DNA of 64,000 nucleotides, taken from NCBI GenBank assembly GCA_964594925.1, contig CAZQOG010000002.1, positions 389 through 64,388 of the forward strand. The letters are read 5' to 3'. This document shows positions 1-64,000 of the stretch, piece by piece. The position numbers were made by a program, and so were the translations under genes. The stretch's first letter is position 1, and the number at the start of each line of letters is the position of its first letter. This DNA is from an uncultured Desulfohalobiaceae bacterium. Lineage in GTDB: Bacteria; Desulfobacterota; Desulfovibrionia; Desulfovibrionales; CAZUBS01. The notes under the pieces are model-generated. The model searched no databases and was not told the origin of the DNA. It worked only from the letters and a program-made list of their open reading frames with translations.

Positions 1-376
1 GGTTGATATACTTGGAAGTGTATTCGGACACCGACTTGCCCTGGTTGCGCATGGAGACCACCAGGGCGCCGAAGTCGTGCACCGCGCCCATGACGATCGA
101 GCCGACAAAGATCCAGAGCATGGCCGGCACCCATCCCCAGATGACGGCGATGGCCGGTCCCACAATGGGGCCTGTTCCGGCGATGGAGGTGAAGTGGTGG
201 CCGAAGATGACCTCCTTCTTGGTGGGCACGAAGTCCATGCCGTCCTCGAACTCCACCGAGGGAGAGATGTTCTTGTTGGTCAGGGAGAAGATTTTGCGGC
301 CGATGAAGCGCCCGTAAAGCCTGTACATGACGATGTAGCCGGCAAATGCGGCCAGCATCATAAACATGGCATCCAT
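1..376 (-). CDS. cstA: carbon starvation protein CstA, N-terminal 125 codons; gene continues past the window start
   Basis: Absent from the ORF track because it runs off the window. My translation of the minus strand from ATG 376 gives MDAMFMMLAAFAGYIVMYRLYGRFIGRKIFSLTNKNISPSVEFEDGMDFVPTKKEVIFGHHFTSIAGTGPIVGPAIAVIWGWVPA. This carries the CstA N-terminal signature HHFxSIAGxGPIxGP. Confidence 0.85.
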   Translation of the reverse strand, partial: MDAMFMMLAAFAGYIVMYRLYGRFIGRKIFSLTNKNISPSVEFEDGMDFVPTKKEVIFGHHFTSIAGTGPIVGPAIAVIWGWVPAMLWIFVGSIVMGAVHDFGALVVSMRNQGKSVSEYTSKYIN

Positions 377-824
377 AGAACCCCCCTTTGGTTGTGGATT
401 GTGAAAAAGAGGACCGGCCCCTTTTTCAGTCCATGATCAAATATCCAAATGCCGGCCATGGAGACCGGCGTGGCGCCAGAAGGGGAAAGACAGGGAGACA
501 GCAGAGCGGACCGGGGGCACGCCTGCCCACGCAGATCCCTGCACGGGACATGCCCTCAAGACGCACCACGTGTACCCGGAAGAATGTATGCATCCTTTCC
601 TGTTGCTGCAGGATCGGGCCACATCTTTCATGAGCCTTTCATGCAGGCCATCAGAGAGAGGTTTTTATGGCCTCATGCCATTGAAAAAAGATTCTGTCTA
701 CCACCGGGCGCAAGAAACACTATTCCCTCGTAAAATAGTCCGCAATGGCAGTGCGTCTGGAAAAGTGAAAATAGGGGGTCTCAAAACCCGGGGTATGGGG
801 TGCGCCCAAGTGCGGGCCTGAAGA

Positions 825-2126
825 TCAACCAGGTTGACAGGTCTGGTCAATCAAACGCCCCAGGCTCAGAAGCGCCGCGTCGTGCATGAAGCGTCCGGCG
901 AGTTGCAGGCCAATGGGAAGCCCTTCCCGGGAGTGCAGAAGGGGCAGGGAGAGGACCGGGAGCCCGGCGTGGGTCCAGGGCAGGTTCATGACCGGGTCCC
1001 CTGTTGATTGAAGACCTGCTGGCGCGGGACCCACAGCGGCAGGGCTGATCCAGGCGGAGAGGGAGTGACGGTCCATGAGGTCGTGCAGCACGCGGCGCAG
1101 CTCCAGGCAGCTCTGCCGCAGCCGGGGGAGATCGCTGGGATCAACCGAAGACCCGCGCTCCAGCAGCCGGGTTGTTGCCTCACTGTAGAGTGCGTGGTGC
1201 TCCTTGAACCAGGAGTCGTGGACCTGGGCGGCCTCTGCAGCGATCAGGGTCTCGTGCCGCTCTCTGATTTCCGGAAAGTCTGGCATGGCAGGGATTTGCA
1301 GCACCTTGACCCCTTTGTCCTGCAGCTTTCGCAGGGCCCGGTTGAACTCGGCCAGGGTAGCTGGGTCCGCCATGTCCAGGAAGTCCCCGCTGGGAACCCC
1401 AAGGATCGGGAACGACGGGGCCGGCCTGTCCTGTATGTCAGAAAGCAATATGCCGGCGGCAAGGGCCGCGTCCGCAAGGCTGCCACAGAAAAACCCCACC
1501 TGGTCCACGGTGGGGGAAAAGGGGATGACCCCTTCCGTGGGAATCCTGCCCAGGGAGGGTTTGAAGCCGACCACCCCGCAGAAGGAGGCCGGCCTGATGA
1601 CCGAGCCCACGGTCTGGGTGCCCAGGGACAGAGGGCACAGGCCCGCGGCTACTGCCGCGGCGGAGCCGCTGCTGGAACCGCCTGGTGTCCGGGAAGGGTC
1701 GTGCGGGTTCCGGGTCGGCCCGGGGGAGAAGTAGGCGAACTCCGTGGTCCGGGTCTTGCCCAGCACCAGGGCACCTGCCCGGGTGAGCCGCGTGACCACC
1801 GGGGCCTGCGCACCGCTGAGGATGTCCGGGGGCAGACGGCTGCCCGCCCTGGTGGGCAGCCCCGTGACATGGATGATGTCCTTGACCCCGAGAAGCACAC
1901 CGAACAGGGGAGGGCGTGCCAAGGGGTCGGGGAAGGCGTCCTCAAGCGCCCGCCCCTCCCGGGCCAGCCGCTCAAAACGGCCTTCCTCGGGCACCAGGGT
2001 CTGCAGGGCGGGCTCCACAGCCTGCAGACGGGCATAGGTTGCCTTCAGGTAGTCATCAAGGGGCAGGGCCCCGCTGGCGAGTGAGCGGGCCAGGGCGGCC
2101 AGGCTGCCGGGTCTGTCGGGCTGCAT
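825..2126 (-). CDS. amidase-signature family amidase (GatA-like)
   Basis: ORF track 825..2198. Amidase signature GGSSSGSAAAVAAGLCPLSLGTQTVGSVIRPASFCG. Start trimmed to ATG 2126 (GGGAG about 7 nt upstream); 2150 and 2198 remain possible. Confidence 0.85.
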   Translation of the reverse strand: MQPDRPGSLAALARSLASGALPLDDYLKATYARLQAVEPALQTLVPEEGRFERLAREGRALEDAFPDPLARPPLFGVLLGVKDIIHVTGLPTRAGSRLPPDILSGAQAPVVTRLTRAGALVLGKTRTTEFAYFSPGPTRNPHDPSRTPGGSSSGSAAAVAAGLCPLSLGTQTVGSVIRPASFCGVVGFKPSLGRIPTEGVIPFSPTVDQVGFFCGSLADAALAAGILLSDIQDRPAPSFPILGVPSGDFLDMADPATLAEFNRALRKLQDKGVKVLQIPAMPDFPEIRERHETLIAAEAAQVHDSWFKEHHALYSEATTRLLERGSSVDPSDLPRLRQSCLELRRVLHDLMDRHSLSAWISPAAVGPAPAGLQSTGDPVMNLPWTHAGLPVLSLPLLHSREGLPIGLQLAGRFMHDAALLSLGRLIDQTCQPG

Positions 2127-2312
2127 GGCAGTGCTCCCGTTGTGGTGCATGCGACCGCTTTGACACGTGGCACCGGGTACCTTGCTGTGCGTTTCCAAGA
2201 CGGTTCTGTTTTGCTAGGTTTGCAAAAAAGAAGTGTACGACGGCTGCCTTGTTCCGGCAAACTCAAAATTCCGGACAGGCGTGCAGACCAATCTGAGCAA
2301 GGAGACAGGATC

Positions 2313-3326
2313 ATGGAAGAGATCCGCGCCAGGGCCAGGGAGTTGATGCAGGGGTACTGCCGCGTCTGCCCGGTGTGCAACGGCAGGGCCTGCGCCGGGG
2401 AGGTGCCCGGCATGGGGGGTGTGGGAACGGGTGCGGCATTCACGGCCAACCTGGACTCCCTGTCCCGGTTCAAGCTGAACATGCGTCTGGTGCACGGGGT
2501 TGTGGAGCCGGATACAAGCACCGAGTTCCTGGGAAGGAGCCTTGCCCTGCCGGTGCTGGCCGCCCCGATCGGCGGGGTGTCCTTCAACATGGGGGGAAAA
2601 ATCCCTGAGGAGGAGTACATCGAGGCGGTGCTGGGGGGCTGCGTGGACAGCGGCACCCTGGGCTGCAGCGGCGACGGTGTGCCGGACTTCATTCACCAGG
2701 CCGCCTTTGCGGCCATCGAAAAGCTCGGCGGCCGGGGCATCCCCTTTATCAAGCCCTGGGAGGACGAGGAGCTCTTTGCCAAGCTGGACAAGGCCGTGGC
2801 CACGGGCGCGGGCATCGTGGGCATGGACGTGGACGCGGCCGGTCTGGTGACCTTGAAAAAGATGGGGCGGCCGGTGTCGCCAAAGTCTCAGGACAAGCTG
2901 GCGCAAATTATCGAGCGGACCGGGGCGAAGTTCATCGTCAAGGGGCTCATGACCGTGGAGGACGCCTGGCGCGCCGTGGAAGCCGGGGCGGACGCCATCG
3001 TGGTTTCCAACCACGGGGGCAGGGTCCTCGACCACACCCCGGGCACGGCCGCTGTGCTGCCGGACATTGCACAGGCCGTTGCCGGCCGGGCCGCAGTGCT
3101 TGTCGACGGGGGGGTGCGCAGCGGCGTGGACGTACTCAAGATGCTGGCATTGGGGGCGGATACGGTGCTGGTGGGGCGTCCGGTTTCCATAGCGGCCATG
3201 GGCGGCGGCAGGCAGGGGGTGGCAACGTATCTAGGACAGCTGCGCACCGAGCTGGTCCAGGCCATGGTCCTGACCGGATGCCGGGACATAGCCTCGGTGG
3301 ACGGCCAGGTGCTGCAAAAAACCTGA
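2313..3326 (+). CDS. FMN-dependent alpha-hydroxy-acid dehydrogenase/oxidase family protein with an N-terminal 4-Cys motif
   Basis: ORF track 2142..3326, trimmed to ATG 2313 behind GGAGACAGGA. Family-typical blocks VVSNHGGRVLD and VDGGVRSGVDVLKMLALGAD. N-terminus carries CRVCPVCNGRAC. Confidence 0.8.
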   Translation: MEEIRARARELMQGYCRVCPVCNGRACAGEVPGMGGVGTGAAFTANLDSLSRFKLNMRLVHGVVEPDTSTEFLGRSLALPVLAAPIGGVSFNMGGKIPEEEYIEAVLGGCVDSGTLGCSGDGVPDFIHQAAFAAIEKLGGRGIPFIKPWEDEELFAKLDKAVATGAGIVGMDVDAAGLVTLKKMGRPVSPKSQDKLAQIIERTGAKFIVKGLMTVEDAWRAVEAGADAIVVSNHGGRVLDHTPGTAAVLPDIAQAVAGRAAVLVDGGVRSGVDVLKMLALGADTVLVGRPVSIAAMGGGRQGVATYLGQLRTELVQAMVLTGCRDIASVDGQVLQKT

Positions 3327-3331
3327 CGGGG

Positions 3332-4006
3332 TCAGACCGGCCGGGCCAGCCAGACCGTGTAATGGGTCCCGCCACGGGCGCCCCGTCCCCGGGCCGTTAT
3401 CTCCTGCACCGTGAACCCTGAGGCGCGCAGGCGCTTGACAAAGGCCTGGTCAGGTCCGGCCGACCACACGGCCAGGACCCCGTCCGGCTTCAAGGCTCTG
3501 CGGGCACTGCGCAGCCCGGCTGTTGCGTAGAGCCGGTCATTGGCCACACGGGTCAGCCCCTCGGGGCCGTTGTCCACATCAAGCAGCACGGCGTCGAAAG
3601 CGGCAGGGGGACCTTTGAAGAGCTCCCCCACATCCCCCTCGAACACGGTGACCCGGGGGTCGAAGAGGGGACGATTGGCCAGTTCGGCCAACACCCCGCG
3701 GTTCCAGGCCACCACCGCGGGCACCAGCTCGGCAACAACCACAGAAGCGTCCGGGCCGAGGCAGCGCAGTGCCGCGGCCAGGGTGTAGCCCATGCCGAGG
3801 CCTCCGATCAGGACCCTGGGGCGGTGCCTGCTGCTGATCCCCGGGCAGGCCTGCTCGGCCAGGGCGTCTTCAGCCCCGTAAGCCTGGTTGTTCATGAGCT
3901 CACGACCATCCACCCGGATGGAGTACTCGTGGCCCCGTCTGTAGAGGCTGAGCTCGCTCGAGGAGCCGGGTACGGGGGCGCTGTCGAGAAGCTCCCAGGG
4001 GATCAT
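3332..4006 (-). CDS. class-I SAM-dependent methyltransferase fold, spermidine-synthase-like
   Basis: ORF track 3332..4237. Start trimmed to ATG 4006 (AAGGAA 5 nt upstream); 4084 is an alternative. Glycine-rich loop VLIGGLGMGYT and DAVLLDVDNGP, typical of spermine/spermidine-synthase-like MTases. Confidence 0.7.
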   Translation of the reverse strand: MIPWELLDSAPVPGSSSELSLYRRGHEYSIRVDGRELMNNQAYGAEDALAEQACPGISSRHRPRVLIGGLGMGYTLAAALRCLGPDASVVVAELVPAVVAWNRGVLAELANRPLFDPRVTVFEGDVGELFKGPPAAFDAVLLDVDNGPEGLTRVANDRLYATAGLRSARRALKPDGVLAVWSAGPDQAFVKRLRASGFTVQEITARGRGARGGTHYTVWLARPV

Positions 4007-4235
4007 GGGCGTTCCTTGGTAGAAAGGTTGCGCGCTGCAGGCATGGAGTTTCCCGCCAATCGCTTGAAGTGACTGAACAGTCATCCTACCAGACAAAGGC
4101 GGTGGCGATAAGAGGAAACCGGCCTGCCCCGCGGCTCGGGATCCTGGACAACCTGTCGCGGATATGGTGGTATAAAACGTTGAATCCGCCCTGTCCGGTC
4201 TGAGCCGGCAACCTTCAAGTCCGCGGGGTCCCGAC

Positions 4236-5759
4236 ATGAACGTGCTCCTGGTCTATCCCAGCTATCCCGACACCTTCTGGAGCTTCAAGACCGTCCTCAA
4301 GTACATCTCCAAAAAGGCGGCCTTCCCGCCTCTGGGCCTGCTCACGGTGGCGGCCATGCTGCCTCGGGAGTGGAACCTGCGGCTGGTGGATGTCAACGTG
4401 CGGGAGTTGACGGACCAGGACCTGGGCTGGGCGGACCTGGTCATGATCAGCGCCATGATCGTGCAGAAGGACTCTGTTCACGCGATCATCGATCGCTGCG
4501 GTGAGCTGGGCAGGAAGGTCGTGGCCGGAGGGCCGCTGTTCAACACCCGCTGGGAAAGCTTCCCGCAGGTGGACCACTTCGTGCTCGACGAGGCCGAGGT
4601 CACCCTGCCCCTGTTCCTGGAGGATATGGCCCGGGGCGCAGGCAAGCGGATCTACCGTTCGAGCCGGCGTCCGGACATCAACACGACCCCGATCCCGGCC
4701 TGGCACCTCATCGACATGGAGGACTACGCCACCATGTGCGTGCAGTACTCCAGGGGGTGCCCCTTCAACTGCGAGTTCTGCGACATCATCATCATGAACG
4801 GCCGGGTACCCCGCACCAAAAAACCGGAGCGCCTTCTGGCCGAGCTTGAGTCCCTGTACAGCGCGGGATGGCGTCGTGGCGTTTTCATCGTGGACGACAA
4901 CTTCATCGGCAACACAAACAAGGTCAAGGCCATGCTGCCCCACCTCATCGCCTGGCAGCAGGCCCGCGGCCACCCCTTTCAGTTTCTGACCGAGGCCTCC
5001 ACCAACCTGGCCGACGACGAGGAACTGATGTGGCTCATGAGCGCGGCCAACTTCCACAAGGTCTTCCTGGGCATCGAGACCCCGGAGGTGGAAAGTCTGC
5101 GGGAGTGCGGCAAGCTCCAGAACGCCTCCCGCGACCTGGTCGCGGCGGTGCGGGTCATCCAGAGGCACGGGATGCAGGTCATGGGCGGGTTTATCGTGGG
5201 GTTTGACAGCGACACCGAGTCCACCTTCGAGGCCCAGGTCAGGTTCATCCAGCAGGTGGGCATTGTCACGGCCATGGTGGGGGTGCTCAACGCCCTGCCG
5301 CAGACAAAGCTCTGGCACCGGATGCGGGCCGAGAACAGGCTGCTGGAGGAGGTGCCCGGCGGGGAGAACACAGCCGCCGAGATCAACTTCATCCCCCGCA
5401 TGGGCCGGGACAGGCTCCTGCAGGGGTACCGCAGCGTCATCGGCAGCATCTACTCCAGGCGCATGTATTACAAGCGGATCAATGTCTTTCTCGCGGACTA
5501 CGTGCCCACGGTCAGGGGCCGCTTCACCCGCCGGGACCTGCGGCCCCTGTTCCTGAGCATGGTGCGTATCGGGATCTTCTCACTGAGCAGCGCCTTCTAC
5601 TGGAAGCTGCTCGTCAAGACCCTGTTCACCAAGGCCCGGGCCCTGCCCGAGGTCATCGAGATGACCATAGTGGGGGAGCATTACCGCCGGATGCGCAAGC
5701 GCGTGCTGGCTGCAGGGAGGGACGGGCTGGAGGTGCCGTTGAAAGGCAGTGAGTCCTGA
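4236..5759 (+). CDS. B12-binding-domain radical SAM protein (DUF4070-type C-terminus)
   Basis: 507-aa ORF with an N-terminal B12-binding-like region (LGLLTVAAML...DLVMISAM). Radical-SAM cluster motif YSRGCPFNCEFCD (CxxxCxxC). Long C-terminal extension as in DUF4070 proteins. Confidence 0.85.
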   Translation: MNVLLVYPSYPDTFWSFKTVLKYISKKAAFPPLGLLTVAAMLPREWNLRLVDVNVRELTDQDLGWADLVMISAMIVQKDSVHAIIDRCGELGRKVVAGGPLFNTRWESFPQVDHFVLDEAEVTLPLFLEDMARGAGKRIYRSSRRPDINTTPIPAWHLIDMEDYATMCVQYSRGCPFNCEFCDIIIMNGRVPRTKKPERLLAELESLYSAGWRRGVFIVDDNFIGNTNKVKAMLPHLIAWQQARGHPFQFLTEASTNLADDEELMWLMSAANFHKVFLGIETPEVESLRECGKLQNASRDLVAAVRVIQRHGMQVMGGFIVGFDSDTESTFEAQVRFIQQVGIVTAMVGVLNALPQTKLWHRMRAENRLLEEVPGGENTAAEINFIPRMGRDRLLQGYRSVIGSIYSRRMYYKRINVFLADYVPTVRGRFTRRDLRPLFLSMVRIGIFSLSSAFYWKLLVKTLFTKARALPEVIEMTIVGEHYRRMRKRVLAAGRDGLEVPLKGSES

Positions 5760-5789
5760 GCCGGAACGAGGCACGGTCTTCACTGAAAG

Positions 5790-5814
5790 CCCTGCTGCAG
5801 CTGAAGCAGCGGGG
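5790..5814. terminator. hairpin between convergent genes (possible bidirectional terminator)
   Basis: 9-bp stem ccctgctgc / gcagcgggg (one G-U pair) with a 7-nt loop. It lies between the stop of the radical SAM gene (5759) and the stop of the DUF2064 gene (5817). No clean U-tract. Confidence 0.35.
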
Positions 5815-5816
5815 TG

Positions 5817-6491
5817 TTACTCTCCTTTGTGGCCGGCTGCTTGGGGTGCCAGGTCATCCAGCACCCTCCGGGTGCGCGAATCCGGATTGAGGTTGCGTTT
5901 CCTGAGGGCTGCAAGGTCCTTAACCGTGTCCACGTCCATCCAGGACGGAAGGCACTTGGCGGTCAGGCCGGCCTCGACCATGCGGGCCATGGTGGCCGCA
6001 AACACCTCCGGACCGCTCCAGACGATCCCGGAAAAGATATCCGGGGTGAAGGCCTCGGCCCAGAAGCCGATGCACCAGTAGCCGCCGTCCGCGGCAGGCC
6101 CGAGCACCGCGTCGTTGGTCTCCAGGGCGGCAAGGGCCTGGGTAACGTGGTCGCGGGGCAGGTCGGGCAGGTCGCTCCCGATGCACAGGGCCCTGTCATA
6201 CCCCTGGGCAAAGGCATCGGCAAAGGCACAGGCCATGCGCTCTCCGAGGTCCTCCCCCCGCTGGGGCAGGTAGAGGAGATCCGGCCCGAGCCAGGCGCGC
6301 AGCTCGGCCAGCCCGTGGGCCGGTGTGCCCACGACCAGGACCTGAACCTCGAGATCCTCAAACATGGCCAGCTGGTCCCGGACAAAGGCGCGGTAGAGGC
6401 GCAGGGCGGCCTGTGCTCCCAGCGCGGCTGCCAGGCGGGTCTTGACCTTGCCGATCTCGGGAAGACGGACGAAGAATAGGATGCAGGTCAT
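5817..6491 (-). CDS. DUF2064 / TIGR04282-like nucleotidyl- or glycosyl-transferase-like protein
   Basis: 224-aa ORF. ILFFVRLPEIGKVKTRLA...GEDLGERMACAF...CIGSDLPDLP...GPAADGGYWCIGF matches my recollection of the DUF2064 (CofC-like) family. Confidence 0.75.
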   Translation of the reverse strand: MTCILFFVRLPEIGKVKTRLAAALGAQAALRLYRAFVRDQLAMFEDLEVQVLVVGTPAHGLAELRAWLGPDLLYLPQRGEDLGERMACAFADAFAQGYDRALCIGSDLPDLPRDHVTQALAALETNDAVLGPAADGGYWCIGFWAEAFTPDIFSGIVWSGPEVFAATMARMVEAGLTAKCLPSWMDVDTVKDLAALRKRNLNPDSRTRRVLDDLAPQAAGHKGE

Positions 6492-6497
6492 GATTTC

Positions 6498-6525
6498 AAG
6501 GATGAAGGATAAAGGATGAAGGATG
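6498..6525. repeat. tandem heptad array (AAGGATG)x4, one variant unit AAGGATA
   Basis: Read directly: aaggatg aaggata aaggatg aaggatg. It fills the 40-nt spacer between the GT2 stop (6532) and the DUF2064 start (6491). Confidence 0.9.
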
Positions 6526-6531
6526 AGTTTT

Positions 6532-7227
6532 TCATCTGTACCATTTCGCCAGCCGGTCTGGCGAGACGCCCAGGTGGTAGAGCAGGCGCAGGGCCCAGTT
6601 GCGCAGGGTGCCCCGGACCATGCCGTCGTGTTCCCAGCGTCGGGGCGAGGTCAGGGCCGGGGCGTCCAGGATGACGATGGGATGCCCCTGCTTCCTGATG
6701 CGGCGCATGAGATCCAGGTCCTCCATGATCGGGATCGGCCGGTACCCGCCGAGCTGGAGAAAGAACCGCCGTTGCACGAAGATGGCCTGATCCCCGTAAG
6801 GCACCCGGGTCAGCCTGGAACGCAGGGAGCCCACCCGTGAGATCAGGCGCAGGCCGGGGTGTTGCGAGTCGATCTTCAGGTCGAAGGATCCCGCCTTTAT
6901 ATCGGGAGGGCGCAGCCCCTGAAAGATCAGCCGGAAGGCACGCTCCGGGAGCCGGGTGTCGGCGTGCAGAAAGAGCAGCACGTCGCCGCCGGCCCTGTGG
7001 GCGGCGGTGTTCATCTGCCGGCCCCTGCCGGGAGATGAGCGCAGGCCGATCACCCCCGGCCGGTTCAGCGATTTCAGCGTGGAGCCGTCAGGGTCGCCGT
7101 CCACGACCAGGATCTCCACCCCCGCACCCTGCTCCAGGGAACGCAGGTGGTCGATCAGGGAGTTGATCCCCGGCCCTTCGTGGAGCACGGGGATGATGAC
7201 GGAGATGGCCGGGTGCACGGTGTTCAC
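6532..7227 (-). CDS. family-2 glycosyltransferase (TIGR04283-like partner of DUF2064)
   Basis: ORF track 6532..7257 (first codon TTG). Start trimmed to GTG 7227 behind GGGAAGGAG. GT-A motifs [10 protein letters not shown]...[13 protein letters not shown]. Confidence 0.8.
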
Positions 7228-7344
7228 GGAGCTCCTTCCCGCACAGTGTAAGGGCAAACAGGAAAAGCGTCGAGACTCCGCGCCCGGGCCCAGGACAACT
7301 GCGTCTCAGACTGCCCAGTGGCCATTTCTTCTCCCCGTTTTCCT

Positions 7345-7378
7345 GCTTCGAGCTTCCAGCTTCCAGCTTCGAGCTTCC
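7345..7378. repeat. GAAG-family heptad array, 5 units (gcttcga gcttcca gcttcca gcttcga gcttcc)
   Basis: Read directly. Solo array in the divergent region between the GT2 gene (7227, minus) and the cytidylyltransferase gene (7431, plus). Confidence 0.9.
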
Positions 7379-7430
7379 CCCCCTTGCACCCCGTTTGGAA
7401 AAGGGGCAGTTTCAGGCAAAGAACACCACC

Positions 7431-7961
7431 ATGGGGAGAATCATGAGCCCATCCAGAGATCCGGCCGGAAAGATCCTCACGGTAGCGGCATTCAGGCAGC
7501 TGCGGGGCGCTCTGCCGGCAGAGTCCAGGGTCGTCTTCACAAACGGCTGCTTCGACCTGCTGCATCCCGGGCACGTGGAGTACCTGCACAAGGCCAGGGT
7601 TCTTGGCACCCTCCTGGTCGTGGGCCTGAACTCGGACGCCTCGGTTCGCAGGATCAAGGGGGGGCACAGGCCGGTCAACCCGGAGGGAGAACGGGCCTAT
7701 GTGCTGGCCGGGCTGGAGAGCGTTGACCACGTGCTGCTCTTCGAGCAGGACACCCCGCTGGAGCTGATCAGGGAGGTTCGGCCCCACGTGCTGGTCAAAG
7801 GGGGGGACTGGCCCGTGGCTTCCATTGTCGGGCGTGAAGAGGTCGAGTCCCGGGGCGGTCGGGTGCTGAGCATTCCGCTTCGCCCTGGCTTCTCCACCAC
7901 CGGACTGATCAGCCGCATCCGCGGTTCGCTCACTGCAGAGGGGGCGGCCGGAAAGAGGTGA
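7431..7961 (+). CDS. cytidylyltransferase-like protein, RfaE domain II type (D-glycero-beta-D-manno-heptose-1-phosphate adenylyltransferase-like)
   Basis: ORF track 7395..7961. [19 protein letters not shown]...[10 protein letters not shown]...LVKGGDW is the HxGH nucleotidyltransferase pattern of RfaE-II/HldC. Start uncertain (7395, 7431 or 7443). Confidence 0.8.
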
Positions 7962-8055
7962 GCACTTTGTTTCGGGCCTTCAGGGCAGCACATGTTCTGC
8001 CTCCCGGCCCTCTTTTCAGATTTCGGGCTTCGAGCTTTACCAGAACGGGGGGGGC

Positions 8056-8874
8056 ATGAAGGCCAGGATACTGCACATCTTCCGGAACACGCCCTTTGGC
8101 AGGGAGACGCTGATGCAGTCCGCGCTGTTCGCCGGACGGCTCGGCCTGGACCTGGTGGTCTACGTTCCAAGGGAAAAAAAGTTCCTCATGTACTTCGAGC
8201 ACGACGCGGTGCAGGTGGACCTGGACGATTCCTACCTGCGCATGCCGGAGAGCGCTGACAGGCACGTCAGGGAAATTCTCAAGTCTTTCGAGATCGAGCC
8301 GCACTTTGTTTCACCAGGCTCCTACACTGCTTCGACGCTGCCCGACGTGCCAACGGATTTCGAGTTCATGTGCTGTCCCCGGGCCATCAGCGATCTTTCC
8401 GCCAAAATCGGCCTGGGCTACATCGGCTCCAAGGTGCGGCAGATCCTCAAAAGCGCCCCGTTTCCCGTGCTCATCCCCAGCCCGGTTTTCAAGCCCTGGG
8501 CAAGTGTGAGCGTGCTCTTCGGCGGCTCGGAACCGTCACTTCGGGCTTTGCGGCTCGGGCTCAGGATCAGCCGGGAAACCGGGCTGCCCCTGGATCTGTT
8601 CACACAGGCCGAGGGACGGGAGCGGGGCATGTTCGAGGCGGCCGTGGAGGGGGCCGGGCTCAGCGACCTGCTGGAGCAGCACCTCCGGAGATGGAAGATC
8701 TTCTTCAGCGGCAGCCTGGAGGACAACCTCTATACTGTGGGCCACGACAGCCTGGTGGTGCTGGGGGCGTACGGCCACGGCACCATCAAGACCCTCATGT
8801 TTGGTTCCACCACCGAGACGGTGCAGTCGGTCCTGCCCAACAGCCTGCTCATCGTAGGGCCCGCGGGGCATTGA
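8056..8874 (+). CDS. tandem universal stress protein (UspA-family) domain protein
   Basis: 272-aa ORF. The C-terminal block VVLGAYGHGTIKTLMFGSTTETVQSVLPNSLLIVGP is the USP ATP-binding-type motif. The N-terminal half is a more divergent second copy. Confidence 0.65.
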   Translation: MKARILHIFRNTPFGRETLMQSALFAGRLGLDLVVYVPREKKFLMYFEHDAVQVDLDDSYLRMPESADRHVREILKSFEIEPHFVSPGSYTASTLPDVPTDFEFMCCPRAISDLSAKIGLGYIGSKVRQILKSAPFPVLIPSPVFKPWASVSVLFGGSEPSLRALRLGLRISRETGLPLDLFTQAEGRERGMFEAAVEGAGLSDLLEQHLRRWKIFFSGSLEDNLYTVGHDSLVVLGAYGHGTIKTLMFGSTTETVQSVLPNSLLIVGPAGH

Positions 8875-8887
8875 GAGTTCCCGCGCC

Positions 8888-10636
8888 CTAAGCTTCCCAC
8901 CCACGCTCCTGATAGTACTCGCTGAGCATGGTCTCCATCTCCTGCTCCGTAATGGTGTGCCCGGAGGGGAGCACCTCGCTGGTCAGGCGGCGGGGCAGGC
9001 GGTCCATGTCCGGGGTCAGCCCCTCGCGCAGATTGAAGCGCCTGGTTGCGTCCACTGTGCGTGCGGCTGTTTTTCGCAGCCCGGACGTGTCCAGGTCCTG
9101 CCCGGTGAGGAGTCGGACAAGTGAGGCCAGCTCCTCCCAGGGATAGAGGTCGCGGTAGAAACGGCACAGGATCAGGGAGTCGAACAGGCAGAGCCGGTCT
9201 TCGAAGTCCACGAGCATCGCGGCCTTGCCTTCGACCTGTTGCGGGGAGATCATTCCGGACAGCTCTGGCTTGTAGAAGGTGGTGCGCAGGTGGCAGGCGC
9301 CCCGGGGGCTGGTTCCGTAGGTCAGCCCCATGCCCTTGAGCACCCGCGGGTCGTACCCGGCAGGCTCCATGCCCTTGACGTGCACGGCCTGGTCGGACAT
9401 GCCCCACGAGGCAGCAGCCTGGACAATGCCCCCGGCCAGTACCGCACCCAATCCCTTGCGTCCGGCCATGTCCTTGATCAGGGCGGCGCACCCGTCAGGG
9501 TCATTGTACCCGGCAACAGGTTCGATCTTCCCCTGCAGCCCGGCTTCGATGGCCAGAGCGCACAGGTTGCCCGCGCTGATGGTGTCCAGCCCCAGCCGGT
9601 CGCACAGGTCGTTGAGCCAGGCGATCTCGGCCAGGTCGTCGATCATGCACAACCCGCCAAAGGCATAGATGGTTTCATACTCCGGGCCCTCTATGACCAG
9701 GCCCTTGTGCCGCCCGTGGCTGATCTCGGCCATGCGCCCGCAGGCCATGAAGCACTTCAGGCAGGCGTGGGGGCGCACCCGGTGCTCGGCGTGGTAGGTT
9801 TCCCCGGTCAGACGTTCCCAGTGGTCGCAGGTGCCCTGCTGCCAGTAGCGGGCCGGAAAGGCCTGGGCCGTGTTCATCAGGGCCACCATCATGGTGGTGC
9901 CAAAGCCTTTGTAGGCCTTGACTCCCGGGTTGTCCCGTCCCCGGGACGAAAACTCACGGGCGTACTCCTTGAGCCCGGCGGGGTCGGCAACGCTGCGCTT
10001 GCTGTCGCCGGCAAAGACCAGGGCCTTGAGCTGTTTTGCGCCCATGACGGCGCCGGTCCCGCCCCGGCCGGCACTGCGCCAGCGGTCGTTCTCGATGCAG
10101 GCGAAGACGACCCTGTTCTCCCCGGCCGGCCCGATGACCACCGCACCGGGCCGGCCAAAGCCGGGCCCGGAGGGTGCGAACCTGCGCACGGCCTCTGTTT
10201 CGGCTTCATAGGTCTCCATGCCCCACAGCGCAGTTGCGTCGTGAAAGTCGCACCCGTCGGGATGCACGGCCAGCACCGTGGGCCGCTCGGCAGATCCTGA
10301 GATGACCAGGGCATCGAACCCGGCAGCGTCCATGGCCTCGGGTGTTTTGCCCCCGGCATAGGACTCGGCATAGAGCCCGGTCTGGGGGGACTTGGTGTAG
10401 ACCCCGTAGCGGCTGCCGCCCCAGGCGGGCCCGTTGCAGGCGGGGCCGGTGGCGAAGATGAGCCGGTTCTCCGGGGCCAGCGGCTCCACCCCGGCGGGGT
10501 TGTGCTCGAGCAGCAGGTGCGTGGCCAGCCCCCTGCCTCCCAGCGTGGCCGACAGCAGCTCGTCGGACAGGGGCAGGATTTCGCAGCAGCGGCGGGTCAG
10601 GTCGACCGAGAGGTAGCGTCCGTAGAATCCGTGCAT
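8888..10636 (-). CDS. aor: aldehyde:ferredoxin oxidoreductase family (tungstopterin AOR-type)
   Basis: 582-aa ORF. AOR N-terminus MHGFYGRYLSVDLT...TLGGRGLATHLL...NRLIFATGP, plus later GLDTISAGN and CHLR blocks typical of the AOR family. Confidence 0.9.
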   Translation of the reverse strand: MHGFYGRYLSVDLTRRCCEILPLSDELLSATLGGRGLATHLLLEHNPAGVEPLAPENRLIFATGPACNGPAWGGSRYGVYTKSPQTGLYAESYAGGKTPEAMDAAGFDALVISGSAERPTVLAVHPDGCDFHDATALWGMETYEAETEAVRRFAPSGPGFGRPGAVVIGPAGENRVVFACIENDRWRSAGRGGTGAVMGAKQLKALVFAGDSKRSVADPAGLKEYAREFSSRGRDNPGVKAYKGFGTTMMVALMNTAQAFPARYWQQGTCDHWERLTGETYHAEHRVRPHACLKCFMACGRMAEISHGRHKGLVIEGPEYETIYAFGGLCMIDDLAEIAWLNDLCDRLGLDTISAGNLCALAIEAGLQGKIEPVAGYNDPDGCAALIKDMAGRKGLGAVLAGGIVQAAASWGMSDQAVHVKGMEPAGYDPRVLKGMGLTYGTSPRGACHLRTTFYKPELSGMISPQQVEGKAAMLVDFEDRLCLFDSLILCRFYRDLYPWEELASLVRLLTGQDLDTSGLRKTAARTVDATRRFNLREGLTPDMDRLPRRLTSEVLPSGHTITEQEMETMLSEYYQERGWEA

Positions 10637-10652
10637 GGGGAAACCTTGTTCA

Positions 10653-10885
10653 GTTCGAAGTTCGAAGTCGGAAGTTGGAAGGGAAGACCTCTAACACAAT
10701 GCCGCAACGTTGAGGAGATACTGTTGATTCAGTCCTTTCTTGTTCATCCTTTTCAACGGTTGTTTAAAAACCAAGTTTCAGGCCGAAAGTTCGAAGAAAT
10801 GAGAAAGTGCGTGCATTTTTCTTCATTGCTTAAAATGTCGTTTTGTCTTTCCCTTCCAGCTTCGAACTTCCGACTTCGAACTTTT
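10653..10885. repeat. inverted pair of GAAG-heptad arrays bracketing a 162-nt AT-rich spacer
   Basis: Left arm 10653-10686: gttcgaa gttcgaa gtcggaa gttggaa gggaag. Right arm 10849-10885 is the reverse-complement type (ttccagc ttcgaac ttccgac ttcgaac) and abuts the gabT stop (10888). Arms match at roughly 29 of 34 positions by unit-wise comparison. Confidence 0.85.
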
Positions 10886-10887
10886 AT

Positions 10888-12186
10888 CTAGCGCAAAGCG
10901 CTCAATCCGTCGCGCAGGATGGACAGGCCGCGTTCCAGCTCCTGATCGGTGATGACCAGGGGCATGAGGGTGCGGATGACGTTGCCGTAGGTGCCGCAGG
11001 ACAGGACGATCAGGCCGTGCTCGTGGCACCAGGCCACCAGCTGCTTGGCCGTGTCCGTGGCCGGCTTCTTTGTCTCGCGGTCCTGGACCAGCTCCAGGGC
11101 CAGCATGGGCCCCTTGCCGCGCACGTCTCCGATGACCTCGAACTCCTGCTGCAGAGCGGTGAAGCTTTGCAGCAGCCGTTCTCCAAGGTCCCGGGCCCGC
11201 TCCAGGAGACCGTCCCCCAGGAGAATATCCAGCACGGCCAGGGCGGCCCGGCAGGCCAGGGGGTTCCCGCCGTATGTTCCGCCCAGCCCCCCCACGTGGG
11301 GGGTGTCCATCATTGCGGCCCGCCCGATGACTCCGGACAGGGGAAGGCCCGCAGCCATGGACTTGGCCACGGTGACAAGGTCCGGGGCCACGTTCCAGTG
11401 CTCGATGGCAAAGAGGCTTCCGGTGCGTCCGAAACCGGTCTGGACCTCGTCGATGATCAGGGCGATGGCGTACTTGTCGCAGATGGCCTTGAGCCTGGCA
11501 AAGTACTCCGGCGGCGGGGTCGCAAACCCGCCTTCCCCCTGGATGGGCTCGGCCACCAGGGCCGCGGTCTGCTCGGCGGCCACGTGGGAGATGAAGAACT
11601 CCTCCAGGTAGTCGGCGCAGGCCACGTCGCACCCCGGGTAGGTCAGCCCGAAGGGGCAGCGGTAGCAGTAGGCGTAGGGCATGCGGTAGACCTCGGGCGC
11701 AAAGGGCCCGAACCCGAACTTGTAGGGCTTGACCTTGCTGGTCAGGCTCATGGTCAGCAGGGTCCTGCCGTGGAAACCGTTCTCGAAGCAGATCACGGCC
11801 GGCCTGCCGCTGACGTACCGGGCAACCTTGACCGCGTTCTCCACGGCCTCGGCACCCGAGTTCAAGAGCAGGGTCTGCTTGGGAAAGTCCCCGGGAGCCA
11901 GGCTGTTCAACCGCTCGGCCAGCTCCAGGTAGGGCTCGTACATCATGATGTGGAAGCAGGTATGCAGGAACTTGTCGGCCTGGTCCTTGACCGCCTCCAC
12001 GACCTTGGGGTGGCAGTGACCCACGTTGACCACCCCGATGCCTCCGGCGAAGTCGATGTACTCCTTGCCCTCGGTGTCGGTAATCACGGCCCCGCGGGCC
12101 TTGGCCGCAAAGGCTGGGACCACGTTGAACGGCCCTTTGGGGATATTGTCGGCACGTCGCCCGAGAAGGCTTTTGGTGTCGGACAT
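10888..12186 (-). CDS. gabT: 4-aminobutyrate aminotransferase-type class-III PLP aminotransferase
   Basis: 432-aa ORF with GAGGAG upstream. GFHGRT, DEVQTGFGRTGSLFAIEHWNVAPDLVTVAKSMAAG (Schiff-base Lys) and overall GabT-like length. Confidence 0.85.
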   Translation of the reverse strand: MSDTKSLLGRRADNIPKGPFNVVPAFAAKARGAVITDTEGKEYIDFAGGIGVVNVGHCHPKVVEAVKDQADKFLHTCFHIMMYEPYLELAERLNSLAPGDFPKQTLLLNSGAEAVENAVKVARYVSGRPAVICFENGFHGRTLLTMSLTSKVKPYKFGFGPFAPEVYRMPYAYCYRCPFGLTYPGCDVACADYLEEFFISHVAAEQTAALVAEPIQGEGGFATPPPEYFARLKAICDKYAIALIIDEVQTGFGRTGSLFAIEHWNVAPDLVTVAKSMAAGLPLSGVIGRAAMMDTPHVGGLGGTYGGNPLACRAALAVLDILLGDGLLERARDLGERLLQSFTALQQEFEVIGDVRGKGPMLALELVQDRETKKPATDTAKQLVAWCHEHGLIVLSCGTYGNVIRTLMPLVITDQELERGLSILRDGLSALR

Positions 12187-12207
12187 TATTTCAACTCCTC
12201 ACGTTTT

Positions 12208-12350
12208 CAAGTTCGAAGCAGCCGGCTGCGCCGGAGTTCGAAAGGGGAAGTTCGAAGTCGGAAGGAAAAGGCAGAACGGCGAGAACGCAAAATTCTTATA
12301 CTTTTTCTCCCTTCGAACTTCCGACTTCGAACTTCGAACTTCGAACTTTT
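12208..12350. repeat. inverted GAAG-heptad arrays between the thiolase and gabT genes
   Basis: Right arm 12309-12350 (ccttcgaac ttccgac ttcgaac ttcgaac ttcgaac tttt) includes the thiolase stop codon (12349-12351). Left arm 12245-12265 (ggggaag ttcgaag tcggaag g) contains an 18-nt perfect complement (gaagttcgaagtcggaag). There is also a small palindrome gcagccggctgc at 12218-12229. Confidence 0.85.
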
Positions 12351-13551
12351 ATACTCTTTCTATCACCGTGGCCACGCCCTGGCCGCCGCCGATGCAGGAG
12401 GCGGCGCAGCCGATGCTGCCGTTCTCGCTGTGCAGGATCCTGGCCAGGGTGCCCACCAGGCGGATGCCGGTGGCGCCCATGGCATGGCCCAGGGCCAGCC
12501 CCCCGCCCTTGACGTTGACCCGGTCCATGGGGATGCCGAGATCCGTGACCGCATTGAGCACCACCACGGCAAAGGCCTCGTTGATTTCCCAGAAATCAAT
12601 ATCCGAGGGCTTCAAACCGATTGCTTCCAAGGCCCTGCGGGCCGCGGGGACCGGAGCCAGCCCCATCAGGGTGGGGTCCACCCCGGCAAACCCGATGGAA
12701 CGGACCGTGGCCAGGGGGGAGATTCCCTTTTTCTCGGCGCTTTCACGGTCCATGAGCACCATGGCTGCGGCCCCCGAGTTGAGGGGGGAGGCATTGCCCG
12801 CGGTGATCCCGCCGTGGTCGGGGTCGAAAATGGTCTTCAGCCCGGCCATGCCCTCCAGGGTGGCGTTGTCTCGTACCGCCTGGTCGCGGTCCACGGTCAT
12901 CACGCTGCCGTCGGCCTGGGGCGCGTCCACCGGAATGATCTCCCCGTCAAAGTAGCCCTGCTCCCTGGCCCGGACAGCCAGCTGGTGGGAACGCACCCCC
13001 AGCTCGTCCATTTCCCGGCGGGTGAAGCCGGTCTGCTTCCAGAGCTTCTCCGCGGTTCTGCCCATGACCATGGTGGTGTCCATGTCCCAGTGGGCGTAGC
13101 GCTCCTCGGTGGACAGGGCGGGGTTCATGCTGATGCTGCCTTCCTTGAACAGCTTGGGTCCCATGGGGACCCTCGTCATCTGCTCCATGCCGCAGGCCAG
13201 CACGGTGTCGGCGAACCCGCCGGCAATCTCCAGGAAGGCGGTGTGCAGGGCGGCCATGCCCGAGCCGCACTGCATGTCCAGAAACTTGGCCGGGATGGAG
13301 GCGGGCAGGTTGGCCTGGAAGATGGGGGTGCGCCCGCCAAAGGTCCAGTTCTCGGTCACCCCCAGGGCGCAGCCCACCAGGAAGTCGTCCAATGACTCGG
13401 GGGCGACCCCGGCGCGGGCGAGCACCTCGGGGATGACGGCGGTCAGCAGCTCGTCAGCCCGCAGGGCGTGGAACCAGTCCCTTTCGGGCTCCTGGGGTCT
13501 GGCCCTGGACTGGGCCGTGCGGCCGTAACCGACAATGACAACGTCGCGCAT
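12349..13551 (-). CDS. acetyl-CoA C-acetyltransferase (thiolase II)
   Basis: ORF track 12349..13614, trimmed to ATG 13551 (AAGGAG 9 nt upstream; MRDVVIVGYGRT). C-terminal thiolase signature GLALGHAMGATG...CIGGGQGVATVIE. Confidence 0.9.
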   Translation of the reverse strand: MRDVVIVGYGRTAQSRARPQEPERDWFHALRADELLTAVIPEVLARAGVAPESLDDFLVGCALGVTENWTFGGRTPIFQANLPASIPAKFLDMQCGSGMAALHTAFLEIAGGFADTVLACGMEQMTRVPMGPKLFKEGSISMNPALSTEERYAHWDMDTTMVMGRTAEKLWKQTGFTRREMDELGVRSHQLAVRAREQGYFDGEIIPVDAPQADGSVMTVDRDQAVRDNATLEGMAGLKTIFDPDHGGITAGNASPLNSGAAAMVLMDRESAEKKGISPLATVRSIGFAGVDPTLMGLAPVPAARRALEAIGLKPSDIDFWEINEAFAVVVLNAVTDLGIPMDRVNVKGGGLALGHAMGATGIRLVGTLARILHSENGSIGCAASCIGGGQGVATVIERV

Positions 13552-13650
13552 GTCTAAAAAGCTCCTTGTTGCAGTGACTATGGGAAGATTTGTCTTTGTA
13601 GGGGCACGTTGCACGTGCCCTCTCCCAGTCCCGGCTTCACCACGACACCC

Positions 13651-14919
13651 TTACTCCACCACCCCGCACCAGCGAACAGCGAACAGGGCGTAGGCCCTGG
13701 CCGTGTGCAGGACCGAGTCAAGGCGGACCCGCTCGTCCGCCCCGTGGATGTTTTCGGCCACCGGCCCGTAGCAGCACCCCCGCGCCCGGCCAAAGGAGTA
13801 GAAGGCGCGCAGGTCGGTTGTGCAGGTGGAGACATAGCTGTCCGGTTCGTTGCCGGTCAGCTCGCGGTGACAGCCGGAGAGCACAACCAGTGGGGGGGCA
13901 TCCGGCTGTTCGACATGACCGTCGGAGCGGAACCCGTAGAACTCTACCTGCGGGGGGTTCTCCCGCAGCCACGGGTCCTGTTCGGCCGCCCGGGACACTG
14001 TCTCTGTTATGCGCGTGCGCATGGCGGCAAACGTGGTTCCGGGAAAATAGGAGAGCCGGCAGTGGAACTCTGCGTCGGCCGGGACAGTGGAAGGCCAGTC
14101 CCCTCCGTTGAGCATGCCCACATTGAGGTTGAGGGGGTGGTCAAAGCCCTCGTAGGGCGGGGGCAGGGGGGGCTGGTTCAACTCTTCTTCCAGCTCCCGG
14201 AGGGCCGTGATCAGGGGAAAGCACTTTTCCAGGGCGTTGGCGCCGGCCCCCGCTTCCAGCACGTGCACCGGCCGCCCCCCCACCCGGACCCTGAACCAGA
14301 GCACCCCCACCTGGGCGGTGTACAGCCGGGGGCCGAAGGGTTCGGGGATGAGCACGGCCCGGGCATCGACCCCGGCAGCCCGGCAGGCCAGGGCCCCGTT
14401 GCCCGAGCACTCCTCCTGGACGACCGCCTCCAGGGTCAGGGGGGCGGCCAGGCCGAAACCGGCCCTGCGGATGGCCGCGGCCGCATAGGTCATGGCCGCC
14501 ACACCCGACTTCATGTCGCCGGAGCCGCGTCCGTGCATCCAGCCGTCGCGCACCAGGGGGTCGAAGGGGTCACTGGACCACAGACGGGAAGGCTCGGGGC
14601 TGACCACGTCCAGGTGGCCGTTGAACAGGGCGCTGCGGCCGGTTGTCGCCCCTGGCTGGATCTCCGAGACCAGGCAGTGGGACGTGTGGGAGGCCAAAGG
14701 CATGGGCCCGTAGCCCGGATGAGCGTTCAAGGCGGCGTGGTCCACGGGGATGCGCCTGACCGGCAGGCCCAGCCGTTCGAGCTCCTCCTCCATGACCTGG
14801 AGGGTACCAGCCTCGTTGCCCACGGTGCTGGGCTCGGCCACCAGCCGGGCGGTGAAGTCGAAGATGTCCTCGGACAGGGCTTCAACAGCGGTGATGACGG
14901 CTTGCTCTCGTCGGTCCAT
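13651..14919 (-). CDS. M20-family ArgE/DapE-type deacylase (metallopeptidase)
   Basis: ORF track 13651..14949; start at ATG 14919 or 14949. LFNGHLDVVSP...WSSDPFDPLVRDGWMHGRGSGDMKSGVAA is the M20 ArgE/DapE metal-site pattern. Confidence 0.8.
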   Translation of the reverse strand: MDRREQAVITAVEALSEDIFDFTARLVAEPSTVGNEAGTLQVMEEELERLGLPVRRIPVDHAALNAHPGYGPMPLASHTSHCLVSEIQPGATTGRSALFNGHLDVVSPEPSRLWSSDPFDPLVRDGWMHGRGSGDMKSGVAAMTYAAAAIRRAGFGLAAPLTLEAVVQEECSGNGALACRAAGVDARAVLIPEPFGPRLYTAQVGVLWFRVRVGGRPVHVLEAGAGANALEKCFPLITALRELEEELNQPPLPPPYEGFDHPLNLNVGMLNGGDWPSTVPADAEFHCRLSYFPGTTFAAMRTRITETVSRAAEQDPWLRENPPQVEFYGFRSDGHVEQPDAPPLVVLSGCHRELTGNEPDSYVSTCTTDLRAFYSFGRARGCCYGPVAENIHGADERVRLDSVLHTARAYALFAVRWCGVVE

Positions 14920-14929
14920 GGTGCCTCTG

Positions 14930-15580
14930 TCAGAAGCGCGGGATCTCACCCGTGGGAACGGTCACCTCGGCCTCGGTCCTGCTGAGCATGTCCGCAAGGT
15001 CGGCTTCTTTGGCCAGCTCGCGCAGCACCAGGCCCTGTGGGGTCACGTCCAGCACTGCCAGCTCGGTGACAATGGTGGTCACGCATTTTTTAGCGGTGAC
15101 CGGCAGGGAGCAGCGTTTCAGGATCTTGGGACGCCCTTTGCCCGTGGTGTGGGTGGTGGTCACGATGACCTTGCGGGCCTTCTGGGCCAGCTCCATGCCC
15201 CCGCCGATGCCGGGCGCGAACCTGCCGGGGATGACCCAGTTGGCCAGGTCACCCCCCCCGCTGACCTCCAGGGTGCCCAGGATGGCCACGTCGAGCCGGC
15301 CGCCCCGGACCAGGGCAAAGGACAGGGCGGAGTCGAAAAAGGCGGCCCCGGGGCGCAGCTGCACGTAGTCACCCCCGGAGTCGATCAGGCATGGGTCCTC
15401 GGTCCCCCTCGGGCAGCGCGGCCCCATGCCCAGGATGCCGTTCTCGGAGTGGACAAAGATGTCCACCCCCGGGGGCAGATGCTGCAGGACGCGGGTGGGC
15501 AGGCCGATACCCAGGTTGACCACCTGGCCGGAGACAAGCTCGGCAGCGGTGCGCTGTGCGATCCTGGTCTTAGGCGACAT
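14930..15580 (-). CDS. 3-oxoacid CoA-transferase, subunit B
   Basis: MSPKTRIAQRTAAELVSGQVVNLGIGLPT is the subunit-B N-terminus. ATG 15580 overlaps the end of subunit A by 11 nt; TTG 15589 is an alternative start. Confidence 0.88.
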   Translation of the reverse strand: MSPKTRIAQRTAAELVSGQVVNLGIGLPTRVLQHLPPGVDIFVHSENGILGMGPRCPRGTEDPCLIDSGGDYVQLRPGAAFFDSALSFALVRGGRLDVAILGTLEVSGGGDLANWVIPGRFAPGIGGGMELAQKARKVIVTTTHTTGKGRPKILKRCSLPVTAKKCVTTIVTELAVLDVTPQGLVLRELAKEADLADMLSRTEAEVTVPTGEIPRF

Positions 15581-16265
15581 GGTTCTCAAGCACCTCGTAC
15601 TCTTTCATGCCGGTGGCCACGGGCACGACATGGTCCACAAAAGCGCCGGGGGTGTGGATGTGGTCAGGGTCGAGCTCGCCGATGTCCACGATCTCCCGCG
15701 CTTCAGCCACCACGAGGTCCGCGGCCGTGGCCATGAGGGGGTTGAAGTTGCGGGCTGTCTTTTCGAAGATCAGGTTGCCCCAGCGGTCGGCCCTGGCCGC
15801 ATGCACAAGGGCCACCTCGGCCCGCAGAGCCGGCTCCACTATGTAGCGGCGCCCCCTGAAGGAGGTTGTTTCCCGCTGCTCGGCCAGGATCGTCTCCAGC
15901 CCGATGTCCGTGAGAAAGGCGGCCAGGCCCGCCCCACCGGCTCTGATCTTTTCGGCCAGGATGCCCTGGGGGTGCATTTCCACCTCCAGCCGGCCCTGGT
16001 TCATCATCTCGATGGCCAGGGCGTTGAGGCCCATGTGCGAGACGATGAACCGCTTGGCGCGGCCGGCCTCGAACAAGGTGGATATGCCCATGCCCTGCTC
16101 GTTGGCGTCGTTCTTGATCAGGGTCAGCCCTGCTGCACCCTGCTCCAGCAGGGCGGCAATGAGCGTGAAGGGGGTGCCTGGGGCGCCGAACCCCCCGATC
16201 ATGACGCGTGAGCAGTGGGCCACGGTGCGCAGTGCCCCGGCAGGGGTGGTGGTCTTGTCGATCAT
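15570..16265 (-). CDS. 3-oxoacid CoA-transferase, subunit A
   Basis: 231-aa ORF. VMIGGFGAPGTPFTLIAALLEQGAAGLTLIKNDAN is typical of family-I CoA-transferase subunit A. ATGA overlap with the upstream fusion gene. Confidence 0.88.
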   Translation of the reverse strand: MIDKTTTPAGALRTVAHCSRVMIGGFGAPGTPFTLIAALLEQGAAGLTLIKNDANEQGMGISTLFEAGRAKRFIVSHMGLNALAIEMMNQGRLEVEMHPQGILAEKIRAGGAGLAAFLTDIGLETILAEQRETTSFRGRRYIVEPALRAEVALVHAARADRWGNLIFEKTARNFNPLMATAADLVVAEAREIVDIGELDPDHIHTPGAFVDHVVPVATGMKEYEVLENHVA

Positions 16266-18601
16266 CCGTGCCTCTTCATGGTGCCCGGGGTGCGCAGCCC
16301 CGGGGTGGGGAAGGCCGGATCCAGGGCCTCCACGCCGGCATCGGCCAGGTAGCGGCTGGTTCTCTTCAAGGCCCGCTCCAGCTTGTCCAGCAGCTCGCCG
16401 ATCTGCTTCTCATTGATAATCAGCGGCGGGGCCACCAGCACGTGGTCGCCGAACAGGCCATTGATCGAGCGGCGGGGGTAGATGATCAACCCCTCCTCAA
16501 AGGCGTTGTCTGTGAGCACCATGGCCGCGTTCCACTCCGGTGGGAAGGGGTCGCGGGTCGCTGTGTCGCGCACCAGCTCAATCGCGGTCAAAAGCCCCAG
16601 GCCGCGGACGTTGCCGATGATGCTGTACCGGTCTTGCAGCTGCTCCAGGCCGTGCAGCAGGACCTTGCCCATGGCTGCGGCGTTCTCCGGCAGCTGCTCC
16701 TCCAGGATGATGTTCAGCACCTCCAGACCTACGGTGCAGGCCATGGGGTTGCCCGCGTAGGTGTGTCCGTGGGCGAATCCTCCACGGGAGACCACGGCAT
16801 TGACGATCTCCTGGGAGGTCAGAACCGCCCCCAGGGGGTAGTAGCCCGAGGCAATGCCCTTGGACAGGGCGATGATGTCCGCCTCCACCCCCCAGTGCTC
16901 GTAGGCGAACAGCCTGCCGGTGCGCCCGAACCCGGTCATGACCTCGTCCAGGATGAGCAGCACGCCGTATTTGCGGCAGATGTGCTGGATGACCGCGAAG
17001 TACTCCTTGGGGGGCACCAGGGCGCCGGTGCTGGCCCCGCCCACCGGCTCGGTCACGAAAGCGGCCACGTTGTCCGGACCTTGCTCCAGGATGACCCGCT
17101 CCAGGGCCCAGGCGCACTCCAGGCCGCAGTCCGGGTAGGTCTGGTGGTAGACGCAGCGGTAGCAGTAGGGAGCGGGAATCTTGGGGTAGTCGCGCACCAG
17201 GGGTTTGAAGGCCACCTCCAGGGGGGCGTAGGATGTCAGGGCCAGGGCGCCGAGGGTGGCTCCGTGGTAGGAGGGGACCCGGCTGATGAACTTGTAGCGT
17301 GAGCCCTCCCCCAGGTTGAAAAAGTACTGGCGGCAGACCTTCATGGCCGACTCCACCGCCTCAGAGCCTCCAGAGACGTAGAAGACCTTGTTCAGGTGCG
17401 GGGAGGTATGCTGGACCAGCTTCTTTGCCAGACGCTTGGAAGGCTCGTTCTCGAACTGGGTGCGGTAGGCGAAGAAGGTCCGCTGGGCCTGCTGCTCCAT
17501 GGCCGCAATGACCCGCTTGTCGCCGTGCCCGATGTTGTTGACCACCGCCCCTGAAGAGCCGTCCAGGTACCGTTTCCCCACGGTGTCCCACATGTAGATG
17601 CCCTTGGACTTGGCAATGGTGGGCTGGCGTTTCTTGGTCTGGTAGAAAAGAAACTGCTCCTGGTCGGGGTAGGCGGCCAGCTCTGCGGGGTGGACCTTGA
17701 ACAGCTCGGGGTTTGAGGCGTGGAAGCGGTTGAGCTTTTCCACGGGTGTGAGGCGGCCCAGGCTGCGCAGGGGGATGTGGGTGTTGTACACGTAGCAGTA
17801 GGAGAGCAGCTTCTTTTCCAGCTCCTCGCTGGAGGCGAAGGGGGAGTAGGCCAGCTCAGAGAGCCCTGACAGGAGCTGGGACTCACCGGGCGCGGGGTCC
17901 GGGTAGACGTGCTGCTCTATGGAAAGCTCCCGGCAGGCAGCGGCAAAAAAATGGTCGTGGTCGGATCCTTCCGAAGTGAAGGCTGGGCGGTCGGCAGTGA
18001 GCACGCGCCAGATGCAAAAAGGGGCGGCCTGGCTCAGGTTGCGCAGAAACCCGGCGGCCGAGTCCGGTGAGCCATCCGGCCGGGTTTCCATGAAGATCCA
18101 GCTGGTGGCCCGGTCAACCGACAGAAAAAGGTGCTTGCGGAAGGTCTCGTCCTGCATGCGGGGCAGGGAGCGTTCGTAGAGGCGCATGTGTCCCGGCAGG
18201 TACCGCTGGTGTTTGCGGACAACCGCCTTGTGCTCCTCGATGTCCGGGACCAGCTCGCCCACGCGGCACACCCCGTGGCGGCGCAGCAGCCTGTCCAGTG
18301 AGGACCGTGAGCAGGAGGGCATGAGAAAGGTCCGGACCACGGTGAGCAGGTCGTCAAGGGACAAGAGCAGGATGCGGCGGATCTCGACGATGAGCAGCTC
18401 CTGCTCCAGCGTGAACAGCACGCTGGAGTGGGCAGTGCAGTCCCGGGTCTGGACCTTTCCGGCCCGGCTGCGCCATTTGCGGACGGTTGCGATGCTCAGC
18501 CCCAGCTCGTTGGCCAGCTCGGCCACGGAGTCAGTGGACTCCTGAATATATCTGCCGATCTCGGGAGTGACAGTGATCTTCCAGTTCTTTCTCAGCCCCA
18601 T
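16262..18601 (-). CDS. fusion protein: degenerate IS481-type transposase (HTH + rve-like, DDE lost) N-domain + complete class-III aminotransferase C-domain
   Basis: Single 779-codon ORF. Residues 1 to about 301 (nt 17699-18601) are transposase-like; residues about 315-779 are aminotransferase (GSEAVESAMK, YHGATLGALALT, DEVMTGFGRTGRLFAYEHWGVEADIIALSKGIASG). See the finding at 16262-18601. Confidence 0.8.
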   Translation of the reverse strand: MGLRKNWKITVTPEIGRYIQESTDSVAELANELGLSIATVRKWRSRAGKVQTRDCTAHSSVLFTLEQELLIVEIRRILLLSLDDLLTVVRTFLMPSCSRSSLDRLLRRHGVCRVGELVPDIEEHKAVVRKHQRYLPGHMRLYERSLPRMQDETFRKHLFLSVDRATSWIFMETRPDGSPDSAAGFLRNLSQAAPFCIWRVLTADRPAFTSEGSDHDHFFAAACRELSIEQHVYPDPAPGESQLLSGLSELAYSPFASSEELEKKLLSYCYVYNTHIPLRSLGRLTPVEKLNRFHASNPELFKVHPAELAAYPDQEQFLFYQTKKRQPTIAKSKGIYMWDTVGKRYLDGSSGAVVNNIGHGDKRVIAAMEQQAQRTFFAYRTQFENEPSKRLAKKLVQHTSPHLNKVFYVSGGSEAVESAMKVCRQYFFNLGEGSRYKFISRVPSYHGATLGALALTSYAPLEVAFKPLVRDYPKIPAPYCYRCVYHQTYPDCGLECAWALERVILEQGPDNVAAFVTEPVGGASTGALVPPKEYFAVIQHICRKYGVLLILDEVMTGFGRTGRLFAYEHWGVEADIIALSKGIASGYYPLGAVLTSQEIVNAVVSRGGFAHGHTYAGNPMACTVGLEVLNIILEEQLPENAAAMGKVLLHGLEQLQDRYSIIGNVRGLGLLTAIELVRDTATRDPFPPEWNAAMVLTDNAFEEGLIIYPRRSINGLFGDHVLVAPPLIINEKQIGELLDKLERALKRTSRYLADAGVEALDPAFPTPGLRTPGTMKRHG

Positions 18602-18938
18602 GTCAGTGCTCCGGTCTGAATCGAGGATACATCACGCGCACCCAGGCCGGTTTTTTGCGGCCGGGTCTGGCGTGCCGGCCTTTGACCTCTTCCCCCCTGG
18701 CGGGATGATGCCTCACACCCAGGCCCGGGGAGGTGCACGGGCAAACCATTTCAGTATAAAGGGAACAGGCGCAAAAAGAAAGACACACCCGGTCTTTGAT
18801 GCATGGCCGGGTTCGTATCACACCCGGTATGCCCCGGCATGCATAGGATGTTTTACACACTGTTGCAACGTGCATCTGGCCGGTACCATTCCTTGAGTAA
18901 GGATGTATTGGGAGGCAGTGGTGCACACTGCCAACGGC

Positions 18939-18967
18939 TTGACAAATGAAAACCCGCCCCATACCAT
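18939..18967 (+). promoter_or_regulatory. candidate sigma70-type promoter for the ABC-transporter operon
   Basis: TTGACA (18939-18944), 17-nt spacer, TACCAT (18962-18967), about 100 nt upstream of ATG 19068. A 7-bp inverted repeat ggcagtg-N5-cactgcc sits just upstream at 18914-18932. Consensus match only. Confidence 0.35.
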
Positions 18968-19067
18968 CCGCGAATCTGAGTAAAGATGCGCAGTAATCGG
19001 GTTTTGAGAACAGTTGTCAAATGATTGAAGTGCTGTGCCCTGATACACACAAAGCCCCACGCAAGCC

Positions 19068-19931
19068 ATGTCTGAAAAATCGGGCTGGAAACCCTGGGCA
19101 CTGTTGGCCCCCTCCCTGAGCGCGGTCTTCTTCCTGCTGGTCGTCCCGGTCTGCTTTATCATAGTCTACAGTTTCTGGCTCCGCGCTCCAAGCGGTGCGG
19201 ACATCCCGGCCTTCCAGTTCGGAAACTACGCCAAGTTCTTCCAGGACTTCTTCTACTCCTCCATTTTGCTGCGCACCATCAGGGTCAGCCTGGAGTGCGT
19301 GGCCCTGTGCCTGGTCATGGGGTACATCCCCGCATATTTCTTCTACCGCACCCGGACCCGTTTCCGGGGGGTGCTCATGCTGCTGATCATGCTCCCGTTC
19401 TGGATCAGCTTCATCATCCGCACCCTGTCCTGGATCAACATTTTGGGGGACACCGGCCTGATCAACTACGTGCTGACCAGCACCGGAATCCTCTCCGAAC
19501 CGCTGGGCATGCTCTACAACGAGGGCGCGGTGCTCATGGGGCTGATCCAGTACCTGCTGCCCTTCATGATTTTGAACATCTACGTCAGCCTGGAAGGCAT
19601 CGACAAAAGCCTGCTCGAGGCGGCCCGGTCCATGGGCTGCACCGAGTGGCAGGCCTTCAAGGAGGTCACCCTGCCCCTGTCCCTGCCCGGGGTCAGCGCC
19701 GGCAGCCTGCTGGTCTTCGTGCTCACCGCGGGCACCTACCTGCCGCCCATGATCCTCGGCGGGCCGGGCAACGAGATGATCGCCAACCTGATCTTCAAGC
19801 GGGTCATCGGAACCCTGGACTGGCCGTTCGGGTCTGCCATCAGCGTTGTGCTGCTGCTGCTCGTGGGGACCATCGTCTGGACCTACAACCGTTACCTGGG
19901 CATCAACCAGGTCTTCAAGGCCATGCAATAG
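19068..19931 (+). CDS. ABC transporter permease, PotB/spermidine-putrescine type
   Basis: 287-aa ORF with 6 predicted hydrophobic segments. EAA-loop-like LEAARSMGCTEWQAFKEVTLPLSLPG. Confidence 0.85.
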   Translation: MSEKSGWKPWALLAPSLSAVFFLLVVPVCFIIVYSFWLRAPSGADIPAFQFGNYAKFFQDFFYSSILLRTIRVSLECVALCLVMGYIPAYFFYRTRTRFRGVLMLLIMLPFWISFIIRTLSWINILGDTGLINYVLTSTGILSEPLGMLYNEGAVLMGLIQYLLPFMILNIYVSLEGIDKSLLEAARSMGCTEWQAFKEVTLPLSLPGVSAGSLLVFVLTAGTYLPPMILGGPGNEMIANLIFKRVIGTLDWPFGSAISVVLLLLVGTIVWTYNRYLGINQVFKAMQ

Positions 19932-19938
19932 GGAAAGA

Positions 19939-20730
19939 ATGGTGCGGATTTCCGGCTGGTCACTCATCAAGCTCTACACCATCCTGGTGTACGTGTTCAT
20001 GTTCGCCCCCATCGTGGTGGTGATCATCCTGGCCTTCAACCCGCAGCAGTTCGGCTCTTTTCCCATGGACGGATTCAGCCTGCGCTGGTTCGTCAAGCTG
20101 GCCCAGAACGAGGTCATCCTCATGGCCTTCAAGAACTCCCTGGTCCTGGGCAGCCTGACCGCTGTCTGCACCACCCTTGTGGCCATACCCGCGGCCATGG
20201 CCTTTGTGCGCTACGAGTTCCCGGGAAAAAACAGCCTGAACACCCTGCTGCTGGCCCCGATCATGGTGCCCGAAGTCATCCTGGGCGTGGCCCTGCTGCT
20301 GTTCATCCGCTGGCTGCAGCAACCCAAAAGCTTTGCCCTCTTGCTCGTCGGCCACGTGGTCATCACCCTGCCGTATGTCCTTCTCGTGGTGCAGGCCAGG
20401 CTGGTGGGCATCAGGACCGACTATGAGGAAGCTGCCAAATCCCTGGGCGCCAACGCCTTTCAGACCTTTCGGGAGATCACCCTGCCCCTGCTTCTCCCAG
20501 CCATCTTCGCCGGCATGCTCTTCTCCTTCACCATCTCCTTTGACGACATCACGGCCACGTTGTTCTGGGCAACGGCCCAGAACCAGACGGTGCCGGTCAA
20601 GATATTCGGCATGCTGCGCAACTCCATCAGCCCGGAGATCAACGCCCTGGGCGCGGTCATGATCGTGCTCACGGTGTCAACGCCCCTTCTGGCCGGTTAT
20701 CTGGCCAGGCGTTTCGCCAGGGGAAAGTGA
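19939..20730 (+). CDS. ABC transporter permease, PotC type
   Basis: ORF track 19846..20730, trimmed to ATG 19939 (MVRISGWSLIKLYTILVYVFMFAPIVVVIILAFN). EAAKSLGANAFQTFREITLPLLLPA. Confidence 0.85.
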   Translation: MVRISGWSLIKLYTILVYVFMFAPIVVVIILAFNPQQFGSFPMDGFSLRWFVKLAQNEVILMAFKNSLVLGSLTAVCTTLVAIPAAMAFVRYEFPGKNSLNTLLLAPIMVPEVILGVALLLFIRWLQQPKSFALLLVGHVVITLPYVLLVVQARLVGIRTDYEEAAKSLGANAFQTFREITLPLLLPAIFAGMLFSFTISFDDITATLFWATAQNQTVPVKIFGMLRNSISPEINALGAVMIVLTVSTPLLAGYLARRFARGK

Positions 20731-20799
20731 AACCCGGCCGAAAGACCCGGCCATTTTTCAGGGCGGGGGGATCCCTGCTCAAAACTCAAGGAGGACGAG

Positions 20800-21957
20800 A
20801 TGTCTGATGTTTGGAAGAAACGTGTGGAAGATGTGCACGCCCGGTATGAAGCTGGTGAGCTCTCCCGCCGCGATTTTTTGCGGTTCATGGTCATAGCGGG
20901 CACGGCAGCGGGACTGGCAGGCGGCCCCTTCGGCCTGCTTGGTTCGGCCCAGGCAGCCGACTCCATCCGTTTCGACGGCTGGGGCGGGACAACATCCGAG
21001 GCCTTTCGCAAGTATGCCTTCGATCCCTTCACCAAGGCCACGGGCATCGAGGTCATCGACGGGGAGTTCGGGGACATGGACTCCTATCTGACCCGGGTCA
21101 AGGCCTCCTTTCCCCCGGGGGGCGAGTACAACCTGGCCCACCTGTCCGGGGTGTTCGACTACGCCCGCTACGTGGGTCTGGGCTTCAACTCCGCCCTGGA
21201 CGAGAGCGAGATACCCAACCTGTCCCTGGTCATGCAGGCCATGGTCAAGCCCTACTACGCCATTACTCCGGGATCCCTGTCCGCTGTGCCCTACGACCTC
21301 GGGCAGACCGGCATTGCCTACAACACCAAGCATATCTCAAAGGAAAAGGCTGAAAAACTTGGGGCCGGGATCCTGTTCGAGGAGACCCTGAAGGACAAGA
21401 TCGGCTCCTGGACGGACTGGCGCACCAACATCTGGTACGCAGCCCTGTACACCGGCCAGAACCCCAACGACATCAGCGATTTGGACAAGGTCTGGAAGGC
21501 CCTGCGCAAGCAGCGCGACCTGATCAAGAAGTACTGGGGATCGGGCGCCGAGCTGATGAGCCTGCTGGCCAATGAGGAGATCTACGCCACACCGGCCTGG
21601 TCCGGGCGGGTCTACCATCTGCAGGAGCAGGGACACCCCATCGGGTACCTGGCGCCGGAAGGCACCTACTCCTGGCAGGAGTGCATCTTCGTCATCAAGG
21701 GCACCGACCTGGACACGGCCCACAAGCTGCTCAACTTCATGCTCGAGCCAGAGGCGGCCATTGCCGTGGCCGATGCCCAGAAGTATCCGCCCAGCCTGGA
21801 CCCGTCCAAGGTGGACATGCCTGAATCGGTCTCCAAGCTGCCGGCCTTCGATCCCACCGGGCAGCTCAAGGGGTACCTGTTCGGCGTGCCGGACTACTGG
21901 AACGGGCACCAGCTGGAGTGGGCGGAGCAGTGGGACCGCATCATGGCCGGCGCTTAG
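20800..21957 (+). CDS. periplasmic substrate-binding protein, PotD/PotF family, with twin-arginine signal
   Basis: 385-aa ORF behind AAGGAGGA. SRRDFLRFMVIAGTAAGLAGGPFGLLGSAQA is a Tat-type signal. Mature part is SBP_bac_1/PotD-like in length. Confidence 0.8.
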   Translation: MSDVWKKRVEDVHARYEAGELSRRDFLRFMVIAGTAAGLAGGPFGLLGSAQAADSIRFDGWGGTTSEAFRKYAFDPFTKATGIEVIDGEFGDMDSYLTRVKASFPPGGEYNLAHLSGVFDYARYVGLGFNSALDESEIPNLSLVMQAMVKPYYAITPGSLSAVPYDLGQTGIAYNTKHISKEKAEKLGAGILFEETLKDKIGSWTDWRTNIWYAALYTGQNPNDISDLDKVWKALRKQRDLIKKYWGSGAELMSLLANEEIYATPAWSGRVYHLQEQGHPIGYLAPEGTYSWQECIFVIKGTDLDTAHKLLNFMLEPEAAIAVADAQKYPPSLDPSKVDMPESVSKLPAFDPTGQLKGYLFGVPDYWNGHQLEWAEQWDRIMAGA

Positions 21958-22081
21958 CAATCAGTTGAAAAATCCCGGCTGGCTTCGTTGCTGCGGCCAG
22001 GTCAAACCCTCACGTATATGGTATACGCTTCGGACTTGACCAGGCCTTGCGCCTCGCCAGCCAGGTTTTTGAACTGATTGC
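21957..22081. repeat. 125-nt near-perfect long palindrome (extended hairpin) starting in the stop codon of the binding-protein gene
   Basis: Nested complementary blocks: gcaatcagttgaaaaa/tttttgaactgattgc (15 of 16), cccggctggc/gccagccagg (9 of 10), ggccaggtcaa/ttgaccaggcc (10 of 11). Apical stem cgtata-tgg-tatacg (6 of 6). Confidence 0.85.
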
Positions 22082-22099
22082 AATCCGCCCTGCGGGCGA

Positions 22100-22220
22100 G
22101 TTCGAAGTTCGAAGCTCGAAGCTGAGAGCAAGGGAAAGAAAAGAAGCTGAAGCAAGGCTTCAGCAGTATTGCCTCCGGCCGGCCGGTCCTATCGGTCCTA
22201 CAGTGACGGCCGGCCGGAGG
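22100..22220. repeat. GAAG heptads followed by two further hairpins in the same intergenic region
   Basis: Heptads gttcgaa gttcgaa gctcgaa gctgaga (22100-22127). 8-bp stem gctgaagc/gcttcagc (22146-22164). 14-bp GC stem cctccggccggccg/cggccggccggagg (22172-22220) whose loop holds two nonamer-type units, gtcctatcg gtcctacag. Confidence 0.85.
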
Positions 22221-22273
22221 CTTCACCACAGCGCTGTCCGGCAGCACAGCATGTAACGCGAAGAGGAACACCA

Positions 22274-23392
22274 GTGGCTACCGGTACCAACCAACCCGTT
22301 GTCCAGCTCAAAGGGCTCATGAAGCGCTTCGGCAGGACCCTGGCCGTCGAGAAGATGGACCTGTCCATTGCACAGGGGGAGCTGGTGACGCTGCTCGGCC
22401 CCTCGGGGTGTGGGAAGACGACAATCCTGCGCATGATCGCCGGGTTGGAGAAACCCACCGAAGGCGATATCTACATCAAGGGAAAGTGGGTCAACGACAC
22501 CCCCATCCACAAGCGGAACCTGGGCATGATCTTCCAGAACTACGCCCTGTTCCCGCACAAGACCATCTTCGACAACGTGGCCTTCGGGCTCAAGTACCGC
22601 GATGTCCCAAAAAGTCAGATGAAAGAGAAGGTCTCCAATGCCCTGGAGATGGTCCGGCTGCCCGGCGTGGAGAAACGCTACTCGGCCCAGCTTTCCGGAG
22701 GGCAGCAGCAGCGCATCGCACTGGCCCGGGCCATTGTCATCGAGCCCGACGTGCTGCTCATGGACGAACCCTTGTCCGCCCTGGACGAGAAGCTGCGGGA
22801 GGAGATGCGCATGGAGATCGACAACCTGCAGCAGAAGCTGGGGCTGACCACCATCTTCGTCACCCATGACCAGCGGGAGGCCCTGTCCATGTCCACCAGG
22901 ATCGTGGTCATGAAGGACGGACGCAAGCAGCAGGAAGGCGAGCCCGAGGACGTCTACGACTACCCCTCCAACCGTTTTGTGGCCGACTTCCTGGGCCACT
23001 CCAACTTCTACGAGGCCAGGGTGACCGGCCACACCTCGGACGGGTACACCAAGGTGGTGACCAGGGACGGCCTGGAGTTCGTGACCGAGCACCCGGGGGA
23101 GTGGGTCGAGGGACAGGAGGTGACCCTGGTCATCAGGGCCCAGAAGCTGAACCTGACCAGCCCCGGCCAGGAGGAGGAGCTCGAGTCCACAGCAGTGAAC
23201 CTCTACAACGGCACCATTTACGACCGCAGCTACATGGGGGGCGAGACCAGCTATTTCGTCGAGCTGGAAGGAGGGGTCAGGCTGCACGCCATCAGCATGG
23301 TCAGGCGCCGGCCCCACCGGATCGGCGACCCGGTGGTCCTGCACGTCCCGCCCCGGCACTGCGGGCTCCTGGCCCGGGAGGAAGCCCCGTAG
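22274..23392 (+). CDS. ABC transporter ATP-binding protein, PotA type
   Basis: ORF track 22169..23392, trimmed to GTG 22274 (AGAGGA upstream). Walker A GPSGCGKTT, signature LSGGQQQRIALARA, Walker B LLMDEPLSALD. Confidence 0.88.
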   Translation: MATGTNQPVVQLKGLMKRFGRTLAVEKMDLSIAQGELVTLLGPSGCGKTTILRMIAGLEKPTEGDIYIKGKWVNDTPIHKRNLGMIFQNYALFPHKTIFDNVAFGLKYRDVPKSQMKEKVSNALEMVRLPGVEKRYSAQLSGGQQQRIALARAIVIEPDVLLMDEPLSALDEKLREEMRMEIDNLQQKLGLTTIFVTHDQREALSMSTRIVVMKDGRKQQEGEPEDVYDYPSNRFVADFLGHSNFYEARVTGHTSDGYTKVVTRDGLEFVTEHPGEWVEGQEVTLVIRAQKLNLTSPGQEEELESTAVNLYNGTIYDRSYMGGETSYFVELEGGVRLHAISMVRRRPHRIGDPVVLHVPPRHCGLLAREEAP

Positions 23393-23435
23393 CAGCCGGC
23401 TCTCAAACAGGCTTTGCCCCGGAACACCCCCTTCA

Positions 23436-24464
23436 ATGGACCTCGCACACCTGAGCGCTTTTTTTGCGGGCCGCCATGACCAGGCCCTGGTCACGGTTGA
23501 CTCCCACACGGCCGGTGAGCCCACCCGTCTTGTCGTGGGGGGGCTCCCGCCGCTTCCCGGGGCCACCATGGCCGAGAAACGCGCCTACTTCATGGAGCAC
23601 CTGGACCATGTGCGACTGCTCCTGACCCGGGAGCCGCGCGGCCACCGGGACATGCTGGCCGCAGCCGTGACCGAGCCGTGCACACCGGGCGCCGACTTCG
23701 GCCTGATCTACATGGACGCCAGGCGCTACCCTTTTCTGTGCGGCCACGCCACCATCGGGGCAGTGACCACCTTGGTGGAGTGCGGGGTCATCAAGGCAAA
23801 GGGGTCCAGGGTCAGGGTCACGGTGGACACCCCGTCCGGCCCCATGCCCGCCCTGGCATCCCTTGATGGGGGGCGGGTCGTGAGCGTGTCCTACCATTCG
23901 GTCCCCTCGTTCGTTGCGGCCCGGGACAAGCCCTTGGAGGTGGAAGGGCTGGGCCGAATACCGGTGGACCTGGTCTGCGTGGGCGGCTACTTCGCCATGG
24001 TCGATGCCGTTAATACCGGCTTGGAACTGGTGCCGGAAAACGGACCCGAGCTTGTCAGGCTGGGCATGCGCATCGTTTCCTCGGCCAATCGCCAGTTTCA
24101 GGTCAGCCATCCCCTGCGGCCGGAGGTGGGCAGCATCGATGTGGCCGAAATCCATGCAAGCAGGGGAAGCGAAGGGATCAACGCCGTGGTCTATGGTGAG
24201 TCCCATCTGGACCGGTCCCCCTGCGGCACGGGGACCACGGCCAAGCTGGCGCTGCTGCATGCCCGGGGGCAGCTGGAGCGGGAGGAGCTTTTCGTGAACA
24301 GGAGCATGCTGGGCCAGGCCTTCACCGGGAGGATCGTGGCCGTGACCACTGTGGGCGACTACCCGGCCGTGGTGGCCGAAATCAGCGGGTCGGCCCACAT
24401 GACCGGGCTGCACAGGTTCTTTTGTGATCCTGACGACCCCTACCCCCGGGGGTTTCTGCTGTGA
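23436..24464 (+). CDS. proline racemase / 4-hydroxyproline epimerase family protein (Cys/Cys catalytic pair)
   Basis: 342-aa ORF. VDSHTAGEPTRLV, FLCGHATIG (first Cys) and DRSPCGTGTTA (second Cys) are the family motifs. Confidence 0.85.
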   Translation: MDLAHLSAFFAGRHDQALVTVDSHTAGEPTRLVVGGLPPLPGATMAEKRAYFMEHLDHVRLLLTREPRGHRDMLAAAVTEPCTPGADFGLIYMDARRYPFLCGHATIGAVTTLVECGVIKAKGSRVRVTVDTPSGPMPALASLDGGRVVSVSYHSVPSFVAARDKPLEVEGLGRIPVDLVCVGGYFAMVDAVNTGLELVPENGPELVRLGMRIVSSANRQFQVSHPLRPEVGSIDVAEIHASRGSEGINAVVYGESHLDRSPCGTGTTAKLALLHARGQLEREELFVNRSMLGQAFTGRIVAVTTVGDYPAVVAEISGSAHMTGLHRFFCDPDDPYPRGFLL

Positions 24465-26089
24465 GCCCCACGCCAGAGCTCATTCTCTGCAATGCAAAGG
24501 TGCGGACCCAGGACCCCGGACAGCCGTCTGCCCAGGCCCTGGCCATAGCCGGCGGCCGCATCACCGCCGTGGGGGACGATGGGACGATCCTGGGGCTCGC
24601 CGGCAGGGGGACGCGTCGCCTCGATCTGGAGGGGCGTCTGGTCCTGCCCGGCTTCATGGACTCCCACTTTCATTTCTACGACTGGAGCCTCTACCAGGAC
24701 CTGGCCGGGGTGAGCAGCTTCCAGGGGCTGGAAACCGCCCTGGCCGGCGCTGCTGCCCGGGAGGTGCCGGGGAGCTGGGTCCTGGGGCAGGGCTTCAACG
24801 AGACCGACTGGCCCGACGGACGCATCCCCGAGCGGGAGGATCTGGACCGGGTCACAGGGGACGTCCCCACCGTGATCTGGCGCTGCGACCTGCACCTGGC
24901 AGTGGCCAACACGGCCGCACTTGTCCGGGCGGGCATTGACGGGGCGGCCATCCCCGATCCCCCGGGAGGGGTCATCGCCCGGGACCGGACGGGCCGCCCC
25001 ACAGGGGTCCTCAGGGAGACGGCCATCAACCTGGTCAAGGACTGCATTCCGCAGGTCAGCGACGGGGAGCGGCTGCGGGCCATGGAGCAGGCCCAGGAGC
25101 GGCTGCATGCCTGCGGCATCACCGCGCTGCACGACCTGCGGCTCAAGGGGGAGCGGGACGCACCCAGGGCCATGCGGCTCTTCCAGCGCCTGGACCGCGA
25201 GGGGAGGCTGGCTATGCGCACCTGGGTCAGCCTGCCCGGGGAGCGCCTGGACGAGGCCGTGGCCCTTGGCCTGGCCGCAGGATTCGGCAGCGAAAGGCTG
25301 CGGCTGGGGCACGTCAAGTACTTTGCCGACGGGGGCATGGGGGCACGCACGGCCAGCGTGCTTGAGCCCTACCTGGACGCGGGGTGCGGCCTGAGCCAGA
25401 TGGGGGTCGGGGAGAGTGCGGCGGTTTTGCGCACAGCCGAGCAGGCCGGTCTGGCGGTCATGATCCACGCTGTGGGCGACCGTGCCGTTTCCGAGGTCAT
25501 CAGCGCCTTTGAGGCGCTCGAAGAGTGGCGGTCCTCACCCGAGGCACGGGACGTGCCCCGCCCGCCCCTGATGCACCGCATCGACCACTTGCAGATGGTC
25601 AGACCAAAGGACCTGGCGCGCCTGGCCCGCCTGAAGGTCGCCGTGGGCATGCAGCCCAGCAACATGGTCCTGGACTTCAACCTCATCGACCGCTGCCTGG
25701 GCGACAAGGGCAGGTACGCCTACACCTTTCGCAGCGTGCTCGAATCGGGCATACCCACCCTGTTCAACTCGGACTGCCCGGTCAGCGACCCCAGGCCGCT
25801 CATGGGCATCCACGCCCTGGTGACCCGGCAGCGCCCGGACTCCACCCCTGAAGGGGGTTGGTACCCTAAGCAGCGCATCAGCGTGGACCAGGCCGTGGCC
25901 GGGTACACCAGCACCCCCGCCCTGGCCTATGGGGCAACGCAGCAGGGCAGGATAGGGCGGGGGATGCTGGCGGACCTGGCCGTGCTGGACAGAAATATCT
26001 TCGCCATAGAGCCCCATGAGATCCAGGCCGCCCGGGTGGACCTGACCCTGTTCAACGGCCGGATCGTGTACGAGCGACCCGGAGCCTGA
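24461..26089 (+). CDS. amidohydrolase-3 (YtcJ-like) metal-dependent hydrolase
   Basis: 542-aa ORF. GTG start overlaps the upstream stop (GTGA). VLPGFMDSHFHF metal-binding start motif, HAVGDRA, and C-terminal GSLEPGKxAD-like GMLADLAVLD. Confidence 0.8.
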   Translation: MSPTPELILCNAKVRTQDPGQPSAQALAIAGGRITAVGDDGTILGLAGRGTRRLDLEGRLVLPGFMDSHFHFYDWSLYQDLAGVSSFQGLETALAGAAAREVPGSWVLGQGFNETDWPDGRIPEREDLDRVTGDVPTVIWRCDLHLAVANTAALVRAGIDGAAIPDPPGGVIARDRTGRPTGVLRETAINLVKDCIPQVSDGERLRAMEQAQERLHACGITALHDLRLKGERDAPRAMRLFQRLDREGRLAMRTWVSLPGERLDEAVALGLAAGFGSERLRLGHVKYFADGGMGARTASVLEPYLDAGCGLSQMGVGESAAVLRTAEQAGLAVMIHAVGDRAVSEVISAFEALEEWRSSPEARDVPRPPLMHRIDHLQMVRPKDLARLARLKVAVGMQPSNMVLDFNLIDRCLGDKGRYAYTFRSVLESGIPTLFNSDCPVSDPRPLMGIHALVTRQRPDSTPEGGWYPKQRISVDQAVAGYTSTPALAYGATQQGRIGRGMLADLAVLDRNIFAIEPHEIQAARVDLTLFNGRIVYERPGA

Positions 26090-26119
26090 AGGCCCCGGCA
26101 GAACCACGAGGTGTCCGTC

Positions 26120-27217
26120 ATGACCTTTTCCCTGCCCGCCTACCTCCCCCCCGTCTTTGATGCCGAGCCCCTGCGCAGTGCGCCCACGGCTGTGTTTAAG
26201 CCGGCCCCTGCAGACGGTGTGGCCCCGGACAACTACCACGGCACGTCCATCTTCCCCGAGTATGTCCACCTGCAGCCGGGCCGCTGGGAGCTGATCCGCA
26301 ACTCGCGCATGGACTGCGTCGTGGTGCTGCGGCCGGGGGGCGCTGTGGAGACGGTTGAGTTCAGGAGGCTGCAGAAGGGCGACCAGGTGGCCGTGGGCCG
26401 CACCGAAAGCGGTCAGGACGGAATCCTGGTTCACGACACCGGGTTTGCGGCCCAGGCAGGGGAGGTGGAGAAGTTCGCCTTCCGGACCCGCATCACCCGC
26501 GAGTCCTCATTCTCCATCGACTACGACACCATGTACGATTTGCTGCGCTTCGAGCGGGACAAGGGGCACATCGTCTGGGTGGCGGGGCCGGCCGTGGTCT
26601 TTGACTCTGACGCGCGCAAGGCCTTTGTCCGGCTCATCGAGCAGGGGTTCGTGCACGGCCTGCTGGCGGGCAACGCCCTGGCCGCCCACGACATCGAAGC
26701 GGCCATGTTCCAGACCGCTCTGGGCCAGGGCATCTACCACAAGGTCCCGGCCCGGTTGGGACACTACCACCACCTGGACGCCATCAATGCGGTGCGCCGG
26801 GCCGGCTCCATCCGGGGAGCCGTGGAGCAGGGGCTGATACCGGACGGGGTCATGCGCGCCCTGGAAGAAAAAGGCGTCCCCTCTGTGCTGGCCGGGTCCA
26901 TCCGGGACGACGGCCCCCTGCCGGACGTGATCGGCGATGTGTACCAGGGGCAGGACGCCATGCGCCGGGTGGCCTCACGGGCCACGACCGTCATCACCCT
27001 GGCCACCCAGCTCCACTCCATTGCCACCGGCAACATGACGCCCTCCTACCAGGTCGACGCCGCGGGCCGGGTCAGGCCGGTCTACTTCTTCTGCGTGGAC
27101 ATCTCCGAGTTTGCCGCGGACAAGCTGGCCAACCGCGGCTCCCTGACCGTGCACGCCATCTTGACCAATGTGCAGGATTTCATAGTTACCTGCGCGAGAA
27201 ACCTGACAAACGGCTGA
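26120..27217 (+). CDS. conserved protein with a TIGR00300 (LOR/SDH-associated, archaeal ornithine-cyclodeaminase-like) C-terminal domain; function uncertain
   Basis: ORF track 26111..27217 (GTG); ATG 26120 is likelier. The C-terminal two thirds (LLAGNALAAHDIE...GHYHHLDAINAVRRAGSI...LAGSIRDDGPLPDVI) match my recollection of TIGR00300 proteins. The N-terminal roughly 130 aa do not look like the usual LOR/SDH N-domain. Confidence 0.5.
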   Translation: MTFSLPAYLPPVFDAEPLRSAPTAVFKPAPADGVAPDNYHGTSIFPEYVHLQPGRWELIRNSRMDCVVVLRPGGAVETVEFRRLQKGDQVAVGRTESGQDGILVHDTGFAAQAGEVEKFAFRTRITRESSFSIDYDTMYDLLRFERDKGHIVWVAGPAVVFDSDARKAFVRLIEQGFVHGLLAGNALAAHDIEAAMFQTALGQGIYHKVPARLGHYHHLDAINAVRRAGSIRGAVEQGLIPDGVMRALEEKGVPSVLAGSIRDDGPLPDVIGDVYQGQDAMRRVASRATTVITLATQLHSIATGNMTPSYQVDAAGRVRPVYFFCVDISEFAADKLANRGSLTVHAILTNVQDFIVTCARNLTNG

Positions 27218-27243
27218 GAATCGATTCTCAGCCGTTTGTCAGG
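27202..27243. terminator. 42-bp perfect palindrome overlapping the stop codon (hairpin/terminator candidate)
   Basis: cctgacaaacggctgagaatc|gattctcagccgtttgtcagg has 21+21 nt with no mismatch and centre ATCGAT. The TGA of the upstream gene (27215-27217) lies in the left arm. No U-tract. Confidence 0.5.
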
Positions 27244-27320
27244 AGGTATTGCGGGGCTTGGGAATTGACTCGGGGGGACCCTGATCACGCGTCCAGCGTG
27301 ATGGCGGTTTGTCGGGGGGG

Positions 27321-27416
27321 CTTTTCTTGCTTCGAGCTTTAAGCCTCGAGCCCTATTCTTCTTGCTTCGAGCTTCCAGCTTCCAGCTTCGAGCTTTATTC
27401 TTCTTGTTTCGAGCCA
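27321..27416. repeat. composite GAAG-family heptad region with a higher-order ttcttcttgYttcgagc repeat
   Basis: Read directly: ...ttcttgcttcgagcttt aagcctcgagccct attcttcttgcttcgagcttccagcttccagcttcgagcttt attcttcttgtttcgagcc. Confidence 0.85.
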
Positions 27417-27443
27417 GAGGCGCAGCCGATTCTATTCTTTTTT

Positions 27444-27478
27444 CATCCTTCCGCCCTCATCCTTCATCCTTTTCTTCC
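27444..27478. repeat. CATCCTT heptad array (reverse complement of the AAGGATG family)
   Basis: catcctt ccgccct catcctt catcctt ttcttcc. Overlaps the last codons and stop of the MerR-like gene (…EEKDEG*). Confidence 0.85.
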
Positions 27479-27780
27479 CGCAGCCTCTCCCTGATCTCGG
27501 TCAGCTCGCGCTCCACCAGGGTCAGGATTTCGCCGTACTCCTGCTTCTGGTCCAGGAGGCGGCGGGCCCCTTCGATGGTCATGCCGCGCTCGTGCAGCAG
27601 GTGCTTGATGCGCCTGAGCAGGAGCATGTCGGCCTCGGAGTAGAGGCGCTGGCCTCGGAAGGTGCGCTCGGGCCTGAGCTGGTGGAACTCGCTTTCCCAG
27701 AAGCGAAGCACATAGGGCTCCAGGCCGAGCTGCTCCGCGGCCTCCCCTATCTTGTGCTTCTTGCCGGGCGATTTGCTCAC
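27457..27780 (-). CDS. MerR-family transcriptional regulator
   Basis: 107-aa ORF. HTH IGEAAEQLGLEPYVLRFWESEF and RTFRGQRLYSEADMLLLRRIKHLL are MerR-type. Sits directly downstream of pheT. Confidence 0.85.
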   Translation of the reverse strand: MSKSPGKKHKIGEAAEQLGLEPYVLRFWESEFHQLRPERTFRGQRLYSEADMLLLRRIKHLLHERGMTIEGARRLLDQKQEYGEILTLVERELTEIRERLREEKDEG

Positions 27781-27792
27781 GGCCTCCTCCGG

Positions 27793-30186
27793 TCAGGATC
27801 TCTGAACAGGCAGCGCCTTGGTGAGCCCCTCGGCCAGGGTGTTGTGCACCGTGTCCACTTCCTTGTCCTTGAGCGTGCGCTGCGGGTGACGGTAGGTCAT
27901 GCGCAGGGTCAGGTTGTGCACCCCGGGATCCTCGGGCTGGTAGACATCCACCAGGGTGAACTCCTCCAGCAAGGCCGGGCGCAGTGACGCAACGACCTCC
28001 ATCAGGGACTGCACCCGGACCTCCTTGGGCGTGGCCAGGGTGAGGTCGCGCCGCACCGGTGGAAACTTGGGAAGGGCCTGGAAACAGACCCTGGACCGGG
28101 AGGAGAGTTCCCGCAGACGGTCGAGGTCCAGCTCGGCCAGCCACAGGTCGTGGCGCGGGTTGAACTCCTCGGCGATCCCGGGCTTGATCCGACCCATGAA
28201 GCCGATGGAGCCGCCCTCCAGGGACAGGGACACCCCGGGATCCAGGAAGGGGTGGTCGTCCATGGCCTCGAATGTGGCCGCAGGCAGCGTGAAGGTTTCC
28301 AGGAGGTGCTCCACCAGGCCCTTGAGGTCGGAGTAGTCACTGATCTGGCCCGGCCAGGGCCACCTTCCGGGGTGACGCCGGCCATGCAGCAGGATGCCCA
28401 GCCTGGACTCTTCCCGGGCGGTGGTGTCCGAATCCGGGTCGGCAAAGAAAACGTGGGCCACCTCGAAGAGGCGCAGGTTGGTGTTGCCCTGCCCGGTGTT
28501 CTGCCGGACGTTGTGCAGCAGCCCCGGCGCAAGCACCGTGCGCAGGGTGTCCTGGTCGCTGCTCAGGGGGTTGCAGATGGTGATCCTGTTCCCCGCCGCC
28601 AGGTTCAGGGCATCGAGGTCGCTCGCCCCCACGAAGCTGTAGTTGATCGCTTCCAGCAGCCCCTGACCAACGGCCCAGGTCTTGACGTCCCGGATGAAGT
28701 CGAAGGGGTGGCGCTCCCCGGAGGGGGCCTCCAGGGGCTTGCTGACGCGCGGCAGGTGCGTGGGGATGCGGTCCACGCCGAAGACCCGGGCAGTCTCCTC
28801 GAACAGGTCGACCTCCCGCTCCAGGTCCAGGCGGTAGCTCGGCGGGGTCACTGCCCATTCGCCGTTGCCGGGGGACACCTCGCAGCCCAGGGAGGTCAGG
28901 GTTTCGCGGCAGAAGTCCTCGCTCAGCTCCATGCCCAGGAGCTGGTTGCCGCGCTCCGGTCGAAAGCGCAGCCTGGTGGGAGCCCACGGCCTGGGCTCGT
29001 TTGTGGCGATGCCGGGGCGCACCGTGCCGCTGGAAAGCCGGGCCATGAGTGCGGCGGCCCGGTCCAGGGCCCGGGTCGAGCCGGGCTGGTCAACCCCACG
29101 CTCGAAGCGGAAGGAGGCTTCGCTGGACAGGGCCAGGCGCCTGGCTGTCTTGCGCACGGTGCCGGGGTGGAACACGGCGCACTCCAGGAGCACCTCGCGG
29201 CTGTGGGGCTGGACTTCGCTGTTGGCCCCGCCCATGACCCCGGCCAGGGCCACGGGCTTTTCCCCGTCCCAGATGAGCAGGTCCGTGTCCTCGAGCACCC
29301 GTGTCTGCCCGTCCAGGGTGCGCAGGGTCTGCCCTTTTGCGGCCGGGCCGACCCGGATGGTGTCCCCGGCGATGAGGTCACGGTCGAAGGCGTGCAGGGG
29401 CTGCCCTGTTTCCAGCAGGACGTAGTTGGTCACGTCCACGATGTTGTTGATGGGCCGCATGCCCGAGGCAGTGAGCCGGTAACGCATCCAGGCCGGGCTC
29501 GGGCCCACGGTTATGTCGCTGATGAGCCTGGCCTGGTACAGGGGGCAGAGGTCCGGGTCGTCGATATGGATGGTGACCTGGGACGGGCATCCGGGTCCGG
29601 ACTCGTGCAGCGTAATCTCGGGGAGGCGCAGGGGGAGCTTGAAGGCGGTGGCCACCTCCCGGGCCAGGCCGGTGATGCTCAGGCAGTCGGAGCGGTTGGG
29701 GGTGACCCCGATGTCCAGGACCACGGTGTCCAGGTCAAGTGCCTCCACCAGGGGGGTGCCGGCGAGCGCGTCCTGCTCGAGCACCATGATGCCGCTTGCA
29801 TCCTCACCCAGTGCGAGCTCTTTCTCCGAGCAGATCATGCCCAGGGACGCCTGGCCGCGGATCTTGGTCTTCCGGATCACCCCGCCGGGGAGCTCGGTGC
29901 CGATGGTGGCCAGGGCCACGTTCTGTCCCGCGGCCGCATTGGGCGCACCGCAGACAATGGGCAGAGGCTCGTTGTTTCCAGGGTCGACCAGGCACAGGGA
30001 GAGACGGTCGGCCTGGGGGTGCGGGCCGCACTGCACCACCCGCCCGACCACCACCCCGGACAGGTGGGCAAAGGGATTTTTTATCTCCTCCACTTCCAGT
30101 CCGAGCATGGTCAGCCGGTCGGCCAGGGTGTCGATCGGGACCTCAAAGGGGGTGAACTCGCGGAGCCATTTGGTGCTGCAGAGCAT
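27793..30186 (-). CDS. pheT: phenylalanine--tRNA ligase beta subunit
   Basis: 797-aa ORF. MLCSTKWLREF..., tRNA-binding, B3/4 and B5 domain order, and position after pheS. Confidence 0.95.
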   Translation of the reverse strand: MLCSTKWLREFTPFEVPIDTLADRLTMLGLEVEEIKNPFAHLSGVVVGRVVQCGPHPQADRLSLCLVDPGNNEPLPIVCGAPNAAAGQNVALATIGTELPGGVIRKTKIRGQASLGMICSEKELALGEDASGIMVLEQDALAGTPLVEALDLDTVVLDIGVTPNRSDCLSITGLAREVATAFKLPLRLPEITLHESGPGCPSQVTIHIDDPDLCPLYQARLISDITVGPSPAWMRYRLTASGMRPINNIVDVTNYVLLETGQPLHAFDRDLIAGDTIRVGPAAKGQTLRTLDGQTRVLEDTDLLIWDGEKPVALAGVMGGANSEVQPHSREVLLECAVFHPGTVRKTARRLALSSEASFRFERGVDQPGSTRALDRAAALMARLSSGTVRPGIATNEPRPWAPTRLRFRPERGNQLLGMELSEDFCRETLTSLGCEVSPGNGEWAVTPPSYRLDLEREVDLFEETARVFGVDRIPTHLPRVSKPLEAPSGERHPFDFIRDVKTWAVGQGLLEAINYSFVGASDLDALNLAAGNRITICNPLSSDQDTLRTVLAPGLLHNVRQNTGQGNTNLRLFEVAHVFFADPDSDTTAREESRLGILLHGRRHPGRWPWPGQISDYSDLKGLVEHLLETFTLPAATFEAMDDHPFLDPGVSLSLEGGSIGFMGRIKPGIAEEFNPRHDLWLAELDLDRLRELSSRSRVCFQALPKFPPVRRDLTLATPKEVRVQSLMEVVASLRPALLEEFTLVDVYQPEDPGVHNLTLRMTYRHPQRTLKDKEVDTVHNTLAEGLTKALPVQRS

Positions 30187-30294
30187 GGGTCTAACGTTCC
30201 TTACGTTGATCTGGAATGTACTGCGGACATGGCGTGGGCCAGGTGCGGCCTTTCTTGCAGCAAGGCGGCCGGCACGAAAACCAGGACCATCGGA

Positions 30295-31350
30295 TCAGGC
30301 GAACTGACGCAGAAAGCGGATGTCGTTTTCAAAAAACATCCGCAGATCGCCGATGCCGTATTTGAGCATGGCCACGCGCTCAACGCCCAGGCCGAATGCA
30401 AAGCCGGTGTACTGCTCGGGGTCGTAGCCCACAGCCTGGAACACGGCCGGGTCGATCATGCCGCAGCCCAGGATCTCCACCCAACCGGTCTCCTTGCAGA
30501 CCCGGCAGACCTGCCCCTGGCAGGAACCCTCTCCAGCGCACATCACGCAGCTGATATCCACCTCGGCGCTGGGCTCGGTGAAGGGGAAGAAGCTGGGGCG
30601 GAAGCGCACCTTTGTCTCGGGGGTGAAAATCTGCTGCACGAACGAGGTCAGGGTTCCGCGCAGATCAGCCATGCTCACCCGTTCGTCGACCAGAAAGCCT
30701 TCGATCTGGTGGAACATCGGGGTGTGGGTCAGGTCGGCATCCCTGCGGTAGACCTTGCCGGGGGCGATGGCTGCCAGGGGCGGCTTGCGCTCGAGCATGG
30801 TCCTGATCTGAAGGGGGGAGGTGTGGGTCCGAAGGACGATGGAGTCGTCAACGTACAGGGTGTCCTGCATATCCCTGGCCGGGTGGTCCCGGGGGATGTT
30901 CAGGGCCTCGAAGTTGTAGAAGTCGTTCTCCACCTCGGGGCCGGTGACGATGTCGAACCCCAGCCCGGTGAAGACGTCGCATATCTCCCGGGTGACCAGG
31001 GTCACCGGGTGCAGGCCGCCAAGCCAGGGGAGCCGCCCGGGAAGCGTGGGGTCGAAATGGGAGCGCCCGGTGCTCCGCTCCCGGCGTTCCAGCTCTCGTC
31101 GCTTGGCTTCGAGCAGCTCCTGCAGACGCTCTTTGACCTCATTGGCCGTGCGTCCGGCCTGGGGGCGTTCCTCCGGGGGCAGCCCGGGCAAGGCGGCAAG
31201 AACCCCGGCCAGCTCGCCCTTGCGCCCCAGGAAGCGGACCCGCTGCTCCTCCACCTCGGCCGGAGACGCGGCTTCGGACAGAGCGGACTCGAAGGCGGGA
31301 ACGAGGGACTGGAGCCGTTCGACGACTTCCCGGCCGGAACCGGACATCAA
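30295..31350 (-). CDS. pheS: phenylalanine--tRNA ligase alpha subunit
   Basis: 351-aa ORF with class-II aaRS motifs (…[16 protein letters not shown]…, [14 protein letters not shown]). Confidence 0.95.
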
Positions 31351-31700
31351 TGCACCCGGGACTTGGCCAACTCCGTCAGCTTGGCGAAACCGGCCTTGTC
31401 ATTCACGGCCAGGTCGGCCAGGACCTTTCGGTTCAGCTCCACCCCGGAAGTCTGCAGCCCGTTGATGAAGCGGCTGTAAGACATGCCGTGCTCACGTGCC
31501 GCGGCATTGATGCGCACGATCCACAGACGACGGAAGTCACGCTTGCGGGCCTTGCGGTCGCGGTAGGCGTAGCTCAGCGATTTCTCGACCGCCTCCCGGG
31601 CCGTGCGGAAGAGCTTGCTCCGCCCGCCACGGAAGCCTTTGGCCATCTTCAGGTATTTCTTGTGCCGCTGGTGGGCGGTCTTTCCTCTTTTGACACGCAT
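31347..31700 (-). CDS. rplT: 50S ribosomal protein L20
   Basis: 117-aa [41 protein letters not shown] overlap with pheS. Confidence 0.97.
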
Positions 31701-31716
31701 GACACTCTCCTTAAAA

Positions 31717-31820
31717 AAGTTCGAAGTCAGAAGCTCGAAGTCGGAAGGACGATGGGTTGCCTCAGGCTTGCAAGGCCTTGTAACAGTGCCTTTCCTTCGA
31801 AATTCGAACTTCCGACTTCC
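31717..31820. repeat. inverted GAAG-heptad arrays between rpmI and rplT
   Basis: Arm 31717-31748: aagttcgaag tcagaag ctcgaag tcggaag g. Arm 31794-31820: ccttcgaaattcgaacttccgacttcc. On the mRNA (minus) strand the second arm is followed by CTTTTTT and then the AAGGAGA SD of rplT. A CGCGCG-agcag-CGCGCG hairpin sits at 31825-31841. Confidence 0.85.
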
Positions 31821-31841
31821 ACCTCGCGCGAGCAGCGCGCG

Positions 31842-32042
31842 TTATACGTGGTAGGGCATCAGCCGCCGGATGGCCTTCTCGTTGGCCGAGGCCACAGGGG
31901 CGTCCTGCCGCAGGTTGCGCTTCCGCTTGGGCGACTTCTTGGTCAGGATGTGCCGGTGGAAGGCCTTGCGGCGTCTGATCTTTCCGGAGCCGGTCACCTT
32001 GAATCGCTTGGCCGTGCTCCTGTTGGTCTTGATCTTGGGCAT
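31842..32042 (-). CDS. rpmI: 50S ribosomal protein L35
   Basis: 66 codons [37 protein letters not shown]..., embedded in the longer track ORF 31842..32333. Confidence 0.95.
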
Positions 32043-32170
32043 ATCTGGTCCTCCTGGTCCCCCGGACAGGCTGTGCCCGGTCCGGGTCTCTCTGTCTGTA
32101 GTAAAACATACCAGCCGCCAACGCTGAAAAGCGCGGCGGCATCCCCCCTGGTCCAGGGCGGCGCCCGCTC

Positions 32171-32683
32171 CTATTTCGGCGAAACGACCATGCTCATGGT
32201 CCGGCCCTCGAACTTGGGGACCTGATCCACCTTGGCTATCTCCTCCAGCTCCTGGCGAACCCGGGTCAGGATCTCCATGCCCTTGTCCTTGTGCACGATC
32301 TCCCGTCCCCGGAAAAAAACAGTCACCTTGCAACGGTCGCCGCCTTCGAGAAACCGCCGGATATGCCTGACCTTGGTCTGAAAATCGTGCTCGTCGGTCT
32401 TGGGCCTGAACTTGACCTCCTTGAGCTGGATCTGGACCTGCTTCTTGCGGGCTTCCTGCTGCTTCTTCTTCTGCTGGTACTGGTACTTGCCGTAGTCCAT
32501 GATCCGACAGACCGGTGGCTCGGCCTTGGGGGCCACCTCCACGAGGTCCAGCCCCTGCTCCCCGGCCAAGGCCACGGCCTCCCGCGTCGGCATGATGCCG
32601 AGCTGGTCGCCGTCCTCGCCCACGACGCGGACCTGGCTTGCCCTGATCTGAAGGTTCCGACGGGCACTAGTAGGTGAAGCTAT
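32171..32683 (-). CDS. infC: translation initiation factor IF-3
   Basis: [19 protein letters not shown]...[15 protein letters not shown] is IF-3. The track starts at GTG 32698. I favour ATA 32683, which lies 7 nt after GGAGGAA (see finding). Confidence 0.9.
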
Positions 32684-34604
32684 AACGCATTCCTCCACGT
32701 TTGAAAGGTTCCTGACAGTCCTGCTGGATCAGTTCCACCACCTCGTCGAGGCTCCGCGACCCCAGGTTTTTTCCATCCCGGAGCCGGACGTTCACCGTCG
32801 CAGCCTCGACCTCCTTCTCACCGACCACAAGCATGTAGGGGACCTTCTCAAGCTGGGCCTCGCGAACCTTGTAGCCCAGCTTCTCGTTGCGCAGGTCGGC
32901 CTCCGCCCGGATGCCGGCATTTTTGAGCACGCCAAGACACTTCTCGGCGTACTTGTTGTGGGCATCGGTGATGGTCAGCACCCTGACCTGCTCCGGAGCC
33001 AGCCACGTGGGAAAGGCCCCGGCGTAGTGCTCGATCAGGATGCCCAGGAAACGCTCCAGAGAGCCGAAGATGACCCGGTGGAGCATTGCAGGGCGGTGGC
33101 GTTCGCCGTCCTGGCCCACGTATACCAAATCAAAACGCTCTGGCAAGGTGAAATCACACTGGATCGTGGAACATTGCCAGCGGCGGTGGAGCGCATCCTT
33201 GAGGATGACGTCGATCTTGGGCCCGTAAAAGGCGCCGTCGCCCTGATTGATCTCATAGGGCAGCCCCTCGCCCTCCAGGGCGCTGGTCAGGGCTGCGGTG
33301 GCCCGTTCCCAGTCCTGATCGGAACCAATGGCCTTTTCCGGACGGGTGGAGATCTCCAGCTCGTACTCGAAGCCGAACAGCCGGGTCATGTCGGCGACGA
33401 AGCGCAGGATGCCGACGATCTCCTCCTGGAGCTGGTCCGGGCGGCAGATGAGGTGGGCATCGTCCTGGGTGAACTGGCGTACCCGCAAAAGCCCGTGCAG
33501 CACGCCCGACTTTTCGTGCCGGTGCACCGTTCCCAGCTCGAAGTACCTGACAGGCAGGTCGCGGTAGCTGCGGACCCGGGACTTGTAGATGATCATGTGG
33601 GCCAGGCAGTTCATGGGTTTGATGCCGTAGGCCTGGTCATCGATCTCGGTGAAGTACATGTTCTCGCGGTAGTTCTCGTAGTGGCCGGAGCGCTCCCACA
33701 GCTCGCGCTTGAGCATCTGCGGCCCCTGGACGATCTGGTAGCCGCGCCTGAGATGCTCCTTCTTTTCGAAGTCCTCCAGGATGGTGCGCACCAGGGCGCC
33801 TTTTGGGTGGTAGAAGACCATGCCCGGGCCGGCTTCCTCGGAGAAGCTGAACAGGTCGAGCTGGGGGCCCAGCCTGCGGTGGTCACGGCGCTTGGCCTCC
33901 TCCAGCCGCTCCAGGTACTGCTTGAGGTCCTTGGGGGAGGGCCAGGCCGTGCCGTAGATGCGCTGCAGCATGGGATTTTCTTCGTCCCCCCGCCAGTAGG
34001 CCCCGGCCACCGAGGTCAGCTTGAAGGCCTTGATGAAGCGGGTGCTGGGCACATGGGGCCCCCGGCACAGGTCCACGAAGTCGCCGTGGGAGTAAAGCGA
34101 GACCGTGTCGTCCTCCACCTGGTCCAGGAGCTCGAGCTTGTAATCTTCCCCCATGTCCTGAAAAATTCTGCGGGCCTCTTCCTTGGGGACCTCGCGCCTG
34201 ACAAAGGTCTCGTCCCGGCCCACAGACCTGGCCATCTCCTTTTCAATGGCCTCCAGGTCCTCGGGTGTGAAGGGGCGCTCGTAGTCGAAGTCGTAGTAGA
34301 AGCCGTTCTCGATGTCCGGTCCGATGGTGACCTTGGCCGAAGGGAAGAGGTGTTTGACCGCCTCGGCCATGAGGTGTGCCGCGCTGTGGCGCAGGATGGA
34401 CAGGCCTTCCGGGGAGTCCTCGGTCACGGGCTCCAGGTTCAGGCAGGTGGCGGGCACGGGGCTGTCCAGGTCATAGACCCGGCCGTTGCACCGGCAGGCC
34501 ACGGTCTGCTTGCGCTTCTTGCCGCTGAGGACCTTGGACAGCACCTCCCCGAAGGACTCTTCGGGCCCAGCATCGACTTGTGTGTCGTCAACCATAACCT
34601 GCAA
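32667..34604 (-). CDS. thrS: threonine--tRNA ligase
   Basis: ORF track 32667..34718, but codons upstream of about 34604 overlap the tRNA-Val gene and its terminator. TTG 34604 lies 6 nt after GGAGGGA and gives M-Q-VMVDD, parallel to E. coli MP-VITLPD. ATG 34595 is an alternative. Class-II motifs and the HxxxH/CxxxH editing region are present. Confidence 0.93.
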
Positions 34605-34621
34605 AAGCGTTCCCTCCCCAA

Positions 34622-34659
34622 ACCAAACACAACAAAAGAAGGGAGGCCATGGCCTCCCC
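34622..34659 (-). terminator. intrinsic terminator after tRNA-Val
   Basis: Minus strand reads GGGGAGGCCATGGCCTCCC followed by TTCTTTTGTTGTGTTTGGTTT, starting 15 nt after the tRNA 3' end. Confidence 0.7.
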
Positions 34660-34673
34660 GAAAGATCCCAAGA

Positions 34674-34748
34674 TGGTAGGCGCGAGGAGATTTGAACTCC
34701 TGACCCCTTGCGCGTCAAGCAAGTGCTCTCCCCCTGAGCTACGCGCCT
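34674..34748 (-). tRNA. tRNA-Val (anticodon GAC), CCA encoded
   Basis: Hand-folded cloverleaf: AGGCGCG-TA-GCTC-AGGGGGA-GAGC-A-CTTGC-TTGACGC-GCAAG-GGGTC-AGGAG-TTCAAAT-CTCCT-CGCGCCT-A-CCA, 75 nt. Confidence 0.93.
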
Positions 34749-34763
34749 ACAATAAGGCTCGGA

Positions 34764-34792
34764 TACCTAGCACCGAGGCCACGGCCTGTCAA
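34764..34792 (-). promoter_or_regulatory. candidate sigma70 promoter of tRNA-Val
   Basis: Minus strand reads TTGACA (34792-34787), 17-nt spacer, TAGGTA (34769-34764). This puts a start a few nt before the mature tRNA 5' end (34748). Confidence 0.5.
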
Positions 34793-35109
34793 CATGCTGC
34801 CAGACAGAATGCACAGCTTCACGAGGCAGGTCAATGGGGGCTGGAAGATGGAGAGGCGTGGGTGTTGCCTGCTGTAATGAAGAGGAGATCGTGGGGATTG
34901 GGCCGGATCGGTGCGGGTTGAGTCCGTCGACATCCGGGGGCATGGGTCACGTTTGCATGTTTGAAAAGCTGGGCTTGAGGACATCGGGTCCGTGCTCCTT
35001 GGCCGGGGAGCCGGTGAATGTGCCTGGACCAGGAACTTTATAAGGACCAAAGCGTTTTCGGCTCCGGCCAGGGGAGAAAAAGGGATTGCGGGAAAAGTTA
35101 GTCAACCCT

Positions 35110-35127
35110 AATAAATTTTTATTGACA
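35110..35127 (+). promoter_or_regulatory. AT-rich palindrome overlapping a TTGACA -35-like hexamer upstream of feoA (candidate Fur-type operator/promoter)
   Basis: AATAAA-TT-TTTATT (35110-35123) is immediately followed by, and overlaps, TTGACA (35122-35127). Flanked by GTCAA...TTGAC (35101-35126). No good -10 was found; assignment is by position next to iron-transport genes only. Confidence 0.3.
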
Positions 35128-35178
35128 GGGAAAGGGGGAGAGGGGTATCGGGTGGAACATTCTCGTGGTGGAAAGGTT

Positions 35179-35208
35179 ATTCTCTCCGACAGGGGGAGAA
35201 TTTTTTTT
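35179..35208 (+). terminator. canonical intrinsic terminator with no upstream plus-strand gene (leader attenuator or sRNA terminator)
   Basis: 9-bp stem attctctcc/ggggagaat (one G-U), 5-nt loop gacag, then a run of 8 T (35201-35208). Lies 41 nt upstream of the feoA ATG. Confidence 0.65.
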
Positions 35209-35248
35209 CAAATTGAAGTTAGGAAAAGCTAACTATTGGGGTGTGATC

Positions 35249-35500
35249 ATGACCAGAGCAATCGGATTGCGGCAACTGCCGGCGGGACAAAAGGCTGTGA
35301 TACGAACCGTGGCCGCAGGCGGGGAGCTGGGGCGTCGCATTCGGGACATGGGGCTGGTGCCCGGCACGGAGCTGACAGTGGTGGGCAGGGCACCGCTCAG
35401 GGATCCCGTAGCTCTGCGGCTCAGGGACTTTACCTTGACCCTGCGCAACAACGAGGCCGACCACATCAGCGTCGACACGGCGGGAGGAGAAAACGGATGA
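35249..35500 (+). CDS. feoA: ferrous iron transport protein A
   Basis: 83 codons from ATG 35249 (track ORF starts at GTG 35165). LRQLPAGQKAVIRTV...GRRIRDMGLVPGTELTVVGRAPLRDPVAL is the FeoA SH3-like domain. Confidence 0.9.
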   Translation: MTRAIGLRQLPAGQKAVIRTVAAGGELGRRIRDMGLVPGTELTVVGRAPLRDPVALRLRDFTLTLRNNEADHISVDTAGGENG

Positions 35501-37680
35501 GTGGAATATACACCATCGCACTGGCCGGAAACCCCAACTCGGGCAAGACAACAATGTTCAACGGGCTGACAGGGGCCCGCCAGCGGGTGGGCAACTACCC
35601 GGGTGTGACCGTGGAGAAGAAGATCGGCACTGCCACGTTGGAGGGAGCTTCGCTGCACATTGTGGACCTGCCCGGGACCTACTCGCTGACAGCCTACTCC
35701 CAGGAAGAGCTGGTGGCCCGGAACTTCCTGGTGGAAGAGCGGCCCCAGGTGGTGGTGGACATCCTGGATGCAACCTCTCTGGAGCGCAACCTTTATCTGG
35801 CCGTGCAGTTCCTGGAGCTGGGCGTTCCTCTGGTCCTGGCCCTGAACATGATGGACGAAGTGGCCAAACAGGGCAAGCGCATCGATTCGGCCAGGCTGTC
35901 CGAGCTGATGCAGGTCCCTGTGGTGGAGACCGTGGCCAGGCAGGGCAAGGGCAAGCAGGAGCTGCTCAAGGCGGCCGTTGCGTATGCATCGGCCAGGAGC
36001 GGGGACTGGACGCCTCTTGCCATTTCCTACGGTCCGGATCTGGACCCTGTGCTCCAGGACATGGCGGACCGCATCACCATGGAGCGGTTTCTCGCAGACC
36101 ACTATCCTGCCAGATGGGTGGCCCTGAAGTACCTGGAACGGGATGCGGAGGTCATGCGGCTGGGTGAGGCCCGGCACGAGGCTCTGCATCTGGAGCTGCA
36201 GGCCAGGGCCGACGAGGTGGCCGCGCATTGCCGCAAGACCCTGGACACCCACCCCGAGGCCGTCATCGCCGACTACCGGTACGGCTACATCGCCTCCGTG
36301 CTCAAGCAGGGCGTGATAACCGGAGGCGCCGTCACCGACCGGATCAGGCTCTCGGACCGCATCGACCAGGTGGTGACCCACCAGTTGCTGGGGCCAGCGA
36401 TCATGCTGCTGGTGGTCTACGCCATGTTCAAGGCCACCTTCACCATCGGCGAGATCCCCATGGGCTGGCTGGAGGGACTGTTCGGCTGGATGGGGGGGGC
36501 GGCCACGGCACTGATCCCGGCGGGACTGATCCAATCACTGGTGGTCTCCGGCATTATCGACGGCGTGGGAGGAGTGCTCGGGTTCGTCCCGCTCATCTTT
36601 GTCATGTTCCTGTTTCTCTCCTTTCTGGAGGACTCCGGGTATACGGCGCGCATGGCCTACATGCTGGACCGGGTGCTTAGGCTCTTCGGGCTGCACGGTT
36701 GCTCGGTCATGCCCTTCATCGTCTCCGGCGGCATCCCGGGCGGCTGCGCCGTGCCCGGGATAATGGCCACCAGGACGCTGCGCAGTCCCAAAGAGAAGCT
36801 GGCCACCCTGCTCACCGCCCCCTTTCTGACCTGCGGGGCCAAGGTGCCGGTATTTTTGCTTCTGGCCGCGGCCTTTTTTCCGGGTTCGGCCGCCTCGGTC
36901 ATGTTCTGGATCACCCTGGGCGGCTGGGCCATGGTCCTGCTGGTGGCCAGGCTGCTCAGGTCCACCGTGATCAAAGGGGAGTCCACGCCGTTCGTCATGG
37001 AGCTGCCGCCTTACCGGCTGCCCACCCTGCGCGGCGTGTTGACCCACACCTGGGAGCGTTCCTGGCAGTACATAAGAAAAGCGGGAACCGTGATCCTGGC
37101 CATCGCCATCCTGCTCTGGGCGGCCATGACTTTTCCCGGACTGCCCGAAGAGCAGGCTGCACGGTTCGACGCGCAGCGGGCCCAAGTGAAAGCCGCTGTT
37201 GGCACCGGTTTGAGTGATGCGGAGCAGGCGGTACTTGAAGAGCGTCTGGAAGCCATCGACAATGCCGAAGGCCAGGCCGCACTCAAACACTCCGTGGCCG
37301 GACGAGTCGGCACCGGGCTGGAAGGGGTGACCCAATGGGCCGGATTCGACTGGAGGACCAACATCGCCCTGGTGGGCGGGTTCGCGGCCAAGGAGGTCAT
37401 CGTGGCCAGCCTGGGCACGGCCTACTCCTTGGGAGAGGTGGACCCGGAGGAACCGGCATCCCTGTCCCAGCGTCTGGCCAGCGACCCGCAGTGGACCGCG
37501 GTCACCGCCCTGAGCCTGATCGTGTTCGTCATGCTCTATGCCCCCTGCTTCGTGACCGTGGTGGCCATGGCCAGGGAGTCTTCCTGGCGCTGGGCTTTGT
37601 TCTCCACCTGCTTCAACACGGTGCTGGCCTTTGTGCTGGCCGTGGCGGTCTATCAGGTGGGAACCCGTTTGATCACCTAG
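35497..37680 (+). CDS. feoB: ferrous iron transport protein B
   Basis: ATG 35497 overlaps the feoA stop (ATGA). G-domain IALAGNPNSGKTTMFNGLTG...VDLPGTYSL, followed by the polytopic membrane domain. Confidence 0.95.
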   Translation: MSGIYTIALAGNPNSGKTTMFNGLTGARQRVGNYPGVTVEKKIGTATLEGASLHIVDLPGTYSLTAYSQEELVARNFLVEERPQVVVDILDATSLERNLYLAVQFLELGVPLVLALNMMDEVAKQGKRIDSARLSELMQVPVVETVARQGKGKQELLKAAVAYASARSGDWTPLAISYGPDLDPVLQDMADRITMERFLADHYPARWVALKYLERDAEVMRLGEARHEALHLELQARADEVAAHCRKTLDTHPEAVIADYRYGYIASVLKQGVITGGAVTDRIRLSDRIDQVVTHQLLGPAIMLLVVYAMFKATFTIGEIPMGWLEGLFGWMGGAATALIPAGLIQSLVVSGIIDGVGGVLGFVPLIFVMFLFLSFLEDSGYTARMAYMLDRVLRLFGLHGCSVMPFIVSGGIPGGCAVPGIMATRTLRSPKEKLATLLTAPFLTCGAKVPVFLLLAAAFFPGSAASVMFWITLGGWAMVLLVARLLRSTVIKGESTPFVMELPPYRLPTLRGVLTHTWERSWQYIRKAGTVILAIAILLWAAMTFPGLPEEQAARFDAQRAQVKAAVGTGLSDAEQAVLEERLEAIDNAEGQAALKHSVAGRVGTGLEGVTQWAGFDWRTNIALVGGFAAKEVIVASLGTAYSLGEVDPEEPASLSQRLASDPQWTAVTALSLIVFVMLYAPCFVTVVAMARESSWRWALFSTCFNTVLAFVLAVAVYQVGTRLIT

Positions 37681-37704
37681 TGTGGGTGTTCCCCGGAGAT
37701 GATT

Positions 37705-37884
37705 ATGCGTGCACAAAAGAAGACCGTGGTTCAGACCGATCGGCCCATGATCACAGGAGCGGTGAATATACCCTCCAGGAAAAAGTTTTTCAGAAGTATC
37801 AGGATTTCGATTCTCGGATCCTTAGCAGATGGAGATGGGCAGTCAGAACTCCAAGGCTCCGATGACGTGCCGGCCCTCGAATAG
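37705..37884 (+). CDS. hypothetical small protein downstream of feoB (weak call)
   Basis: ORF track 37699..37884. GGAG lies 6 nt before ATG 37705. Basic N-half and acidic C-tail, visibly lower GC than neighbours, no recognisable family. Confidence 0.3.
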   Translation: MRAQKKTVVQTDRPMITGAVNIPSRKKFFRSIRISILGSLADGDGQSELQGSDDVPALE

Positions 37885-37889
37885 AGCGG

Positions 37890-38834
37890 TCAGAGGCTGG
37901 TCCAGAAAAGAAGCGCACCCAGTCCGAAGATGGCCACAGAGCCCAGCAGGGCCAGGGTGAAGTGGACCATGGTCAGGGCCTGCTCGTGTCCGGCCAGGCT
38001 GCGGTAGAGGCCCTTGCGGGCCTGGATGGTGGCCAGGGCGAACAAGGAGGTGGTCAGGCCCATGCCCAGACCGATTGCGGCCATGGCCAGCAGGCCGGTG
38101 GCCATGATGCCCAGGCTGACGGCCGCGACCAGGATGATTCCCGCCCCGGGGCAGGGGACCAGCCCGATGCTGCAGGCGGTCAGGATCAGTCCCCGATTGT
38201 CCTCAGGTCCGGAATGCCTCTCGGTGCCGTCGTGGCTTGCCCTGTCCTGCAGCCGGCCCCGCAGCCCGAGGAAGGATTTGACCAGCAGGAACAGGCCGAT
38301 CAGGGCCAGCAGCCCGTAGCTGGCCGTCTCCAGGCGGGGGCCCATGTCGTCCAGGGTCAAAGCCCCGGAGGTGCGAAGCACGAAGTACCCCAGGCAGACC
38401 AGCACCGTTGCGGACAGGACGTGGGAGAACATGGTCAGGAAACCGAATGCCACCCCCTTGGAGAGGCTGCCGGGCCGGTTCAAAAAGTAGGAGCAGACAA
38501 AGAGCTTGCCGTGGCCCGGTCCCAGGGCGTGGACCACGCCGTAGGCAAAGGCGCTGAGCATGAACAGCCAGAAAGAGCGCCCCAGGGGGTGCTCCCGGAT
38601 GTCCCGGCCCAGGCTGACAAGGCTCTGCCTGAGCTGAAGCTGGACCCTGGCTGTGGTGTCCATGAGCGGCCGGAAGACCTTGGGATAGCCGACCACGCTT
38701 CTTGGCGCGGTTGCGTTGGATGAGTCCCCTGCCCCCAAAAAAGGGTTTTTGGCAGCAAGAGACGGCATGGGGCCACCTGTCCAGAGCATCAGGGCCAGAC
38801 CTGTCAGCCACAAAAGAAACTGGAAGCGGGTCAT
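37890..38834 (-). CDS. nickel/cobalt transporter, NicO/RcnA-like permease
   Basis: ORF track 37890..38966, trimmed to ATG 38834 (ATGA overlap with the DUF1007 gene). Signature VVHALGPGHGK and a second half-repeat with CPGAG. Confidence 0.75.
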   Translation of the reverse strand: MTRFQFLLWLTGLALMLWTGGPMPSLAAKNPFLGAGDSSNATAPRSVVGYPKVFRPLMDTTARVQLQLRQSLVSLGRDIREHPLGRSFWLFMLSAFAYGVVHALGPGHGKLFVCSYFLNRPGSLSKGVAFGFLTMFSHVLSATVLVCLGYFVLRTSGALTLDDMGPRLETASYGLLALIGLFLLVKSFLGLRGRLQDRASHDGTERHSGPEDNRGLILTACSIGLVPCPGAGIILVAAVSLGIMATGLLAMAAIGLGMGLTTSLFALATIQARKGLYRSLAGHEQALTMVHFTLALLGSVAIFGLGALLFWTSL

Positions 38835-39595
38835 TTGATGCGAAACTTGAGAACAAAGGCCTCGGGTGTGATCTGCTCGAAAAAGTAGGCCATTTCCGGT
38901 GCTCTCTTCACCCGGGTGGCAATTTCGAAGCCGTCTGCCGCCCCCTCGACCCTGACTTCCCCACAAAAGTCCTGCAACCCCACGGCATCGGAGAACCTGG
39001 CAAAGTCATCCGGAGAGGGGCCGGCTGCAGGGTCGCCGTACAGCGGGTCCGAAGAGGGGTCGAGCGATTCGCCGTATTCCTGGGCGTAGGCCACAAAGGT
39101 GTAAAAGGTCTCGTCATAGACTGCGGCCTTGATTTCCTTTGACTGGGTGTCCGCAGTGACGTGGCAGGGAACAAAGAATTGGTAGACCAATACCCCCTCT
39201 TCCAGTGCGGCGGAAAAGTCAGTGATCCACCGGGCCTTGAACGGGTCACCGTTGATGTGCGCGTGGGTGTAGTAGTGAAACTCCCGGAAGCCTTCCTTGA
39301 AGAGGGTCTCGATCTCGGCGGCCTCCTGCTTCCTCAAGGCGGCGTTGCGGTCCTTGTCCACCACGTCCAGGATGGACAGGGTGGTCATTTCGTCCAGGGT
39401 CCACTGCTGGCGGAACCCCGCCAGGCCCTGGTCGTCGAAGACAAAGGAGAATGTGCACTCCACAAAGGCGTGGGGATGGGGTCGGCCGGCCTGTGGGGCG
39501 AGGAAAACAAAGAGCACCACGGTTGCTGCAACTTCCAAGAGCAGGAAGGCCGTGCTCTGGTGCACCTTGAACCGGCGGGGCTGGAAAAAAGCCAT
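38831..39595 (-). CDS. DUF1007-family periplasmic protein (usual partner of NicO-type permeases)
   Basis: 254-aa ORF behind AGGAG. Signal-like N-terminus, then HPHAFVECTFSFVFDDQGLAGFRQQWTLDEMTT, typical of DUF1007. Confidence 0.7.
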   Translation of the reverse strand: MAFFQPRRFKVHQSTAFLLLEVAATVVLFVFLAPQAGRPHPHAFVECTFSFVFDDQGLAGFRQQWTLDEMTTLSILDVVDKDRNAALRKQEAAEIETLFKEGFREFHYYTHAHINGDPFKARWITDFSAALEEGVLVYQFFVPCHVTADTQSKEIKAAVYDETFYTFVAYAQEYGESLDPSSDPLYGDPAAGPSPDDFARFSDAVGLQDFCGEVRVEGAADGFEIATRVKRAPEMAYFFEQITPEAFVLKFRIK

Positions 39596-39604
39596 GGGGT
39601 CTCC

Positions 39605-39853
39605 TCAGGCAAAAAAGTCCCGCACCGTCTTCTCCACCAACGACCAGGGGATGAGCAGGGGCTTTTTGATGATCTCGATGTTCACCTCACCATCCCCGAT
39701 GGTGTAGGATCCAACCACGCCCATGGCGGTGAACCGGCCCTGGCTGGCGTCGCCATTGAAAGAGGCGTTCTTTTCCCCGGCCTTCTGTCTGGCCTGGGCC
39801 ACCAACTCCACAGGGTCCTTGTTCAGGGGGGCGGTGATGGTCTTTTTGCTCAT
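39605..39853 (-). CDS. small conserved hypothetical protein (pattern reminiscent of PHA_gran_rgn/TIGR02610 proteins)
   Basis: 82-aa ORF, co-directional and 9 nt upstream of the DUF1007 gene. ...GRFTAMGVVGSYTIGDGEVNIEIIKKPLLIPWSLVEKTVRDFF. Family guess is from memory only. Confidence 0.4.
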   Translation of the reverse strand: MSKKTITAPLNKDPVELVAQARQKAGEKNASFNGDASQGRFTAMGVVGSYTIGDGEVNIEIIKKPLLIPWSLVEKTVRDFFA

Positions 39854-40012
39854 AAGGTGGGGGGATGCATGGTTGTGTTCCCTGGAGATCCCTGTCTATC
39901 ATGGTCGGGTGCCCGGGAAAAGTGGAAGCTGCAGCCAGGAAAGCTCAGTCTTCTGTTGAAAAAACCATGCAGCAGGTCGTTCAATTTTTTCCGGCCTGTC
40001 AAGGAGTCGGTC

Positions 40013-40216
40013 ATGAAAACTGTCAAAGTCAAGGGCATGTCCTGCATGCACTGCGTCAACTCCGTGGTGGAGGCCTTGAGCGCCCTGGAGGGCGTGGGGG
40101 ACGTGAAGGTCGATCTCAGCAGCGGGGAAGCCCAACTGGAGGAGATCAGGCCGGTGGACCAGGAGGAGATCAGAAAAGCCGTCGAGCAGATCGGCTTCGA
40201 GGTGGAGGAGGAGTAG
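40013..40216 (+). CDS. copZ: heavy-metal-associated copper chaperone
   Basis: 67 codons behind AAGGAG, embedded in track ORF 39161..40216. MKTVKVKGMSCMHCVNSVVEAL carries the GMxCxxC HMA motif. Confidence 0.9.
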   Translation: MKTVKVKGMSCMHCVNSVVEALSALEGVGDVKVDLSSGEAQLEEIRPVDQEEIRKAVEQIGFEVEEE

Positions 40217-40219
40217 GGT

Positions 40220-40364
40220 GAAGAAGCTGAAAGATGAAGAAGCTGAAAGCTGAAAGCAAGAGTTCGAAAGGCGAAAAGACGGGAAAAGCGGCAGATGAAA
40301 ATATGCTTTGGCTCTTCTCTTTGCCTTTACTTTGAGCTTTGAGCTTTGAGCTTCGAGCTTCTTG
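40220..40364. repeat. inverted heptad arrays between convergent copZ and copA
   Basis: Left 40220-40270: gaagaagctgaaa gat gaagaagctgaaa gctgaaa gcaagag ttcgaaa gg. Right 40324-40364: cctttac tttgagc tttgagc tttgagc ttcgagc ttcttg. Arms pair at about 6 of 7 per unit. The right arm lies inside the 3' end of copA. Confidence 0.85.
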
Positions 40365-42906
40365 TCCCCTTGGGCTTGAAATAGCGCAGCCTGAGCGCGT
40401 TGGAGACCACGGTCACCGAAGACAAGGCCATGGCCGTGCCCGCGAACATGGGGTTGAGGGTCGGCCCGCCGAAGGCGTGCAGCAGACCTGCGGCCACGGG
40501 GATGCCCAGGGTGTTGAAGGCAAAGGCCCAGAAGAGGTTCTGCTTGACGTTGGCCATGGTGGCCCGGGAGAGCTCGATGGCCGTGAGCACGCTCTGGGGC
40601 TCCCCCTTCATGAGCACCACGTCGCCGCTTTCCACCGCGATGTCGATTCCCGAGCCCATGGCCATGCCCAGGTCGGCCCTGGCCAGGGCCGGGGCGTCGT
40701 TGATGCCGTCCCCCACCATGGCCACGGTCAGCCCTTGGTCCTGGAGCCGCTTGATCTCGTCGGCCTTCTTGTCCGGGAGCACCTCGGCCAGGACCCGGTC
40801 CACCCCGAGATCCCTGGCAACGGCCTCGGCCGTGACCCGGTTGTCACCGGTCAGCATGGCCACGGAGAGCCCCCGGGCCTCCAGCGCGGCCACGGCTTCG
40901 CGTGCGCCCTGCTTGGGCCGGTCCGCCACGGCCAGGACCGCCCACGGGCGGCTGTCCACGGTCAGGTAGAGAGCGGTCTTGCCCTCCCGGGCGAAACCGA
41001 GGGCCGCTTCCGCGGCAGGGCCGGCATCACACCCGGGAATGCCCTCCTCCTGCATGAAGGAGAGGTTGCCGATGCGCACGTCCCGGCCGTCCACCCTGGC
41101 CCGGACCCCGCGCCCGGAAACAGCCTCCAGGGCCTCGGCCCGGGCCGGGGCGACGCCCCGCTTCCTGACCGATTCCACCAGGGCCCGGGCCAGGGGATGC
41201 TCGGAGAGCGACTCGGCGCCGGCTGCCAGGGCCAGGGCTTGGTCCTCTCCTCCCCCGGCTTCCCCGAGCAGGACCACGTCGGTCAGCTCCGGCCTGCCCC
41301 TGGTCAGGGTCCCGGTCTTGTCAAAGACCACCACGTCCAGGTCCCCGGCCCGCTGCAGGGCGGAGCCGGTCTTGACCAGCACCCCGAGCAGGGCCCCCCG
41401 CCCGGTGCCGACCATGATGGACATGGGGGTGGCCAGGCCCATGGCGCAGGGGCAGGCGATGACCAGCACGGCAATGGCGATACGCAGGGAAAAGGTGAAG
41501 GTCTCCCCGGCCCACAGATACCAGGCCAGGCCCGAGGTGACGGAGACGACCATGACCAGGGGCACGAAGTAATAGCTGACCCGGTCGGCCAGATTGGCGA
41601 TGGGGGCCTTGGAGCCCTGGGCCTCCTGGACCATGCGGATGATGCGGGCCAGCATGGTGTCGCCGCCCACCTGCTCGACCCGGATGGTCAGGGCGCCCTG
41701 ACCGTTGACCGTGCCCCCGGCCACCCGGTCGCCCCGCCCCTTGTCCACGGGAAGGGGCTCCCCCGTGAGCATGGACTCGTCCACGGCCGAAGAGCCCTCC
41801 TCGACCACGCCGTCAACCGGGATGCGCTCCCCCGGCTTGACCAGCACCATGTCCCCCCGGGCCACCTCCTCCACGGGCACCACCTTCTGCCCCCCGTCCT
41901 CGAGCAGGGTGGCCGTCTCCGGCCTCAGCTTGAGCAGGGCCCGGACGGCGTCGCCCGTCTTGAGCTTGGAGCGGGCCTCGAAGTACTTGCCCAGGGAGAT
42001 GAGGGCGATGAGCACGGCCGTGGACTCGAAGTAGAGGTCCATGGCATGCTCCACCGGCCGGATCCCCAGGGCGATGAGCACCAGGTTCCAGGTGGAGTAG
42101 ACAAAGGCGGCGCCCGTTCCCAGTGCCACCAGGGTGTCCATGTTGGGGCCGCCGCGCAGCAGGGCGGGGATGCCGCGGGTGTAGAAGAAGCGACCCAGCC
42201 AGACCACAGGTGCGGTCAGAAGGAACTGGGCCAGGGCAAAGGCCAGGGGGGACTGCATGGGGTCGAGCCAGCCGGGCAGGGGCATGCCGAACATGTGCCC
42301 CATGGACAGCACCAGCAAAGGGCCGGCAAAGGCGAACTGCCACACCAGGCGTCGCTGCATGGACTGCAGCTCCTTTCTGGCCTCCTGGCGGCGCTCCTCG
42401 AATCGTCTGGCAGCCGCGGACTGGACGGTTGCCGTGAACCCGGCCTCCCGGATGGCCTCGGTGATGTCGGACAAGCGGACCCGGGTCGGGTCGAAGCGGA
42501 AGGCTCCGCTGTTGTCGGCCAGGTTGACCGAGGCCTCCTCCACGCCGTCAAGGGCGGAGGTGACCCGCTCGATGCGCGAGGAGCAGGCCGCGCAGTGCAT
42601 GCCGCCCAGCTCGAGGCGGACGGTGCGCACCCCTTCTTCGGTGGGAGGCAGGGCAGGACCCTCCAGGGAGAGATCGGTGGAAAACCCCAGCTCCTTGACC
42701 CGGGCCTCGATCTCCTCGGGGGCCAGCTTGTGGCGGTCCCAGGACAGGTCCATGGTCTCGGCGGCCAGGTTGACGCTGACCTCTTCCACCCCGTCCAGCT
42801 TGGACAGGGTGCGCTCGATGCGCGTGGCGCAGGCCGCGCAGTGCATGCCCGAAACAGGCGCCTGGAGCCTGCGGGTGGTGTGGTCGGATGAGTGATCGTG
42901 GCTCAT
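40327..42906 (-). CDS. copA: copper-translocating P1B-type ATPase with two N-terminal HMA domains
   Basis: ORF track 40327..42939; ATG 42906 or 42939. Two GMHCAAC motifs, CPC transmembrane motif ([12 protein letters not shown]), DKTGTLT phosphorylation site, GDGINDAP. Confidence 0.95.
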
Positions 42907-42941
42907 GAACCGCCCTGGGTAAGAGGTGGTGTGGTGCACAG

Positions 42942-42969
42942 AGAATAGCTATCGGGGTGGGGAGGTCAA
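42942..42969 (-). promoter_or_regulatory. candidate sigma70 promoter of copA
   Basis: Minus strand reads TTGACC (42969-42964), 16-nt spacer, TATTCT (42947-42942), about 35 nt upstream of ATG 42906. Consensus match only. Confidence 0.3.
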
Positions 42970-43112
42970 GCGGGGTTGGCCGGAAGGGGAAGGGGTAACG
43001 GACCGGCTGGAAGGATTGGAGTGATCGGACATCAGAGGGCTTTGCTTGACTCCGTGCACCAGAAACAGGCTACACTTGAAGCCTGGACACCACCCCAACC
43101 TGCGGAGGAGAC

Positions 43113-43763
43113 ATGAACGCAACCCAACAGCTCACACGGTCCGTGCTCCTGGTCATCGACATGGAGAACGACTTCCTTCCGGGCGGGGCGCTGGCGGTGC
43201 CTGACGGGGACGCAGTCATCCCGGTCATCAACAGGGTCATGCCCCTGTTCCCTCTGGTCGTGGCCACCCGTGACTGGCACCCCCCGGGGCACATCTCCTT
43301 TGCTTCCCGGCACGAGGGCAAGGAGCCGGGCCAGACAGCCGAGGTTGCCTACGGGGAGCAGGTCATGTGGCCGGAGCACTGCGTCCAGGCCACGCACGGG
43401 GCCATGTTCCCGGAGGAGCTGGATCAGCGGCCCTTCAACCTCATCCTGCACAAGGGCACCAGGAAGGACCTGGACTCCTACTCCGCCTTTTTCGAGAACG
43501 ACAGAACCACCTCCACGGGCCTCGAACCCTACCTGGCCGGGATGGGCGTGGAAAAGGTCTTTGTGTGCGGTCTGGCCGAGGACGTGTGCGTGTCCTTCAC
43601 CGCCCAGGACGCCCGGAGGCTCGGCTTCGAAACCTTTGTCATCGGGGACGCCACCCGGGGCGTGGATATCCCCGAGGGCAACCTGGAAGAGGCGCGGCAG
43701 ACCATGCGGGAGAAGGGGGTGAAGCGGATCAGCTCGCAAGAAGTGGAGGAGATGGCAGGGTAA
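43113..43763 (+). CDS. pncA: nicotinamidase/pyrazinamidase (isochorismatase family)
   Basis: 216-aa ORF behind GGAGGAG. LLVIDMENDFLPGGALAVPDGD...VATRDWHPPGHISF...VCGLAEDVCV (catalytic Cys context). Confidence 0.88.
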   Translation: MNATQQLTRSVLLVIDMENDFLPGGALAVPDGDAVIPVINRVMPLFPLVVATRDWHPPGHISFASRHEGKEPGQTAEVAYGEQVMWPEHCVQATHGAMFPEELDQRPFNLILHKGTRKDLDSYSAFFENDRTTSTGLEPYLAGMGVEKVFVCGLAEDVCVSFTAQDARRLGFETFVIGDATRGVDIPEGNLEEARQTMREKGVKRISSQEVEEMAG

Positions 43764-43766
43764 GAC

Positions 43767-43990
43767 AAAGCTCGAAGTTGGAAGTTCGAAGGGAAGACAG
43801 AAGAAAAAAGGAAACCTTCAGTTTGAGGCGTAGCTGGATCATGTGCCTTGCTTCCAGCTTCGAACTTCGAATTATTCTTCCAACCGCAACCTCTCAAACT
43901 TGCTCTGCCAATCAACCAATCAACCACGCAACAAATAAACCTGCCTTTCCCTTCGAGCTTCCGACTTCCAGCTTCCAGCTTCCAGCTTTC
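43767..43990. repeat. three GAAG-heptad arrays plus a CCAATCAA tandem between pncA and malQ
   Basis: 43767-43796: aaagctcgaag ttggaag ttcgaag ggaag. 43846-43881 and 43944-43990 are the opposite-orientation type (…ttccgac ttccagc ttccagc ttccagc tttc). The last array ends in the malQ stop codon (43989-43991). ccaatcaa ccaatcaa at 43908-43923. Confidence 0.85.
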
Positions 43991-45479
43991 AATCCCGCTC
44001 GTAGACCCGCACCATCTCCCCGAGCCGCTTGGCCAGGTCATCGGTCAGCAGCTCGGGCCGGCAGCGCCAGGTCCAGTTGCCGTTTGACTGGGCCGGGGTG
44101 TTCATGCGCGACTCCGGGCCCAGCCCGAGGACATCCTGCAGGGGGATGATGGCCGTGTCGGCCACCGAGGACAGGGCCATCCGGATCAGCTCCCAGTGCA
44201 GCTCTTCGAGCCCGACCTTCCTGCCCAGGTAGGCAAAGAGGCGTTTTCTGACCTCGTGGTCGGCCTCCTGCTCGAACCAGCCGTGCACCGTGTTGGTGTC
44301 GTGGGTGCCGGTGTAGACCAGGCAGTTCCTCTCGTAGCGGTGGGGCTGGTAGTCGGTGCCGCCGCCAAAGGCGAAGAGCAGGACCTTCATGCCCGGGAAG
44401 GGGTAGCGGCAGAGCACCTCCTTGACGTCGGGGGTGATCAGCCCCAGGTCCTCGGCGATCAGGGGCAGGGTGCCGAAGCGCCGCAGCAGGGCCTGGAAAA
44501 ACGCGTCCACGGGCACCTCCACCCAGCTCCCGTTGACAGCGGTCTCCTCCCCGGCCGGGACCTCCCAGTAGGCCACAAGCCCCCGGAAGTGATCGATGCG
44601 GGTCAGGTCGTAGAGGGTGAAGCAGTGCTCCAGCCGGCGGATCCACCAGTCAAACCCCGTGGCCTGGAGGCGGTCCCAGTCATAGACCGGGTTGCCCCAC
44701 AGCTGTCCGGTGGCGCTGAAGTAGTCCGGGGGGACACCGGCCACCACCTGGGGGCACCGGTCACTGCCAAGCTTGAACATCTCGGGGTTGGACCAGACGT
44801 CGGCGCTGTCCAGGCTGACGTAGATGGGGATGTCGCCCACGATCTGGATGGAGCGCCTGTTGCAGTACCCCTTGAGCTCCTGCCACTGGGAGAAAAACAG
44901 GTACTGCACGAACATGTGGCGCAGCATCTGCTCGGCCAGCTCGGTCCTGGCCCGCTCCAGGGCATGGGGTCGCCGGTCCCGGAACTCTGCGGGCCACTCC
45001 AGCCAGGAGCTTCCGTGGAAGCGGTCCTTGAGGGCCGTGAACAGGGAGAAGTCCTCCAGCCAGGGTTGGTGCTCGCGCTTGAAGCGCGCGAACAAGGCGT
45101 CCCGACCGGCCCGGGGGAGAAAGCGCGCAAAGGCGCGGCGCAGCAGGTCGTCCCTGTGGCGGGCCACGGCCCCGAAGTCCACCCGGTCGGTGGGGAAGCA
45201 AGGCGTGCCGTCGAGGTCGGAGGGCTCCAGAAAGCCGTCCCGGACAAGCATCTCCGGGCTGATGAGCAAAAAGTTGCCGGCAAAGGCCGAGGGGCTGCTG
45301 TATGGGGAGTTGCCCAGCCCCGGGTTGGTCGCGGTCAGGGGCAGGATCTGCCAGCATGTCTGGCCCGAGGCCGACAGGAAGTCGACAAAGTCCCGGGACC
45401 CCTGTCCCATGTCGCCGATGCCGTAAGGAGAGGGCAGGCAGGTGATGTGGCACAGAATGCCGCTGCCGCGTTTTCTCAT
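43989..45479 (-). CDS. malQ: 4-alpha-glucanotransferase (amylomaltase)
   Basis: ORF track 43989..45500, trimmed to ATG 45479 (ATGA overlap with the treY stop). GILCHITCLPSPYGIGDMG, GDIPIYV and DVWSNPE are GH77 motifs. Confidence 0.92.
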   Translation of the reverse strand: MRKRGSGILCHITCLPSPYGIGDMGQGSRDFVDFLSASGQTCWQILPLTATNPGLGNSPYSSPSAFAGNFLLISPEMLVRDGFLEPSDLDGTPCFPTDRVDFGAVARHRDDLLRRAFARFLPRAGRDALFARFKREHQPWLEDFSLFTALKDRFHGSSWLEWPAEFRDRRPHALERARTELAEQMLRHMFVQYLFFSQWQELKGYCNRRSIQIVGDIPIYVSLDSADVWSNPEMFKLGSDRCPQVVAGVPPDYFSATGQLWGNPVYDWDRLQATGFDWWIRRLEHCFTLYDLTRIDHFRGLVAYWEVPAGEETAVNGSWVEVPVDAFFQALLRRFGTLPLIAEDLGLITPDVKEVLCRYPFPGMKVLLFAFGGGTDYQPHRYERNCLVYTGTHDTNTVHGWFEQEADHEVRKRLFAYLGRKVGLEELHWELIRMALSSVADTAIIPLQDVLGLGPESRMNTPAQSNGNWTWRCRPELLTDDLAKRLGEMVRVYERD

Positions 45480-48277
45480 CGCTGTGTTCTCCCGATGCAC
45501 AGAGCCGCGGGAAAGCGGTCCATGAGGGTGTTGAGGTGCAGGGAGCGGCCCTGCGGAGCGTGGGTCTGGCCGGTCAGCACATTTTGGAAACGCCGCGGCC
45601 CGGCCGCGGGAAGAATCACCCAGGTGTCCTGCCAGAAGTCTCCCAGGGGGTCGCGGCCGTCCTTGAGGACCTTGGCCAGGAAGCGGGGCACCACCACCAC
45701 GGCCGTCCTGGCGCCGTGTTGCCTGGCAAAGGCCAGCACATGCCTGCGCATGTTCCCGCGCACCCGGAGGGGCAGGTAGGCGCCTTTCTCGAAGAGCCGG
45801 GGGCTTGCGGTGCGCACGGTCAAAGCGCGGTGCACCAGGAAGAGCTTGATCCGCCCGTCCCGTCTGGAGTCGAGCAACTCCTGCAGCAGAGAGTCCCGGT
45901 CCCGGGCAAACCGGTCCCTGAGGTCGCTGAGCAGCTTCCTGCGCAGCGTGAAGTCCACGGGGCGGCGGTTGTCCGGGTCCACCAGGGAGAGGTCCCAGAG
46001 TTCGCTGCCCTGGTAGAAGTCGGGCACCCCGGGGGCGGCGGTCTTGATCAGGGTCTGGGCCAGGGAGTTGTAGATCCCAAGCCGGGCCACCCTTTCCTGG
46101 AAGGGCAGGAAGGACTCCAGGAAAAAGCCCCCGGACTCCGGGTCGAGGATGGAGGCGGCAAAGTCGAGCAGGGCCTGCTCATATTCGGGGTTGGGGTTGA
46201 CCCAGGAGGAGTGGACCTTGGCCTCGCGCACCGCCTTGGTCAGGTACCCCTGGACCCTGTCTCGCAGGTCGGAGCCGTTTTCGGGCTCAAAGGGCCACAC
46301 CCCCACCAGGGTCTGGTAGAGCAGGAGCTCGTCGTTGCCGTCAGGGGCGCGGAGCCCGTCAACCCAGCTTTTGGCCTTGGCATTGCCCCGGCGCCAGGAG
46401 CGGACCAGCCTGCCCCACTCCTCGGGAAGCTCGGACAGGACGTTCAGGCGGGCCCGCACGTCCTCGCCCCGCTTGTTGTCGTGGGTTGCGCTGGCATTCA
46501 TGGACAGGGGCCAGTGCTCAGCCCGGCGGCGCACCCAATCGTGGAAGGTACCGGGGGCGCACCCGAACCGCTCAGGGTTCCCCCCCACCTCGTTCAGGGA
46601 CAGGAGGCGGTTGTAGACATACAGGAGCGTGTCCTCGAAGCCTTTGGCCATCAGGGGGCCGGTGAGCTGCTGGAAACGGTGCACAAAGGCCAGCCACAGC
46701 CGGCGCTCCTCAGGGCTGCTGTCCTGCAGCCCGTTGAGCAGGAGGTAGCGCCTGATGAACAAAAACTCCTTTTCCAGGGCGGGGAGGCTGCGCTGGGCCT
46801 CGTCCAGGGCCGAGGTCACGATGTGCCGGTCCTGCTCGGAGATCCCCCGCTCGTCGATGTAGGTGCGGTAGATGGGGAAACGGGCCAGGAGCTCGACCAG
46901 GGCGCGCTTGAGCCCGAACAGGGTGATGTCCCGGCCGTAGCGGTCCCTGGCCGAGACCTGTTTCAGCAGCTGGGCCAGGTTGTCCACGTCCCCGGCCATC
47001 TCCTTGCCGATGATGAGCCGCTTCTTGTCCGCCTCCAGCTCCTGGTAGGGCTGCCGGCTGCCCGAGACCGAAACATAGAGGCGGTCCAGGGCACGGCGTC
47101 CTCCAGGGTCGCAGAAGAGCTGGGTGACCCGGTTCATGAACTCGTAGCCGGTGGTTCCCTGGACCGGCCACTGTCGGGGCAGATCCTCGTCCCACTCCAG
47201 TATCTTCTCCACCACCAGGTAGGCCGCGGGGCAGCGCTTCCGGAGCTGACGAAGGTATGCCCCGGGGTCGTACAGCCCGTCCACGTGGTCCACGCGCAGC
47301 CCGGTGAACCACCCGCTGCGCACCCCGCGCAGGATCAGCTCGTGGGTGCGCTCGAAGACTTCCCGGCGCTGCATGTTCAGGGAGATGAGCTCGTTGATGT
47401 TGAAAAAACGGCGGTAGTTGATCTCCTCGGTGGCCACCTTCCAGAAGGAGAGGCGGAAGTGCTGTTCAAAGAGCAGGTTCTCCAGGTCGTCGAAGCTGCC
47501 GGGTTGGTCCGTGCTCCCGTTGAAGCCGGTCACGGCCCGCTGGATGTGCTTGCTGATGACCGGGTTGGTCTGGTGCAGCTCCCTGAGCATGCGCTTGGCA
47601 AAGCGGACCTGGGTGTCGCGTTCCTCCGAGCTCTCCGGGGGAAGCGATTTGAGCAGGTAGAGCACGCCCAGCAGCTTGAGCGCGTCCTCGTCCTTGTCGT
47701 CGAGCTCCTCCAGGATGTCCGGGACCACTGGCTGCACCACCCGGGGGTAGGAGGCCACGTCCAGGGGGAAGCTGTGCTCGTAGTAGCCGATGCAGAAGCC
47801 CTGGTCGTCCTGATAGCGCAGCCGGATCTCCCCATCCTCCAGGCACTCGGCAAAGGAGCGGCCCAGAAACGGGGCCAGCAGGCGGCCCTTGAGAGCGGGG
47901 GAGAAGTGGTCCCAGTCCACGTCGAAGAAATCGTGGTAGGAGGATGCCGTGCCGTTTTCCAGCACGTCCATGAGCATGGCGTTGCCCGGGGCATAGGCCA
48001 TGTGGTTGGGCACGATGTCCTGGATCCAGCCAAGGCCGCTTGATTTCACCGCCTGCATGAGGTTTTCGAAGTCCTGTTCCGTGCCCAGCTCCGGGTTGAG
48101 CCGGGCAGGCTCGACCACGTCGTAGCCGTGCCCGCTTCCGGGCCTGGCCTGGAACACGGGCGAGGCATAGACGTGGGAGATCCCGAGCGCGGCCAGGTAG
48201 TCCATGATCGCGGCGGCCGCGGTGAAATCCAGGTCGGAACCGAACTGGAGCCGGTAGCTGGTCTGGGGGGCACGCAT
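45476..48277 (-). CDS. treY: malto-oligosyltrehalose synthase
   Basis: ORF track 45476..48424, trimmed to ATG 48277 (overlaps the upstream stop). SYRLQF...ISHVYASPVFQARPGSGHGYDV is the TreY N-terminus. Confidence 0.9.
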   Translation of the reverse strand: MRAPQTSYRLQFGSDLDFTAAAAIMDYLAALGISHVYASPVFQARPGSGHGYDVVEPARLNPELGTEQDFENLMQAVKSSGLGWIQDIVPNHMAYAPGNAMLMDVLENGTASSYHDFFDVDWDHFSPALKGRLLAPFLGRSFAECLEDGEIRLRYQDDQGFCIGYYEHSFPLDVASYPRVVQPVVPDILEELDDKDEDALKLLGVLYLLKSLPPESSEERDTQVRFAKRMLRELHQTNPVISKHIQRAVTGFNGSTDQPGSFDDLENLLFEQHFRLSFWKVATEEINYRRFFNINELISLNMQRREVFERTHELILRGVRSGWFTGLRVDHVDGLYDPGAYLRQLRKRCPAAYLVVEKILEWDEDLPRQWPVQGTTGYEFMNRVTQLFCDPGGRRALDRLYVSVSGSRQPYQELEADKKRLIIGKEMAGDVDNLAQLLKQVSARDRYGRDITLFGLKRALVELLARFPIYRTYIDERGISEQDRHIVTSALDEAQRSLPALEKEFLFIRRYLLLNGLQDSSPEERRLWLAFVHRFQQLTGPLMAKGFEDTLLYVYNRLLSLNEVGGNPERFGCAPGTFHDWVRRRAEHWPLSMNASATHDNKRGEDVRARLNVLSELPEEWGRLVRSWRRGNAKAKSWVDGLRAPDGNDELLLYQTLVGVWPFEPENGSDLRDRVQGYLTKAVREAKVHSSWVNPNPEYEQALLDFAASILDPESGGFFLESFLPFQERVARLGIYNSLAQTLIKTAAPGVPDFYQGSELWDLSLVDPDNRRPVDFTLRRKLLSDLRDRFARDRDSLLQELLDSRRDGRIKLFLVHRALTVRTASPRLFEKGAYLPLRVRGNMRRHVLAFARQHGARTAVVVVPRFLAKVLKDGRDPLGDFWQDTWVILPAAGPRRFQNVLTGQTHAPQGRSLHLNTLMDRFPAALCIGRTQR

Positions 48278-50700
48278 CAGTCCACCTTGATGCTCAGGTG
48301 TTCGGCGAAGCGCTTGAAGGTCTCCACCCAGCGTGCTGCGTCCTGGTCGCCCTTGTTCGAACGGTGGAGCATGTCGGGGTAAACCTCCCGGCTGAGGGAC
48401 AGGAGGATGTTCTGGATCTTCCACAGCTCGATGTCGATCTTCAGGGAGGTGATGAGCCGGTACAGGGTGTCGGCCCGTTCCAGGAGCTCCAGGTCCTGGG
48501 GGTCGTCAGCAAGGCGGCTGAGGTGGTCCTCAAGGCAGTCCGCGGCCAAAAAGCTAAAATCTTCGGTCTTGACCGTGACCGACCAGCGCTTGATCTCGTC
48601 CACGATGCGGGCCAGCTCGTCCATGTCCGGGTCGACCTGCTCCAGCTGGCGGGAGAGGTCCAGGTTGAGGATGAACTCCGCGGTCACGTCCAGGGGGGTG
48701 GGAATGGTGCGGTGCAGATCGAACAGGAAGTTGAGCAGGGCGTGGTTGTGCCCCAGGATCTGGCGGAAGGAGAACTCGATGTCCTCCAGGGTGGAGCTCA
48801 TGATCTCCTCAAGAACCTGCTGCTGCTTGTCCTTGAACAGGTGCCACAAGGTCATGCGGGTGGGGAAATGCTTGTCCAGGATGCGCACGAACTCGGGCAC
48901 GTCTCCGCGGGTGTAGGCCTTCTCCACGTCGGTTGCCATGGCCTGGAAGGCATCCCTGTCCATGGCTTTTCTGATTCCGCTGAGCACGTTGTGGTCCCCG
49001 AAGTGCACCGCGGCAAACCCCAGGGAGGTCTGCTCCCAGGTGATGGTGGAGACAACGCGCACCTGCCCGTAGGCCAGGTTCAGGGCGCCCGCCTTCTTGC
49101 GCTCGAACCTCCCCGGCTCGGCCTGGTAGCAGTAGATACCGATGTCCTCGAGATTGTCCTCGAACAGGGAGGAGATGGCGAAGTGGCCGCCGACCCGGGT
49201 CAGGTCGAGGCGGGCCGGCAGGACCAGCTCCTCGAACACGGTGCGGCCGTTGCCGTACTTCTCGATGTTGCTGGGGGCCTGGGCCAGGATGTCCATGAAC
49301 GGCTGCTGCAGGGGGGTGTCCATCAGCTCCTCCCCGAGCTGGATGGCCCGGGCGGCGTACTGCAGGACCTGGGTGGTCTCGATGCCCGAGATCTCGTCGA
49401 AGAACCAGCCGCAGCTGGTGAAGGAGAGCATGGCAAAACGCTGCATCTCCAGAAGCTTGAGCACCTGCACCGAGTCCTCCGGGGAGAGCTGGCGCTTGGT
49501 GTGGTGGTTCAGAAAGCTTCGCACCGTGTCCTCGGAACGGTCCCGGATGACCTTCAGGTAGTCGTTCCTGGCCTGCCAGGGCTCGTGCAGCAGCTCCCTG
49601 CCCTGCTCCTCGAAGATTGCCGTCAGCTGCTCCTGCAGCCAGTTCACGGCCTGGCGCAAGGGGGCCCGCCAGGCCTGTGTCCAGCCGGGGTGGCCGCCGG
49701 AGTTGCAGCCGCAGTCTCCCTGCCAGCGCTCCACGCCGTGGGCGCAGCTCCAGGAGGAGTCCTCGAAGATCTCAACCTCGTGGGTGGGCGGGTGCTTTTC
49801 CAGGAACTCCCCATAAATGGTGAGCCGCACGTCCTGCTCGGACTGGATGTGGTGCAGGCAGTAGGACAGGGCCATGTCCCCCAGGCGGTGGTGGTGGCCG
49901 TAGGACTCCCCGTCGGTGGCGATGTGCACCATCTGGGGCCGGTCGCGTTCCCCGGACAAGGCGCCGGTGAGACGCTCGGCAAAGCTCTGGCCGTTGTGCA
50001 GCAGCCCGCCAAAGGCGATGTCCTGGGAGATGGGGCCGTCATAGAAGAACAGGCTGATGGATCGTCCCGAGGGCAGCTTGCACAGGTAGGCCCGGGTGGG
50101 ATCGATGGAGGCCTCCTCCACCGAGGTCCACCCCTTCCCGTCAGGTGGCCTGATCCGCCAGGCCTGGTGGGGGGCCAGGATGGTGAAGGTGATGCCCAGC
50201 TCGGCCAGGACGTCCAGCGACTCCAGGTCGACGGCGGTTTCGGGCAGCCACATGCCCTCGGGGAAACGCCCGAAGCGTGACTCGAAGTCGCGGATGCCCC
50301 ACAGGACCTGGGTGTACTTGTCCCTCCTGGTGGCCAGGGGCATGATCATGTGGTTGTAGACCTGGGCCAGGGCGGCCCCGTGGCCGGAGAAGCGCTCCCG
50401 GCTCTGGCGGTCGGCCTCGATGATGGAGGCGTAGGCATCGGGCTGGTTGCGCTCCATCCAGGAGAGCAGGGTGGGCCCGAAGTTGTAGCTGATGTGGGCG
50501 TAGTTGTTGATGATGTCCAGGATCCGGTTCTCGTTGTCCAGGATACGCGAGGCCGCGTTGGGGGCGTAGCACTCCGCGGTGATGCGCTCGTTCCAGTCGT
50601 GGAAGGGGTGGGCCGAGTCCTGGAGCTCGACCTCCTCCAGCCAGGGGTTCTCCCGGGGCGGCTGGTAGAAATGACCGTGGATGCAGATGTATTGTTTCAT
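48277..50700 (-). CDS. glycoside hydrolase family 57 protein with long C-terminal DUF3536-type extension
   Basis: ORF track 48277..50802, trimmed to ATG 50700 (AAGGAAA upstream). MKQYICIHGHFYQPPRENPW and GMWLPETAV are GH57 motifs. About 800 aa total. Confidence 0.85.
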   Translation of the reverse strand: MKQYICIHGHFYQPPRENPWLEEVELQDSAHPFHDWNERITAECYAPNAASRILDNENRILDIINNYAHISYNFGPTLLSWMERNQPDAYASIIEADRQSRERFSGHGAALAQVYNHMIMPLATRRDKYTQVLWGIRDFESRFGRFPEGMWLPETAVDLESLDVLAELGITFTILAPHQAWRIRPPDGKGWTSVEEASIDPTRAYLCKLPSGRSISLFFYDGPISQDIAFGGLLHNGQSFAERLTGALSGERDRPQMVHIATDGESYGHHHRLGDMALSYCLHHIQSEQDVRLTIYGEFLEKHPPTHEVEIFEDSSWSCAHGVERWQGDCGCNSGGHPGWTQAWRAPLRQAVNWLQEQLTAIFEEQGRELLHEPWQARNDYLKVIRDRSEDTVRSFLNHHTKRQLSPEDSVQVLKLLEMQRFAMLSFTSCGWFFDEISGIETTQVLQYAARAIQLGEELMDTPLQQPFMDILAQAPSNIEKYGNGRTVFEELVLPARLDLTRVGGHFAISSLFEDNLEDIGIYCYQAEPGRFERKKAGALNLAYGQVRVVSTITWEQTSLGFAAVHFGDHNVLSGIRKAMDRDAFQAMATDVEKAYTRGDVPEFVRILDKHFPTRMTLWHLFKDKQQQVLEEIMSSTLEDIEFSFRQILGHNHALLNFLFDLHRTIPTPLDVTAEFILNLDLSRQLEQVDPDMDELARIVDEIKRWSVTVKTEDFSFLAADCLEDHLSRLADDPQDLELLERADTLYRLITSLKIDIELWKIQNILLSLSREVYPDMLHRSNKGDQDAARWVETFKRFAEHLSIKVD

Positions 50701-52532
50701 TGGTTTTCCTTGGCTGTGTAGAGCGTGCAGCTGAGCGGGGGCAGTGTGAGGGAGCCGGGACCGTCCAGGATCCCGGGCAGGGAGGGGGCCGTCCCTCCCC
50801 ATCTTTCGTCTTCGGAGTCGAGCCGCTTGACCCAGTGACCGGTTGGCGGATCGAAGTCAAGCTGTCCGGGGGTTCGGCTGAAGTGCATCAGGGCCAGGAA
50901 GCGCCGGCTGCCCCGGCCCCGGGTTACAATCAGGATGTTCCTGTGGTCCATGGTCCTGGCCTGGACAGGGTGTTCCTGGACCTGGGAAAGGGGGTACAGC
51001 TCCCGGCGAAGCCGGAGCAGCTCGCGGTTCCACCCCAGCAGCGCGGCGTGGCGCCCCTGGTTTCGCAGGGACCAGTTCAGCCGGCTGCGCTGAAAGGTGG
51101 CCTCGCTCTGGGGATCGGGGGGTTCGCCCTGCCAGTCGAAGGAGCTGAACTCGGCAGCGCGGCCCCGGCGCACCGCCGCGACCAGGTCCGGGTCTGTGTG
51201 GCTGACGAAGTAGAGAAAAGGGGCCTCTTCCCCATACTCCTCCCCCATGAAGAGCATGGGCACGAAGGGGGAGAGCAGGACGCAGGCGGTGGACAGCTTC
51301 AGCCCGGCAAAGGGGATCAGCCCGGACAGGCGCTCCCCGAGCATGCGGTTGCCGACCTGGTCGTGGTTCTGGGCACAGACCACGAAACAGTGCCCGGGCA
51401 GGTCCGAGGCGTCGTTGCCGTGCCGGCGCTGCCGGAAGGGGGAGTAGCCGCCGTGGTAGACATAGCGCTCCTCGTGGGCCGCGGCCAGGTGGCTGATGTG
51501 CCCGAAGTCCTGGTAGTAGCCCTGGCTCTCCCTGGTGAGCAGGGTGTGCAGGGCGTGGTGGAAATCGTCGGACCACTGGGCGTCCAGGCCGTACCCTCCT
51601 GTGGCGGACGGTCGGATGAGCCTGGAGTCGTTGCGGTCGCTCTCCGCGATGAGCAGGCAGCCGCGGCCGAGCCGCTTTTCCAGCAGGGAGGTCTCCCGGG
51701 CCAGCTGGTGCAGAAAGTGGTCGGCGCTGTGGTCGAAGATGGCGTGCACCGCGTCCAGGCGCAGCCCGTCCAGGCGGTAGTGCTCGAACCAGTGCAGGGC
51801 GTTGCCGATGAAGAACTCCCGCACGCCGTCGCTGTGGGGTCCGTCGAAGTTGACGGCCTGGCCCCAGGGGGTGCGGTAGCGGTCGGTGAAGTAGGGGCCG
51901 AAGTCGTGCAGGTAGTTTCCCTCGGGTCCGAGGTGGTTGTAGACCACGTCGAGCACCACGTTCATGGTGCGCTGGTGGCAGGCGTCCACCAGGGCCTTGA
52001 GTCCCGCGGGCCCCCCGTAGGAGTTCTGCACGGCATAGGGGTGGACCCCGTCGTAGCCCCAGTTGCGGGATCCGGGGAACTGGGCCACCGGCATCAGGCT
52101 CAGGGTGTTCACTCCCAGGTCGCGCAGTTCGTCCAGGCGGGGGATGACGGCACGGAAGGTCCCTTCCGGGGTGAAGGCCCCCACGTGCAGCTCGTAGAGC
52201 ACCATCTCCTGCAGGGGGATCCGGCGCCAGTGGGGGCAGGCCCAATCATAGGAAAGGTGGTCCACCACTTGTGAAGGCTGGTGTACGCCGTCCGGCTGGA
52301 AGTGCGAGGCGGGATCGGGACGTTGGGTCTCCCCGTCCAGGACCAGGAGGTAACGCGCCTCCGGGTCCTGGCCTCCACAGGTGAGGCGCCAGTATCCTCG
52401 AGGGCCGCGTTCCAGGGGAAGAGTGAGCTCTTCTGGAGTCAGTATCTTGAGGGAAACCTTCTTGCGCAGGGGCGCCCAGACAGTGAAGGTGCAGGAACCG
52501 TCGTCGTGAAATGTCGGTCCAAGTCGGGGCAT
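50697..52532 (-). CDS. treZ: malto-oligosyltrehalose trehalohydrolase
   Basis: ORF track 50697..52589, trimmed to ATG 52532. GH13 blocks VVLDVVYNHLGPEGNYL, GLRLDAVHAI, FVVCAQNHDQVGNR. Confidence 0.9.
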   Translation of the reverse strand: MPRLGPTFHDDGSCTFTVWAPLRKKVSLKILTPEELTLPLERGPRGYWRLTCGGQDPEARYLLVLDGETQRPDPASHFQPDGVHQPSQVVDHLSYDWACPHWRRIPLQEMVLYELHVGAFTPEGTFRAVIPRLDELRDLGVNTLSLMPVAQFPGSRNWGYDGVHPYAVQNSYGGPAGLKALVDACHQRTMNVVLDVVYNHLGPEGNYLHDFGPYFTDRYRTPWGQAVNFDGPHSDGVREFFIGNALHWFEHYRLDGLRLDAVHAIFDHSADHFLHQLARETSLLEKRLGRGCLLIAESDRNDSRLIRPSATGGYGLDAQWSDDFHHALHTLLTRESQGYYQDFGHISHLAAAHEERYVYHGGYSPFRQRRHGNDASDLPGHCFVVCAQNHDQVGNRMLGERLSGLIPFAGLKLSTACVLLSPFVPMLFMGEEYGEEAPFLYFVSHTDPDLVAAVRRGRAAEFSSFDWQGEPPDPQSEATFQRSRLNWSLRNQGRHAALLGWNRELLRLRRELYPLSQVQEHPVQARTMDHRNILIVTRGRGSRRFLALMHFSRTPGQLDFDPPTGHWVKRLDSEDERWGGTAPSLPGILDGPGSLTLPPLSCTLYTAKENQ

Positions 52533-52738
52533 GAGAAACCTTTTGCTGCGGGGTTGCCGAACAACGGGGCCGGGGTTTACAAACGACACAAAAGATACCC
52601 ATCAAAATGATACTGTGCAACAGAATGGTGCAAAGGACAAATGACAAAATGAGGCAGGCACGGGTCTGATCGGTCCGATTCCTCAGGCCCCCCGATGCCC
52701 TTCCTCTGTCCCCTCCACCAACCTCAGAGACAACCGCC

Positions 52739-53881
52739 ATGCCAAGCCACCGCTTTCTCCGTCTGCCTGTCCTTTTTCTGCTCCTCGCCCTGCTGTCCTG
52801 CGGGGGGCGGCAGGAGCCGGTCTGGTGGGACAGTGCCCTGGACCAGGAGCTGGACAGGGAGATCGGCCAGATGCTCCTGGTCGGTTTCAGGGGGCAGACC
52901 CTGGACCGCGGCTCGAGCCTGGCGCGGGACCTGGAGCGGCTGCACATCGGGGGGGTGATCCTGTTCGACTACGATGTGGAGCTCAAGAAGCCGGGCCGGA
53001 ACATTCACAGCCCCGAGCAGGTGCGCCGGTTGACGCGCCGGCTCCAGTCCCTGGCCCGGACGCCCCTGTTCGTCGCCGTGGACCAGGAGGGGGGGCGGGT
53101 CACCCGTCTCAAGCCCGAGTATGGATTTGCGCCCCTGCCCTCTGCCGCGGAAATGGGCAAGGGCCGGTCCCAGAGGACGGAGCAGCTGGCTGCGGCAATG
53201 GCCCGGACCATGGCCGAGCTGGGAATCAACCTGGACTTTGCTCCGGTCCTGGATCTGAACGTCAACCCGGACAGCCCGGTCATCGGCAAGCTGGGGCGCA
53301 GCTTCGGCCGCGACCCGGAACGGGTCGCGGCCCACGGGCAGGCCTTTGTGCAGGGGCTCCACCGGGGCGGGGTCCTGGCCTGCGTCAAGCATTTCCCGGG
53401 CCACGGCAGCAGCCTGGCCGACTCCCACCAGGGCTTCACCGATGTCAGCGCCACCTGGTCGCGGGAGGAGCTGGAGCCCTTTGCCGCCCTGATCCGCTCC
53501 GGAGAGTGCGACATGGTCATGACCGGCCACCTCTTCAACAGCCGTCTGGACCCCCGGCATCCCGCCACCCTGTCGCGCAAGACCATCACAGGCCTGCTGC
53601 GCGGGGCCCTGGGCTTCGACGGGGTGGTGGTCACCGACGACCTGCAGATGGGGGCCATCAGCCGCCACTACGGCATGGAGCAGGCCATGGAGCTGGCCGT
53701 GAACGCCGGGGCGGACATCCTGCTCCTGGGCAACAACCTGGAGTACGACCCCAACATGGCCCGCAGGGCCCACTCCATCGTGAAGAAGCTGGTGCGGGAG
53801 GAAAAGATTTCCCGGTCCCGTATCAAGGAATCCTACGAGCGCATAATGCGACTGAAGTCACGGTTGGGGGCAGCGGGCTGA
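52739..53881 (+). CDS. glycoside hydrolase family 3 lipoprotein (NagZ-like beta-N-acetylhexosaminidase)
   Basis: 380-aa ORF with lipobox LLLALLSCGG. GH3 motifs FVAVDQEGGRV and VKHFPGHGSSLADSH. Confidence 0.85.
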   Translation: MPSHRFLRLPVLFLLLALLSCGGRQEPVWWDSALDQELDREIGQMLLVGFRGQTLDRGSSLARDLERLHIGGVILFDYDVELKKPGRNIHSPEQVRRLTRRLQSLARTPLFVAVDQEGGRVTRLKPEYGFAPLPSAAEMGKGRSQRTEQLAAAMARTMAELGINLDFAPVLDLNVNPDSPVIGKLGRSFGRDPERVAAHGQAFVQGLHRGGVLACVKHFPGHGSSLADSHQGFTDVSATWSREELEPFAALIRSGECDMVMTGHLFNSRLDPRHPATLSRKTITGLLRGALGFDGVVVTDDLQMGAISRHYGMEQAMELAVNAGADILLLGNNLEYDPNMARRAHSIVKKLVREEKISRSRIKESYERIMRLKSRLGAAG

Positions 53882-53916
53882 TCCGTCCGATCCGACGGAT
53901 CGGTGCGGTGCAGGCG

Positions 53917-54342
53917 TCATCCCCCCCGGCACTCCTCGCACACGCCGTCCAGGCGGATCTCCACGCTGTGAACCTCGAGCGCTCCCTCTTGCTTGAGCCT
54001 GGCGACCTCCGCCGGGACCCGGGAGGTGGGTAAGCAGCGCATCTCCCGGCAGGAGGTGCAGTAGAAGTGGCAGCGCACGCCATGGGAACGGTCGGCCAGG
54101 CAGTAGCGGAAGACCCGGTCCCCGCCGCTGTGACGCCAGACCAGCCCTTCTTCCACCAACAGGTCCAGGATGCGGTACAGGGTGACCTTGTTCATGGCCG
54201 CCTCGGGGGGGATGCCGGCCAGGATCTCCTGGGCCTGCAACGGGGAGTGGCTGGCGGCGATGACCGTCAGTACCCGCACCCGGCAGGGGGTGGGCTCCAC
54301 CCCGCTTTGGTGCAGAAGATCCCTGAGGCGCTTCTCCCCCAT
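53917..54342 (-). CDS. zur: Fur-family zinc uptake regulator
   Basis: 141 codons within track ORF 53917..54771. RVRVLTVIAAS...KVTLYRILDLLVEEGLV (winged helix), HFYCTSC...CEEC metal sites. Last gene of the znu operon. Confidence 0.85.
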   Translation of the reverse strand: MGEKRLRDLLHQSGVEPTPCRVRVLTVIAASHSPLQAQEILAGIPPEAAMNKVTLYRILDLLVEEGLVWRHSGGDRVFRYCLADRSHGVRCHFYCTSCREMRCLPTSRVPAEVARLKQEGALEVHSVEIRLDGVCEECRGG

Positions 54343-54347
54343 CCTGC

Positions 54348-55175
54348 TCAGGCCCCCAGGGGACGTTTTCCCCGCACACCCAGGCCCAGGACAACGAGAA
54401 ACACCGCCGTGGCTACGGCAATGATCGCGGCCCCCGAGGTCAGGTCGAGGAGGTAGGCCAGGGTCAGCCCGCCCAGGCAGAACAGGGCGCTCAACCCCGA
54501 AGCCATGAGCATCATGGCGGCCAGGGAGGTGGTCAGGCGTTCGGCCAGGTGTGCCGGGATGGTCAGCAGGGCGATGACCAGGATCAACCCGACCACCCGG
54601 ATGATCATGACCACGGAAACGGCCACCAGGGACAGCAGGAGGAAATGGAGCAGGGTCACGGGAACCCCCCGGGTGGCGGCGAACTCCCTGTCGAAGGAAA
54701 AGGCCTGCAGGTCGCGGTAGAACCAGCCCACCGCGGCCAGGACCACCAGGACCAGCCCGGCCATGAGCCACAGGTCGCTTGCGGGCACCGCCAGGAGGCT
54801 CCCGAACAGGTAGCTCATCAGGTCCACGTTGTAGCCGGGGGTGAGGTCGAGCAGGATGATCCCCAGGGCCATGCCAGCGGCCCAGATCGTGCCGATCAAG
54901 GTGTCGGTGCGATCCTGGCGTTTGAGGGTCAGGCCGCCCATAATCAGGGACGCCCCCAGGGTGAAGCCCACGGTGCTGGGCAGGACAGGCAGGCCAAAGT
55001 AAAAGGCCAGGCCCACGCCACCGTAGGCGGCGTGGGCAATGCCTCCGGACATGAACACCAGCCTGTTGACCACCACCAGGGAGCCGATCATGCCGCAGGC
55101 CAGGCTGGCCAGCAGGGAGGCAACCAGGGCGTGCTGCATGAACGGAAGGGAAAAGGCCTGGATCAGCTCAGCCAT
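54348..55175 (-). CDS. znuB: zinc/manganese ABC transporter permease (ABC-3 family)
   Basis: 275-aa polytopic ORF MAELIQAFSLPFMQHALVASLL..., typical of ZnuB/TroCD. Confidence 0.88.
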   Translation of the reverse strand: MAELIQAFSLPFMQHALVASLLASLACGMIGSLVVVNRLVFMSGGIAHAAYGGVGLAFYFGLPVLPSTVGFTLGASLIMGGLTLKRQDRTDTLIGTIWAAGMALGIILLDLTPGYNVDLMSYLFGSLLAVPASDLWLMAGLVLVVLAAVGWFYRDLQAFSFDREFAATRGVPVTLLHFLLLSLVAVSVVMIIRVVGLILVIALLTIPAHLAERLTTSLAAMMLMASGLSALFCLGGLTLAYLLDLTSGAAIIAVATAVFLVVLGLGVRGKRPLGA

Positions 55176-55954
55176 GCGCCGATCTCCGGGAGCTTCCCGG
55201 CCCGGTCCTGAAAGTAGGCCCCGGCCGGACAGGAATGGGGGTCGTGGGAGCCGTACAGCAGGGTGACCATCTCCTCGGTGAGCTCGGGTTTGTCGCTGAA
55301 GGCCAGCCGCCGGTTGACACAGGCCAGGCTGGTCAGCCTGGAGGCCAGGACGCTCATGTCGTGGCTGACGATGAGGATGGTGATGTCCCGGCGCAGCTCC
55401 TGCAGGAATTGAAAGAAGCAGAACCTGCCCCGGGGGTCGATGTTTGAGGTGGGTTCGTCCAGGATGAGCAGGTCGGGGTCCGCGACCAGGGAGCGGGCGA
55501 TGAGCACCCGCTGGCGCTGGCCTCCGGAGAGCTCGTTGATGTGGAGGCGGCCGGCCTGCTCCATTCCGACCCGTGCAAGGGCCTCCTGGGCGCGTTCCCG
55601 GTCTTTGGAGGAATAGCGCCAGCGACGTCTGCCAAGGTTCACCCGTCCCATGAGCACGATCTCCTCGACCGCTATGGGGAAGTCGGGACGAATGTGCTGG
55701 TGCTGGGGGACATAGCCGATGCGGTGGGCGGCTTTCCCGGGCCGGCCGCCAAAAACCCGCACGGTTCCGCTGTCCGGCTTGAGCAGCCCCAGCAGGATCT
55801 TGACCAGGGTGGTCTTGCCCCCGCCGTTGGGTCCGATCAGGCCCATGAACTCCCCGGATGCGACCCGGAGATCGACGTCTTCCAGAACCTGCTCCCCATT
55901 GTAGGAAAAGTTCAGTTTCCGGACCTCGACGGCAGGTGTGCCGGTGCTGCCCAT
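55163..55954 (-). CDS. znuC: zinc ABC transporter ATP-binding protein
   Basis: Walker A GPNGGGKTT, signature LSGGQRQRVLIARS, Walker B LILDEPTSNID. Confidence 0.9.
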   Translation of the reverse strand: MGSTGTPAVEVRKLNFSYNGEQVLEDVDLRVASGEFMGLIGPNGGGKTTLVKILLGLLKPDSGTVRVFGGRPGKAAHRIGYVPQHQHIRPDFPIAVEEIVLMGRVNLGRRRWRYSSKDRERAQEALARVGMEQAGRLHINELSGGQRQRVLIARSLVADPDLLILDEPTSNIDPRGRFCFFQFLQELRRDITILIVSHDMSVLASRLTSLACVNRRLAFSDKPELTEEMVTLLYGSHDPHSCPAGAYFQDRAGKLPEIGAWLS

Positions 55955-55955
55955 G

Positions 55956-56837
55956 TCAGTCCAGGGCCTTGCGCAGAGCCCGGGCCACGCTCAGCAGGTT
56001 GTCGTTCCAGTCCCGGGCCAGAGGGTCGGCGACCACCACCTCGGCTCCAATGGCCCCGGCAATGGTTTCGGCACTCTTGCGGGAGAACTGCGGCTGCACG
56101 AAAATGGTGCTCACGGCGTGCTCGCGGGCTTGCTCCATGAGCTGGGACAACTCTCTGGGGCTGGGTTCCCCTCCCTGGATTTCGATGGCCATCTGCTCGA
56201 GACCGTAGGTCCGGGCGAAGTATCCCCAGGAGGGGTGGAAGACCATGAATGCCCCGCCTGTGACCGGGGTCAGGATCTCGCGGATCAGGCGGTCCAGGGT
56301 GTCCAGCTCTCCGCGGAACAGCTCGAACTGGGCGGAGTAGTGGCCGGAGTTGGCCGGGTCCAGCCGGGACAAGGCCTCCATGATGACCCGGGCCTGGGTC
56401 TTGACCAGGGGCGGGGCGAGCCAGATGTGCGGATCCGGGATGCCGTGGTCCCCTGCGTGGCGGTGCTTTTCCTTCCCCTGCTCATGATGACCGTGGGCCT
56501 GCATGGGCATGCGCTCGACCGCGTCCTCGGTGTGCACGATGCGCATGGTCGGATTGGCCGCGGCGATCCGGTCCAGCCAGACCCGCTCGAACGGGACCCC
56601 AACGGCAAAGTAGAGCGAGGCTTCAGCCAGGGCGGTCATCTGCCGGGGCCGCGGCTCATAGGTGGCCGGGCTGGCCCCGGGCGGCACCAGGAACTCCACG
56701 TCCACGTACTCCCCCCCGATGCGTTCGACAAAGGTCTTCTGGGGGGGGATGCTGACAAAGACCTTGAGGGGAGCGGCCCAAAGGCTCGAGGCAGAGAGCA
56801 GGATCAGGGCGCAGGCCAGGAGTATGCAACGGGGCAC
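55956..56837 (-). CDS. znuA: periplasmic zinc-binding protein (cluster-9/TroA family) with His-rich loop
   Basis: GTG start behind GGAGAA and a signal peptide. His-rich insert HGHHEQGKEKHRHAGDHGIPDPHIW is characteristic of ZnuA. Confidence 0.88.
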   Translation of the reverse strand: MPRCILLACALILLSASSLWAAPLKVFVSIPPQKTFVERIGGEYVDVEFLVPPGASPATYEPRPRQMTALAEASLYFAVGVPFERVWLDRIAAANPTMRIVHTEDAVERMPMQAHGHHEQGKEKHRHAGDHGIPDPHIWLAPPLVKTQARVIMEALSRLDPANSGHYSAQFELFRGELDTLDRLIREILTPVTGGAFMVFHPSWGYFARTYGLEQMAIEIQGGEPSPRELSQLMEQAREHAVSTIFVQPQFSRKSAETIAGAIGAEVVVADPLARDWNDNLLSVARALRKALD

Positions 56838-56874
56838 GGGAGTTCTCCGGTTGGTGTTGGTGTGTCACTGTCTC

Positions 56875-56907
56875 ACAGCCCAATGCAACAGAGTTGCATT
56901 GGGCTGT
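56875..56907. promoter_or_regulatory. Zur operator candidate: perfect 15+15 palindrome around ATGCAAC-aga-GTTGCAT
   Basis: acagcccaatgcaac aga gttgcattgggctgt, 38-70 nt upstream of the znuA start. The core matches the ATGCAAC-N3-GTTGCAT Zur motif I recall for Desulfovibrio znu operons. Confidence 0.7.
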
Positions 56908-56933
56908 CAAGAAGGAGTCGCCGGCTGAAAGGC

Positions 56934-57068
56934 AATAGGACTGATAGGACCGATAGGACGGATAGGACCGATAGGACCGGCGAAAATCACTTTCGTCCTA
57001 TCGTCCCATAGTCCTATGGGGGGGGTCCTATCCGTCCTATCCGTCCTATCGGTCCTATCCGTCCTACC
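56934..57068. repeat. inverted arrays of a 9-nt tandem repeat (GATAGGACC)
   Basis: 56934-56978: aataggact gataggacc gataggacg gataggacc gataggacc. A 14-nt spacer follows, then 56995-57068: gtcctatcg ... gtcctatcc gtcctatcc gtcctatcg gtcctatcc gtcctacc, interrupted by cccatag-tc-ctatggg. Confidence 0.9.
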
Positions 57069-57082
57069 ACAGCCCCCCCCCC

Positions 57083-58501
57083 TCACAAATACGGCGTAAA
57101 CAACCAGCACAGCGCATCCCGCACCCGCACCGGCAGGGGCCTTGAGTCCACCTCCTCCAGGGTGACCTCCCTGGACCTGGCGCGCACGCTCTCGAAGTGG
57201 TCGGCGAGTTCCCCGGCCAGCCCGCGGTGGAAGACCTCGACCCCGAACTCGAAGTTGAGGCGCATGCTGCGGTTGTCGATGTTGGCCGATCCCACCAGGG
57301 TGTAGAGGTCGTCCACCAGGAAGATCTTGGAGTGGGCAAAAGGGGGGGGCTGCTCATAGACGCGCACCCCCCGTTCCAAAAGCTCCCAGAGCAGGTTGCG
57401 CGAGGCCCACTTCACAAAGGGCAGGTTGTTCTTCTCCGGCAGGATCACGGCCACGTCCACCCCGCGCAGGGAGGCCGCGTTGAGGCTGGCGATGAGGTCG
57501 CGGGAGGGCAAAAAGTACGGGGTCATGATCGAGATGCGCGACCGGGCCGCGGACACGGCCCCTTCGATGATCAGGGCCAATCGGTTGATCTCGTGGTTGG
57601 GTCCGTCCATGACCGCCCGGCACTGAGCCTCCCCGGCAGGCGCAACCGGCCGCCCCGGTTCGTCGCTCCCCCCGTTGCAGAAGTTCCAGTCGTTGAGGAA
57701 GGCCGCCTCCAACTGAGCGGCCACCGGACCCTGGAAGCGGAAGTGCACGTCCACGACCCTGGAGGGGTTGGCGCTGTGAGCTGCCAGGTGGCGATCCCCT
57801 ATGTTCATGCCGCCCGTGAAGGCCACGGAGGTGTCGGCCACCAGTATCTTGCGGTGGTTGCGCAGGTTGAGGGCCAGGGTCAGGGGGTTGCGCCAGGGCG
57901 GGAGGAACCTGGCCATGCGCAGCCCCCGCTTGGCGAGCAGGCGCCCGGCCAGGGGCAGGGAGTAGAGCTCCCCGATGCCGTCCAGGATGACCCGCACGTC
58001 CACCCCTCTGTCCGCGGCTGCAGCCAGGGCGTCGATGAACCGTCGCCCGGTCCGGTTGGACTCGAAGATGTAGGTGGAGAGAAAGACACGCCTGCGTGCG
58101 GACTCGATGGCCTGAAGCATGGCCGGATAGGCCTGCTCGCCGTTGTGCAGCACGTCCACCTGGTTGCCCCGGACCAGGGGCAGCCCGGTCACGGCGTCGG
58201 AAATGCGCTGCAGGCCCTGGTAGGCATCGGAGACCAGGGGCTGGGGGTCAGCTTTGTCCTCTGCCAGGCGCACGGCCTCCAGGGCCCCGTCCCTGAGTGT
58301 CTCAAGCTTCCTGGCCTTGGTCCTGACCCGGTTGATGCCGAACAGGAGGTAGAGCAGCGGGCCGAAGACCGGGAACACCAGGCAGACGGCGATCCAGCCC
58401 AGTGAGGCCCGGGGGTCGCGCTTGTAGAGCAGGGCGTGCAGCGCTGTCCCGGCGGAAAAGAGCAGGGACAGAGCCACCAGCACCCAGTTGATGTAGGGCA
58501 T
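57083..58501 (-). CDS. cls: cardiolipin synthase (PLD superfamily)
   Basis: 472-aa ORF with two N-terminal TM helices. Two HKD motifs (NHRKILVAD and AHSKIFLVDD). Confidence 0.92.
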   Translation of the reverse strand: MPYINWVLVALSLLFSAGTALHALLYKRDPRASLGWIAVCLVFPVFGPLLYLLFGINRVRTKARKLETLRDGALEAVRLAEDKADPQPLVSDAYQGLQRISDAVTGLPLVRGNQVDVLHNGEQAYPAMLQAIESARRRVFLSTYIFESNRTGRRFIDALAAAADRGVDVRVILDGIGELYSLPLAGRLLAKRGLRMARFLPPWRNPLTLALNLRNHRKILVADTSVAFTGGMNIGDRHLAAHSANPSRVVDVHFRFQGPVAAQLEAAFLNDWNFCNGGSDEPGRPVAPAGEAQCRAVMDGPNHEINRLALIIEGAVSAARSRISIMTPYFLPSRDLIASLNAASLRGVDVAVILPEKNNLPFVKWASRNLLWELLERGVRVYEQPPPFAHSKIFLVDDLYTLVGSANIDNRSMRLNFEFGVEVFHRGLAGELADHFESVRARSREVTLEEVDSRPLPVRVRDALCWLFTPYL

Positions 58502-58522
58502 GTTCTCAGCGAATTGTCAGGT

Positions 58523-61500
58523 TCAGTCCACGGTGTCCAGCGAAAAGCTCACCTCGGGTGTGCCGTCCTCACCCAGGACCTCGGGAGGGCGCATGGTGAT
58601 CCTCTCCTGGTCCAGCCCTCCCTGCTCGGTGAGCACATGGGCCACGGTCCGGGCTCGTTGCAGGCCCAGGGCTTCCAAGGCCCCCTCGGACAGCTCCTGG
58701 GCCTCCCTGAGACGCTCGAAGAGCTCCCGGGCCAGTCGCTCGTTGCCCCTGCCCTCGGCAAACTCCGTGGCATTCTGGTCCGCTTCGGCCGTAAGTGACC
58801 GGACCAGCTCGTTCATGGTGCCGAAGCCGAAACGCTCCCCGTACAGGGCCTTGAGCGTGTCCAGAACGGTGCGGCTCTCCAGGTTCACAGGCCCGGGGTC
58901 CTCTCCCGCCTCCAGCTGACGGCCCACCTTCCCGGCCATCTGGCGGCGCAGCATCAGGTCACGGAGCGCCCTGGCGTCTGCCTCGGGCTCCCAGCGTCCC
59001 TGCACTGTGAGGGCGAGCTCGGGGCGCTCGGCCAGGGCCTGGGCCAGCTGGACGGCCTTTTCCTGCTCGGGGGGCGGCAGGTCGGAGCGGCCCGGCTCGA
59101 AGGAGACTGAGTCGATGTCGTCCGAGCCCAGGTCGGGCAGCAGGGCCCCCAGGATGCGAAAGGGCGAGGTCACGATCTTGGTCAGCAGGTTGAAGATGGC
59201 CCGTCCGATGAGGTGGCCGAAGCCGAACTCCGGGTCGTTCAGGTCTCCCTTGACGGGCAGCCCGATGTCGATGGTGCCGCTGCTGTCCTTGAGCAGTGCC
59301 ACGGCCAGCTTGAGGGGCAGGTTCACGGCCTGTTCGCTCTGCACCTCCTCCCCCAGGGTGAGCTCCTCGACCACGATTTCGTTCTCCCCCTGCAGGGTGG
59401 CGTTTAGGATGTTGTACTCCAGATCCAGGTAGAGCTTGCCCGAGGCGATCTTGCGGCCGGCAAAGGTTGCCGTATAGGGGTTCAGGGTGGTCATGGATAC
59501 GTTTTCAAAGACCACGGTGACATCGGTGAAGCGCTTGGGGTCGAAGAAGTCCATGCTGCCCTTGATGGTGGACACGCCGTACTGGTCGACCTGCCCGTCG
59601 AGATCGATGCTTGCTTCTGCCCCGGATGTGGAGGTGATCTCGCTGACCATTCCCTTGAGGTCGTGGATGGTGCTCGAGAATGGGAGAACCAGGCTCCGGT
59701 CGGTGAAGTCCAGGGTTCCATCGGAGATCCGCAGGGAACCAACACTGACTGGAAAGGGGTCTGCACCGGACGGTTCGGTGGGAGGCGGCTCTGCCGGAGC
59801 TGTGGCATTGCCCTCCCTGGTCTTGAAGACTTCGACCACATTGACCCTTTTTTCCTCGTCGATGATCAGCCGTCCCCGGGGCTCGGTGAGCTGGACCTCG
59901 CCGATTGTCAGCCCGTGTGGCTGCAGGGCCAGGCGAAAAGAATCGGTGTGCAGACGTTTCCACCCCAGCAGGGTGGCGTTGGCCTCCCGTTCCACGATGT
60001 TCAGGTCGTCCACCCCGAGCTCGGCGTCAAGCTCCAGAGGAAAGCCTTCCCCCTCCCCCCCGGCATTCAGGCCGGCGTCAAGGGTCAGGGTGCCGGAGCG
60101 CAGGTCCACCAGGGCCACCGAGTCGATGTAGGGCTGGGCCGGCAGCAGGGACAGATCCTTCAGGCTGACCCCGGCCTGCACCTGCCCCGAATCGGGGTCG
60201 ACCGTACCGTTGGCGCTGAAGGAGCCGCCCTGCTCCACAGTGAAGGACATGGAGAGGGGAAAAGTGTCGGTGGTGGTGACCTGCAGGGCTTCTGCAGAGA
60301 GGTCGGCAAGGGAAAGGATCGGTGCGTCGGCCTGCACGGTCCTGTCCGCATAGTCGATGGAAAAACCCGAAACCCCGGCCCGCTCCAGGGAGGCCTGCCA
60401 CTTTTCGGCTGCTTCGGTGCCCTCGGAGGAGGGCTCTTCTGTCCTGGTGGCATTGGCAGCTGTGAGCAGGGCCGCCCAGTTGATCCCCTCGCTGCTTCGC
60501 AGGACCTGGAGTGATCCGTCGGTGACGAGCAGCTGTCCGGCCGTGAGGGAGCGCTTTGCGAGATCGAAGTTCCCTCCGTCCAGGCCGAGGCTGGATATGG
60601 TCAGCTCGGGTCGGCTGCCCAGCGGACCCGCCTCGATGCCCTGCAGGTCCACCCGGGCAGAGCTGACCAGGGCCTGGAGCTGGGAGCCGGTGCGCAGGGA
60701 AGCTGCAAAGGACGCGGACGAGTCAGCCAGCCGCACCTGCAGGGGCAGGGTGCGGCTCTGATCTTCGACCTTCAGGCCCAGGTGATCGAGGGTCACCTCT
60801 TCAAAGACGATCTCCCACGGGGCGGCTTCGGCCGTTTCGTCGGGGCCGGCTTGGTCCTCACCGGGGCGTGTTGCGGGCTGCCAGGCCCGGGACAGGTTGA
60901 GGGTCCCGTCCCTGGACAGCAGGACGTCCAGGGTTGCGTTGGCAAAGCCAAGTGCGGGGATGTCCAGGCGCCTGGCCGCCAGGTCGAAGGAACCGTTGTC
61001 CAGCATGACCCGGCCCAGCTCGAGAAAGGGCTGCCCGGCTTGGGGCAGGCTCAGGGCCAGGTTGTTCAGTGCCGCGCTGATGTCCCGGCATTGGAAGGTG
61101 ACATCCGCCCCCTTGGTATCCAGGACATACTCGGTCTCCAGGTCCAGGGTTCCCTGGGGAGGCGCGGTGTTCAGGCTGGAGAGCAGAAACTCCTGCAGGG
61201 TTTCGGTCCGGATATTTTCAAAGGACAGCGTGCCGTTGGAGGAGAACGGGGTCAGGAGAAGGACCCCTGTCCAGGTCAGGGACTCCTCCCGGCCCGTTGT
61301 GGCCTGCAGCGTGTATGGGCCTTCCCGATCGGGCAGGGTGGACAGGTTGGCCAGCTCCAGGTCGATGGGGTCGAAGGCGATCGCCGCAGGCGGTGACTGG
61401 CGCAGATTGTCAAACTCCAGGGTGCCGTTGCTCACTTCGATGTGGTGCAGCAGCAACCGGAGGGGGTCGCCGTTTGCGTCTTCAGTGCGCCCGGCGTCCT

Positions 61501-61906
61501 GGGTGGCGTTGTCCGCCCGGCTCAGCCGGGACAGGTTGAGGTTGCCGTTCTCCATCAGGACCAGGCCCAGGTAGGGCTTGTCCAGGCTGACCTGCTTGAA
61601 GGTCAGGGCCCAGCGGAAGAGGCTGGAGAGCTGGAAGTTGAGGTACAGTCGATGAAACCCGGCAAATGGAGTCTTATCCGGAAAGCCGATGCGGAAGTCC
61701 CTGGCCTCGATGGAAAGGACAAAGGGGTTGATGTTCACCTCCCCCAGCTCCACTTGGCAGTTGTAGCGCTCCTCCAGGGCCTCGGGCGCCTGGTTGGCCA
61801 CCAGTGCAGGGGCGATGAAGAAGCCGAAGACGGTGTACAAAGCCAGCAGGCCGGCTGCAGCGGGCAGCATCCATTTCCAGGGGGGGCGGGTCAGAAAATT
61901 CTTCAT
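58523..61906 (-). CDS. DUF748 domain-containing large envelope protein (AsmA-like)
   Basis: ORF track 58523..61936, trimmed to ATG 61906 (MKNFLTRPPWKWMLPAAAGLLALYTVFGFFIAPALV). N-terminal anchor plus long beta-rich repeats, as I recall for DUF748 proteins. Confidence 0.75.
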   Translation of the reverse strand: MKNFLTRPPWKWMLPAAAGLLALYTVFGFFIAPALVANQAPEALEERYNCQVELGEVNINPFVLSIEARDFRIGFPDKTPFAGFHRLYLNFQLSSLFRWALTFKQVSLDKPYLGLVLMENGNLNLSRLSRADNATQDAGRTEDANGDPLRLLLHHIEVSNGTLEFDNLRQSPPAAIAFDPIDLELANLSTLPDREGPYTLQATTGREESLTWTGVLLLTPFSSNGTLSFENIRTETLQEFLLSSLNTAPPQGTLDLETEYVLDTKGADVTFQCRDISAALNNLALSLPQAGQPFLELGRVMLDNGSFDLAARRLDIPALGFANATLDVLLSRDGTLNLSRAWQPATRPGEDQAGPDETAEAAPWEIVFEEVTLDHLGLKVEDQSRTLPLQVRLADSSASFAASLRTGSQLQALVSSARVDLQGIEAGPLGSRPELTISSLGLDGGNFDLAKRSLTAGQLLVTDGSLQVLRSSEGINWAALLTAANATRTEEPSSEGTEAAEKWQASLERAGVSGFSIDYADRTVQADAPILSLADLSAEALQVTTTDTFPLSMSFTVEQGGSFSANGTVDPDSGQVQAGVSLKDLSLLPAQPYIDSVALVDLRSGTLTLDAGLNAGGEGEGFPLELDAELGVDDLNIVEREANATLLGWKRLHTDSFRLALQPHGLTIGEVQLTEPRGRLIIDEEKRVNVVEVFKTREGNATAPAEPPPTEPSGADPFPVSVGSLRISDGTLDFTDRSLVLPFSSTIHDLKGMVSEITSTSGAEASIDLDGQVDQYGVSTIKGSMDFFDPKRFTDVTVVFENVSMTTLNPYTATFAGRKIASGKLYLDLEYNILNATLQGENEIVVEELTLGEEVQSEQAVNLPLKLAVALLKDSSGTIDIGLPVKGDLNDPEFGFGHLIGRAIFNLLTKIVTSPFRILGALLPDLGSDDIDSVSFEPGRSDLPPPEQEKAVQLAQALAERPELALTVQGRWEPEADARALRDLMLRRQMAGKVGRQLEAGEDPGPVNLESRTVLDTLKALYGERFGFGTMNELVRSLTAEADQNATEFAEGRGNERLARELFERLREAQELSEGALEALGLQRARTVAHVLTEQGGLDQERITMRPPEVLGEDGTPEVSFSLDTVD

Positions 61907-61946
61907 GGCCGGTTGCTCCTCTTCTCCATACCACACCGTATGCTTT

Positions 61947-61996
61947 ACCAGGGCTGAGATAAAGAGCCGGTGCCCCGCCGTGGAAGCAGCCCTGGT
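61947..61996. other. 10-bp perfect inverted repeat between the USP and DUF748 genes
   Basis: accagggctg (61947-61956) and cagccctggt (61987-61996), with a 30-nt loop. Confidence 0.5.
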
Positions 61997-62018
61997 TCGG
62001 GAAAACCGCCGCCGCGGA

Positions 62019-62900
62019 TCAGGGGGCCGGGGGCGGGACCACCAGCACGGAGCAGGGGGCCAGCTCCAGGAGCCGCTCGGTCACGCTGCCCATGAGCAGG
62101 CGGGTCAGGCCGGTGCGGCCGTGGGAGCCGACCACCACCAGCCCGGCCCGCAGCTCCTGGGCCACCTCGGCGATCTGCTCGGCGGGACGACCGCGCCGGA
62201 TGATGGGCTGCTTCAGGCTCACCCCGACGGCCTCGGCCGTGCTGCGGACCTGGTCCAGAACCTGCTCCGCCGCCTGGTCCATGGAGGCCGCGGCCCGGCT
62301 GGGAAGGGGGGCCACGTCGAGCCGGGAGGGGCCGGCTGTGACGCTCAGGGCCAGGAGCCGGGAGTCCCGGGAGCTGCACAGGGTCACGGCCCTGTCCACG
62401 GCCCGGTCCGCGTACTCGGAGCCGTCCGTGGCCACCAGCACGGGGTCAAGGACCAGGGGGACGCCTTCCGGGATCATGAGCACGTCGCGGTGGGCAAAGC
62501 CGATGACCCGGGAGGTGGTGCTGCCGAGGAACCGGCGCCGGACCGCACCCTCGTGCTTGGCCCCGAGCACGATCACCGAGGCCCTGGTCTGGGCGGCCAG
62601 GTCCACGATGCGCTCGTGGGGGTGGCCGTGCTGCAGGGAGACCTCAGCCTCGATGCCCGCCTCCCGCGCCGTGTCCCGGTAGTCCTGCAGCACCCGCATC
62701 AGGGCCTGGGCCATGTTCTGCTCGTCCTCCACCAGCTGGTCCGTGACGGTCGCCCCCTGGTAGTCCACGGACAATGGGGGCACCACCCCCGCCAGGGTCA
62801 GGCGCATGTCCTTCCCGCCATGGTCGATGAGTTGGCTGAGGGCATGCAGGCTGGCGGGCGAGCCGTCGATGCAGCACAGAGGCGAGGCAAGCAGGGGCAT
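62019..62900 (-). CDS. tandem universal stress protein
   Basis: 293-aa ORF behind GAAGGAGGA. Two USP halves each ending in a G-x2-G-x9-G(S/T)-type block (VLGAKHEGAVRRRFLGSTTSRV; VVGSHGRTGLTRLLMGSVTERL). Confidence 0.8.
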   Translation of the reverse strand: MPLLASPLCCIDGSPASLHALSQLIDHGGKDMRLTLAGVVPPLSVDYQGATVTDQLVEDEQNMAQALMRVLQDYRDTAREAGIEAEVSLQHGHPHERIVDLAAQTRASVIVLGAKHEGAVRRRFLGSTTSRVIGFAHRDVLMIPEGVPLVLDPVLVATDGSEYADRAVDRAVTLCSSRDSRLLALSVTAGPSRLDVAPLPSRAAASMDQAAEQVLDQVRSTAEAVGVSLKQPIIRRGRPAEQIAEVAQELRAGLVVVGSHGRTGLTRLLMGSVTERLLELAPCSVLVVPPPAP

Positions 62901-63009
62901 GGGAGTCCTCCTTCACGGTTTGAGGTAGACGGCAAAATACAGCATACCCGCTTTTGAGAAGGGAAGTCACCCCCCCCTGAGAAAAGCAGAGAACAAGCAA
63001 CCACCCCCC

Positions 63010-64000
63010 TTAAGCAAAAACGATCAAGGGCTTGATAATCCCGTCCTCCTTGGTCTTCATCATCTCGAAGGGGCGCTCGATCTCCTCGAAGGGGAAGGTG
63101 TGGGTGGTCATGCGTGTGGGGTCGACCCGCCCGTTCTCCAGCAGCCGCAACAGCCGTACCAGCCGAACCCTGCCGCCGGGGCACAGCCCGGTGCGGATGG
63201 TCTTGTCGGACATGCCCACGCCCCAGGCCAGGCGGGGGATCTTCACATACTCGCCCTCCCCGAAGTAGCCGGCCACGGAGATGGTGCCCCCGGGCCTGGT
63301 GACCTTGACGCAGTTCTCAAAGGTCACCTGGGCCCCCAGGGCCTCGATGGCGGCGTCCACTCCCTGGCCGCCCGTGAGGCGCAGGATCTCCTCCACAGGG
63401 TCGGTCTCTTTGTAGTTGACCACCAGGTCGGCGCCGTAGTGGCGGGAAAGCTCCACCCGGTCGGGGTCACTACCCACGGTGATGATCAGGCCGGCCCCCA
63501 GATACTTGGCGCCCACCGTGCCCATCAGCCCCACCGGCCCTTGGGCGAAGACCGCCACCGTGCCCCCCATGGGGATGGCGGCGTTTTCCGCGCTCATGAA
63601 CCCTGTGGACATCATGTCGGCCACGTAGACCGCGGCCTCGTCCGGAACGCTGTCCGGGATGCGGGCCAGGTTGGCCTGGGCGTCGTTGACGTGGAAGTAG
63701 GGGGCGAAGACCCCGTCCTTGAGATTGGCGAACTTCCACCCCCCGAGCATGTCCGTGCACTGGGAGGTGTGGCCGCGCAGGCAGTTGCCGCACTTGAAGC
63801 AGGGCGTGATGGCGCTGACCGCCACCCTGTCCCCCGCCTCGAATCCCTGCACCTCGCTGCCCACGGCGTGCACCACCCCCACGGCCTCGTGGCCCAGGGT
63901 CAGGTCGGTACGTTCGCCGATGGCCCCGCCCACAGTGTGGGTGTCCGAGGTGCAGACCAGGGCCCGGGTGGTCTTGACCACGGCGTCGTTGGGTCCGGGT
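63010..64000 (-). CDS. adh: NADP-dependent secondary (isopropanol-type) zinc alcohol dehydrogenase; N-terminal roughly 20 codons beyond the window
   Basis: The frame stays open to the window end (…PGPNDAVVKTTRALVCTSDTHTV…GHEAVGVV…). It is nearly collinear with my recollection of Thermoanaerobacter brockii/C. beijerinckii secondary ADH, ending …IKPLIVFA. Confidence 0.9.
   Translation of the reverse strand, partial: PGPNDAVVKTTRALVCTSDTHTVGGAIGERTDLTLGHEAVGVVHAVGSEVQGFEAGDRVAVSAITPCFKCGNCLRGHTSQCTDMLGGWKFANLKDGVFAPYFHVNDAQANLARIPDSVPDEAAVYVADMMSTGFMSAENAAIPMGGTVAVFAQGPVGLMGTVGAKYLGAGLIITVGSDPDRVELSRHYGADLVVNYKETDPVEEILRLTGGQGVDAAIEALGAQVTFENCVKVTRPGGTISVAGYFGEGEYVKIPRLAWGVGMSDKTIRTGLCPGGRVRLVRLLRLLENGRVDPTRMTTHTFPFEEIERPFEMMKTKEDGIIKPLIVFA

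Follow-up and report, generated by a model that had tools for sequence, protein, structure and literature searches.

Organisation of the locus

Seven genes lie on the forward strand at positions 19068-27217 of the window (the whole 64-kb stretch of DNA analysed), and Pfam and NCBIfam profile searches place them in the families given by the initial annotation; the coordinates and profiles also bear out its gene content, gene order, GTGA overlap and divergent arrangement. The first two genes encode ABC permeases, one PotB-like (19068-19931; BPD_transp_1; 192 bits against the PotB model, cut-off 348) and one PotC-like (19939-20730; BPD_transp_1; 206 bits against the PotC model, cut-off 326). They are followed by a periplasmic solute-binding protein of the PotD/PotF superfamily with the twin-arginine motif SRRDFLR (20800-21957; SBP_bac_8, SBP_bac_6), a PotA-like ATPase (22274-23392; ABC_tran and TOBE_2; 381 bits against PotA, cut-off 482), a proline-racemase-superfamily (PRS) enzyme with a Cys/Cys pair (23436-24464; Pro_racemase, 339 bits), a YtcJ-like metal hydrolase (24461-26089; Amidohydro_3, 330 bits) and a variant ornithine cyclodeaminase of the nickel-pincer-cofactor type (26120-27217; NF052526; ArgZ-like_C domains).

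Two of these starts are revised. The ATPase most likely begins at GTG 22274, which has the putative ribosome-binding site AGAGGAA upstream, and not at TTG 22169; a 316-nt spacer (21958-22273) therefore follows the binding-protein gene, with matches to the heptamer repeat of the genome at 22105-22121 and a short hairpin at 22146-22164. The cyclodeaminase most likely begins at ATG 26120, giving 365 aa, the same as in the 97%-identical relative L081. The amidohydrolase GTG start overlaps the PRS stop codon in the GTGA at 24461-24464, the remaining intergenic gaps are 7, 69, 43 and 30 nt, and a terminator scan of the forward strand gave no convincing intrinsic terminator within the operon. Judging from the spacing, the seven genes would be co-transcribed as one operon. 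A sigma-70-like promoter candidate on the forward strand (18939-18967; TTGACA-17-TACCAT, 10 of 12 matches, a consensus match only) sits within the 466-nt divergent intergenic region, and a 19-bp perfect hairpin (27202-27243, forward strand; -35.9 kcal/mol, z-score -6.7) covers the stop codon of the last gene. The sequence 3' of this hairpin has no U tract; it is a possible end of the operon.

Regarding the surroundings, the operon is divergent from a reverse-strand aminotransferase/aldehyde:ferredoxin oxidoreductase (AOR) operon at 8888-18601, and on its other side a MerR-family regulator (27457-27780, reverse strand; MerR_1, 80 bits), found at the same position in L081, stands before pheT-pheS-rplT, also on the reverse strand. 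The initial annotation had taken both operons for an inserted island. A recent insertion finds no support: the third-position GC of the island genes (0.83-0.90) equals that of the flanks, no integrase is annotated among the surrounding genes, and the one tRNA (34677-34748) lies about 7 kb downstream, past thrS.

The divergent operon

The first gene of the reverse-strand operon encodes a 779-aa class-III aminotransferase (16262-18601; Aminotran_3 at residues 327-745; PRK06917 473 bits, below cut-off), a candidate beta/omega-amino acid transaminase. Its N-terminus matches HTH_Tnp_1 and rve_3, a transposase-derived HTH/rve-like domain that is conserved with many synonymous-only changes, and the protein is possibly a local regulator as well. 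Then come subunits A (15570-16265; TIGR02429, 226 bits, cut-off 128.5) and B (14930-15589; TIGR02428, 268 bits, cut-off 243.6) of a 3-oxoacid CoA-transferase, an M20 deacylase of the ArgE/DapE family (13651-14949; PRK06837, 455 bits, cut-off 376), an acetyl-CoA C-acetyltransferase or thiolase (12349-13614; PRK06445, 531 bits, cut-off 511), a 4-aminobutyrate (GABA) transaminase (10888-12186; TIGR00700, 579 bits, cut-off 506.65) and the AOR (8888-10636; AFOR_N 225 bits, AFOR_C 367 bits). Five of the seven proteins pass curated NCBIfam cut-offs.

This content fits the lysine route via N6-acetyl-beta-lysine, a breakdown pathway for which we know of no assigned genes. The biochemistry of L-beta-lysine and N6-acetyl-beta-lysine catabolism was reportedly worked out in Pseudomonas B4 by the Barker laboratory, from the 1970s to 1981. 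The acetyl-protected beta-amino acid is said to be transaminated and the 3-oxo acid cleaved to a 4-acetamidobutyryl unit, whose deacetylation reportedly leads to GABA, succinic semialdehyde and succinate. The chemical logic is alike step by step, each enzyme class is present here, and related loci have aminomutase and AblB-type acetyltransferase genes. Nevertheless, with genes assigned from sequence, a CoA-transferase and a thiolase would by our own reasoning stand in for a single cleavage enzyme, an AOR replaces the NAD(P)-dependent semialdehyde dehydrogenase, and the window has neither acetyltransferase nor aminomutase: tBLASTN found no aminomutase, AblB or IclR homologues in the 64 kb. Separately, two aminotransferases and an AOR also suit the conversion of cadaverine to 5-aminovalerate or of putrescine to GABA.

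The cassette in related loci

The first six genes (permeases, binding protein, ATPase, PRS enzyme, amidohydrolase) recur as a cassette of unchanged order in at least eight other Desulfobacterota contexts, namely the loci L083, L175, L166, L168 and L170-L173. It is an import-and-conversion unit conserved in sulfate-reducing bacteria, with identities of 80-92% for the permeases in the other cassette loci, 68-84% for the binding protein across cassette loci, 52-65% for the PRS enzyme and 51-65% for the amidohydrolase. The PRS and amidohydrolase genes are adjacent at all nine cassette junctions examined, and also on the short relative contig L082; they overlap by 4 nt at six of the nine junctions and by 1 nt in L083.

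The grouping of the two divergent operons made in the initial annotation finds support elsewhere, since they recur together in L083 and L175 in a different neighbourhood. Conservation of the divergent module extends to L086-L089 and L092-L094, L091 keeps a partial set, and in L089-L091 the equivalent module includes a creatininase-family cyclic amidohydrolase. In L093 a single strand carries IclR, the same ABC genes (61-81% identity), aminotransferase, CoA-transferase, M20 and thiolase, whereas genes for the PRS enzyme and the amidohydrolase are lacking; hence the divergent module, too, has a direct supply from the transporter. L094 joins the transporter, the aminotransferase, CoA-transferase A/B, M20, an AblB-like GNAT and a lysine 2,3-aminomutase (LAM_C) in a single operon.

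A class-I aminotransferase and a GNAT follow the cassette in L168, L170 and L172, and the GNAT of L168, scored in that locus, passes the AblB model TIGR03827 (261 bits, cut-off 205); L171 has the aminotransferase and no GNAT. A KamA-family radical SAM gene (about 820 aa) is present in L168, L170, L171, L172, where it is split, and L173. The first four loci have it divergent from the cassette, and in L173 it is convergent and downstream. In L174 the PRS-amidohydrolase pair stands beside a canonical AblA (572 bits, cut-off 525) and an M20 gene. The second hydrolase differs, being M20 in the window, L083, L174 and L074 and a CN_hydrolase in L173. L166 has the cassette with no linked genes inside 10 kb. 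The cassette is therefore conserved, it is combined with other gene families in a modular way, and its linkage to KamA/AblB is recurrent. This context, overlooked in the initial annotation, points to lysine/beta-lysine/acetyl-beta-lysine metabolism and not to proline or hydroxyproline as such.

The importer, the PRS enzyme and the amidohydrolase

The permeases and the TOBE-bearing ATPase belong to the same ABC subfamily as those of the E. coli PotABCD and PotFGHI importers, and the binding protein shares their fold family and aromatic-box positions. However, all four components fall under the equivalog cut-offs, the genes run permease, permease, binding protein, ATPase, and a Tat signal motif is present in the binding protein. 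This protein stands well apart from the characterised PotD and PotF, as the initial annotation would have it, falling short by more than 500 bits (42 bits against PotD, cut-off 582; 33 bits against PotF, cut-off 636; NCBIfam). Among solved structures it is closest to the putrescine binder 7xjm (E 7e-17), SpuE and the GABA sensor scaffold 6dgv, and its N-terminal WGGTT motif is closer to 6dgv than to PotD. An alignment with a PotD-type structure shows the Trp/Trp/Tyr positions retained, together with an acidic residue (W-x-E for W-x-D). We take these to be ligand-site positions as in PotD, and the protein looks like an amine binder.

The PRS enzyme is under every NCBIfam equivalog cut-off, with 340 bits against 556 for proline racemase and 266 against 376 for 4-hydroxyproline epimerase, and is below that of 3-hydroxyproline dehydratase as well. 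Its best solved relatives, 7pb3 (265 bits) and 6j7c (250 bits), are true or bifunctional proline racemases. With proline racemase and the archaeal bifunctional TlProR (PMC4364671) it shares the superfamily, the Cys/Cys pair, the xCGH (here LCGH) and DRSPCGTG motifs and about 40% identity, so the carboxylate- and imino-binding motifs are retained. It differs at site 1, which is Phe in racemases (PMC4364671), whereas it is Leu in the window and Leu or Met among the cassette orthologues, with Phe in one. Site 5 is not Phe/Trp; it is Tyr in all five cassette orthologues, as in many hydroxyproline epimerases, and site 4 is Val where epimerases have His (PMC4364671). Furthermore, its partner is a YtcJ-like amidohydrolase every time, and never D-proline reductase or a hydroxyproline pathway enzyme; the window and all the cassette loci have no D-proline reductase, D-amino-acid oxidase, DHDPS-like deaminase or pyrroline-2-carboxylate reductase.

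Regarding the amidohydrolase, its best solved relatives (3icj, 3igh) are uncharacterised and its translation reads SHFHF, VKYFADG, IHAVGD, IDH and NSD. We take its HxH and KxxxDG motifs to be typical of carboxylated-lysine ring-opening enzymes. It stays far below the NCBIfam hydantoinase and dihydropyrimidinase models (35 and 33 bits, cut-offs 647 and 393).

The cyclodeaminase

With 566 bits (cut-off 440), the product of the last gene is a member of NF052526, "putative NPN-dependent ornithine cyclodeaminase"; it falls below TIGR00300 (NCBIfam; 246 bits, cut-off 411), of which it covers positions 84-403 only, owing to a shorter N-terminus. It shares the ArgZ-like_C domains of the NPAD-dependent ornithine cyclodeaminases and of the ArgZ-AgrE C-terminal domain, and aligns to 3c2q, Sll1336 and Alr4995. 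The discovery of the nickel-pincer (NPAD) cofactor of cyclodeaminases is cited in PMC13524815. No Lar cofactor genes were found among the Pfam-annotated ORFs of the 64-kb window, nor were they prominent among the recurrent neighbours within 6 kb of 80 cyclodeaminase homologues.

None of these 80 homologous loci has the transporter or a PRS gene beside the cyclodeaminase, and the sole exception with an amidohydrolase neighbour is L074, from a Firmicute, where M20 and a carrier are divergent from an Amidohydro_3 gene and the cyclodeaminase behind it; here the hydrolase-cyclodeaminase link recurs independently. The arrangement of the window is kept in L081 and L082, and the cyclodeaminase is absent from the cassettes of L083, L175, L166, L168, L170, L171, L172 and L173, including the two nearest further ones (amidohydrolase identity 65% and 62%). 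It is therefore an add-on, appended to the cassette in the window lineage only; no other lineage has it placed behind a transporter-racemase-amidohydrolase cassette. The proline/ornithine interpretation first proposed survives in part: action of the last enzyme on ornithine agrees with the name that its family now has and with an arginase-fold neighbour in 10 of the 80 loci, but the three enzymes do not form a single conserved set. Enzyme orthologues that lack the transporter, which the initial annotation itself named as counter-evidence, are found for the cyclodeaminase in 80 of 80 loci, and a recent insertion is not supported either.

Alternative explanations and proposed role

The cyclodeaminase might be functionally independent, a housekeeping or osmo-protective proline-synthesis gene that lies downstream by chance, maybe with its own promoter. 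The homologues standing mostly alone or beside an arginase-fold gene, none near the transporter, and the other cassettes without it all speak for this; nevertheless, we hold it to be rather unlikely, given the gap of only 30 nt behind the amidohydrolase, free of terminator-like sites, the arrangement retained in L081 and L082 and the renewed pair in L074. A salvage of proline or hydroxyproline would import an N-acyl, amide or dipeptide form from which the amidohydrolase frees the imino acid; the PRS enzyme, as proline racemase or hydroxyproline epimerase, would interconvert D and L forms, and the cyclodeaminase would add ornithine-derived L-proline, its product. Proline would be an osmolyte or nutrient of a sulfate reducer that is likely halophilic (the closest relative, 95-97% identical, carries the label Desulfohalobiaceae) and the divergent operon a mere neighbour. 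Since the PRS enzyme is closest to true proline racemases and keeps the Cys/Cys pair and both binding motifs, with Tyr at site 5, it may act simply on proline or hydroxyproline. However, salvage is unlikely in view of the missed cut-offs, the residues at sites 1 and 4 and the absence of the four proline-pathway enzymes; besides, peptide binding is not usual for PotD/F-type binders, and the recurrent KamA/AblB linkage would be left unexplained.

The highest scores of the permeases and ATPase being against Pot models, and the best solved relative of the binding protein being a putrescine binder, one may think of polyamine uptake. Putrescine, cadaverine or an N-acetyl/N-carbamoyl derivative would be imported and deacylated by the hydrolases, the 779-aa aminotransferase and AOR would give GABA or 5-aminovalerate, and GABA transaminase and AOR succinate or glutarate, with CoA-transferase and thiolase as finishing steps and the PRS enzyme and cyclodeaminase as side activities. 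Two class-III aminotransferases and an AOR suit the known putrescine transaminase route, but we consider it quite unlikely: every Pot score is under its cut-off, the conserved and tightly coupled PRS enzyme would have no role, putrescine needs neither 3-oxoacid CoA-transferase nor acetoacetyl-CoA thiolase, and the aminomutase and acetyltransferase genes within the L094 operon would be unexplained. A further route would follow the logic of the hydantoinase process, with a cyclic amidine, urea or lactam of a diamino acid (such as an ectoine-like or an ornithine- or lysine-derived ring) epimerised by the PRS enzyme and opened by the amidohydrolase, an M20/nitrilase-type hydrolase stripping the acyl or carbamoyl group, and the freed ornithine or diamino acid going to the cyclodeaminase or aminotransferases. 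The ring-opening motifs, the two known carbamoylase types (M20 or CN_hydrolase) as second hydrolase and the creatininase-family enzyme of L089-L091 agree with it. As in hydantoin utilisation and the industrial aminocaprolactam-to-lysine process, here a racemase (cofactor-independent, two-base) and a binuclear amidohydrolase meet a second hydrolase and an uptake system, whereas the hydantoin racemases known so far are members of the Asp/Glu racemase family, the aminocaprolactam racemase is PLP-dependent and the amidohydrolase meets no hydantoinase or dihydropyrimidinase model. With no natural cyclic substrate known to give ornithine or lysine in this way, and CoA-transferase and thiolase superfluous for ectoine catabolism, this route appears improbable.

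The reading that we prefer, plausible though tentative, is that the forward-strand operon is an accessory module whose solute is cationic, derives from an amino acid and belongs to the lysine/beta-lysine/ornithine family, with the divergent operon as its back end. This reading is weakened because the PRS enzyme, nearest to true proline racemases, has no chemistry known to us in beta-lysine metabolism, the window has no aminomutase or AblB, and L166 has no linked genes. We infer all the substrates and the order of the steps. The importer would take up a lysine-, beta-lysine-, N6-acetyl-beta-lysine- or ornithine-family solute, or an amide or cyclic-amide derivative, the amidohydrolase would open or remove the amide, and the PRS enzyme would invert the imino or diamino acid so formed at its alpha-carbon, giving the L-form; L-ornithine, where formed, would be turned into L-proline by the cyclodeaminase. 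In the beta-amino branch, the transaminase would give a 3-oxo acid, 6-acetamido-3-oxohexanoate, which CoA-transferase and thiolase would convert to acetyl-CoA and a 4-acetamidobutyryl unit, and the M20 deacylase would release GABA and acetate, GABA transaminase and then AOR leading to succinate. The locus would thus be a composite of three parts, namely a conserved cassette, a lineage-specific cyclodeaminase and a divergently transcribed back-end catabolic route, where the cassette, with its Tat-exported binding protein, its Cys/Cys PRS epimerase and its translationally coupled binuclear-metal amidohydrolase, would be a Desulfobacterota unit for taking up and converting a small cationic amino-acid-derived solute.

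Organisation of the + strand operon

The seven + strand genes at 19068-27217 all matched the families proposed in the initial annotation (Pfam, NCBIfam): a PotB-like permease (19068-19931, +), a PotC-like permease (19939-20730, +), an SBP_bac_8 binding protein with an SRRDFLR twin-arginine motif (20800-21957, +), a PotA-like ATPase with a TOBE_2 domain (ending at 23392, +), a proline-racemase-superfamily (PRS) protein (23436-24464, +), a YtcJ-like Amidohydro_3 protein (24461-26089, +) and a protein with ArgZ-like C-terminal domains, hereafter the cyclodeaminase (ending at 27217, +). The GTGA junction was also found as claimed, the GTG of the amidohydrolase overlapping the PRS stop codon. Two of the starts need revision: the ATPase gene most likely begins at GTG 22274, with an AGAGGAA ribosome-binding site upstream, and the cyclodeaminase gene most likely at ATG 26120, the resulting length of 365 aa being that of its 97%-identical relative.

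A sigma-70-like site (consensus match) lies about 100 nt upstream of the first gene, no convincing + strand terminator was found inside the operon, and the longest gap within it, the sole long one, measures 316 nt and lies 3' of the binding-protein gene. Judged solely from this spacing, co-transcription of the seven genes is plausible. A 19-bp perfect inverted repeat or hairpin at 27202-27243 (+; -35.9 kcal/mol, z-score -6.7) covers the final five codons of the cyclodeaminase gene together with its stop codon and is not followed by a U tract; it might mark the end of the transcript, stabilise the mRNA or serve as a palindrome for protein binding. Rfam over the window returned one tRNA and nothing else, thus no riboswitch or leader RNA.

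Importer, PRS enzyme and amidohydrolase

The Pot models are the best-scoring ones for the permeases and the ATPase, all of them below the cut-offs (PotB 192 vs 348, PotC 206 vs 326 and PotA 381 vs 482 bits), and the binding protein is not equivalent to either PotD (41.6 bits, cut-off 582) or PotF (32.6 bits, cut-off 636), as judged by the curated NCBIfam equivalogs. Aligned to 7xjm, the binding protein keeps the W of AWSG, the W-x-E (SWQE vs FWMD) and the Y of KYPP, and the equivalents of Tyr85 and Glu171 are gone; we take these positions to have the aromatic-box and acidic-residue roles of PotD. Furthermore, its N-terminal motif resembles that of a GABA-binding scaffold. As predicted from the alignment, this would fit a small ligand bearing an ammonium group.

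The Cys/Cys catalytic pair (LCGH and DRSPCGTG) is present in the PRS protein of the window and in four cassette orthologues, the motifs binding the carboxylate and the ring nitrogen are both retained, and among solved structures the best matches are proline racemases, true or bifunctional. The ligand sites of the superfamily have been defined, with Phe at sites 1 and 5 in racemases, and with His at site 4 and Cys or Tyr at site 5 in 4-hydroxyproline 2-epimerases (PMC4364671). Site 1, Phe in racemases, is Leu in the window and L, L, F, M, M over the five orthologues; at site 5 all five have Tyr, as do many epimerases, in place of the Phe of racemases; and site 4 is Val, where hydroxyproline epimerases have His. 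The enzyme scores under every curated cut-off, including those of the proline racemase model PRK13969 (340 bits vs 556) and the 4-hydroxyproline 2-epimerase model PRK13971 (266 bits vs 376). No D-proline reductase (PrdA/PrdB) was found among the annotated genes of the window or the cassette loci, and the usual partners of proline and hydroxyproline pathways, including the oxidase, deaminase and semialdehyde dehydrogenase of the hydroxyproline route, were not found nearby in any locus.

The amidohydrolase gives an Amidohydro_3 match of 330 bits over positions 3-472 of 472. The motifs SHFHF, VKYFADG, IHAVGD, RIDH and FNSDCP were read from the translation, with the metal-ligand set HxH, Lys, His, His and Asp, and by this set, with the ligand roles predicted, the protein would be a binuclear, carboxylated-lysine hydrolase. 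The only solved structures close to it are those of uncharacterised proteins, and the YtcJ-type group to which it belongs had more than 2,600 homologues in our search. A literature search on a racemase-YtcJ link returned nothing relevant.

The cyclodeaminase and its homologues

The last protein exceeds the cut-off of NF052526, "putative NPN-dependent ornithine cyclodeaminase" (565.6 bits > 440, residues 4-366 of 368), lies below that of TIGR00300, and can be aligned with 3c2q and with the cyanobacterial ArgZ/AgrE structures in their C-terminal domains. An exact-sequence look-up of the 368-aa and 365-aa forms gave no match. A nickel-pincer adenine dinucleotide cofactor was reported in 2025 for this class of cyclodeaminases, as cited in PMC13524815. 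No Lar genes (LarB, LarC, LarE) were found among the Pfam-annotated ORFs of the window, and none stood out among the recurrent neighbours of the homologues described below. About 8-16 kb downstream of the operon there is a metal-handling cluster (35236-42939), composed of FeoB (35236-37680), a NicO-like nickel/cobalt transporter (37890-38966), an HMA-domain protein (39161-40216) and an HMA P-type ATPase (40327-42939); the NicO-like transporter is worth mentioning because the cyclodeaminase family uses a nickel cofactor.

We scanned 185,579 species genomes with the cyclodeaminase as anchor and obtained 80 loci (51-66% identity). None of the 80 has the operon: within 10 kb of the homologue there was neither a transporter nor a PRS gene in any locus, and an Amidohydro_3 gene lay directly upstream in one. 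On this ground, the proposal that the three enzymes form one conserved pathway had to be rejected. The commonest real neighbour was an arginase-fold gene, immediately downstream and on the same strand in 10 of the 80 loci, and carbamate-kinase-like genes occurred nearby in 6. The arginase-fold neighbour fits ornithine as the cyclodeaminase substrate and suggests an arginine to ornithine to proline pair for this subfamily. Conversion of ornithine to proline by the putative cyclodeaminase is likely.

The one locus with the Amidohydro_3 neighbour (L074:6732-11101, a MAG of the Firmicute Mediterraneibacter avicola) shows a similar grouping that recurs independently. Here the Amidohydro_3 gene, 30% identical to that of the window and directly followed by the cyclodeaminase homologue, has an M20 hydrolase and a DcuC-type carrier encoded divergently from it.

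A hydrolytic release step by the predicted hydrolases is likely. The recurring second hydrolase of M20 or nitrilase type, together with the independent Amidohydro_3-cyclodeaminase-M20 grouping in L074, suggests that a diamino acid such as ornithine is released, and in the lineage of the window the cyclodeaminase would then turn this ornithine into proline.

A conserved six-gene cassette

Reading the locus contexts of an amidohydrolase-anchored search, we found the first six genes in identical order in eight other loci. The amidohydrolase identity was 65% in L175, 62% in L083, 56% in L166 (a Desulfobacterales chromosome) and 51-52% in L168 (Desulfosarcina alkanivorans), L170 (an Olavius symbiont), L171, L172 and L173. 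The transporter is more conserved than the enzymes, with identities of 80-92% for the permeases and 68-84% for the binding protein against 52-65% for the PRS enzyme and 51-65% for the amidohydrolase. The overlap between the PRS stop and the amidohydrolase start is 4 nt in six of the nine loci and 1 nt in L083. The cyclodeaminase is absent from all eight other cassette loci, and it is an addition confined to the lineage of the window.

The divergent operon and its surroundings

The - strand operon (8888-18601, -) encodes a 779-aa class-III aminotransferase, the A and B subunits of a 3-oxoacid CoA-transferase, an M20 deacylase of the ArgE/DapE family, an acetoacetyl-CoA-type thiolase, a GABA transaminase and an aldehyde:ferredoxin oxidoreductase (AOR), and five of these seven proteins exceed curated NCBIfam cut-offs. 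In L083 and L175 the cassette is likewise divergent from an HTH-bearing aminotransferase of the window type, and in L083 CoA-transferase and M20 genes come after it, the genes downstream being unrelated to pheST. Thus, the two-operon unit occupies differing neighbourhoods in differing organisms.

With the aminotransferase as anchor, a scan of metagenomes recovered the divergent module (aminotransferase, CoA-transferase A/B, M20) in L086-L089 and L092-L094, with a partial set in L091; the longer contigs also had the thiolase, the GABA transaminase and the AOR. L093 carries the same ABC genes (61-81% identity) immediately upstream of the module and on its strand, with no PRS or amidohydrolase gene in the locus, which means that the transporter serves the PRS-amidohydrolase pair and the divergent module alike. 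Ahead of these ABC genes comes an IclR regulator with 52% identity to the one that precedes the L168 cassette. L089-L091 have, between the aminotransferase and CoA-transferase genes, a polar-amino-acid-type ABC system together with a creatininase-family (PF02633) hydrolase (L089:12216-13067 (+), L090:12581-13369, L091:5704-6492), and these hold the place of the Pot-like importer and the YtcJ-like hydrolase found elsewhere.

The N-terminal ~315 residues of the class-III aminotransferase (16262-18601, -) are an in-frame transposase-derived domain. The same fusion occurs at L083:1840-4170 (-), L175:3-167 (-) and L087:7252-8469, and the domain gives an HTH_Tnp_1 match of 35 bits in L083 and also contains a weak rve_3 piece. 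It is 59% identical between two organisms, as against 74% for the enzyme domain, and the many synonymous-only codon differences indicate purifying selection. No IclR gene was found in the retrieved stretches of the fusion loci, in contrast to L093 and L168. The fused N-terminus may be a domesticated DNA-binding regulator joined to its own enzyme.

On the other side, the + strand operon is followed by a MerR gene, pheT-pheS-rplT, and then infC and thrS, with rpmI as called in the syntenic nearest relative. This relative is a MAG labelled Desulfohalobiaceae, with a 95% identical amidohydrolase, a 97% identical cyclodeaminase and the same right-hand context. The Rfam tRNA gene (34677-34748, -) overlaps the 5' end of the longest thrS ORF (32667-34718, TTG start), so the true thrS start must be further downstream.

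The two operons had been described as an inserted accessory island of roughly 18 kb. A modular accessory unit in differing neighbourhoods agrees with what we found, whereas signs of a recent insertion do not appear. The third-position GC of the island genes (0.83-0.90) equals that of the flanking housekeeping genes, and therefore we rejected a recent horizontal transfer; the dip in overall GC at 18-22 kb stems from codon positions 1 and 2 of membrane proteins. There was no integrase among the annotated genes around the island, and Rfam over the window placed no tRNA at its edges. The CTTCGAG-type repeats at 22.1 kb and 27.3 kb are not insertion boundaries either, because they belong to a genome-wide intergenic repeat. 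This genome-specific 7-nt unit (CTTCGAG, CTTCCAG or CTTCGAA) forms short tandem arrays on both strands, almost exclusively in intergenic spacers, with 43 matches in the window against 3.25 expected. The arrays lie at 7346-7376, 10658-10883, 12209-12348, 22105-22121, 27330-27395, 31717-31740, 40330-40360 and 43768-43988, and copies are present within both island operons.

A proposed link to beta-lysine metabolism

A class-I aminotransferase and a GNAT protein come after the cassette in L168, L170 and L172, whereas L171 has the aminotransferase and no GNAT. The GNAT scored, that of L168, exceeds the cut-off of the curated model of AblB, the beta-lysine N-acetyltransferase (261 vs 205 bits). In all four loci a KamA-family radical SAM protein of ~820 aa (in L172 a split one) is encoded divergently, and in L173 a nitrilase-type hydrolase and a KamA-like protein of 824 aa come after the cassette on the other strand. 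These proteins (L168:872-3334, L170:1231-3693, L171:914-3376 and L173:12497-14971, all -) have a CxxxCxxC motif in the first half and, at 141-165 bits, score far below the cut-offs for lysine, arginine and glutamate aminomutases; they may be aminomutases. By eye, the second half of the translation resembles a KamA-like repeat without the cluster motif.

Furthermore, a PRS-amidohydrolase pair in L174 adjoins a canonical lysine 2,3-aminomutase (TIGR03820, 572 vs 525 bits), an M20 gene and a Liv-type ABC system, and L094 has in a single operon a transporter, the class-III aminotransferase, CoA-transferase A and B, M20, an AblB-like GNAT and a LAM_C-bearing lysine 2,3-aminomutase. Neither an aminomutase nor AblB was found in the 64-kb window by tBLASTN, both types being present among the related loci L094, L168, L170, L172 and L174. 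If the acetyl-beta-lysine reading is right, the imported compound would be the acetylated solute itself, or the aminomutase and AblB genes would be elsewhere in the genome.

In Pseudomonas B4, the Barker laboratory reportedly found that L-beta-lysine is N6-acetylated and then transaminated to 6-acetamido-3-oxohexanoate, which is said to be cleaved to a 4-acetamidobutyryl unit, deacetylated to GABA and oxidised to succinate. The - strand operon encodes six enzyme classes together, for transamination, 3-oxoacid activation and cleavage, deacetylation, GABA transamination and semialdehyde oxidation, and with its substrates as predicted the divergent operon would offer one class per step of this route. 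The CoA-transferase and thiolase would stand in place of the cleavage enzyme, and the AOR in place of the semialdehyde dehydrogenase. Our literature search for genes of acetyl-beta-lysine catabolism found no gene assignment; to our knowledge no genes are known for the route, and we know of no sequences for the enzyme entries of the acetyl-beta-lysine transaminase and the 4-acetamidobutyrate deacetylase.

Regarding the substrate, we discarded ectoine, beta-glutamate and pyroglutamate, since with each of them several conserved genes of the divergent operon would go unaccounted for. The initial annotation favoured a proline, ornithine or hydroxyproline type of compound; its ornithine to proline step and its hydrolytic release both remain likely, whereas the context points to the lysine/beta-lysine/acetyl-beta-lysine family over proline or hydroxyproline as such. 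It is a tentative and rather improbable proposal, taken jointly, that the two operons are the first catabolic gene set for acetyl-beta-lysine and that the PRS-amidohydrolase pair carries out a reaction new to the PRS on a lysine- or ornithine-derived substrate, and not on proline or hydroxyproline. The route would then be an anaerobic version with CoA-transferase, thiolase and a tungsten-type aldehyde oxidoreductase, and a dedicated ABC importer would supply it with an osmolyte of the methanogen and halophile type.

The individual families were already known, and what is new is their combination: the conserved cassette, the linkage to aminomutase and acetyltransferase genes, and a gene set matching a described route. 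The cassette couples a PRS enzyme with a member of the large uncharacterised YtcJ-type amidohydrolase group. Moreover, the recruitment of a predicted nickel-pincer-type cyclodeaminase into a catabolic operon in the window would be a small example of the modular use of this recently recognised cofactor family. Methanogens and some anaerobic bacteria use N6-acetyl-beta-lysine as a major compatible solute. If our proposal is true, the gene set would fill a gap in acetyl-beta-lysine breakdown and would account for the way in which sulfate reducers of saline anoxic sediments recycle the solute.

Follow-up and report, generated by a model that had tools for sequence, protein, structure and literature searches.

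A 125-nt palindrome in an ABC-transporter operon of an uncultured Desulfohalobiaceae bacterium as a probable copy of a hairpin-shaped, MITE/REPIN-like repeat

The operon considered here encodes, in this order, two permeases, the substrate-binding protein and the ATPase of an ABC transporter; it is a conserved housekeeping operon, syntenic in relatives, and lies within a stretch of 64 kb (64,000 nt) that was analysed as a whole and is referred to as the window. Between the binding-protein gene (20800..21957, + strand, 385 aa) and the ATPase gene (22274..23392, + strand, with GAAGAGGAA before a GTG start at 22274 that agrees with the start called in relatives) there is an oversized spacer of 316 nt, which opens with a 125-nt palindrome and leaves 192 nt from the end of that element to the ATPase start. 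An initial sequence-only reading had assigned the two genes in this way, which is borne out by domain matches in near-identical relatives (SBP_bac_8 and ABC_tran/TOBE_2 in Pfam, the binding-protein assignment being based on PF13416/PF13343 matches in relatives). It had also proposed two origins for the palindrome, one as a stabilising hairpin by which more binding protein is made than products of the downstream genes, the other as a small MITE or foldback insertion. The evidence points to the second: the palindrome is probably a copy of a non-coding, non-autonomous, hairpin-shaped, MITE/REPIN-like repeat that is co-transcribed in the ABC-transporter operon, and the inserted element accounts for the oversized spacer.

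The element (21957..22081, + strand) is an imperfect palindrome built of four nested blocks, which were recounted exactly as first described: 15/16 positions are complementary in the outermost pair (21957-21972/22066-22081), 9/10 in the second (21974-21983/22056-22065), 10/11 in the third (21995-22005/22036-22046) and 6/6 in the innermost (22013-22018/22022-22027). The TGG apical loop, the single asymmetric internal loop and the start within a stop codon, all three previously reported, likewise stood: the binding-protein gene ends in TAG (21955-21957), the last base of which is the first G of the element. From the outside inwards, and all on the + strand, the left outer arm (GCAATCAGTTGAAAAA T CCCGGCTGGC, 21957..21983, its terminal 16 nt A+T-rich) faces the right outer arm (GCCAGCCAGG TTTTTGAACTGATTGC, 22056..22081), the internal loop places TTCGTTGCTGC (11 nt, 21984..21994) opposite TTGCGCCTC (9 nt, 22047..22055), and the inner stem (GGCCAGGTCAA / TTGACCAGGCC, 21995..22046) encloses the apical hairpin CGTATA-TGG-TATACG (22013-22027). 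Both strands of the internal loop lie within motifs conserved in the family described below, in which the present copy is called locus 1 (on the basis of sequence, fold and a covariance model, R1). The outermost 16-nt blocks, with both arms pooled, contain 31% G+C versus 65% in the window, the whole element 54%. Every frame contains a stop codon, within the element or adjacent to it, or else amounts to a short ORF without a real protein relative. The element also lies outside the heptad and nonamer families, as had correctly been stated.

As RNA, the element folds into a single rod of -60.8 kcal/mol (the free-energy check proposed earlier), compared to -34.9 +/- 3.4 kcal/mol in 200 dinucleotide shuffles (z = -7.5, 0/200 as good), and as DNA it reaches -34 kcal/mol (z = -6.5). 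Because raw MFE fails to single out the element in a G+C-rich genome (130-nt windows average -50 kcal/mol at the 65% G+C of the window, which makes the raw value unexceptional), sliding-window MFE was replaced by a palindrome-specific scan. In this gapped scan of the whole window the element ranked third with a score of 19.0, against a maximum of 13-14.5 in three whole-window shuffles, and was preceded by a hairpin of the nonamer array and by a 42-bp palindrome at 27202-27243.

The position within an operon, with the binding-protein gene on one side and the ATPase gene on the other, the high stability of the RNA rod and the UUUUU after an inner G+C stem would suit a regulatory hairpin of the host with an in-place origin, i.e. 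an immobile intercistronic mRNA stabiliser or attenuator selected because it raises binding-protein output over that of the ATPase. The inner G+C-rich stem (GGCUGGC.../...GCCAGCC) is followed by UUUUUG and belongs to a hairpin of ~90 nt, in which an A-run further upstream is the pairing partner of the U-run; a U-tract is absent from the further copies found at locus 2 and in L151 (see below). Against such a device, the element was not flagged by the terminator scan, and the sister-clade operons do without it while owning a different conserved hairpin. A reading as a sigma-70 promoter was rejected. An intrinsic terminator, for which a compact G+C-rich hairpin with a U-tract directly after it would be expected, is not favoured either, although the inner stem with its T-run resembles one. 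A second intercistronic hairpin with a 15-bp G+C clamp (22171-22221) is conserved also in relatives that lack the element, and since these already own it, the 125-mer is an add-on rather than the original device of the operon. Termini that differ in composition from the host genome, a block of 127 nt that is present or missing as one piece, and homologous copies found both at a locus unrelated to this one and in a second genus further make an in-place regulatory origin very improbable. The element is not a locally evolved hairpin.

Comparison of the spacer among relatives, which had been recommended at the outset, separates filled sites (the window, L143 and L144) from empty ones (L124, L145 and L146). 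In L143/L144, which come from independent ENA and Logan assemblies, the element is 96.8% identical (4 substitutions), whereas in the three sister-clade assemblies it is missing as a clean 127-nt gap between well-aligned flanks. The empty alleles read GCG TAA C|CGCCCTGCGG or GCA TGA T|CGCCCTGCGG, so the stop codon of the binding-protein gene is TAA or TGA in relatives without the element and TAG in the window, and the empty site directly precedes a small hairpin, CGCCC-TGC-GGGCG. Library or assembly errors can produce long palindromes, and integron attC sites are imperfect palindromes of a length similar to that of the element, so that it might be a chimera with palindromic ends joined in error or a structured site of known type. 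An attC site would be expected to lie within a cassette array beside an integron integrase. However, the element recurs with its 4 substitutions in independent assemblies and has a paralogue in five further contigs, while the RYYYAAC/GTTRRRY boxes of attC are absent from its ends (GCAATCAG / CTGATTGC; a GTTGAAA lies 8 nt inside, on the wrong arm for attC) and it is located in a housekeeping operon conserved in all relatives, the 64 kb examined containing neither an integrase nor a transposase. The attC candidate was rejected on its ends, and artefact and known structured site are together extremely improbable.

Whether the filled or the empty state came first is less straightforward. On binding-protein gene DNA, the window and L143 share 96% identity, L124 groups with the pair L145 and L146 at 93%, and the two clades are ~90% identical to each other. 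Since the filled and empty clades are sisters, the choice between gain and loss depends on distant outgroups (77-80% identity), and the element is missing from both of their spacers, which cannot be aligned. The element could be ancestral at locus 1, the sister clade having lost it through a precise deletion stimulated by the palindrome; its family membership would be unaffected and only the polarity reversed. One event is enough either way between sister clades, clean internal deletion of such an element is seen in the window, and an insertion is not marked by a target-site duplication: the flanks at locus 1 (..GCT TA|G...C|AAT CCGCC, compared to TAA C / TGA T in the empty alleles) contain none, and TA, TAA, GCAAT and several other candidates tried by hand do not fit both empty alleles. 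Target-site duplication was judged from two junction pairs (locus 1 and locus 2), of which the second has no direct repeat either (GAAA|CCTG...CAGG|CGGT). Ancestry followed by loss is nevertheless decidedly unlikely, considering the absence from both outgroup spacers, the lack of flanking direct repeats that could give TAA-C or TGA-T by slippage, the different product, TAGCAATCC, expected if the GCAAT repeats had served as deletion endpoints, and the requirement that a precise loss also recreate an in-frame stop.

A diverged paralogue of the element, present in all relatives, lies 5 kb downstream (locus 2). The full-length version is found at L143:7214-7344 and in orthologues in L147-L150, with lengths of 131-155 nt and a fold of -94 kcal/mol. 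Its core is 80% identical to the locus-1 core of the window (shuffle mean 55%) and its outer arms ~60%. In the outer helix, 10/28 pairs have changed on both sides between the two loci and 87.9% of cells are paired; for the whole 52-pair structure this is 87.3%, versus 29-41% in partner-slid controls, and one compensated C-G to U-A change separates locus-2 orthologues. The window itself retains a remnant, the perfect 42-bp palindrome mentioned above (27202..27243, + strand, 45 bits with R1), the core of which was lost by an 89-nt deletion between 12-bp direct repeats (AGAATCGATTCT). The reverse order of events, with a 42-bp palindrome existing first and the core entering it along with a 9-12 bp duplication, was rejected, because the full element exists at locus 2 in both clades and the state of the window is therefore a derived deletion. 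The left arm at locus 2 supplies the last three codons and the TGA stop of an ArgZ-like/ornithine-cyclodeaminase-like gene (26111-27217). As to the multiple dispersed copies per genome expected of a MITE, the 64 kb of the window contain an intact copy and a remnant, and L143 has two copies within 11 kb.

The family extends beyond these genomes. R1, which fixes the orientation of locus 1 as + (115.9 bits on + versus 39.9 on -), also matches L151:5595-5724 with 61 bits (E about 1e-13), in a Pseudodesulfovibrio, from another family of Desulfovibrionales, where three additional core-only matches lie in an array (159-nt x 3.9) upstream of tRNA-Arg. This array is antisense to the tRNA (61 bits on - versus 29 on +), and the site has its empty counterpart in the related L152, the tRNA-Arg leader of which is ~25 nt long and lacks the element. 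Contig L151 had first been reached independently by a translated search with one stop-free frame (match P0252); the two other matches of that search (of three) are genuine repeat proteins and irrelevant, P0250 having FG-GAP-like repeats. In 0.95 Mb of unrelated bacterial DNA, R1 gave no match at E<=1. The proposal of a small MITE or foldback insertion is thus supported by an insertion/deletion difference among close relatives, a paralogue at a second locus and a relative in another Desulfovibrionales family.

Across locus 1, locus 2 and the Pseudodesulfovibrio copies (i.e. three independent loci), two unpaired motifs are conserved, CTKCGTTGCYGCGG on the 5' side of the internal loop and GCGCCTYGC on the 3' side, while the apical CGTAT..ATACG is invariant in every member and the inner stem covaries. 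Conservation peaks in the core and is lowest at the termini, and the outer arms diverge yet stay complementary. The copies are extragenic, apart from overlaps confined to the last codons of a gene, and the two copies of the window lineage each lie at a gene's 3' end and point in the sense direction. Part of this would also be expected if the hairpins were domesticated, i.e. functional RNA or DNA structures selected at gene ends (as a protein-binding site, or as a 3'-end or processing signal) rather than selfish. The motifs and the apical loop region are shared between Desulfohalobiaceae-like and Pseudodesulfovibrio copies, compensated changes maintain the pairing, the window-lineage copies share orientation and position, and the left 88 nt of locus 2 differ at only 2 positions between clades (compared to ~90% identity for binding-protein gene DNA), with far more differences in the intergenic DNA just 3' of the element. 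However, a recognition site for a mobilising enzyme predicts the same features, the Pseudodesulfovibrio array is antisense to its tRNA, the conserved core has been deleted at locus 2 in the organism of the window, locus 1 is dispensable in the sister clade, and Rfam contains no match, all of which makes domestication unlikely.

A scan of a 596-Gb genome collection with the 16-mer GCAATCAGTTSAAAAA, a pattern much too short for a collection of that size, gave at least 120 matches; the 120 listed were all single chance matches, none extending past 19 nt. A metagenome scan with the locus-1 arm pattern (the variable part of the family) gave 18 matches of pattern length only, the best of which (L139) is coding. 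Scans of viral contigs with two core patterns found nothing, or one chance match in a phage gene, and blastn against plasmids and phages found no real match. Rfam gave nothing relevant, whether searched at the gathering threshold or with E-value limits of 10 for the window spacer and 0.1 for L143 and L151. Within the 64-kb window there are no transposase or integrase genes, and no RAYT (Y1/HUH) gene either. This small family of hairpin repeats, from sulfate-reducing bacteria, is apparently undescribed.

In the preferred reading, that of a MITE/REPIN-like repeat, the element would have been gained in the common ancestor of the organism of the window and its 96%-identical relative, replacing the last base of the stop codon and leaving both genes undamaged. 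Mobilisation would occur in trans, with the folded asymmetric core as the feature that the enzyme recognises; given the lack of a visible target-site duplication, the form recognised is probably single-stranded DNA. Once in place, the element would be transcribed within the permease-permease-binding protein-ATPase mRNA, where its rod of -61 kcal/mol abuts the stop codon. By blocking 3'-exonucleases or serving as a site of processing, the rod may favour the binding-protein over the ATPase segment; ribosomes that terminate there would open the A+U-rich outer stem, leaving the right arm exposed. Such an mRNA-stabilising or processing effect, predicted from the fold and its position, is plausible, but it would be a side effect of the insertion and would not explain why the sequence exists.

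Small palindromic repeats are common in well-studied bacteria and barely catalogued in sulfate reducers. The present family offers a natural series, from an empty site, through a filled site that rewrites a stop codon and a copy that encodes the last three residues of a protein, to a core-deleted copy (which leaves a perfect palindrome) and copies arrayed in tandem within a tRNA leader. Annotators are warned that such a hairpin is not to be read as an evolved regulator. It is probably a genomic hitch-hiker of a familiar kind, which may in addition affect the processing of the operon mRNA. A bolder and rather doubtful extension is that the family represents an undescribed, Desulfovibrionales-wide class of elements, with a recognised core (the two unpaired motifs plus the CGTAT..ATACG hairpin) clamped by complementary arms that evolve freely. 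Such elements would insert at gene ends next to small hairpins without target duplication, via folded single-stranded DNA and a dedicated enzyme of HUH/Y1 or other type, or would instead be a domesticated, protein-bound RNA module of gene ends. If the conserved asymmetric core is indeed the recognition site of a specific enzyme, it would provide a handle on the duplication-free movement of hairpin repeats.

Among known repeat classes, classical MITEs are defined by target-site duplications and by conserved termini that match a parent IS; bacterial examples are Correia/NEMIS, RUP and Chunjie of Geobacter. The element resembles MITEs in being short (125 nt) and non-coding, in its terminal inverted repeats (15/16 complementary termini), and in having filled and empty sites among relatives, both at locus 1 and in the tRNA-Arg leader (L151 versus L152). 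With the classical bacterial MITEs it further shares an intergenic, co-transcribed position that leaves the operon unbroken, as well as a stop codon or C-terminal residues supplied by the repeat, as at locus 2. It differs in that neither junction pair has a target-site duplication and no parent IS was found, and for a MITE mobilised by a transposase it is atypical that the core is the best-conserved part and the termini the least. With respect to the predicted effect on mRNA, the REP/BIME hairpin in the malE-malF spacer of E. coli was shown experimentally to protect the upstream mRNA from 3'-5' decay. It is likewise a repeat-derived hairpin 3' of an ABC-transporter binding-protein gene, although the gene order differs (the ATPase gene is next here) and the analogy is functional, with protection being a prediction in the present case.

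REPINs are extragenic, non-coding REP doublets of ~100 nt that form one long hairpin maintained by compensatory changes (Bertels & Rainey 2011, PMC3116915); no target-site duplication is described for them, they occur in tandem or higher-order clusters and undergo excision and deletion events, and their recognition, in the form of folded single-stranded DNA, has been attributed to an enzyme with its gene elsewhere (PMC3116915). The long hairpin, the compensatory changes, the extragenic sites and the clusters (the array of L151) are shared by the present family, as are the lack of a target-site duplication and the occurrence of deletions. A REPIN, however, consists of a conserved REP 16- to 25-mer present twice in inverted orientation, with a less conserved spacer between the two (PMC3116915), whereas in the present family the centre is conserved best and the two arm motifs are not inverted copies of each other. 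REP sequences also carry a GTAG (or CGTC) tag (PMC3733652), and in this the family differs, as it has no consistent GTAG/CGTC tag: GTAG occurs only by chance, at the junction in L143 (GCG TAG), and is absent from the window (GCT TAG) and from locus 2.

Almost equal in size is ERIC (IRU, RU-1) of enterobacteria, a 127-bp, A+T-rich element with TA termini and a target-site duplication, the transcript of which alters the stability of flanking mRNA segments in Yersinia in a ribosome- and orientation-dependent manner (Delihas 2008, PMC2229807). The element differs from ERIC in its host (Desulfovibrionales, which at phylum level are a different group), its G+C content (54%) and the absence of TA ends or a clean duplication, and comparison by eye found no sequence similarity. 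It does share with ERIC a nearly equal length, an imperfect palindrome over its full length, a long stem-loop transcript, a location in transcribed intergenic regions of operons, and filled and empty sites between strains. YPAL (RU-2) of Yersinia, which is 168 bp long, has target-site duplications of 3-26 bp, inserts at or beside dyad symmetry and was recently mobile, judging from filled and empty sites (PMC2229807). Target-site duplication is not evident for the present element and the sequences are unrelated, yet both have internal inverted repeats, are not A+T-rich overall and have no TA termini, and the empty site at locus 1 adjoins a small hairpin. The family is, in its general kind, kin to MITEs, ERIC/YPAL elements and REPINs.

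The 125-nt interval at 21957-22081 (GCAATCAGTTGAAAAATCCCGGCTGGCTTCGTTGCTGCGGCCAGGTCAAACCCTCACGTATATGGTATACGCTTCGGACTTGACCAGGCCTTGCGCCTCGCCAGCCAGGTTTTTGAACTGATTGC), which the sequence-only reading had described as one long rod of four nested complementary blocks, is confirmed as a palindrome: a recount reproduces the 15/16, 9/10, 10/11 and 6/6 matches, TGG forms the apical loop, and in the asymmetric internal loop TTCGTTGCTGC faces TTGCGCCTC. As claimed, the element starts within a stop codon, its first G being the third base of the TAG (21955-21957) that closes the ORF at 20800-21957. A fold-energy calculation on the RNA gives a single rod of -60.8 kcal/mol (z = -7.5, with none of 200 dinucleotide shuffles as good), and the DNA fold has z = -6.5. 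The raw energy is unremarkable in a window of 65% G+C, in which 130-nt windows average -50 kcal/mol; in a gapped palindrome scan of the 64 kb the element ranks third, with a score of 19.0 versus a shuffle maximum of 13-14.5. The strongest hairpin of the window is formed by inverted arrays of the nonamer TAGGACCGA at 56935-57066 (43-nt arms, 95% complementary, about -86 kcal/mol in a 130-nt frame).

The ORF upstream encodes a periplasmic substrate-binding protein of 385 aa (PF13416/PF13343 in relatives at 75-100% identity), while the gene downstream, with a GTG start at 22274 preceded by GAAGAGGAA, encodes an ABC ATPase (ABC_tran and TOBE_2 in relatives), the spacer between them being 316 nt. 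The gene order (i.e. two permeases, binding protein, ATPase, then a proline-racemase-like and an amidohydrolase gene) is syntenic in all relatives compared, and the names on near-identical proteins indicate a Desulfohalobiaceae-like lineage. In L143, a relative at 97% identity, the ATPase gene (L143:2286-3404) is split into two ORF calls (ABC_tran, 164 aa; TOBE_2, 195 aa), owing either to a sequencing error or to a frameshift or stop in that assembly; the gene is intact in the window and in contig L149 (372 aa).

The same spacer holds a second hairpin at 22171-22221 (also in L124:1418-1490, L145 and L143), the 15-bp G+C clamp of which (GCCTCCGGCCGGCCG / CGGCCGGCCGGAGGC) is shared by all close relatives, whereas its loop carries a variable number of nonamer repeats of the GGTCCTATC type (about 2 in the window, fewer in L143, 5-6 in L124 and L145). 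The ENA contig L149 begins at this hairpin (L149:1-90), a hint that the repeat-rich spacer is a frequent breakpoint of assemblies. Heptad repeats (GTTCGAA / CTTCGAG type) also fill many intergenic spacers (10652-10883, 12199-12348, 22098-22125, 27320-27420, 31732-31824 and 43768-43974), often as inverted arrays that would form long hairpins. Since the corresponding spacers of L121, a relative at 83% identity, measure only 18 and 54 bp, the heptad arrays are lineage-specific expansions.

Comparison of the window with the orthologous spacers of six other assemblies shows that the 125-nt element is an insertion/deletion polymorphism. It is present at the same position, 96.8% identical with 4 substitutions, in L143 (ENA; binding-protein gene 96.2% identical to that of the window at the DNA level) and in L144 (Logan), which encodes the same protein. 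It is missing from L124 (..GCG TAA C-CGCCCTGCGG..) and from two NCBI MAGs, L145 and L146 (..GCA TGA T-CGCCCTGCGG..), all with gene DNA about 90% identical, where the empty alleles leave a clean 127-nt gap with flanks that align base for base on either side. The element recurs in independent assemblies with substitutions particular to them, which rules out an assembly artefact. Gene identity makes sister clades of the filled pair and the empty trio, so that one event accounts for the pattern. The more distant L121 and L123 (gene DNA 77-80% identical) have short unrelated spacers without the element, which weakly favours a gain, these spacers being unalignable with that of the window. No target-site duplication can be drawn at this locus: the filled site reads TA/G...C/AAT CCGCC (slashes at the ends of the element), and TA, TAA and GCAAT each fail to fit both empty alleles. 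The stop codon was kept across the insertion (TAA or TGA to TAG, the G coming from the element), and the ribosome-binding site of the ATPase gene, at a distance of 190 nt, is unaffected.

The element is not unique to this spacer. The suggested blastn of the 125-mer against contigs of relatives returned a second site, L143:7239-7319 (81% identity over element positions 23-104). This match forms the middle of a nearly perfect palindrome of 131 nt (-94 kcal/mol, z = -14) that follows immediately on an ArgZ-like/ornithine-cyclodeaminase-like gene and precedes a convergent MerR gene. An element of 131-155 nt occupies this second locus in every relative that covers it, from both clades (L143, L147, L148, L149 and L150). 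In the window, only a perfect 42-bp palindrome (21+21, no loop) is left at 27202-27243, sharing sequence with the final codons and TGA of the ArgZ-like gene. Removal from the 131-nt element of the 89 nt that separate its two copies of AGAATCGATTCT, a self-complementary 12-mer, yields exactly this remnant. As the full element is found in both clades, the window has the derived state, with the core deleted, as expected when slippage occurs across a hairpin. The left arm of this second element also supplies the final three codons (T-N-G) and the TGA of the preceding gene, whose product varies in its tail among homologues. In the sister clade (L148:2955-2990, L147), about 25 extra nt in the right half, after a duplicated TTGCCA, break the symmetry of the palindrome; the 27-bp outer stem is still perfect.

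A third locus came from a translated search, in which one stop-free frame of the element, run against 1.8 billion proteins, matched a 225-aa spurious ORF (P0252, E = 2e-4). Its 372-kb contig, L151, is judged to come from a Pseudodesulfovibrio sp., its UvrC being 92% identical to that of a named MAG. At L151:5087-5704, a 159-nt unit is repeated 3.9 times in tandem (97% matches) between a promoter-like TTGACA/TATAGC pair and tRNA-Arg(CCG), and each unit holds one family core. These cores are 70-73% identical to those of the window lineage and keep CTGCGTTGCTGCGG, CGTATTGG-ATACGC and CCTTGCGCCTTGC, with covarying stems. A covariance model of the hairpin family, built from five sequences, detects the last unit at full length (61 bits, E about 1e-13) and, in three further units, the core. 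In another Pseudodesulfovibrio genome (L152, UvrC 86%), the same promoter and tRNA stand about 25 nt apart without the element (L152:13200-13265), and the tRNA-Arg leader is a second filled/empty pair. The array lies antisense to the tRNA (61 bits on the minus versus 29 on the plus strand), which argues against a need for sense transcription.

The family conclusions rest on three independent loci. In full-length alignment, the cores of the first two are 80% identical (60/75 versus a shuffle mean of 41.5), against only about 60% for the outer arms. Nevertheless, these arms stay paired: in the 28-pair outer helix, 10 pairs have changed on both sides and 87.9% of cells are paired, while over the whole 52-pair structure the value is 87.3%, falling to 29-41% when partners are slid by 1-3 columns. 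No column shuffle reached its covariation score, and one compensated C-G to U-A change occurs among orthologous copies of the second locus. The model recovers all copies and the 42-bp remnant, and unrelated bacterial DNA (0.95 Mb) gave no match at E<=1. Its scores are strongly strand-biased for each copy (116 versus 40 bits at the first locus); the palindrome is thus directional, its polarity residing in the asymmetric core. A conserved centre combined with fast-evolving yet compensated arms is the unusual trait of the family.

These results show a non-coding palindromic repeat family with presence/absence polymorphism in two hosts. In this family the asymmetric core is conserved, the arms diverge yet stay paired, and the core can be lost by deletion between short repeats. 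The element is presumably non-autonomous and would have arrived at the stop codon in a forebear common to the L143 lineage and that of the window; no transposase is encoded in the 64-kb window, which holds housekeeping genes. The lack of a target duplication, the full-length hairpin and the unpaired conserved positions suggest that a putative mobilising enzyme probably recognises the core as folded single-stranded DNA, in the manner proposed for REPINs and for the ends of IS200/IS605 (PMC3116915). Since consensus scans detected no promoter or terminator between the binding-protein and ATPase genes, the element would have to be co-transcribed with the operon. A rod of -61 kcal/mol from the stop codon onward should block 3'-5' exonucleases and may be a substrate for endonucleases specific for double strands or for A/U. 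A ribosome that terminates at the TAG would melt the A+U-rich outer stem and leave the right arm exposed, as described for ERIC in Yersinia (PMC2229807). Overall, the ratio of binding-protein to ATPase message is predicted to rise; the effect would be at most incremental, because the conserved G+C-clamp hairpin already exists, at the position of 22171-22221, in relatives that lack the element.

As to known families, no Rfam family matches any member at gathering threshold, nor at an E-value of 10 (window spacer) or 0.1 (L143 and L151); the sole match in the window at gathering threshold is an unrelated tRNA gene at 34677-34748 (minus strand). Plasmids and phages gave no similarity to the element, and consensus scans reported no sigma-70 promoter or terminator inside it. 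The inner G+C stem followed by UUUUU resembles an intrinsic terminator, but this feature is missing from the other members. An integron attC site was rejected, as attC boxes are missing from the ends and the element sits in a conserved operon rather than a cassette array. A description of this hairpin family was found neither in Rfam nor in a (non-exhaustive) literature search. The family comes closest to REPINs, ERIC, YPAL and classical MITEs, but it lacks at least one testable defining feature of each. Of the earlier proposal of a small MITE or foldback insertion, the mobility it implies is supported by filled and empty sites and by family copies, whereas the absence of a target duplication and of conserved termini sets the family apart from MITEs, as it does from ERIC and YPAL; from REPINs it differs in having no GTAG/CGTC-tagged inverted REP pair. 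We class it as an apparently undescribed member of the small palindromic interspersed repeats, itself a known kind.

Follow-up and report, generated by a model that had tools for sequence, protein, structure and literature searches.

Anaerobes take up iron mainly through FeoAB, and an excess of Fe(II) is toxic. In the window, as the whole 64-kb stretch of DNA analysed here is called, a hairpin followed by a run of eight T stands shortly upstream of feoAB. The question raised by this locus is what an intrinsic terminator does in front of an iron importer, and how the importer genes could be expressed past it. The features first needed are the following:

34674–34748, minus strand: tRNA-Val(GAC), upstream of feoAB
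35179–35208, plus strand: intrinsic terminator with a 9-bp stem (35179–35187 with 35193–35201), the loop GACAG, and a T8 run (35201–35208)
35238–35243, plus strand: Shine-Dalgarno sequence (SD) of feoA, GGGGTG (GAGGTG in the relative L176)
35249–35500, plus strand: feoA, 83 aa, ATG start, Pfam FeoA with E = 2.9e-20
35497–37680, plus strand: feoB, 727 aa, Pfam FeoB_N, FeoB_Cyto, Gate, and FeoB_C

The homologues of FeoA, of 78–92 aa, have the same N-terminus, and feoA and feoB overlap through an ATGA. Exact look-ups of FeoA and FeoB returned no contig, and close relatives for comparison were reached through the 90% cluster of FeoA. One contig, L177, is identical to the window. Another, L176, belongs to the same 90% cluster and has a FeoB 87% identical to that of the window; its identity forms a mosaic, of 93–98% in feoA and parts of feoB and 65–77% across the regulatory region. 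The FeoA of L083 is 81% identical. In reference genomes, no FeoB relative exceeds 68% identity, so that none of these genomes is close.

The upstream neighbours tRNA-Val(GAC), thrS, and infC are all encoded on the minus strand, and none of the plus-strand open reading frames in 34649–35232 has a Pfam match. One of 69 aa (34834–35043, plus strand) has its frame broken in L176 by two 1-nt indels. The initial annotation had seen no plus-strand gene before the terminator and had dismissed an extension of feoA up to GTG 35165, running through the hairpin; both points hold. The extension is judged spurious because in-frame stop codons are present in L176 and L083. The same over-extension is found in P0121, a 111-aa call on the Logan contig L177. 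Gene callers run feoA through the hairpin from an erroneous start, and terminator predictors would set an operon boundary where probably none exists.

The hairpin (35179–35201, plus strand) reads ATTCTCTCC-GACAG-GGGGAGAAT, with nine stem pairs (four G-C, four A-T, and one G-T) and a loop of 5 nt. A G+C-containing stem of at least 5 bp, a loop of 3–8 nt, and an adjoining U-tract on the 3′ side were taken as the marks of an intrinsic terminator, and all are present. Folded in isolation, the hairpin has an energy of −12.1 kcal/mol (z = −3.45), equalled by none of 200 shuffled sequences. A segment GGAAAGG on its 5′ side is able to pair with the U-tract. Scanning both strands of the 64 kb returned seven terminator-like sites, among which this one has the longest stem and is the best candidate. 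Its T8 is the sole homopolymer of at least 8 nt in the window, the GC content of which is 65%. Fold and scan thus bear out the initial annotation, which had described a textbook terminator (9 bp, 5 nt, T8) of a kind very rare in this GC-rich DNA.

The structure is kept despite sequence change, by substitutions in L176 and by an unrelated hairpin in L083. The hairpin of L176, CUUCUCUCU-CGGCA-AGGGGGGGG, has a 10-bp stem and an energy of −10.6 kcal/mol. Relative to the window, its stem has two double, compensatory changes (A-U to C-G and C-G to U-A) and three changes from U-A to U-G, none of which breaks a pair. When the window hairpin was mutated at random to an equal extent, 2.4% of the copies folded as stably as that of L176, and the hairpin appears to be under selection in this lineage. 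The hairpin of L083 is CCCCCT-GGG-AGGGGG followed by TTTTT. By these sequence characters, the hairpin and T8 upstream of feoAB are a genuine canonical intrinsic terminator, at which termination is predicted.

On the 5′ side of the hairpin, a candidate promoter, P1, was delineated:

35107–35127, plus strand: A/T-rich tract and −35 hexamer TTGACA (35122–35127), including the palindrome AATAAA-TT-TTTATT (35110–35123)
35146–35151, plus strand: candidate −10 hexamer of P1, TATCGG, with an 18-nt spacer from TTGACA
35158–35178, plus strand: 5′ leader of about 21 nt before the hairpin

The overlap of TTGACA with the AATAAA-TT-TTTATT palindrome, pointed out previously, is confirmed at these positions; the palindrome is not kept as such in L083 or L001. 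Across the A/T tract and TTGACA, TAATAAATTTTTATTGACA, L176 agrees at 19 of 19 positions, in a block with an identity of otherwise 65–77%, and the pattern CTAAT-T(4-6)A-TTGAC recurs in L083, L001, L105, and L149. The −10 region, GGGGTATC, is also identical in L176, and the spacer before it has diverged. From these elements, transcription would start around 35157–35159. The −10 hexamer matches the consensus at three of six positions and has no T at position 6, which counts against expression from P1; its equivalents are TATCTG in L176 and TAAAAA in L083, where the usual T at position 6 is likewise absent. P1 was not called by a consensus promoter scan, neither in the window nor in L083. A G-quadruplex motif in the spacer of P1 was discarded, as it is not conserved in L176.

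This promoter and the terminator are bracketed by the only two copies of the palindrome TTAG-N6-CTAA in the 64 kb (at 35098 and 35219), compared with 0.04 expected:

35096–35113, no strand: box1, putative DtxR-family operator, AGTTAGTCAACCCTAAT(A), with the core TTAG-N6-CTAA at 35098–35111
35217–35234, no strand: box2, putative DtxR-family operator, AGTTAGGAAAAGCTAACT, AGTTAG-GAAAAG-CTAACT, with the core at 35219–35232

The end of box1 is 10 nt from TTGACA. Box2 is a perfect 6+6 palindrome, 10 nt from the T-run, with its core 5 nt from the SD of feoA. The boxes are 121 bp apart, with the terminator in between. Box1 is kept in L176 (with one mismatch), L083, and L001. In L176, the arms of box2 are intact and the centre is changed; the position of box2 is also occupied in L083, L105, L149, L090, L122, L143, and others. 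L083 presents the order box1, TTGACA-N17-TAAAAA, a leader of about 22 nt, hairpin, T-run, 11 nt, box2, SD, and feoA. Its TTGACA is 54 nt from the hairpin (57 nt in the window) and its T-run 11 nt from box2 (10 nt in the window). Among the window, L176, L083, and L001, the arms of the boxes are conserved and the centres variable, which is the pattern of a protein site and not that of an RNA stem.

The published DtxR consensus, TTAGGTTAGCCTAACCTAA, contains TTAG-N6-CTAA (PMC7762939). As palindromes of the family consensus in which the arms are conserved and the centre varies, the putative boxes present the characters of a DtxR/IdeR/MntR-type operator, and they resemble the DtxR/IdeR operator and not the delta-proteobacterial Fur box. 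The earlier idea of Fur control is not supported, since the Fur-box consensus WTGAAAATNATTTTCAW of Rodionov et al. 2004 (PMC545781) has no match in the whole window with up to three mismatches, and the conserved motif is the DtxR/IdeR-like palindrome. Published delta-proteobacterial reconstructions place feoAB under Fur (PMC545781). The Fur-repressed feoAB of Desulfovibrio and Geobacter in these reconstructions are the same target genes in related organisms, but the window has another palindrome in place of the dFUR box. Boxes of the dFUR type were found in the fetched relatives L006, L008, L011, L015, L017, L164, L178, and L180. For a relative of the Desulfovibrionales, it is unusual that feoAB appears to have a site of DtxR type and not of Fur type.

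In the 64-kb window, tblastn found no DtxR/MntR homologue, and a Fur-family gene is present (53926–54315, minus strand); both facts count against the leading explanation given below. Elsewhere, DtxR-family genes adjoin the box-bearing feo loci L018, L034, L045, L053, L084, and L108, an assignment that is Pfam-confirmed for L108. In L084 and L108, a box is also found upstream of the regulator gene itself. Some other loci with a DtxR-family gene have no exact box. The assignment of the boxes to a DtxR-family repressor, which might sense Fe or Mn, is thus putative. Known DtxR/IdeR/MntR repression is alike in having a palindromic operator with TTAG-N6-CTAA at a metal-transporter promoter and, as seen elsewhere, regulator genes that adjoin box-bearing feo. 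It differs in that the window has two putative operators around an intrinsic terminator, located upstream of the −35 hexamer (box1) and in the 5′ UTR before the SD (box2), and in that a cognate regulator was not found in the 64 kb.

A terminator between promoter and first gene, with expression that needs read-through, is shared with leader attenuators (riboswitch platforms and those of trp or pyr type). Since a terminator in the leader of a transporter gene is the usual expression platform of off-switches, attenuation by a riboswitch or a different RNA sensor, responding to Fe2+ or to some other ligand, was considered. Rfam searches of the whole window at gathering thresholds, and of 34700–35400 at E ≤ 10, returned tRNA only, and no aptamer was found upstream of the terminator. 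The leader of about 21 nt is 64–72% identical to that of L176, which is not above the surrounding diverged block, and is unrelated to that of L083. Further upstream, 35037–35086 is only 36–60% identical in L176, with many indels. No antiterminator was found, every minimum-free-energy and centroid fold keeping the terminator. A long imperfect hairpin at about 35000–35073 was rejected, since L176 does not conserve it and z is only −2.1 for the fold of 34960–35212. Attenuation by a leader peptide was also sought, and no SD-bearing open reading frame overlaps the terminator in the feoA leader. The only start codons there are GTG 35152, 35165, and 35168; the first is upstream of the presumed start site, and the feoA frame from the other two contains stop codons in L176 and L083. 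Unlike the leader attenuators, the window thus has no aptamer, leader peptide, or antiterminator, and its input would apparently be a DNA-bound protein. An RNA sensor is extremely improbable.

Alternatively, the short RNA itself could be the product. A metal-regulated P1 would give an sRNA of about 50 nt ending at the terminator, in the manner of Fur-controlled or 5′-UTR sRNAs. The form is appropriate, as a promoter is followed by a short transcript that would end at a strong, U-tailed terminator, and box1 suggests metal control. According to one report, premature 3′ ends in 5′ UTRs can give functional sRNAs in E. coli (PMC7815308). The likeness to RyhB, PrrF, FsrA, and 5′-UTR sRNAs lies in the metal-regulated promoter, the short transcript, and the Rho-independent terminator. 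However, the RNA of the window would be very short and without a conserved seed. Its 21-nt 5′ part, where a conserved single-stranded region would be expected, is no better conserved than the surroundings in L176 and has no relation to that of L083. In the Firmicutes, where the leader on the 5′ side of the hairpin is only about 8 nt, the RNA would be about 35 nt and nearly all hairpin. There is no Rfam match, and the element is always in cis with a feo gene. Judged by length and alignment, the leader has neither the size nor the conservation that a riboswitch or an sRNA seed would need. An sRNA as the product is rated very improbable, more so than any explanation discussed below. The two readings offered in the initial annotation therefore fared differently. 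Transcription of feoAB through a terminating leader is the best supported, except for its riboswitch part, which is left with no Rfam match and an unconserved leader of about 21 nt; the independent trans-acting sRNA is not supported, its product of about 50 nt having no conserved single-stranded part.

The arrangement around box2 is not confined to the window. A cassette with the order hairpin, T-run, 9–14 nt, box, SD, and gene precedes feo genes in Desulfobacterota and Firmicutes, in loci that all come from MAGs or metagenome contigs. When the exact boxes of the fetched loci were examined, 16 of 59 had a T-run and hairpin at most 13 nt upstream, compared with 1.0% of random positions and 2.0% of SD-ATG positions; a further few have the cassette under looser criteria. 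The association is non-random. The close FeoA relatives L164, L169, L178 (Desulfohalovibrio reitneri), and L180 are Fur-box loci without the cassette. In a first group of loci, the cassette follows a second, co-directional feoA (L090, L116, L122, L131, L143, and L160); in others, it follows the gene of a Cys-rich FeoB-associated protein (L105 and L149) or stands after feoA and ahead of feoB (L031 and L039). Directly after a promoter, it is found in the window and L176, L083, L135, and the Firmicutes L022, L023, L026, and L054. In L022, L023, and L026, the sole consensus promoter within 400 nt (TTGACA-N17 followed by TAAACT, TACTAT, or TAAAAT; 10–11 of 12 consensus matches) runs into a hairpin, which starts near +9, and a T-run; a box follows 7–9 nt after the T-run, then an SD and feoA. 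The Firmicutes leader hairpins are weak, with about −6 kcal/mol.

Firmicutes loci without a hairpin have TTGACA-N5/6-box or TTGACA-N11-box, often with a second box 20–21 bp downstream that abuts the SD; box2 of the window thus holds the position of that second, 5′-UTR operator. In L084 and L108, which have long 5′ UTRs, a T-run without a hairpin is found 10 nt from the box. Such T-runs at the cassette distance point to a role of the T-run at the DNA level.

This distribution bears on whether the terminator is an evolutionary relic. A small gene might once have stood between P1 and the terminator, encoding a Cys-rich FeoB-associated protein (compare L105 and L149) or a second FeoA (compare L090 and L122). 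Its deletion would have left the terminator orphaned and without a function. The order in L105 and L149 is indeed box1-like site, TTGAC promoter, Cys-rich gene, terminator, box2, and feoA, and many other loci have the order feoA′, terminator, box, and feoA. However, the orphan layout recurs independently in the window and L176, in L083, in L135, and in the Firmicutes L022, L023, L026, and L054. Compensatory changes keep the hairpin in L176, and a leftover that blocks feoAB would vanish quickly. Deletion of a gene is very unlikely as the explanation; like the sRNA and the riboswitch, it is less likely than each of the three readings that follow.

The leading explanation, held tentatively, is that feoAB is transcribed from P1, with box1 beside it, through a promoter-proximal leader terminator placed between two operators of DtxR/IdeR/MntR type. 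Transcription would start at P1 around 35158, from TTGACA (35122–35127) and the −10 region around 35146–35151. About 21 nt further on, the RNA would fold into the 9-bp hairpin with U8 behind it. Most polymerases would stop there and release an RNA of about 50 nt, and those that read through would pass box2 and the SD and yield the feoAB mRNA. Control by metal would come from the protein sites and not from the RNA. A metal-bound repressor would sit on box1, beside the −35 hexamer, and on box2, 10 bp past the U-tract; its occupancy would shut P1 and block the polymerases that get past the terminator. Without metal, both boxes would be free, and the terminator would act as a fixed damper on a strong derepressed promoter, limiting the output of the transporter. 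We infer from the arrangement what the repressor is, where the transcript starts and ends, that polymerase partly reads through, and that the terminator has the role of a damper.

Read-through from P1 is preferred because sensing by RNA is unlikely and no credible promoter is present downstream of the hairpin, where the consensus scan called none in the window. It is also supported by the absence of a plus-strand gene upstream, the conservation of the P1 elements and the apparent selection on the hairpin in L176, and the recurrence of a promoter running into a hairpin in the Firmicutes L022, L023, and L026. Other observations count against it. The 9-bp stem and perfect U8 look efficient, so that read-through may be too low for a transporter. 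The 9–14 nt between T-run and box also fit a second promoter. Box1 is upstream of the −35 hexamer, centred around −54, which is not a classical occluding position. On balance, the terminator most likely damps a metal-controlled promoter, and most likely is not part of a riboswitch, a Fur site, or an sRNA. Taken singly, the intrinsic terminator, the DtxR-like operators, and the sigma-70-like promoter are ordinary. What would be unusual is a strong terminator about 20 nt past the presumed start, bracketed by two putative operators, and the apparent recurrence of this bracketed-terminator design in two phyla. If read-through is the true explanation, a simple design made of a protein and a terminator would provide tight, damped control of a dangerous transporter in Desulfobacterota and Firmicutes.

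The main rival to read-through is an insulated second promoter. The hairpin and T8 would stop transcription coming from upstream, and feoAB would be expressed from a weak promoter, P2, overlapping the T-run and box2. Box2 would then be an ordinary occluding operator, and P1 would yield a short by-product or feed polymerase to P2. The candidate hexamers in the window are TTTCAA or TTCAAA for the −35 (35206–35212, at the end of the T-run) and TAACTA for the −10 (35230–35235, in the right arm of box2), the best layout being TTTCAA-N18-TAACTA. In many respects, the wider set of loci agrees with this rival. In Firmicutes loci, the T-run runs straight into TTGACA, TTAACA, or TTGTCA, followed by 5 nt and the box. 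This geometry matches that of the clear TTGACA-N6-box promoters found in L034, L058, L060, L071, and L076, in which the right arm of the box contains the −10, TAACNT. The 9–14 nt between T-run and box are what a promoter spacer of 16–18 nt needs. The T-runs of L084 and L108 do without a hairpin. Most cassette loci have their hairpin behind a co-directional gene, a place at which one expects an insulating terminator, and a terminator followed by an operator is also found with a Fur-type box (L164).

In the window itself, however, the P2 hexamers are poor (four of six matches for the −35, two of six for the −10, which has no T at position 6) and were not called by the scan. As TAACTA ends 2 nt before the SD, the P2 transcript would be devoid of it: the start would fall around 35241–35243, inside or beyond the SD, leaving a leader of 6–8 nt. 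The same difficulty arises in L176 and L083, and in L105 and L149, where the SD begins 3–4 nt after the box. Moreover, the conservation of P1 and box1 would be unexplained if the product were merely an RNA of 50 nt. An insulated P2 is considered unlikely, and is nevertheless the most serious contender. Two other placements of a promoter were dropped. One with its −35 in the hairpin loop (CCGACA-N17-CAAATT) has seven of 12 matches and no counterpart in L083, L105, or L149; the L176 version of this sequence reads TCGGCA-N16-CAAACT. The other, the −10 of which (TGAAGT or TAAAGT) would overlap the box on its left side, lacks a −35.

The third reading is a variant of read-through from P1, in which box2 assists the terminator. 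A metal-loaded repressor on box2 would stall the polymerase on or near the U-tract, and a leaky terminator would become tight only when metal is abundant, amounting to attenuation controlled by a protein with no RNA sensor. A polymerase stalled by a protein roadblock has its active site roughly 10–14 bp behind, and Deuschle et al. reportedly found in 1986 that the lac repressor blocks and terminates a transcribing polymerase. The spacing is fixed at 9–14 nt across unrelated hairpins in two phyla, whether after genes or directly after promoters. The weak hairpins of Firmicutes, of about −6 kcal/mol, would suit a conditional terminator, which must be weak. However, a footprint over the extended palindrome, from about 35214, would place the stall at the first U residues, with the 3′ arm of the stem still in the RNA–DNA hybrid, so that the geometry is not clearly favourable. 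The geometry of a promoter explains the spacing equally well, and the literature search found no experimental precedent for the arrangement. Roadblock-assisted termination in the window is rated improbable. It is equally doubtful that, in at least two phyla, the cassette serves a metal-loaded DtxR-family repressor, bound 9–14 bp past the U-tract, to tighten a leaky leader or intra-operon terminator.

Roadblock repression at the sites of CcpA, CodY, or PurR, or by the lac repressor, likewise involves an operator inside the transcribed region, downstream of the start; it differs from the window, where the putative operator follows an intrinsic terminator at a short, fixed distance. To our knowledge, this combination has not been described previously, and literature searches brought up neither a feoAB leader terminator nor a terminator–operator cassette. 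If terminator and operator are functionally coupled, they would constitute a novel form of attenuation.

Among the fetched loci, those of cultured isolates, such as Roseburia hominis (L044) and Oscillibacter valericigenes (L049), have a plain or tandem box only. L062 corresponds to Phascolarctobacterium succinatutens.

Between positions 34766 and 38460, the window aligns with the feo locus of a close relative (L176) as a mosaic in which blocks of high and low identity alternate. Identity is 93–98% over 35262–35961 and 37362–38461, and 66–77% over 34863–35261, 35962–36461 and 37162–37361. This block-wise pattern of sequence identity suggests recombination between related lineages. The regulatory region of feoA lies in a diverged block, adjoining feoA itself, which is nearly identical in the two genomes. 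In the intergenic region, the following site was recognized:

34764–34792, minus strand: promoter-like site for tRNA-Val (TTGACA at 34792–34787, 17-nt spacer, TAGGTA at 34769–34764)

The 5′ end of tRNA-Val lies about 15 nt downstream of TAGGTA on the minus strand. The segment adjoining this promoter-like site (34788–34862) is 88–100% identical to that of L176, compared to 65–77% for the remaining intergenic region. Within P1, the proposed feoAB promoter, the spacer (35128–35152) contains four G-runs (GGGaaaGGGGGagaGGGGtatcGGG), which formally constitute a G-quadruplex motif on the non-template strand; the motif is not kept in L176.

Two features were delineated downstream of feoB:

37699–37884, plus strand: 61-aa ORF directly 3′ of feoB
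37893–39595, minus strand: NicO-family transporter gene and DUF1007 gene, convergent with feoB

The ORF, which has no match in Pfam or NCBIfam, differs from its L176 counterpart at four positions, three of which are synonymous in the ORF frame. Its high identity may be no more than a consequence of the surrounding near-identical block. No TTAG-N6-CTAA box, the putative DtxR-type operator, is associated with the NicO-family and DUF1007 genes.

In a Desulfohalobiaceae MAG (L001, 220–270), box1, the upstream one of the two boxes, and the TTGACA promoter that it precedes are the same as in the window, but here the promoter directly drives feoB, and feoA is absent. A perfect palindrome of 48 nt, AACAATGCGCAGCAGTGAAGACGGCCGTCTTCACTGCTGCGCATTGTT, is present in this locus directly 5′ of the Shine–Dalgarno sequence. 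In three Firmicutes loci (L022, 535–600; L023, 3680–3745; L026, 3650–3715), the hairpin in the leader, a putative intrinsic terminator between promoter and feo gene, has GGCTAAC as its 5′ arm plus loop. A degenerate box at the promoter +1 (GTAAGCAATGGCTAAC in L022 and L023, GTAAGTTATGGCTAAC in L026) has this same sequence as its right half. The degenerate box of L022 is 42 bp from the next box, twice the spacing of tandem boxes, which is 20–21 bp in L034, L040, L058 and L062.

The window also encodes a regulator:

53926–54315, minus strand: gene for a regulator of the Fur family (Pfam FUR, E = 3e-8)

Despite this gene, the 64-kb window contains no Fur box of the delta-proteobacterial type. In two loci with Fur-type boxes (L164, 1400–1500; L169, 1360–1500), a hairpin and T-run directly precede the operator of a second feoA; the order of terminator then operator is thus not restricted to the DtxR-like box.
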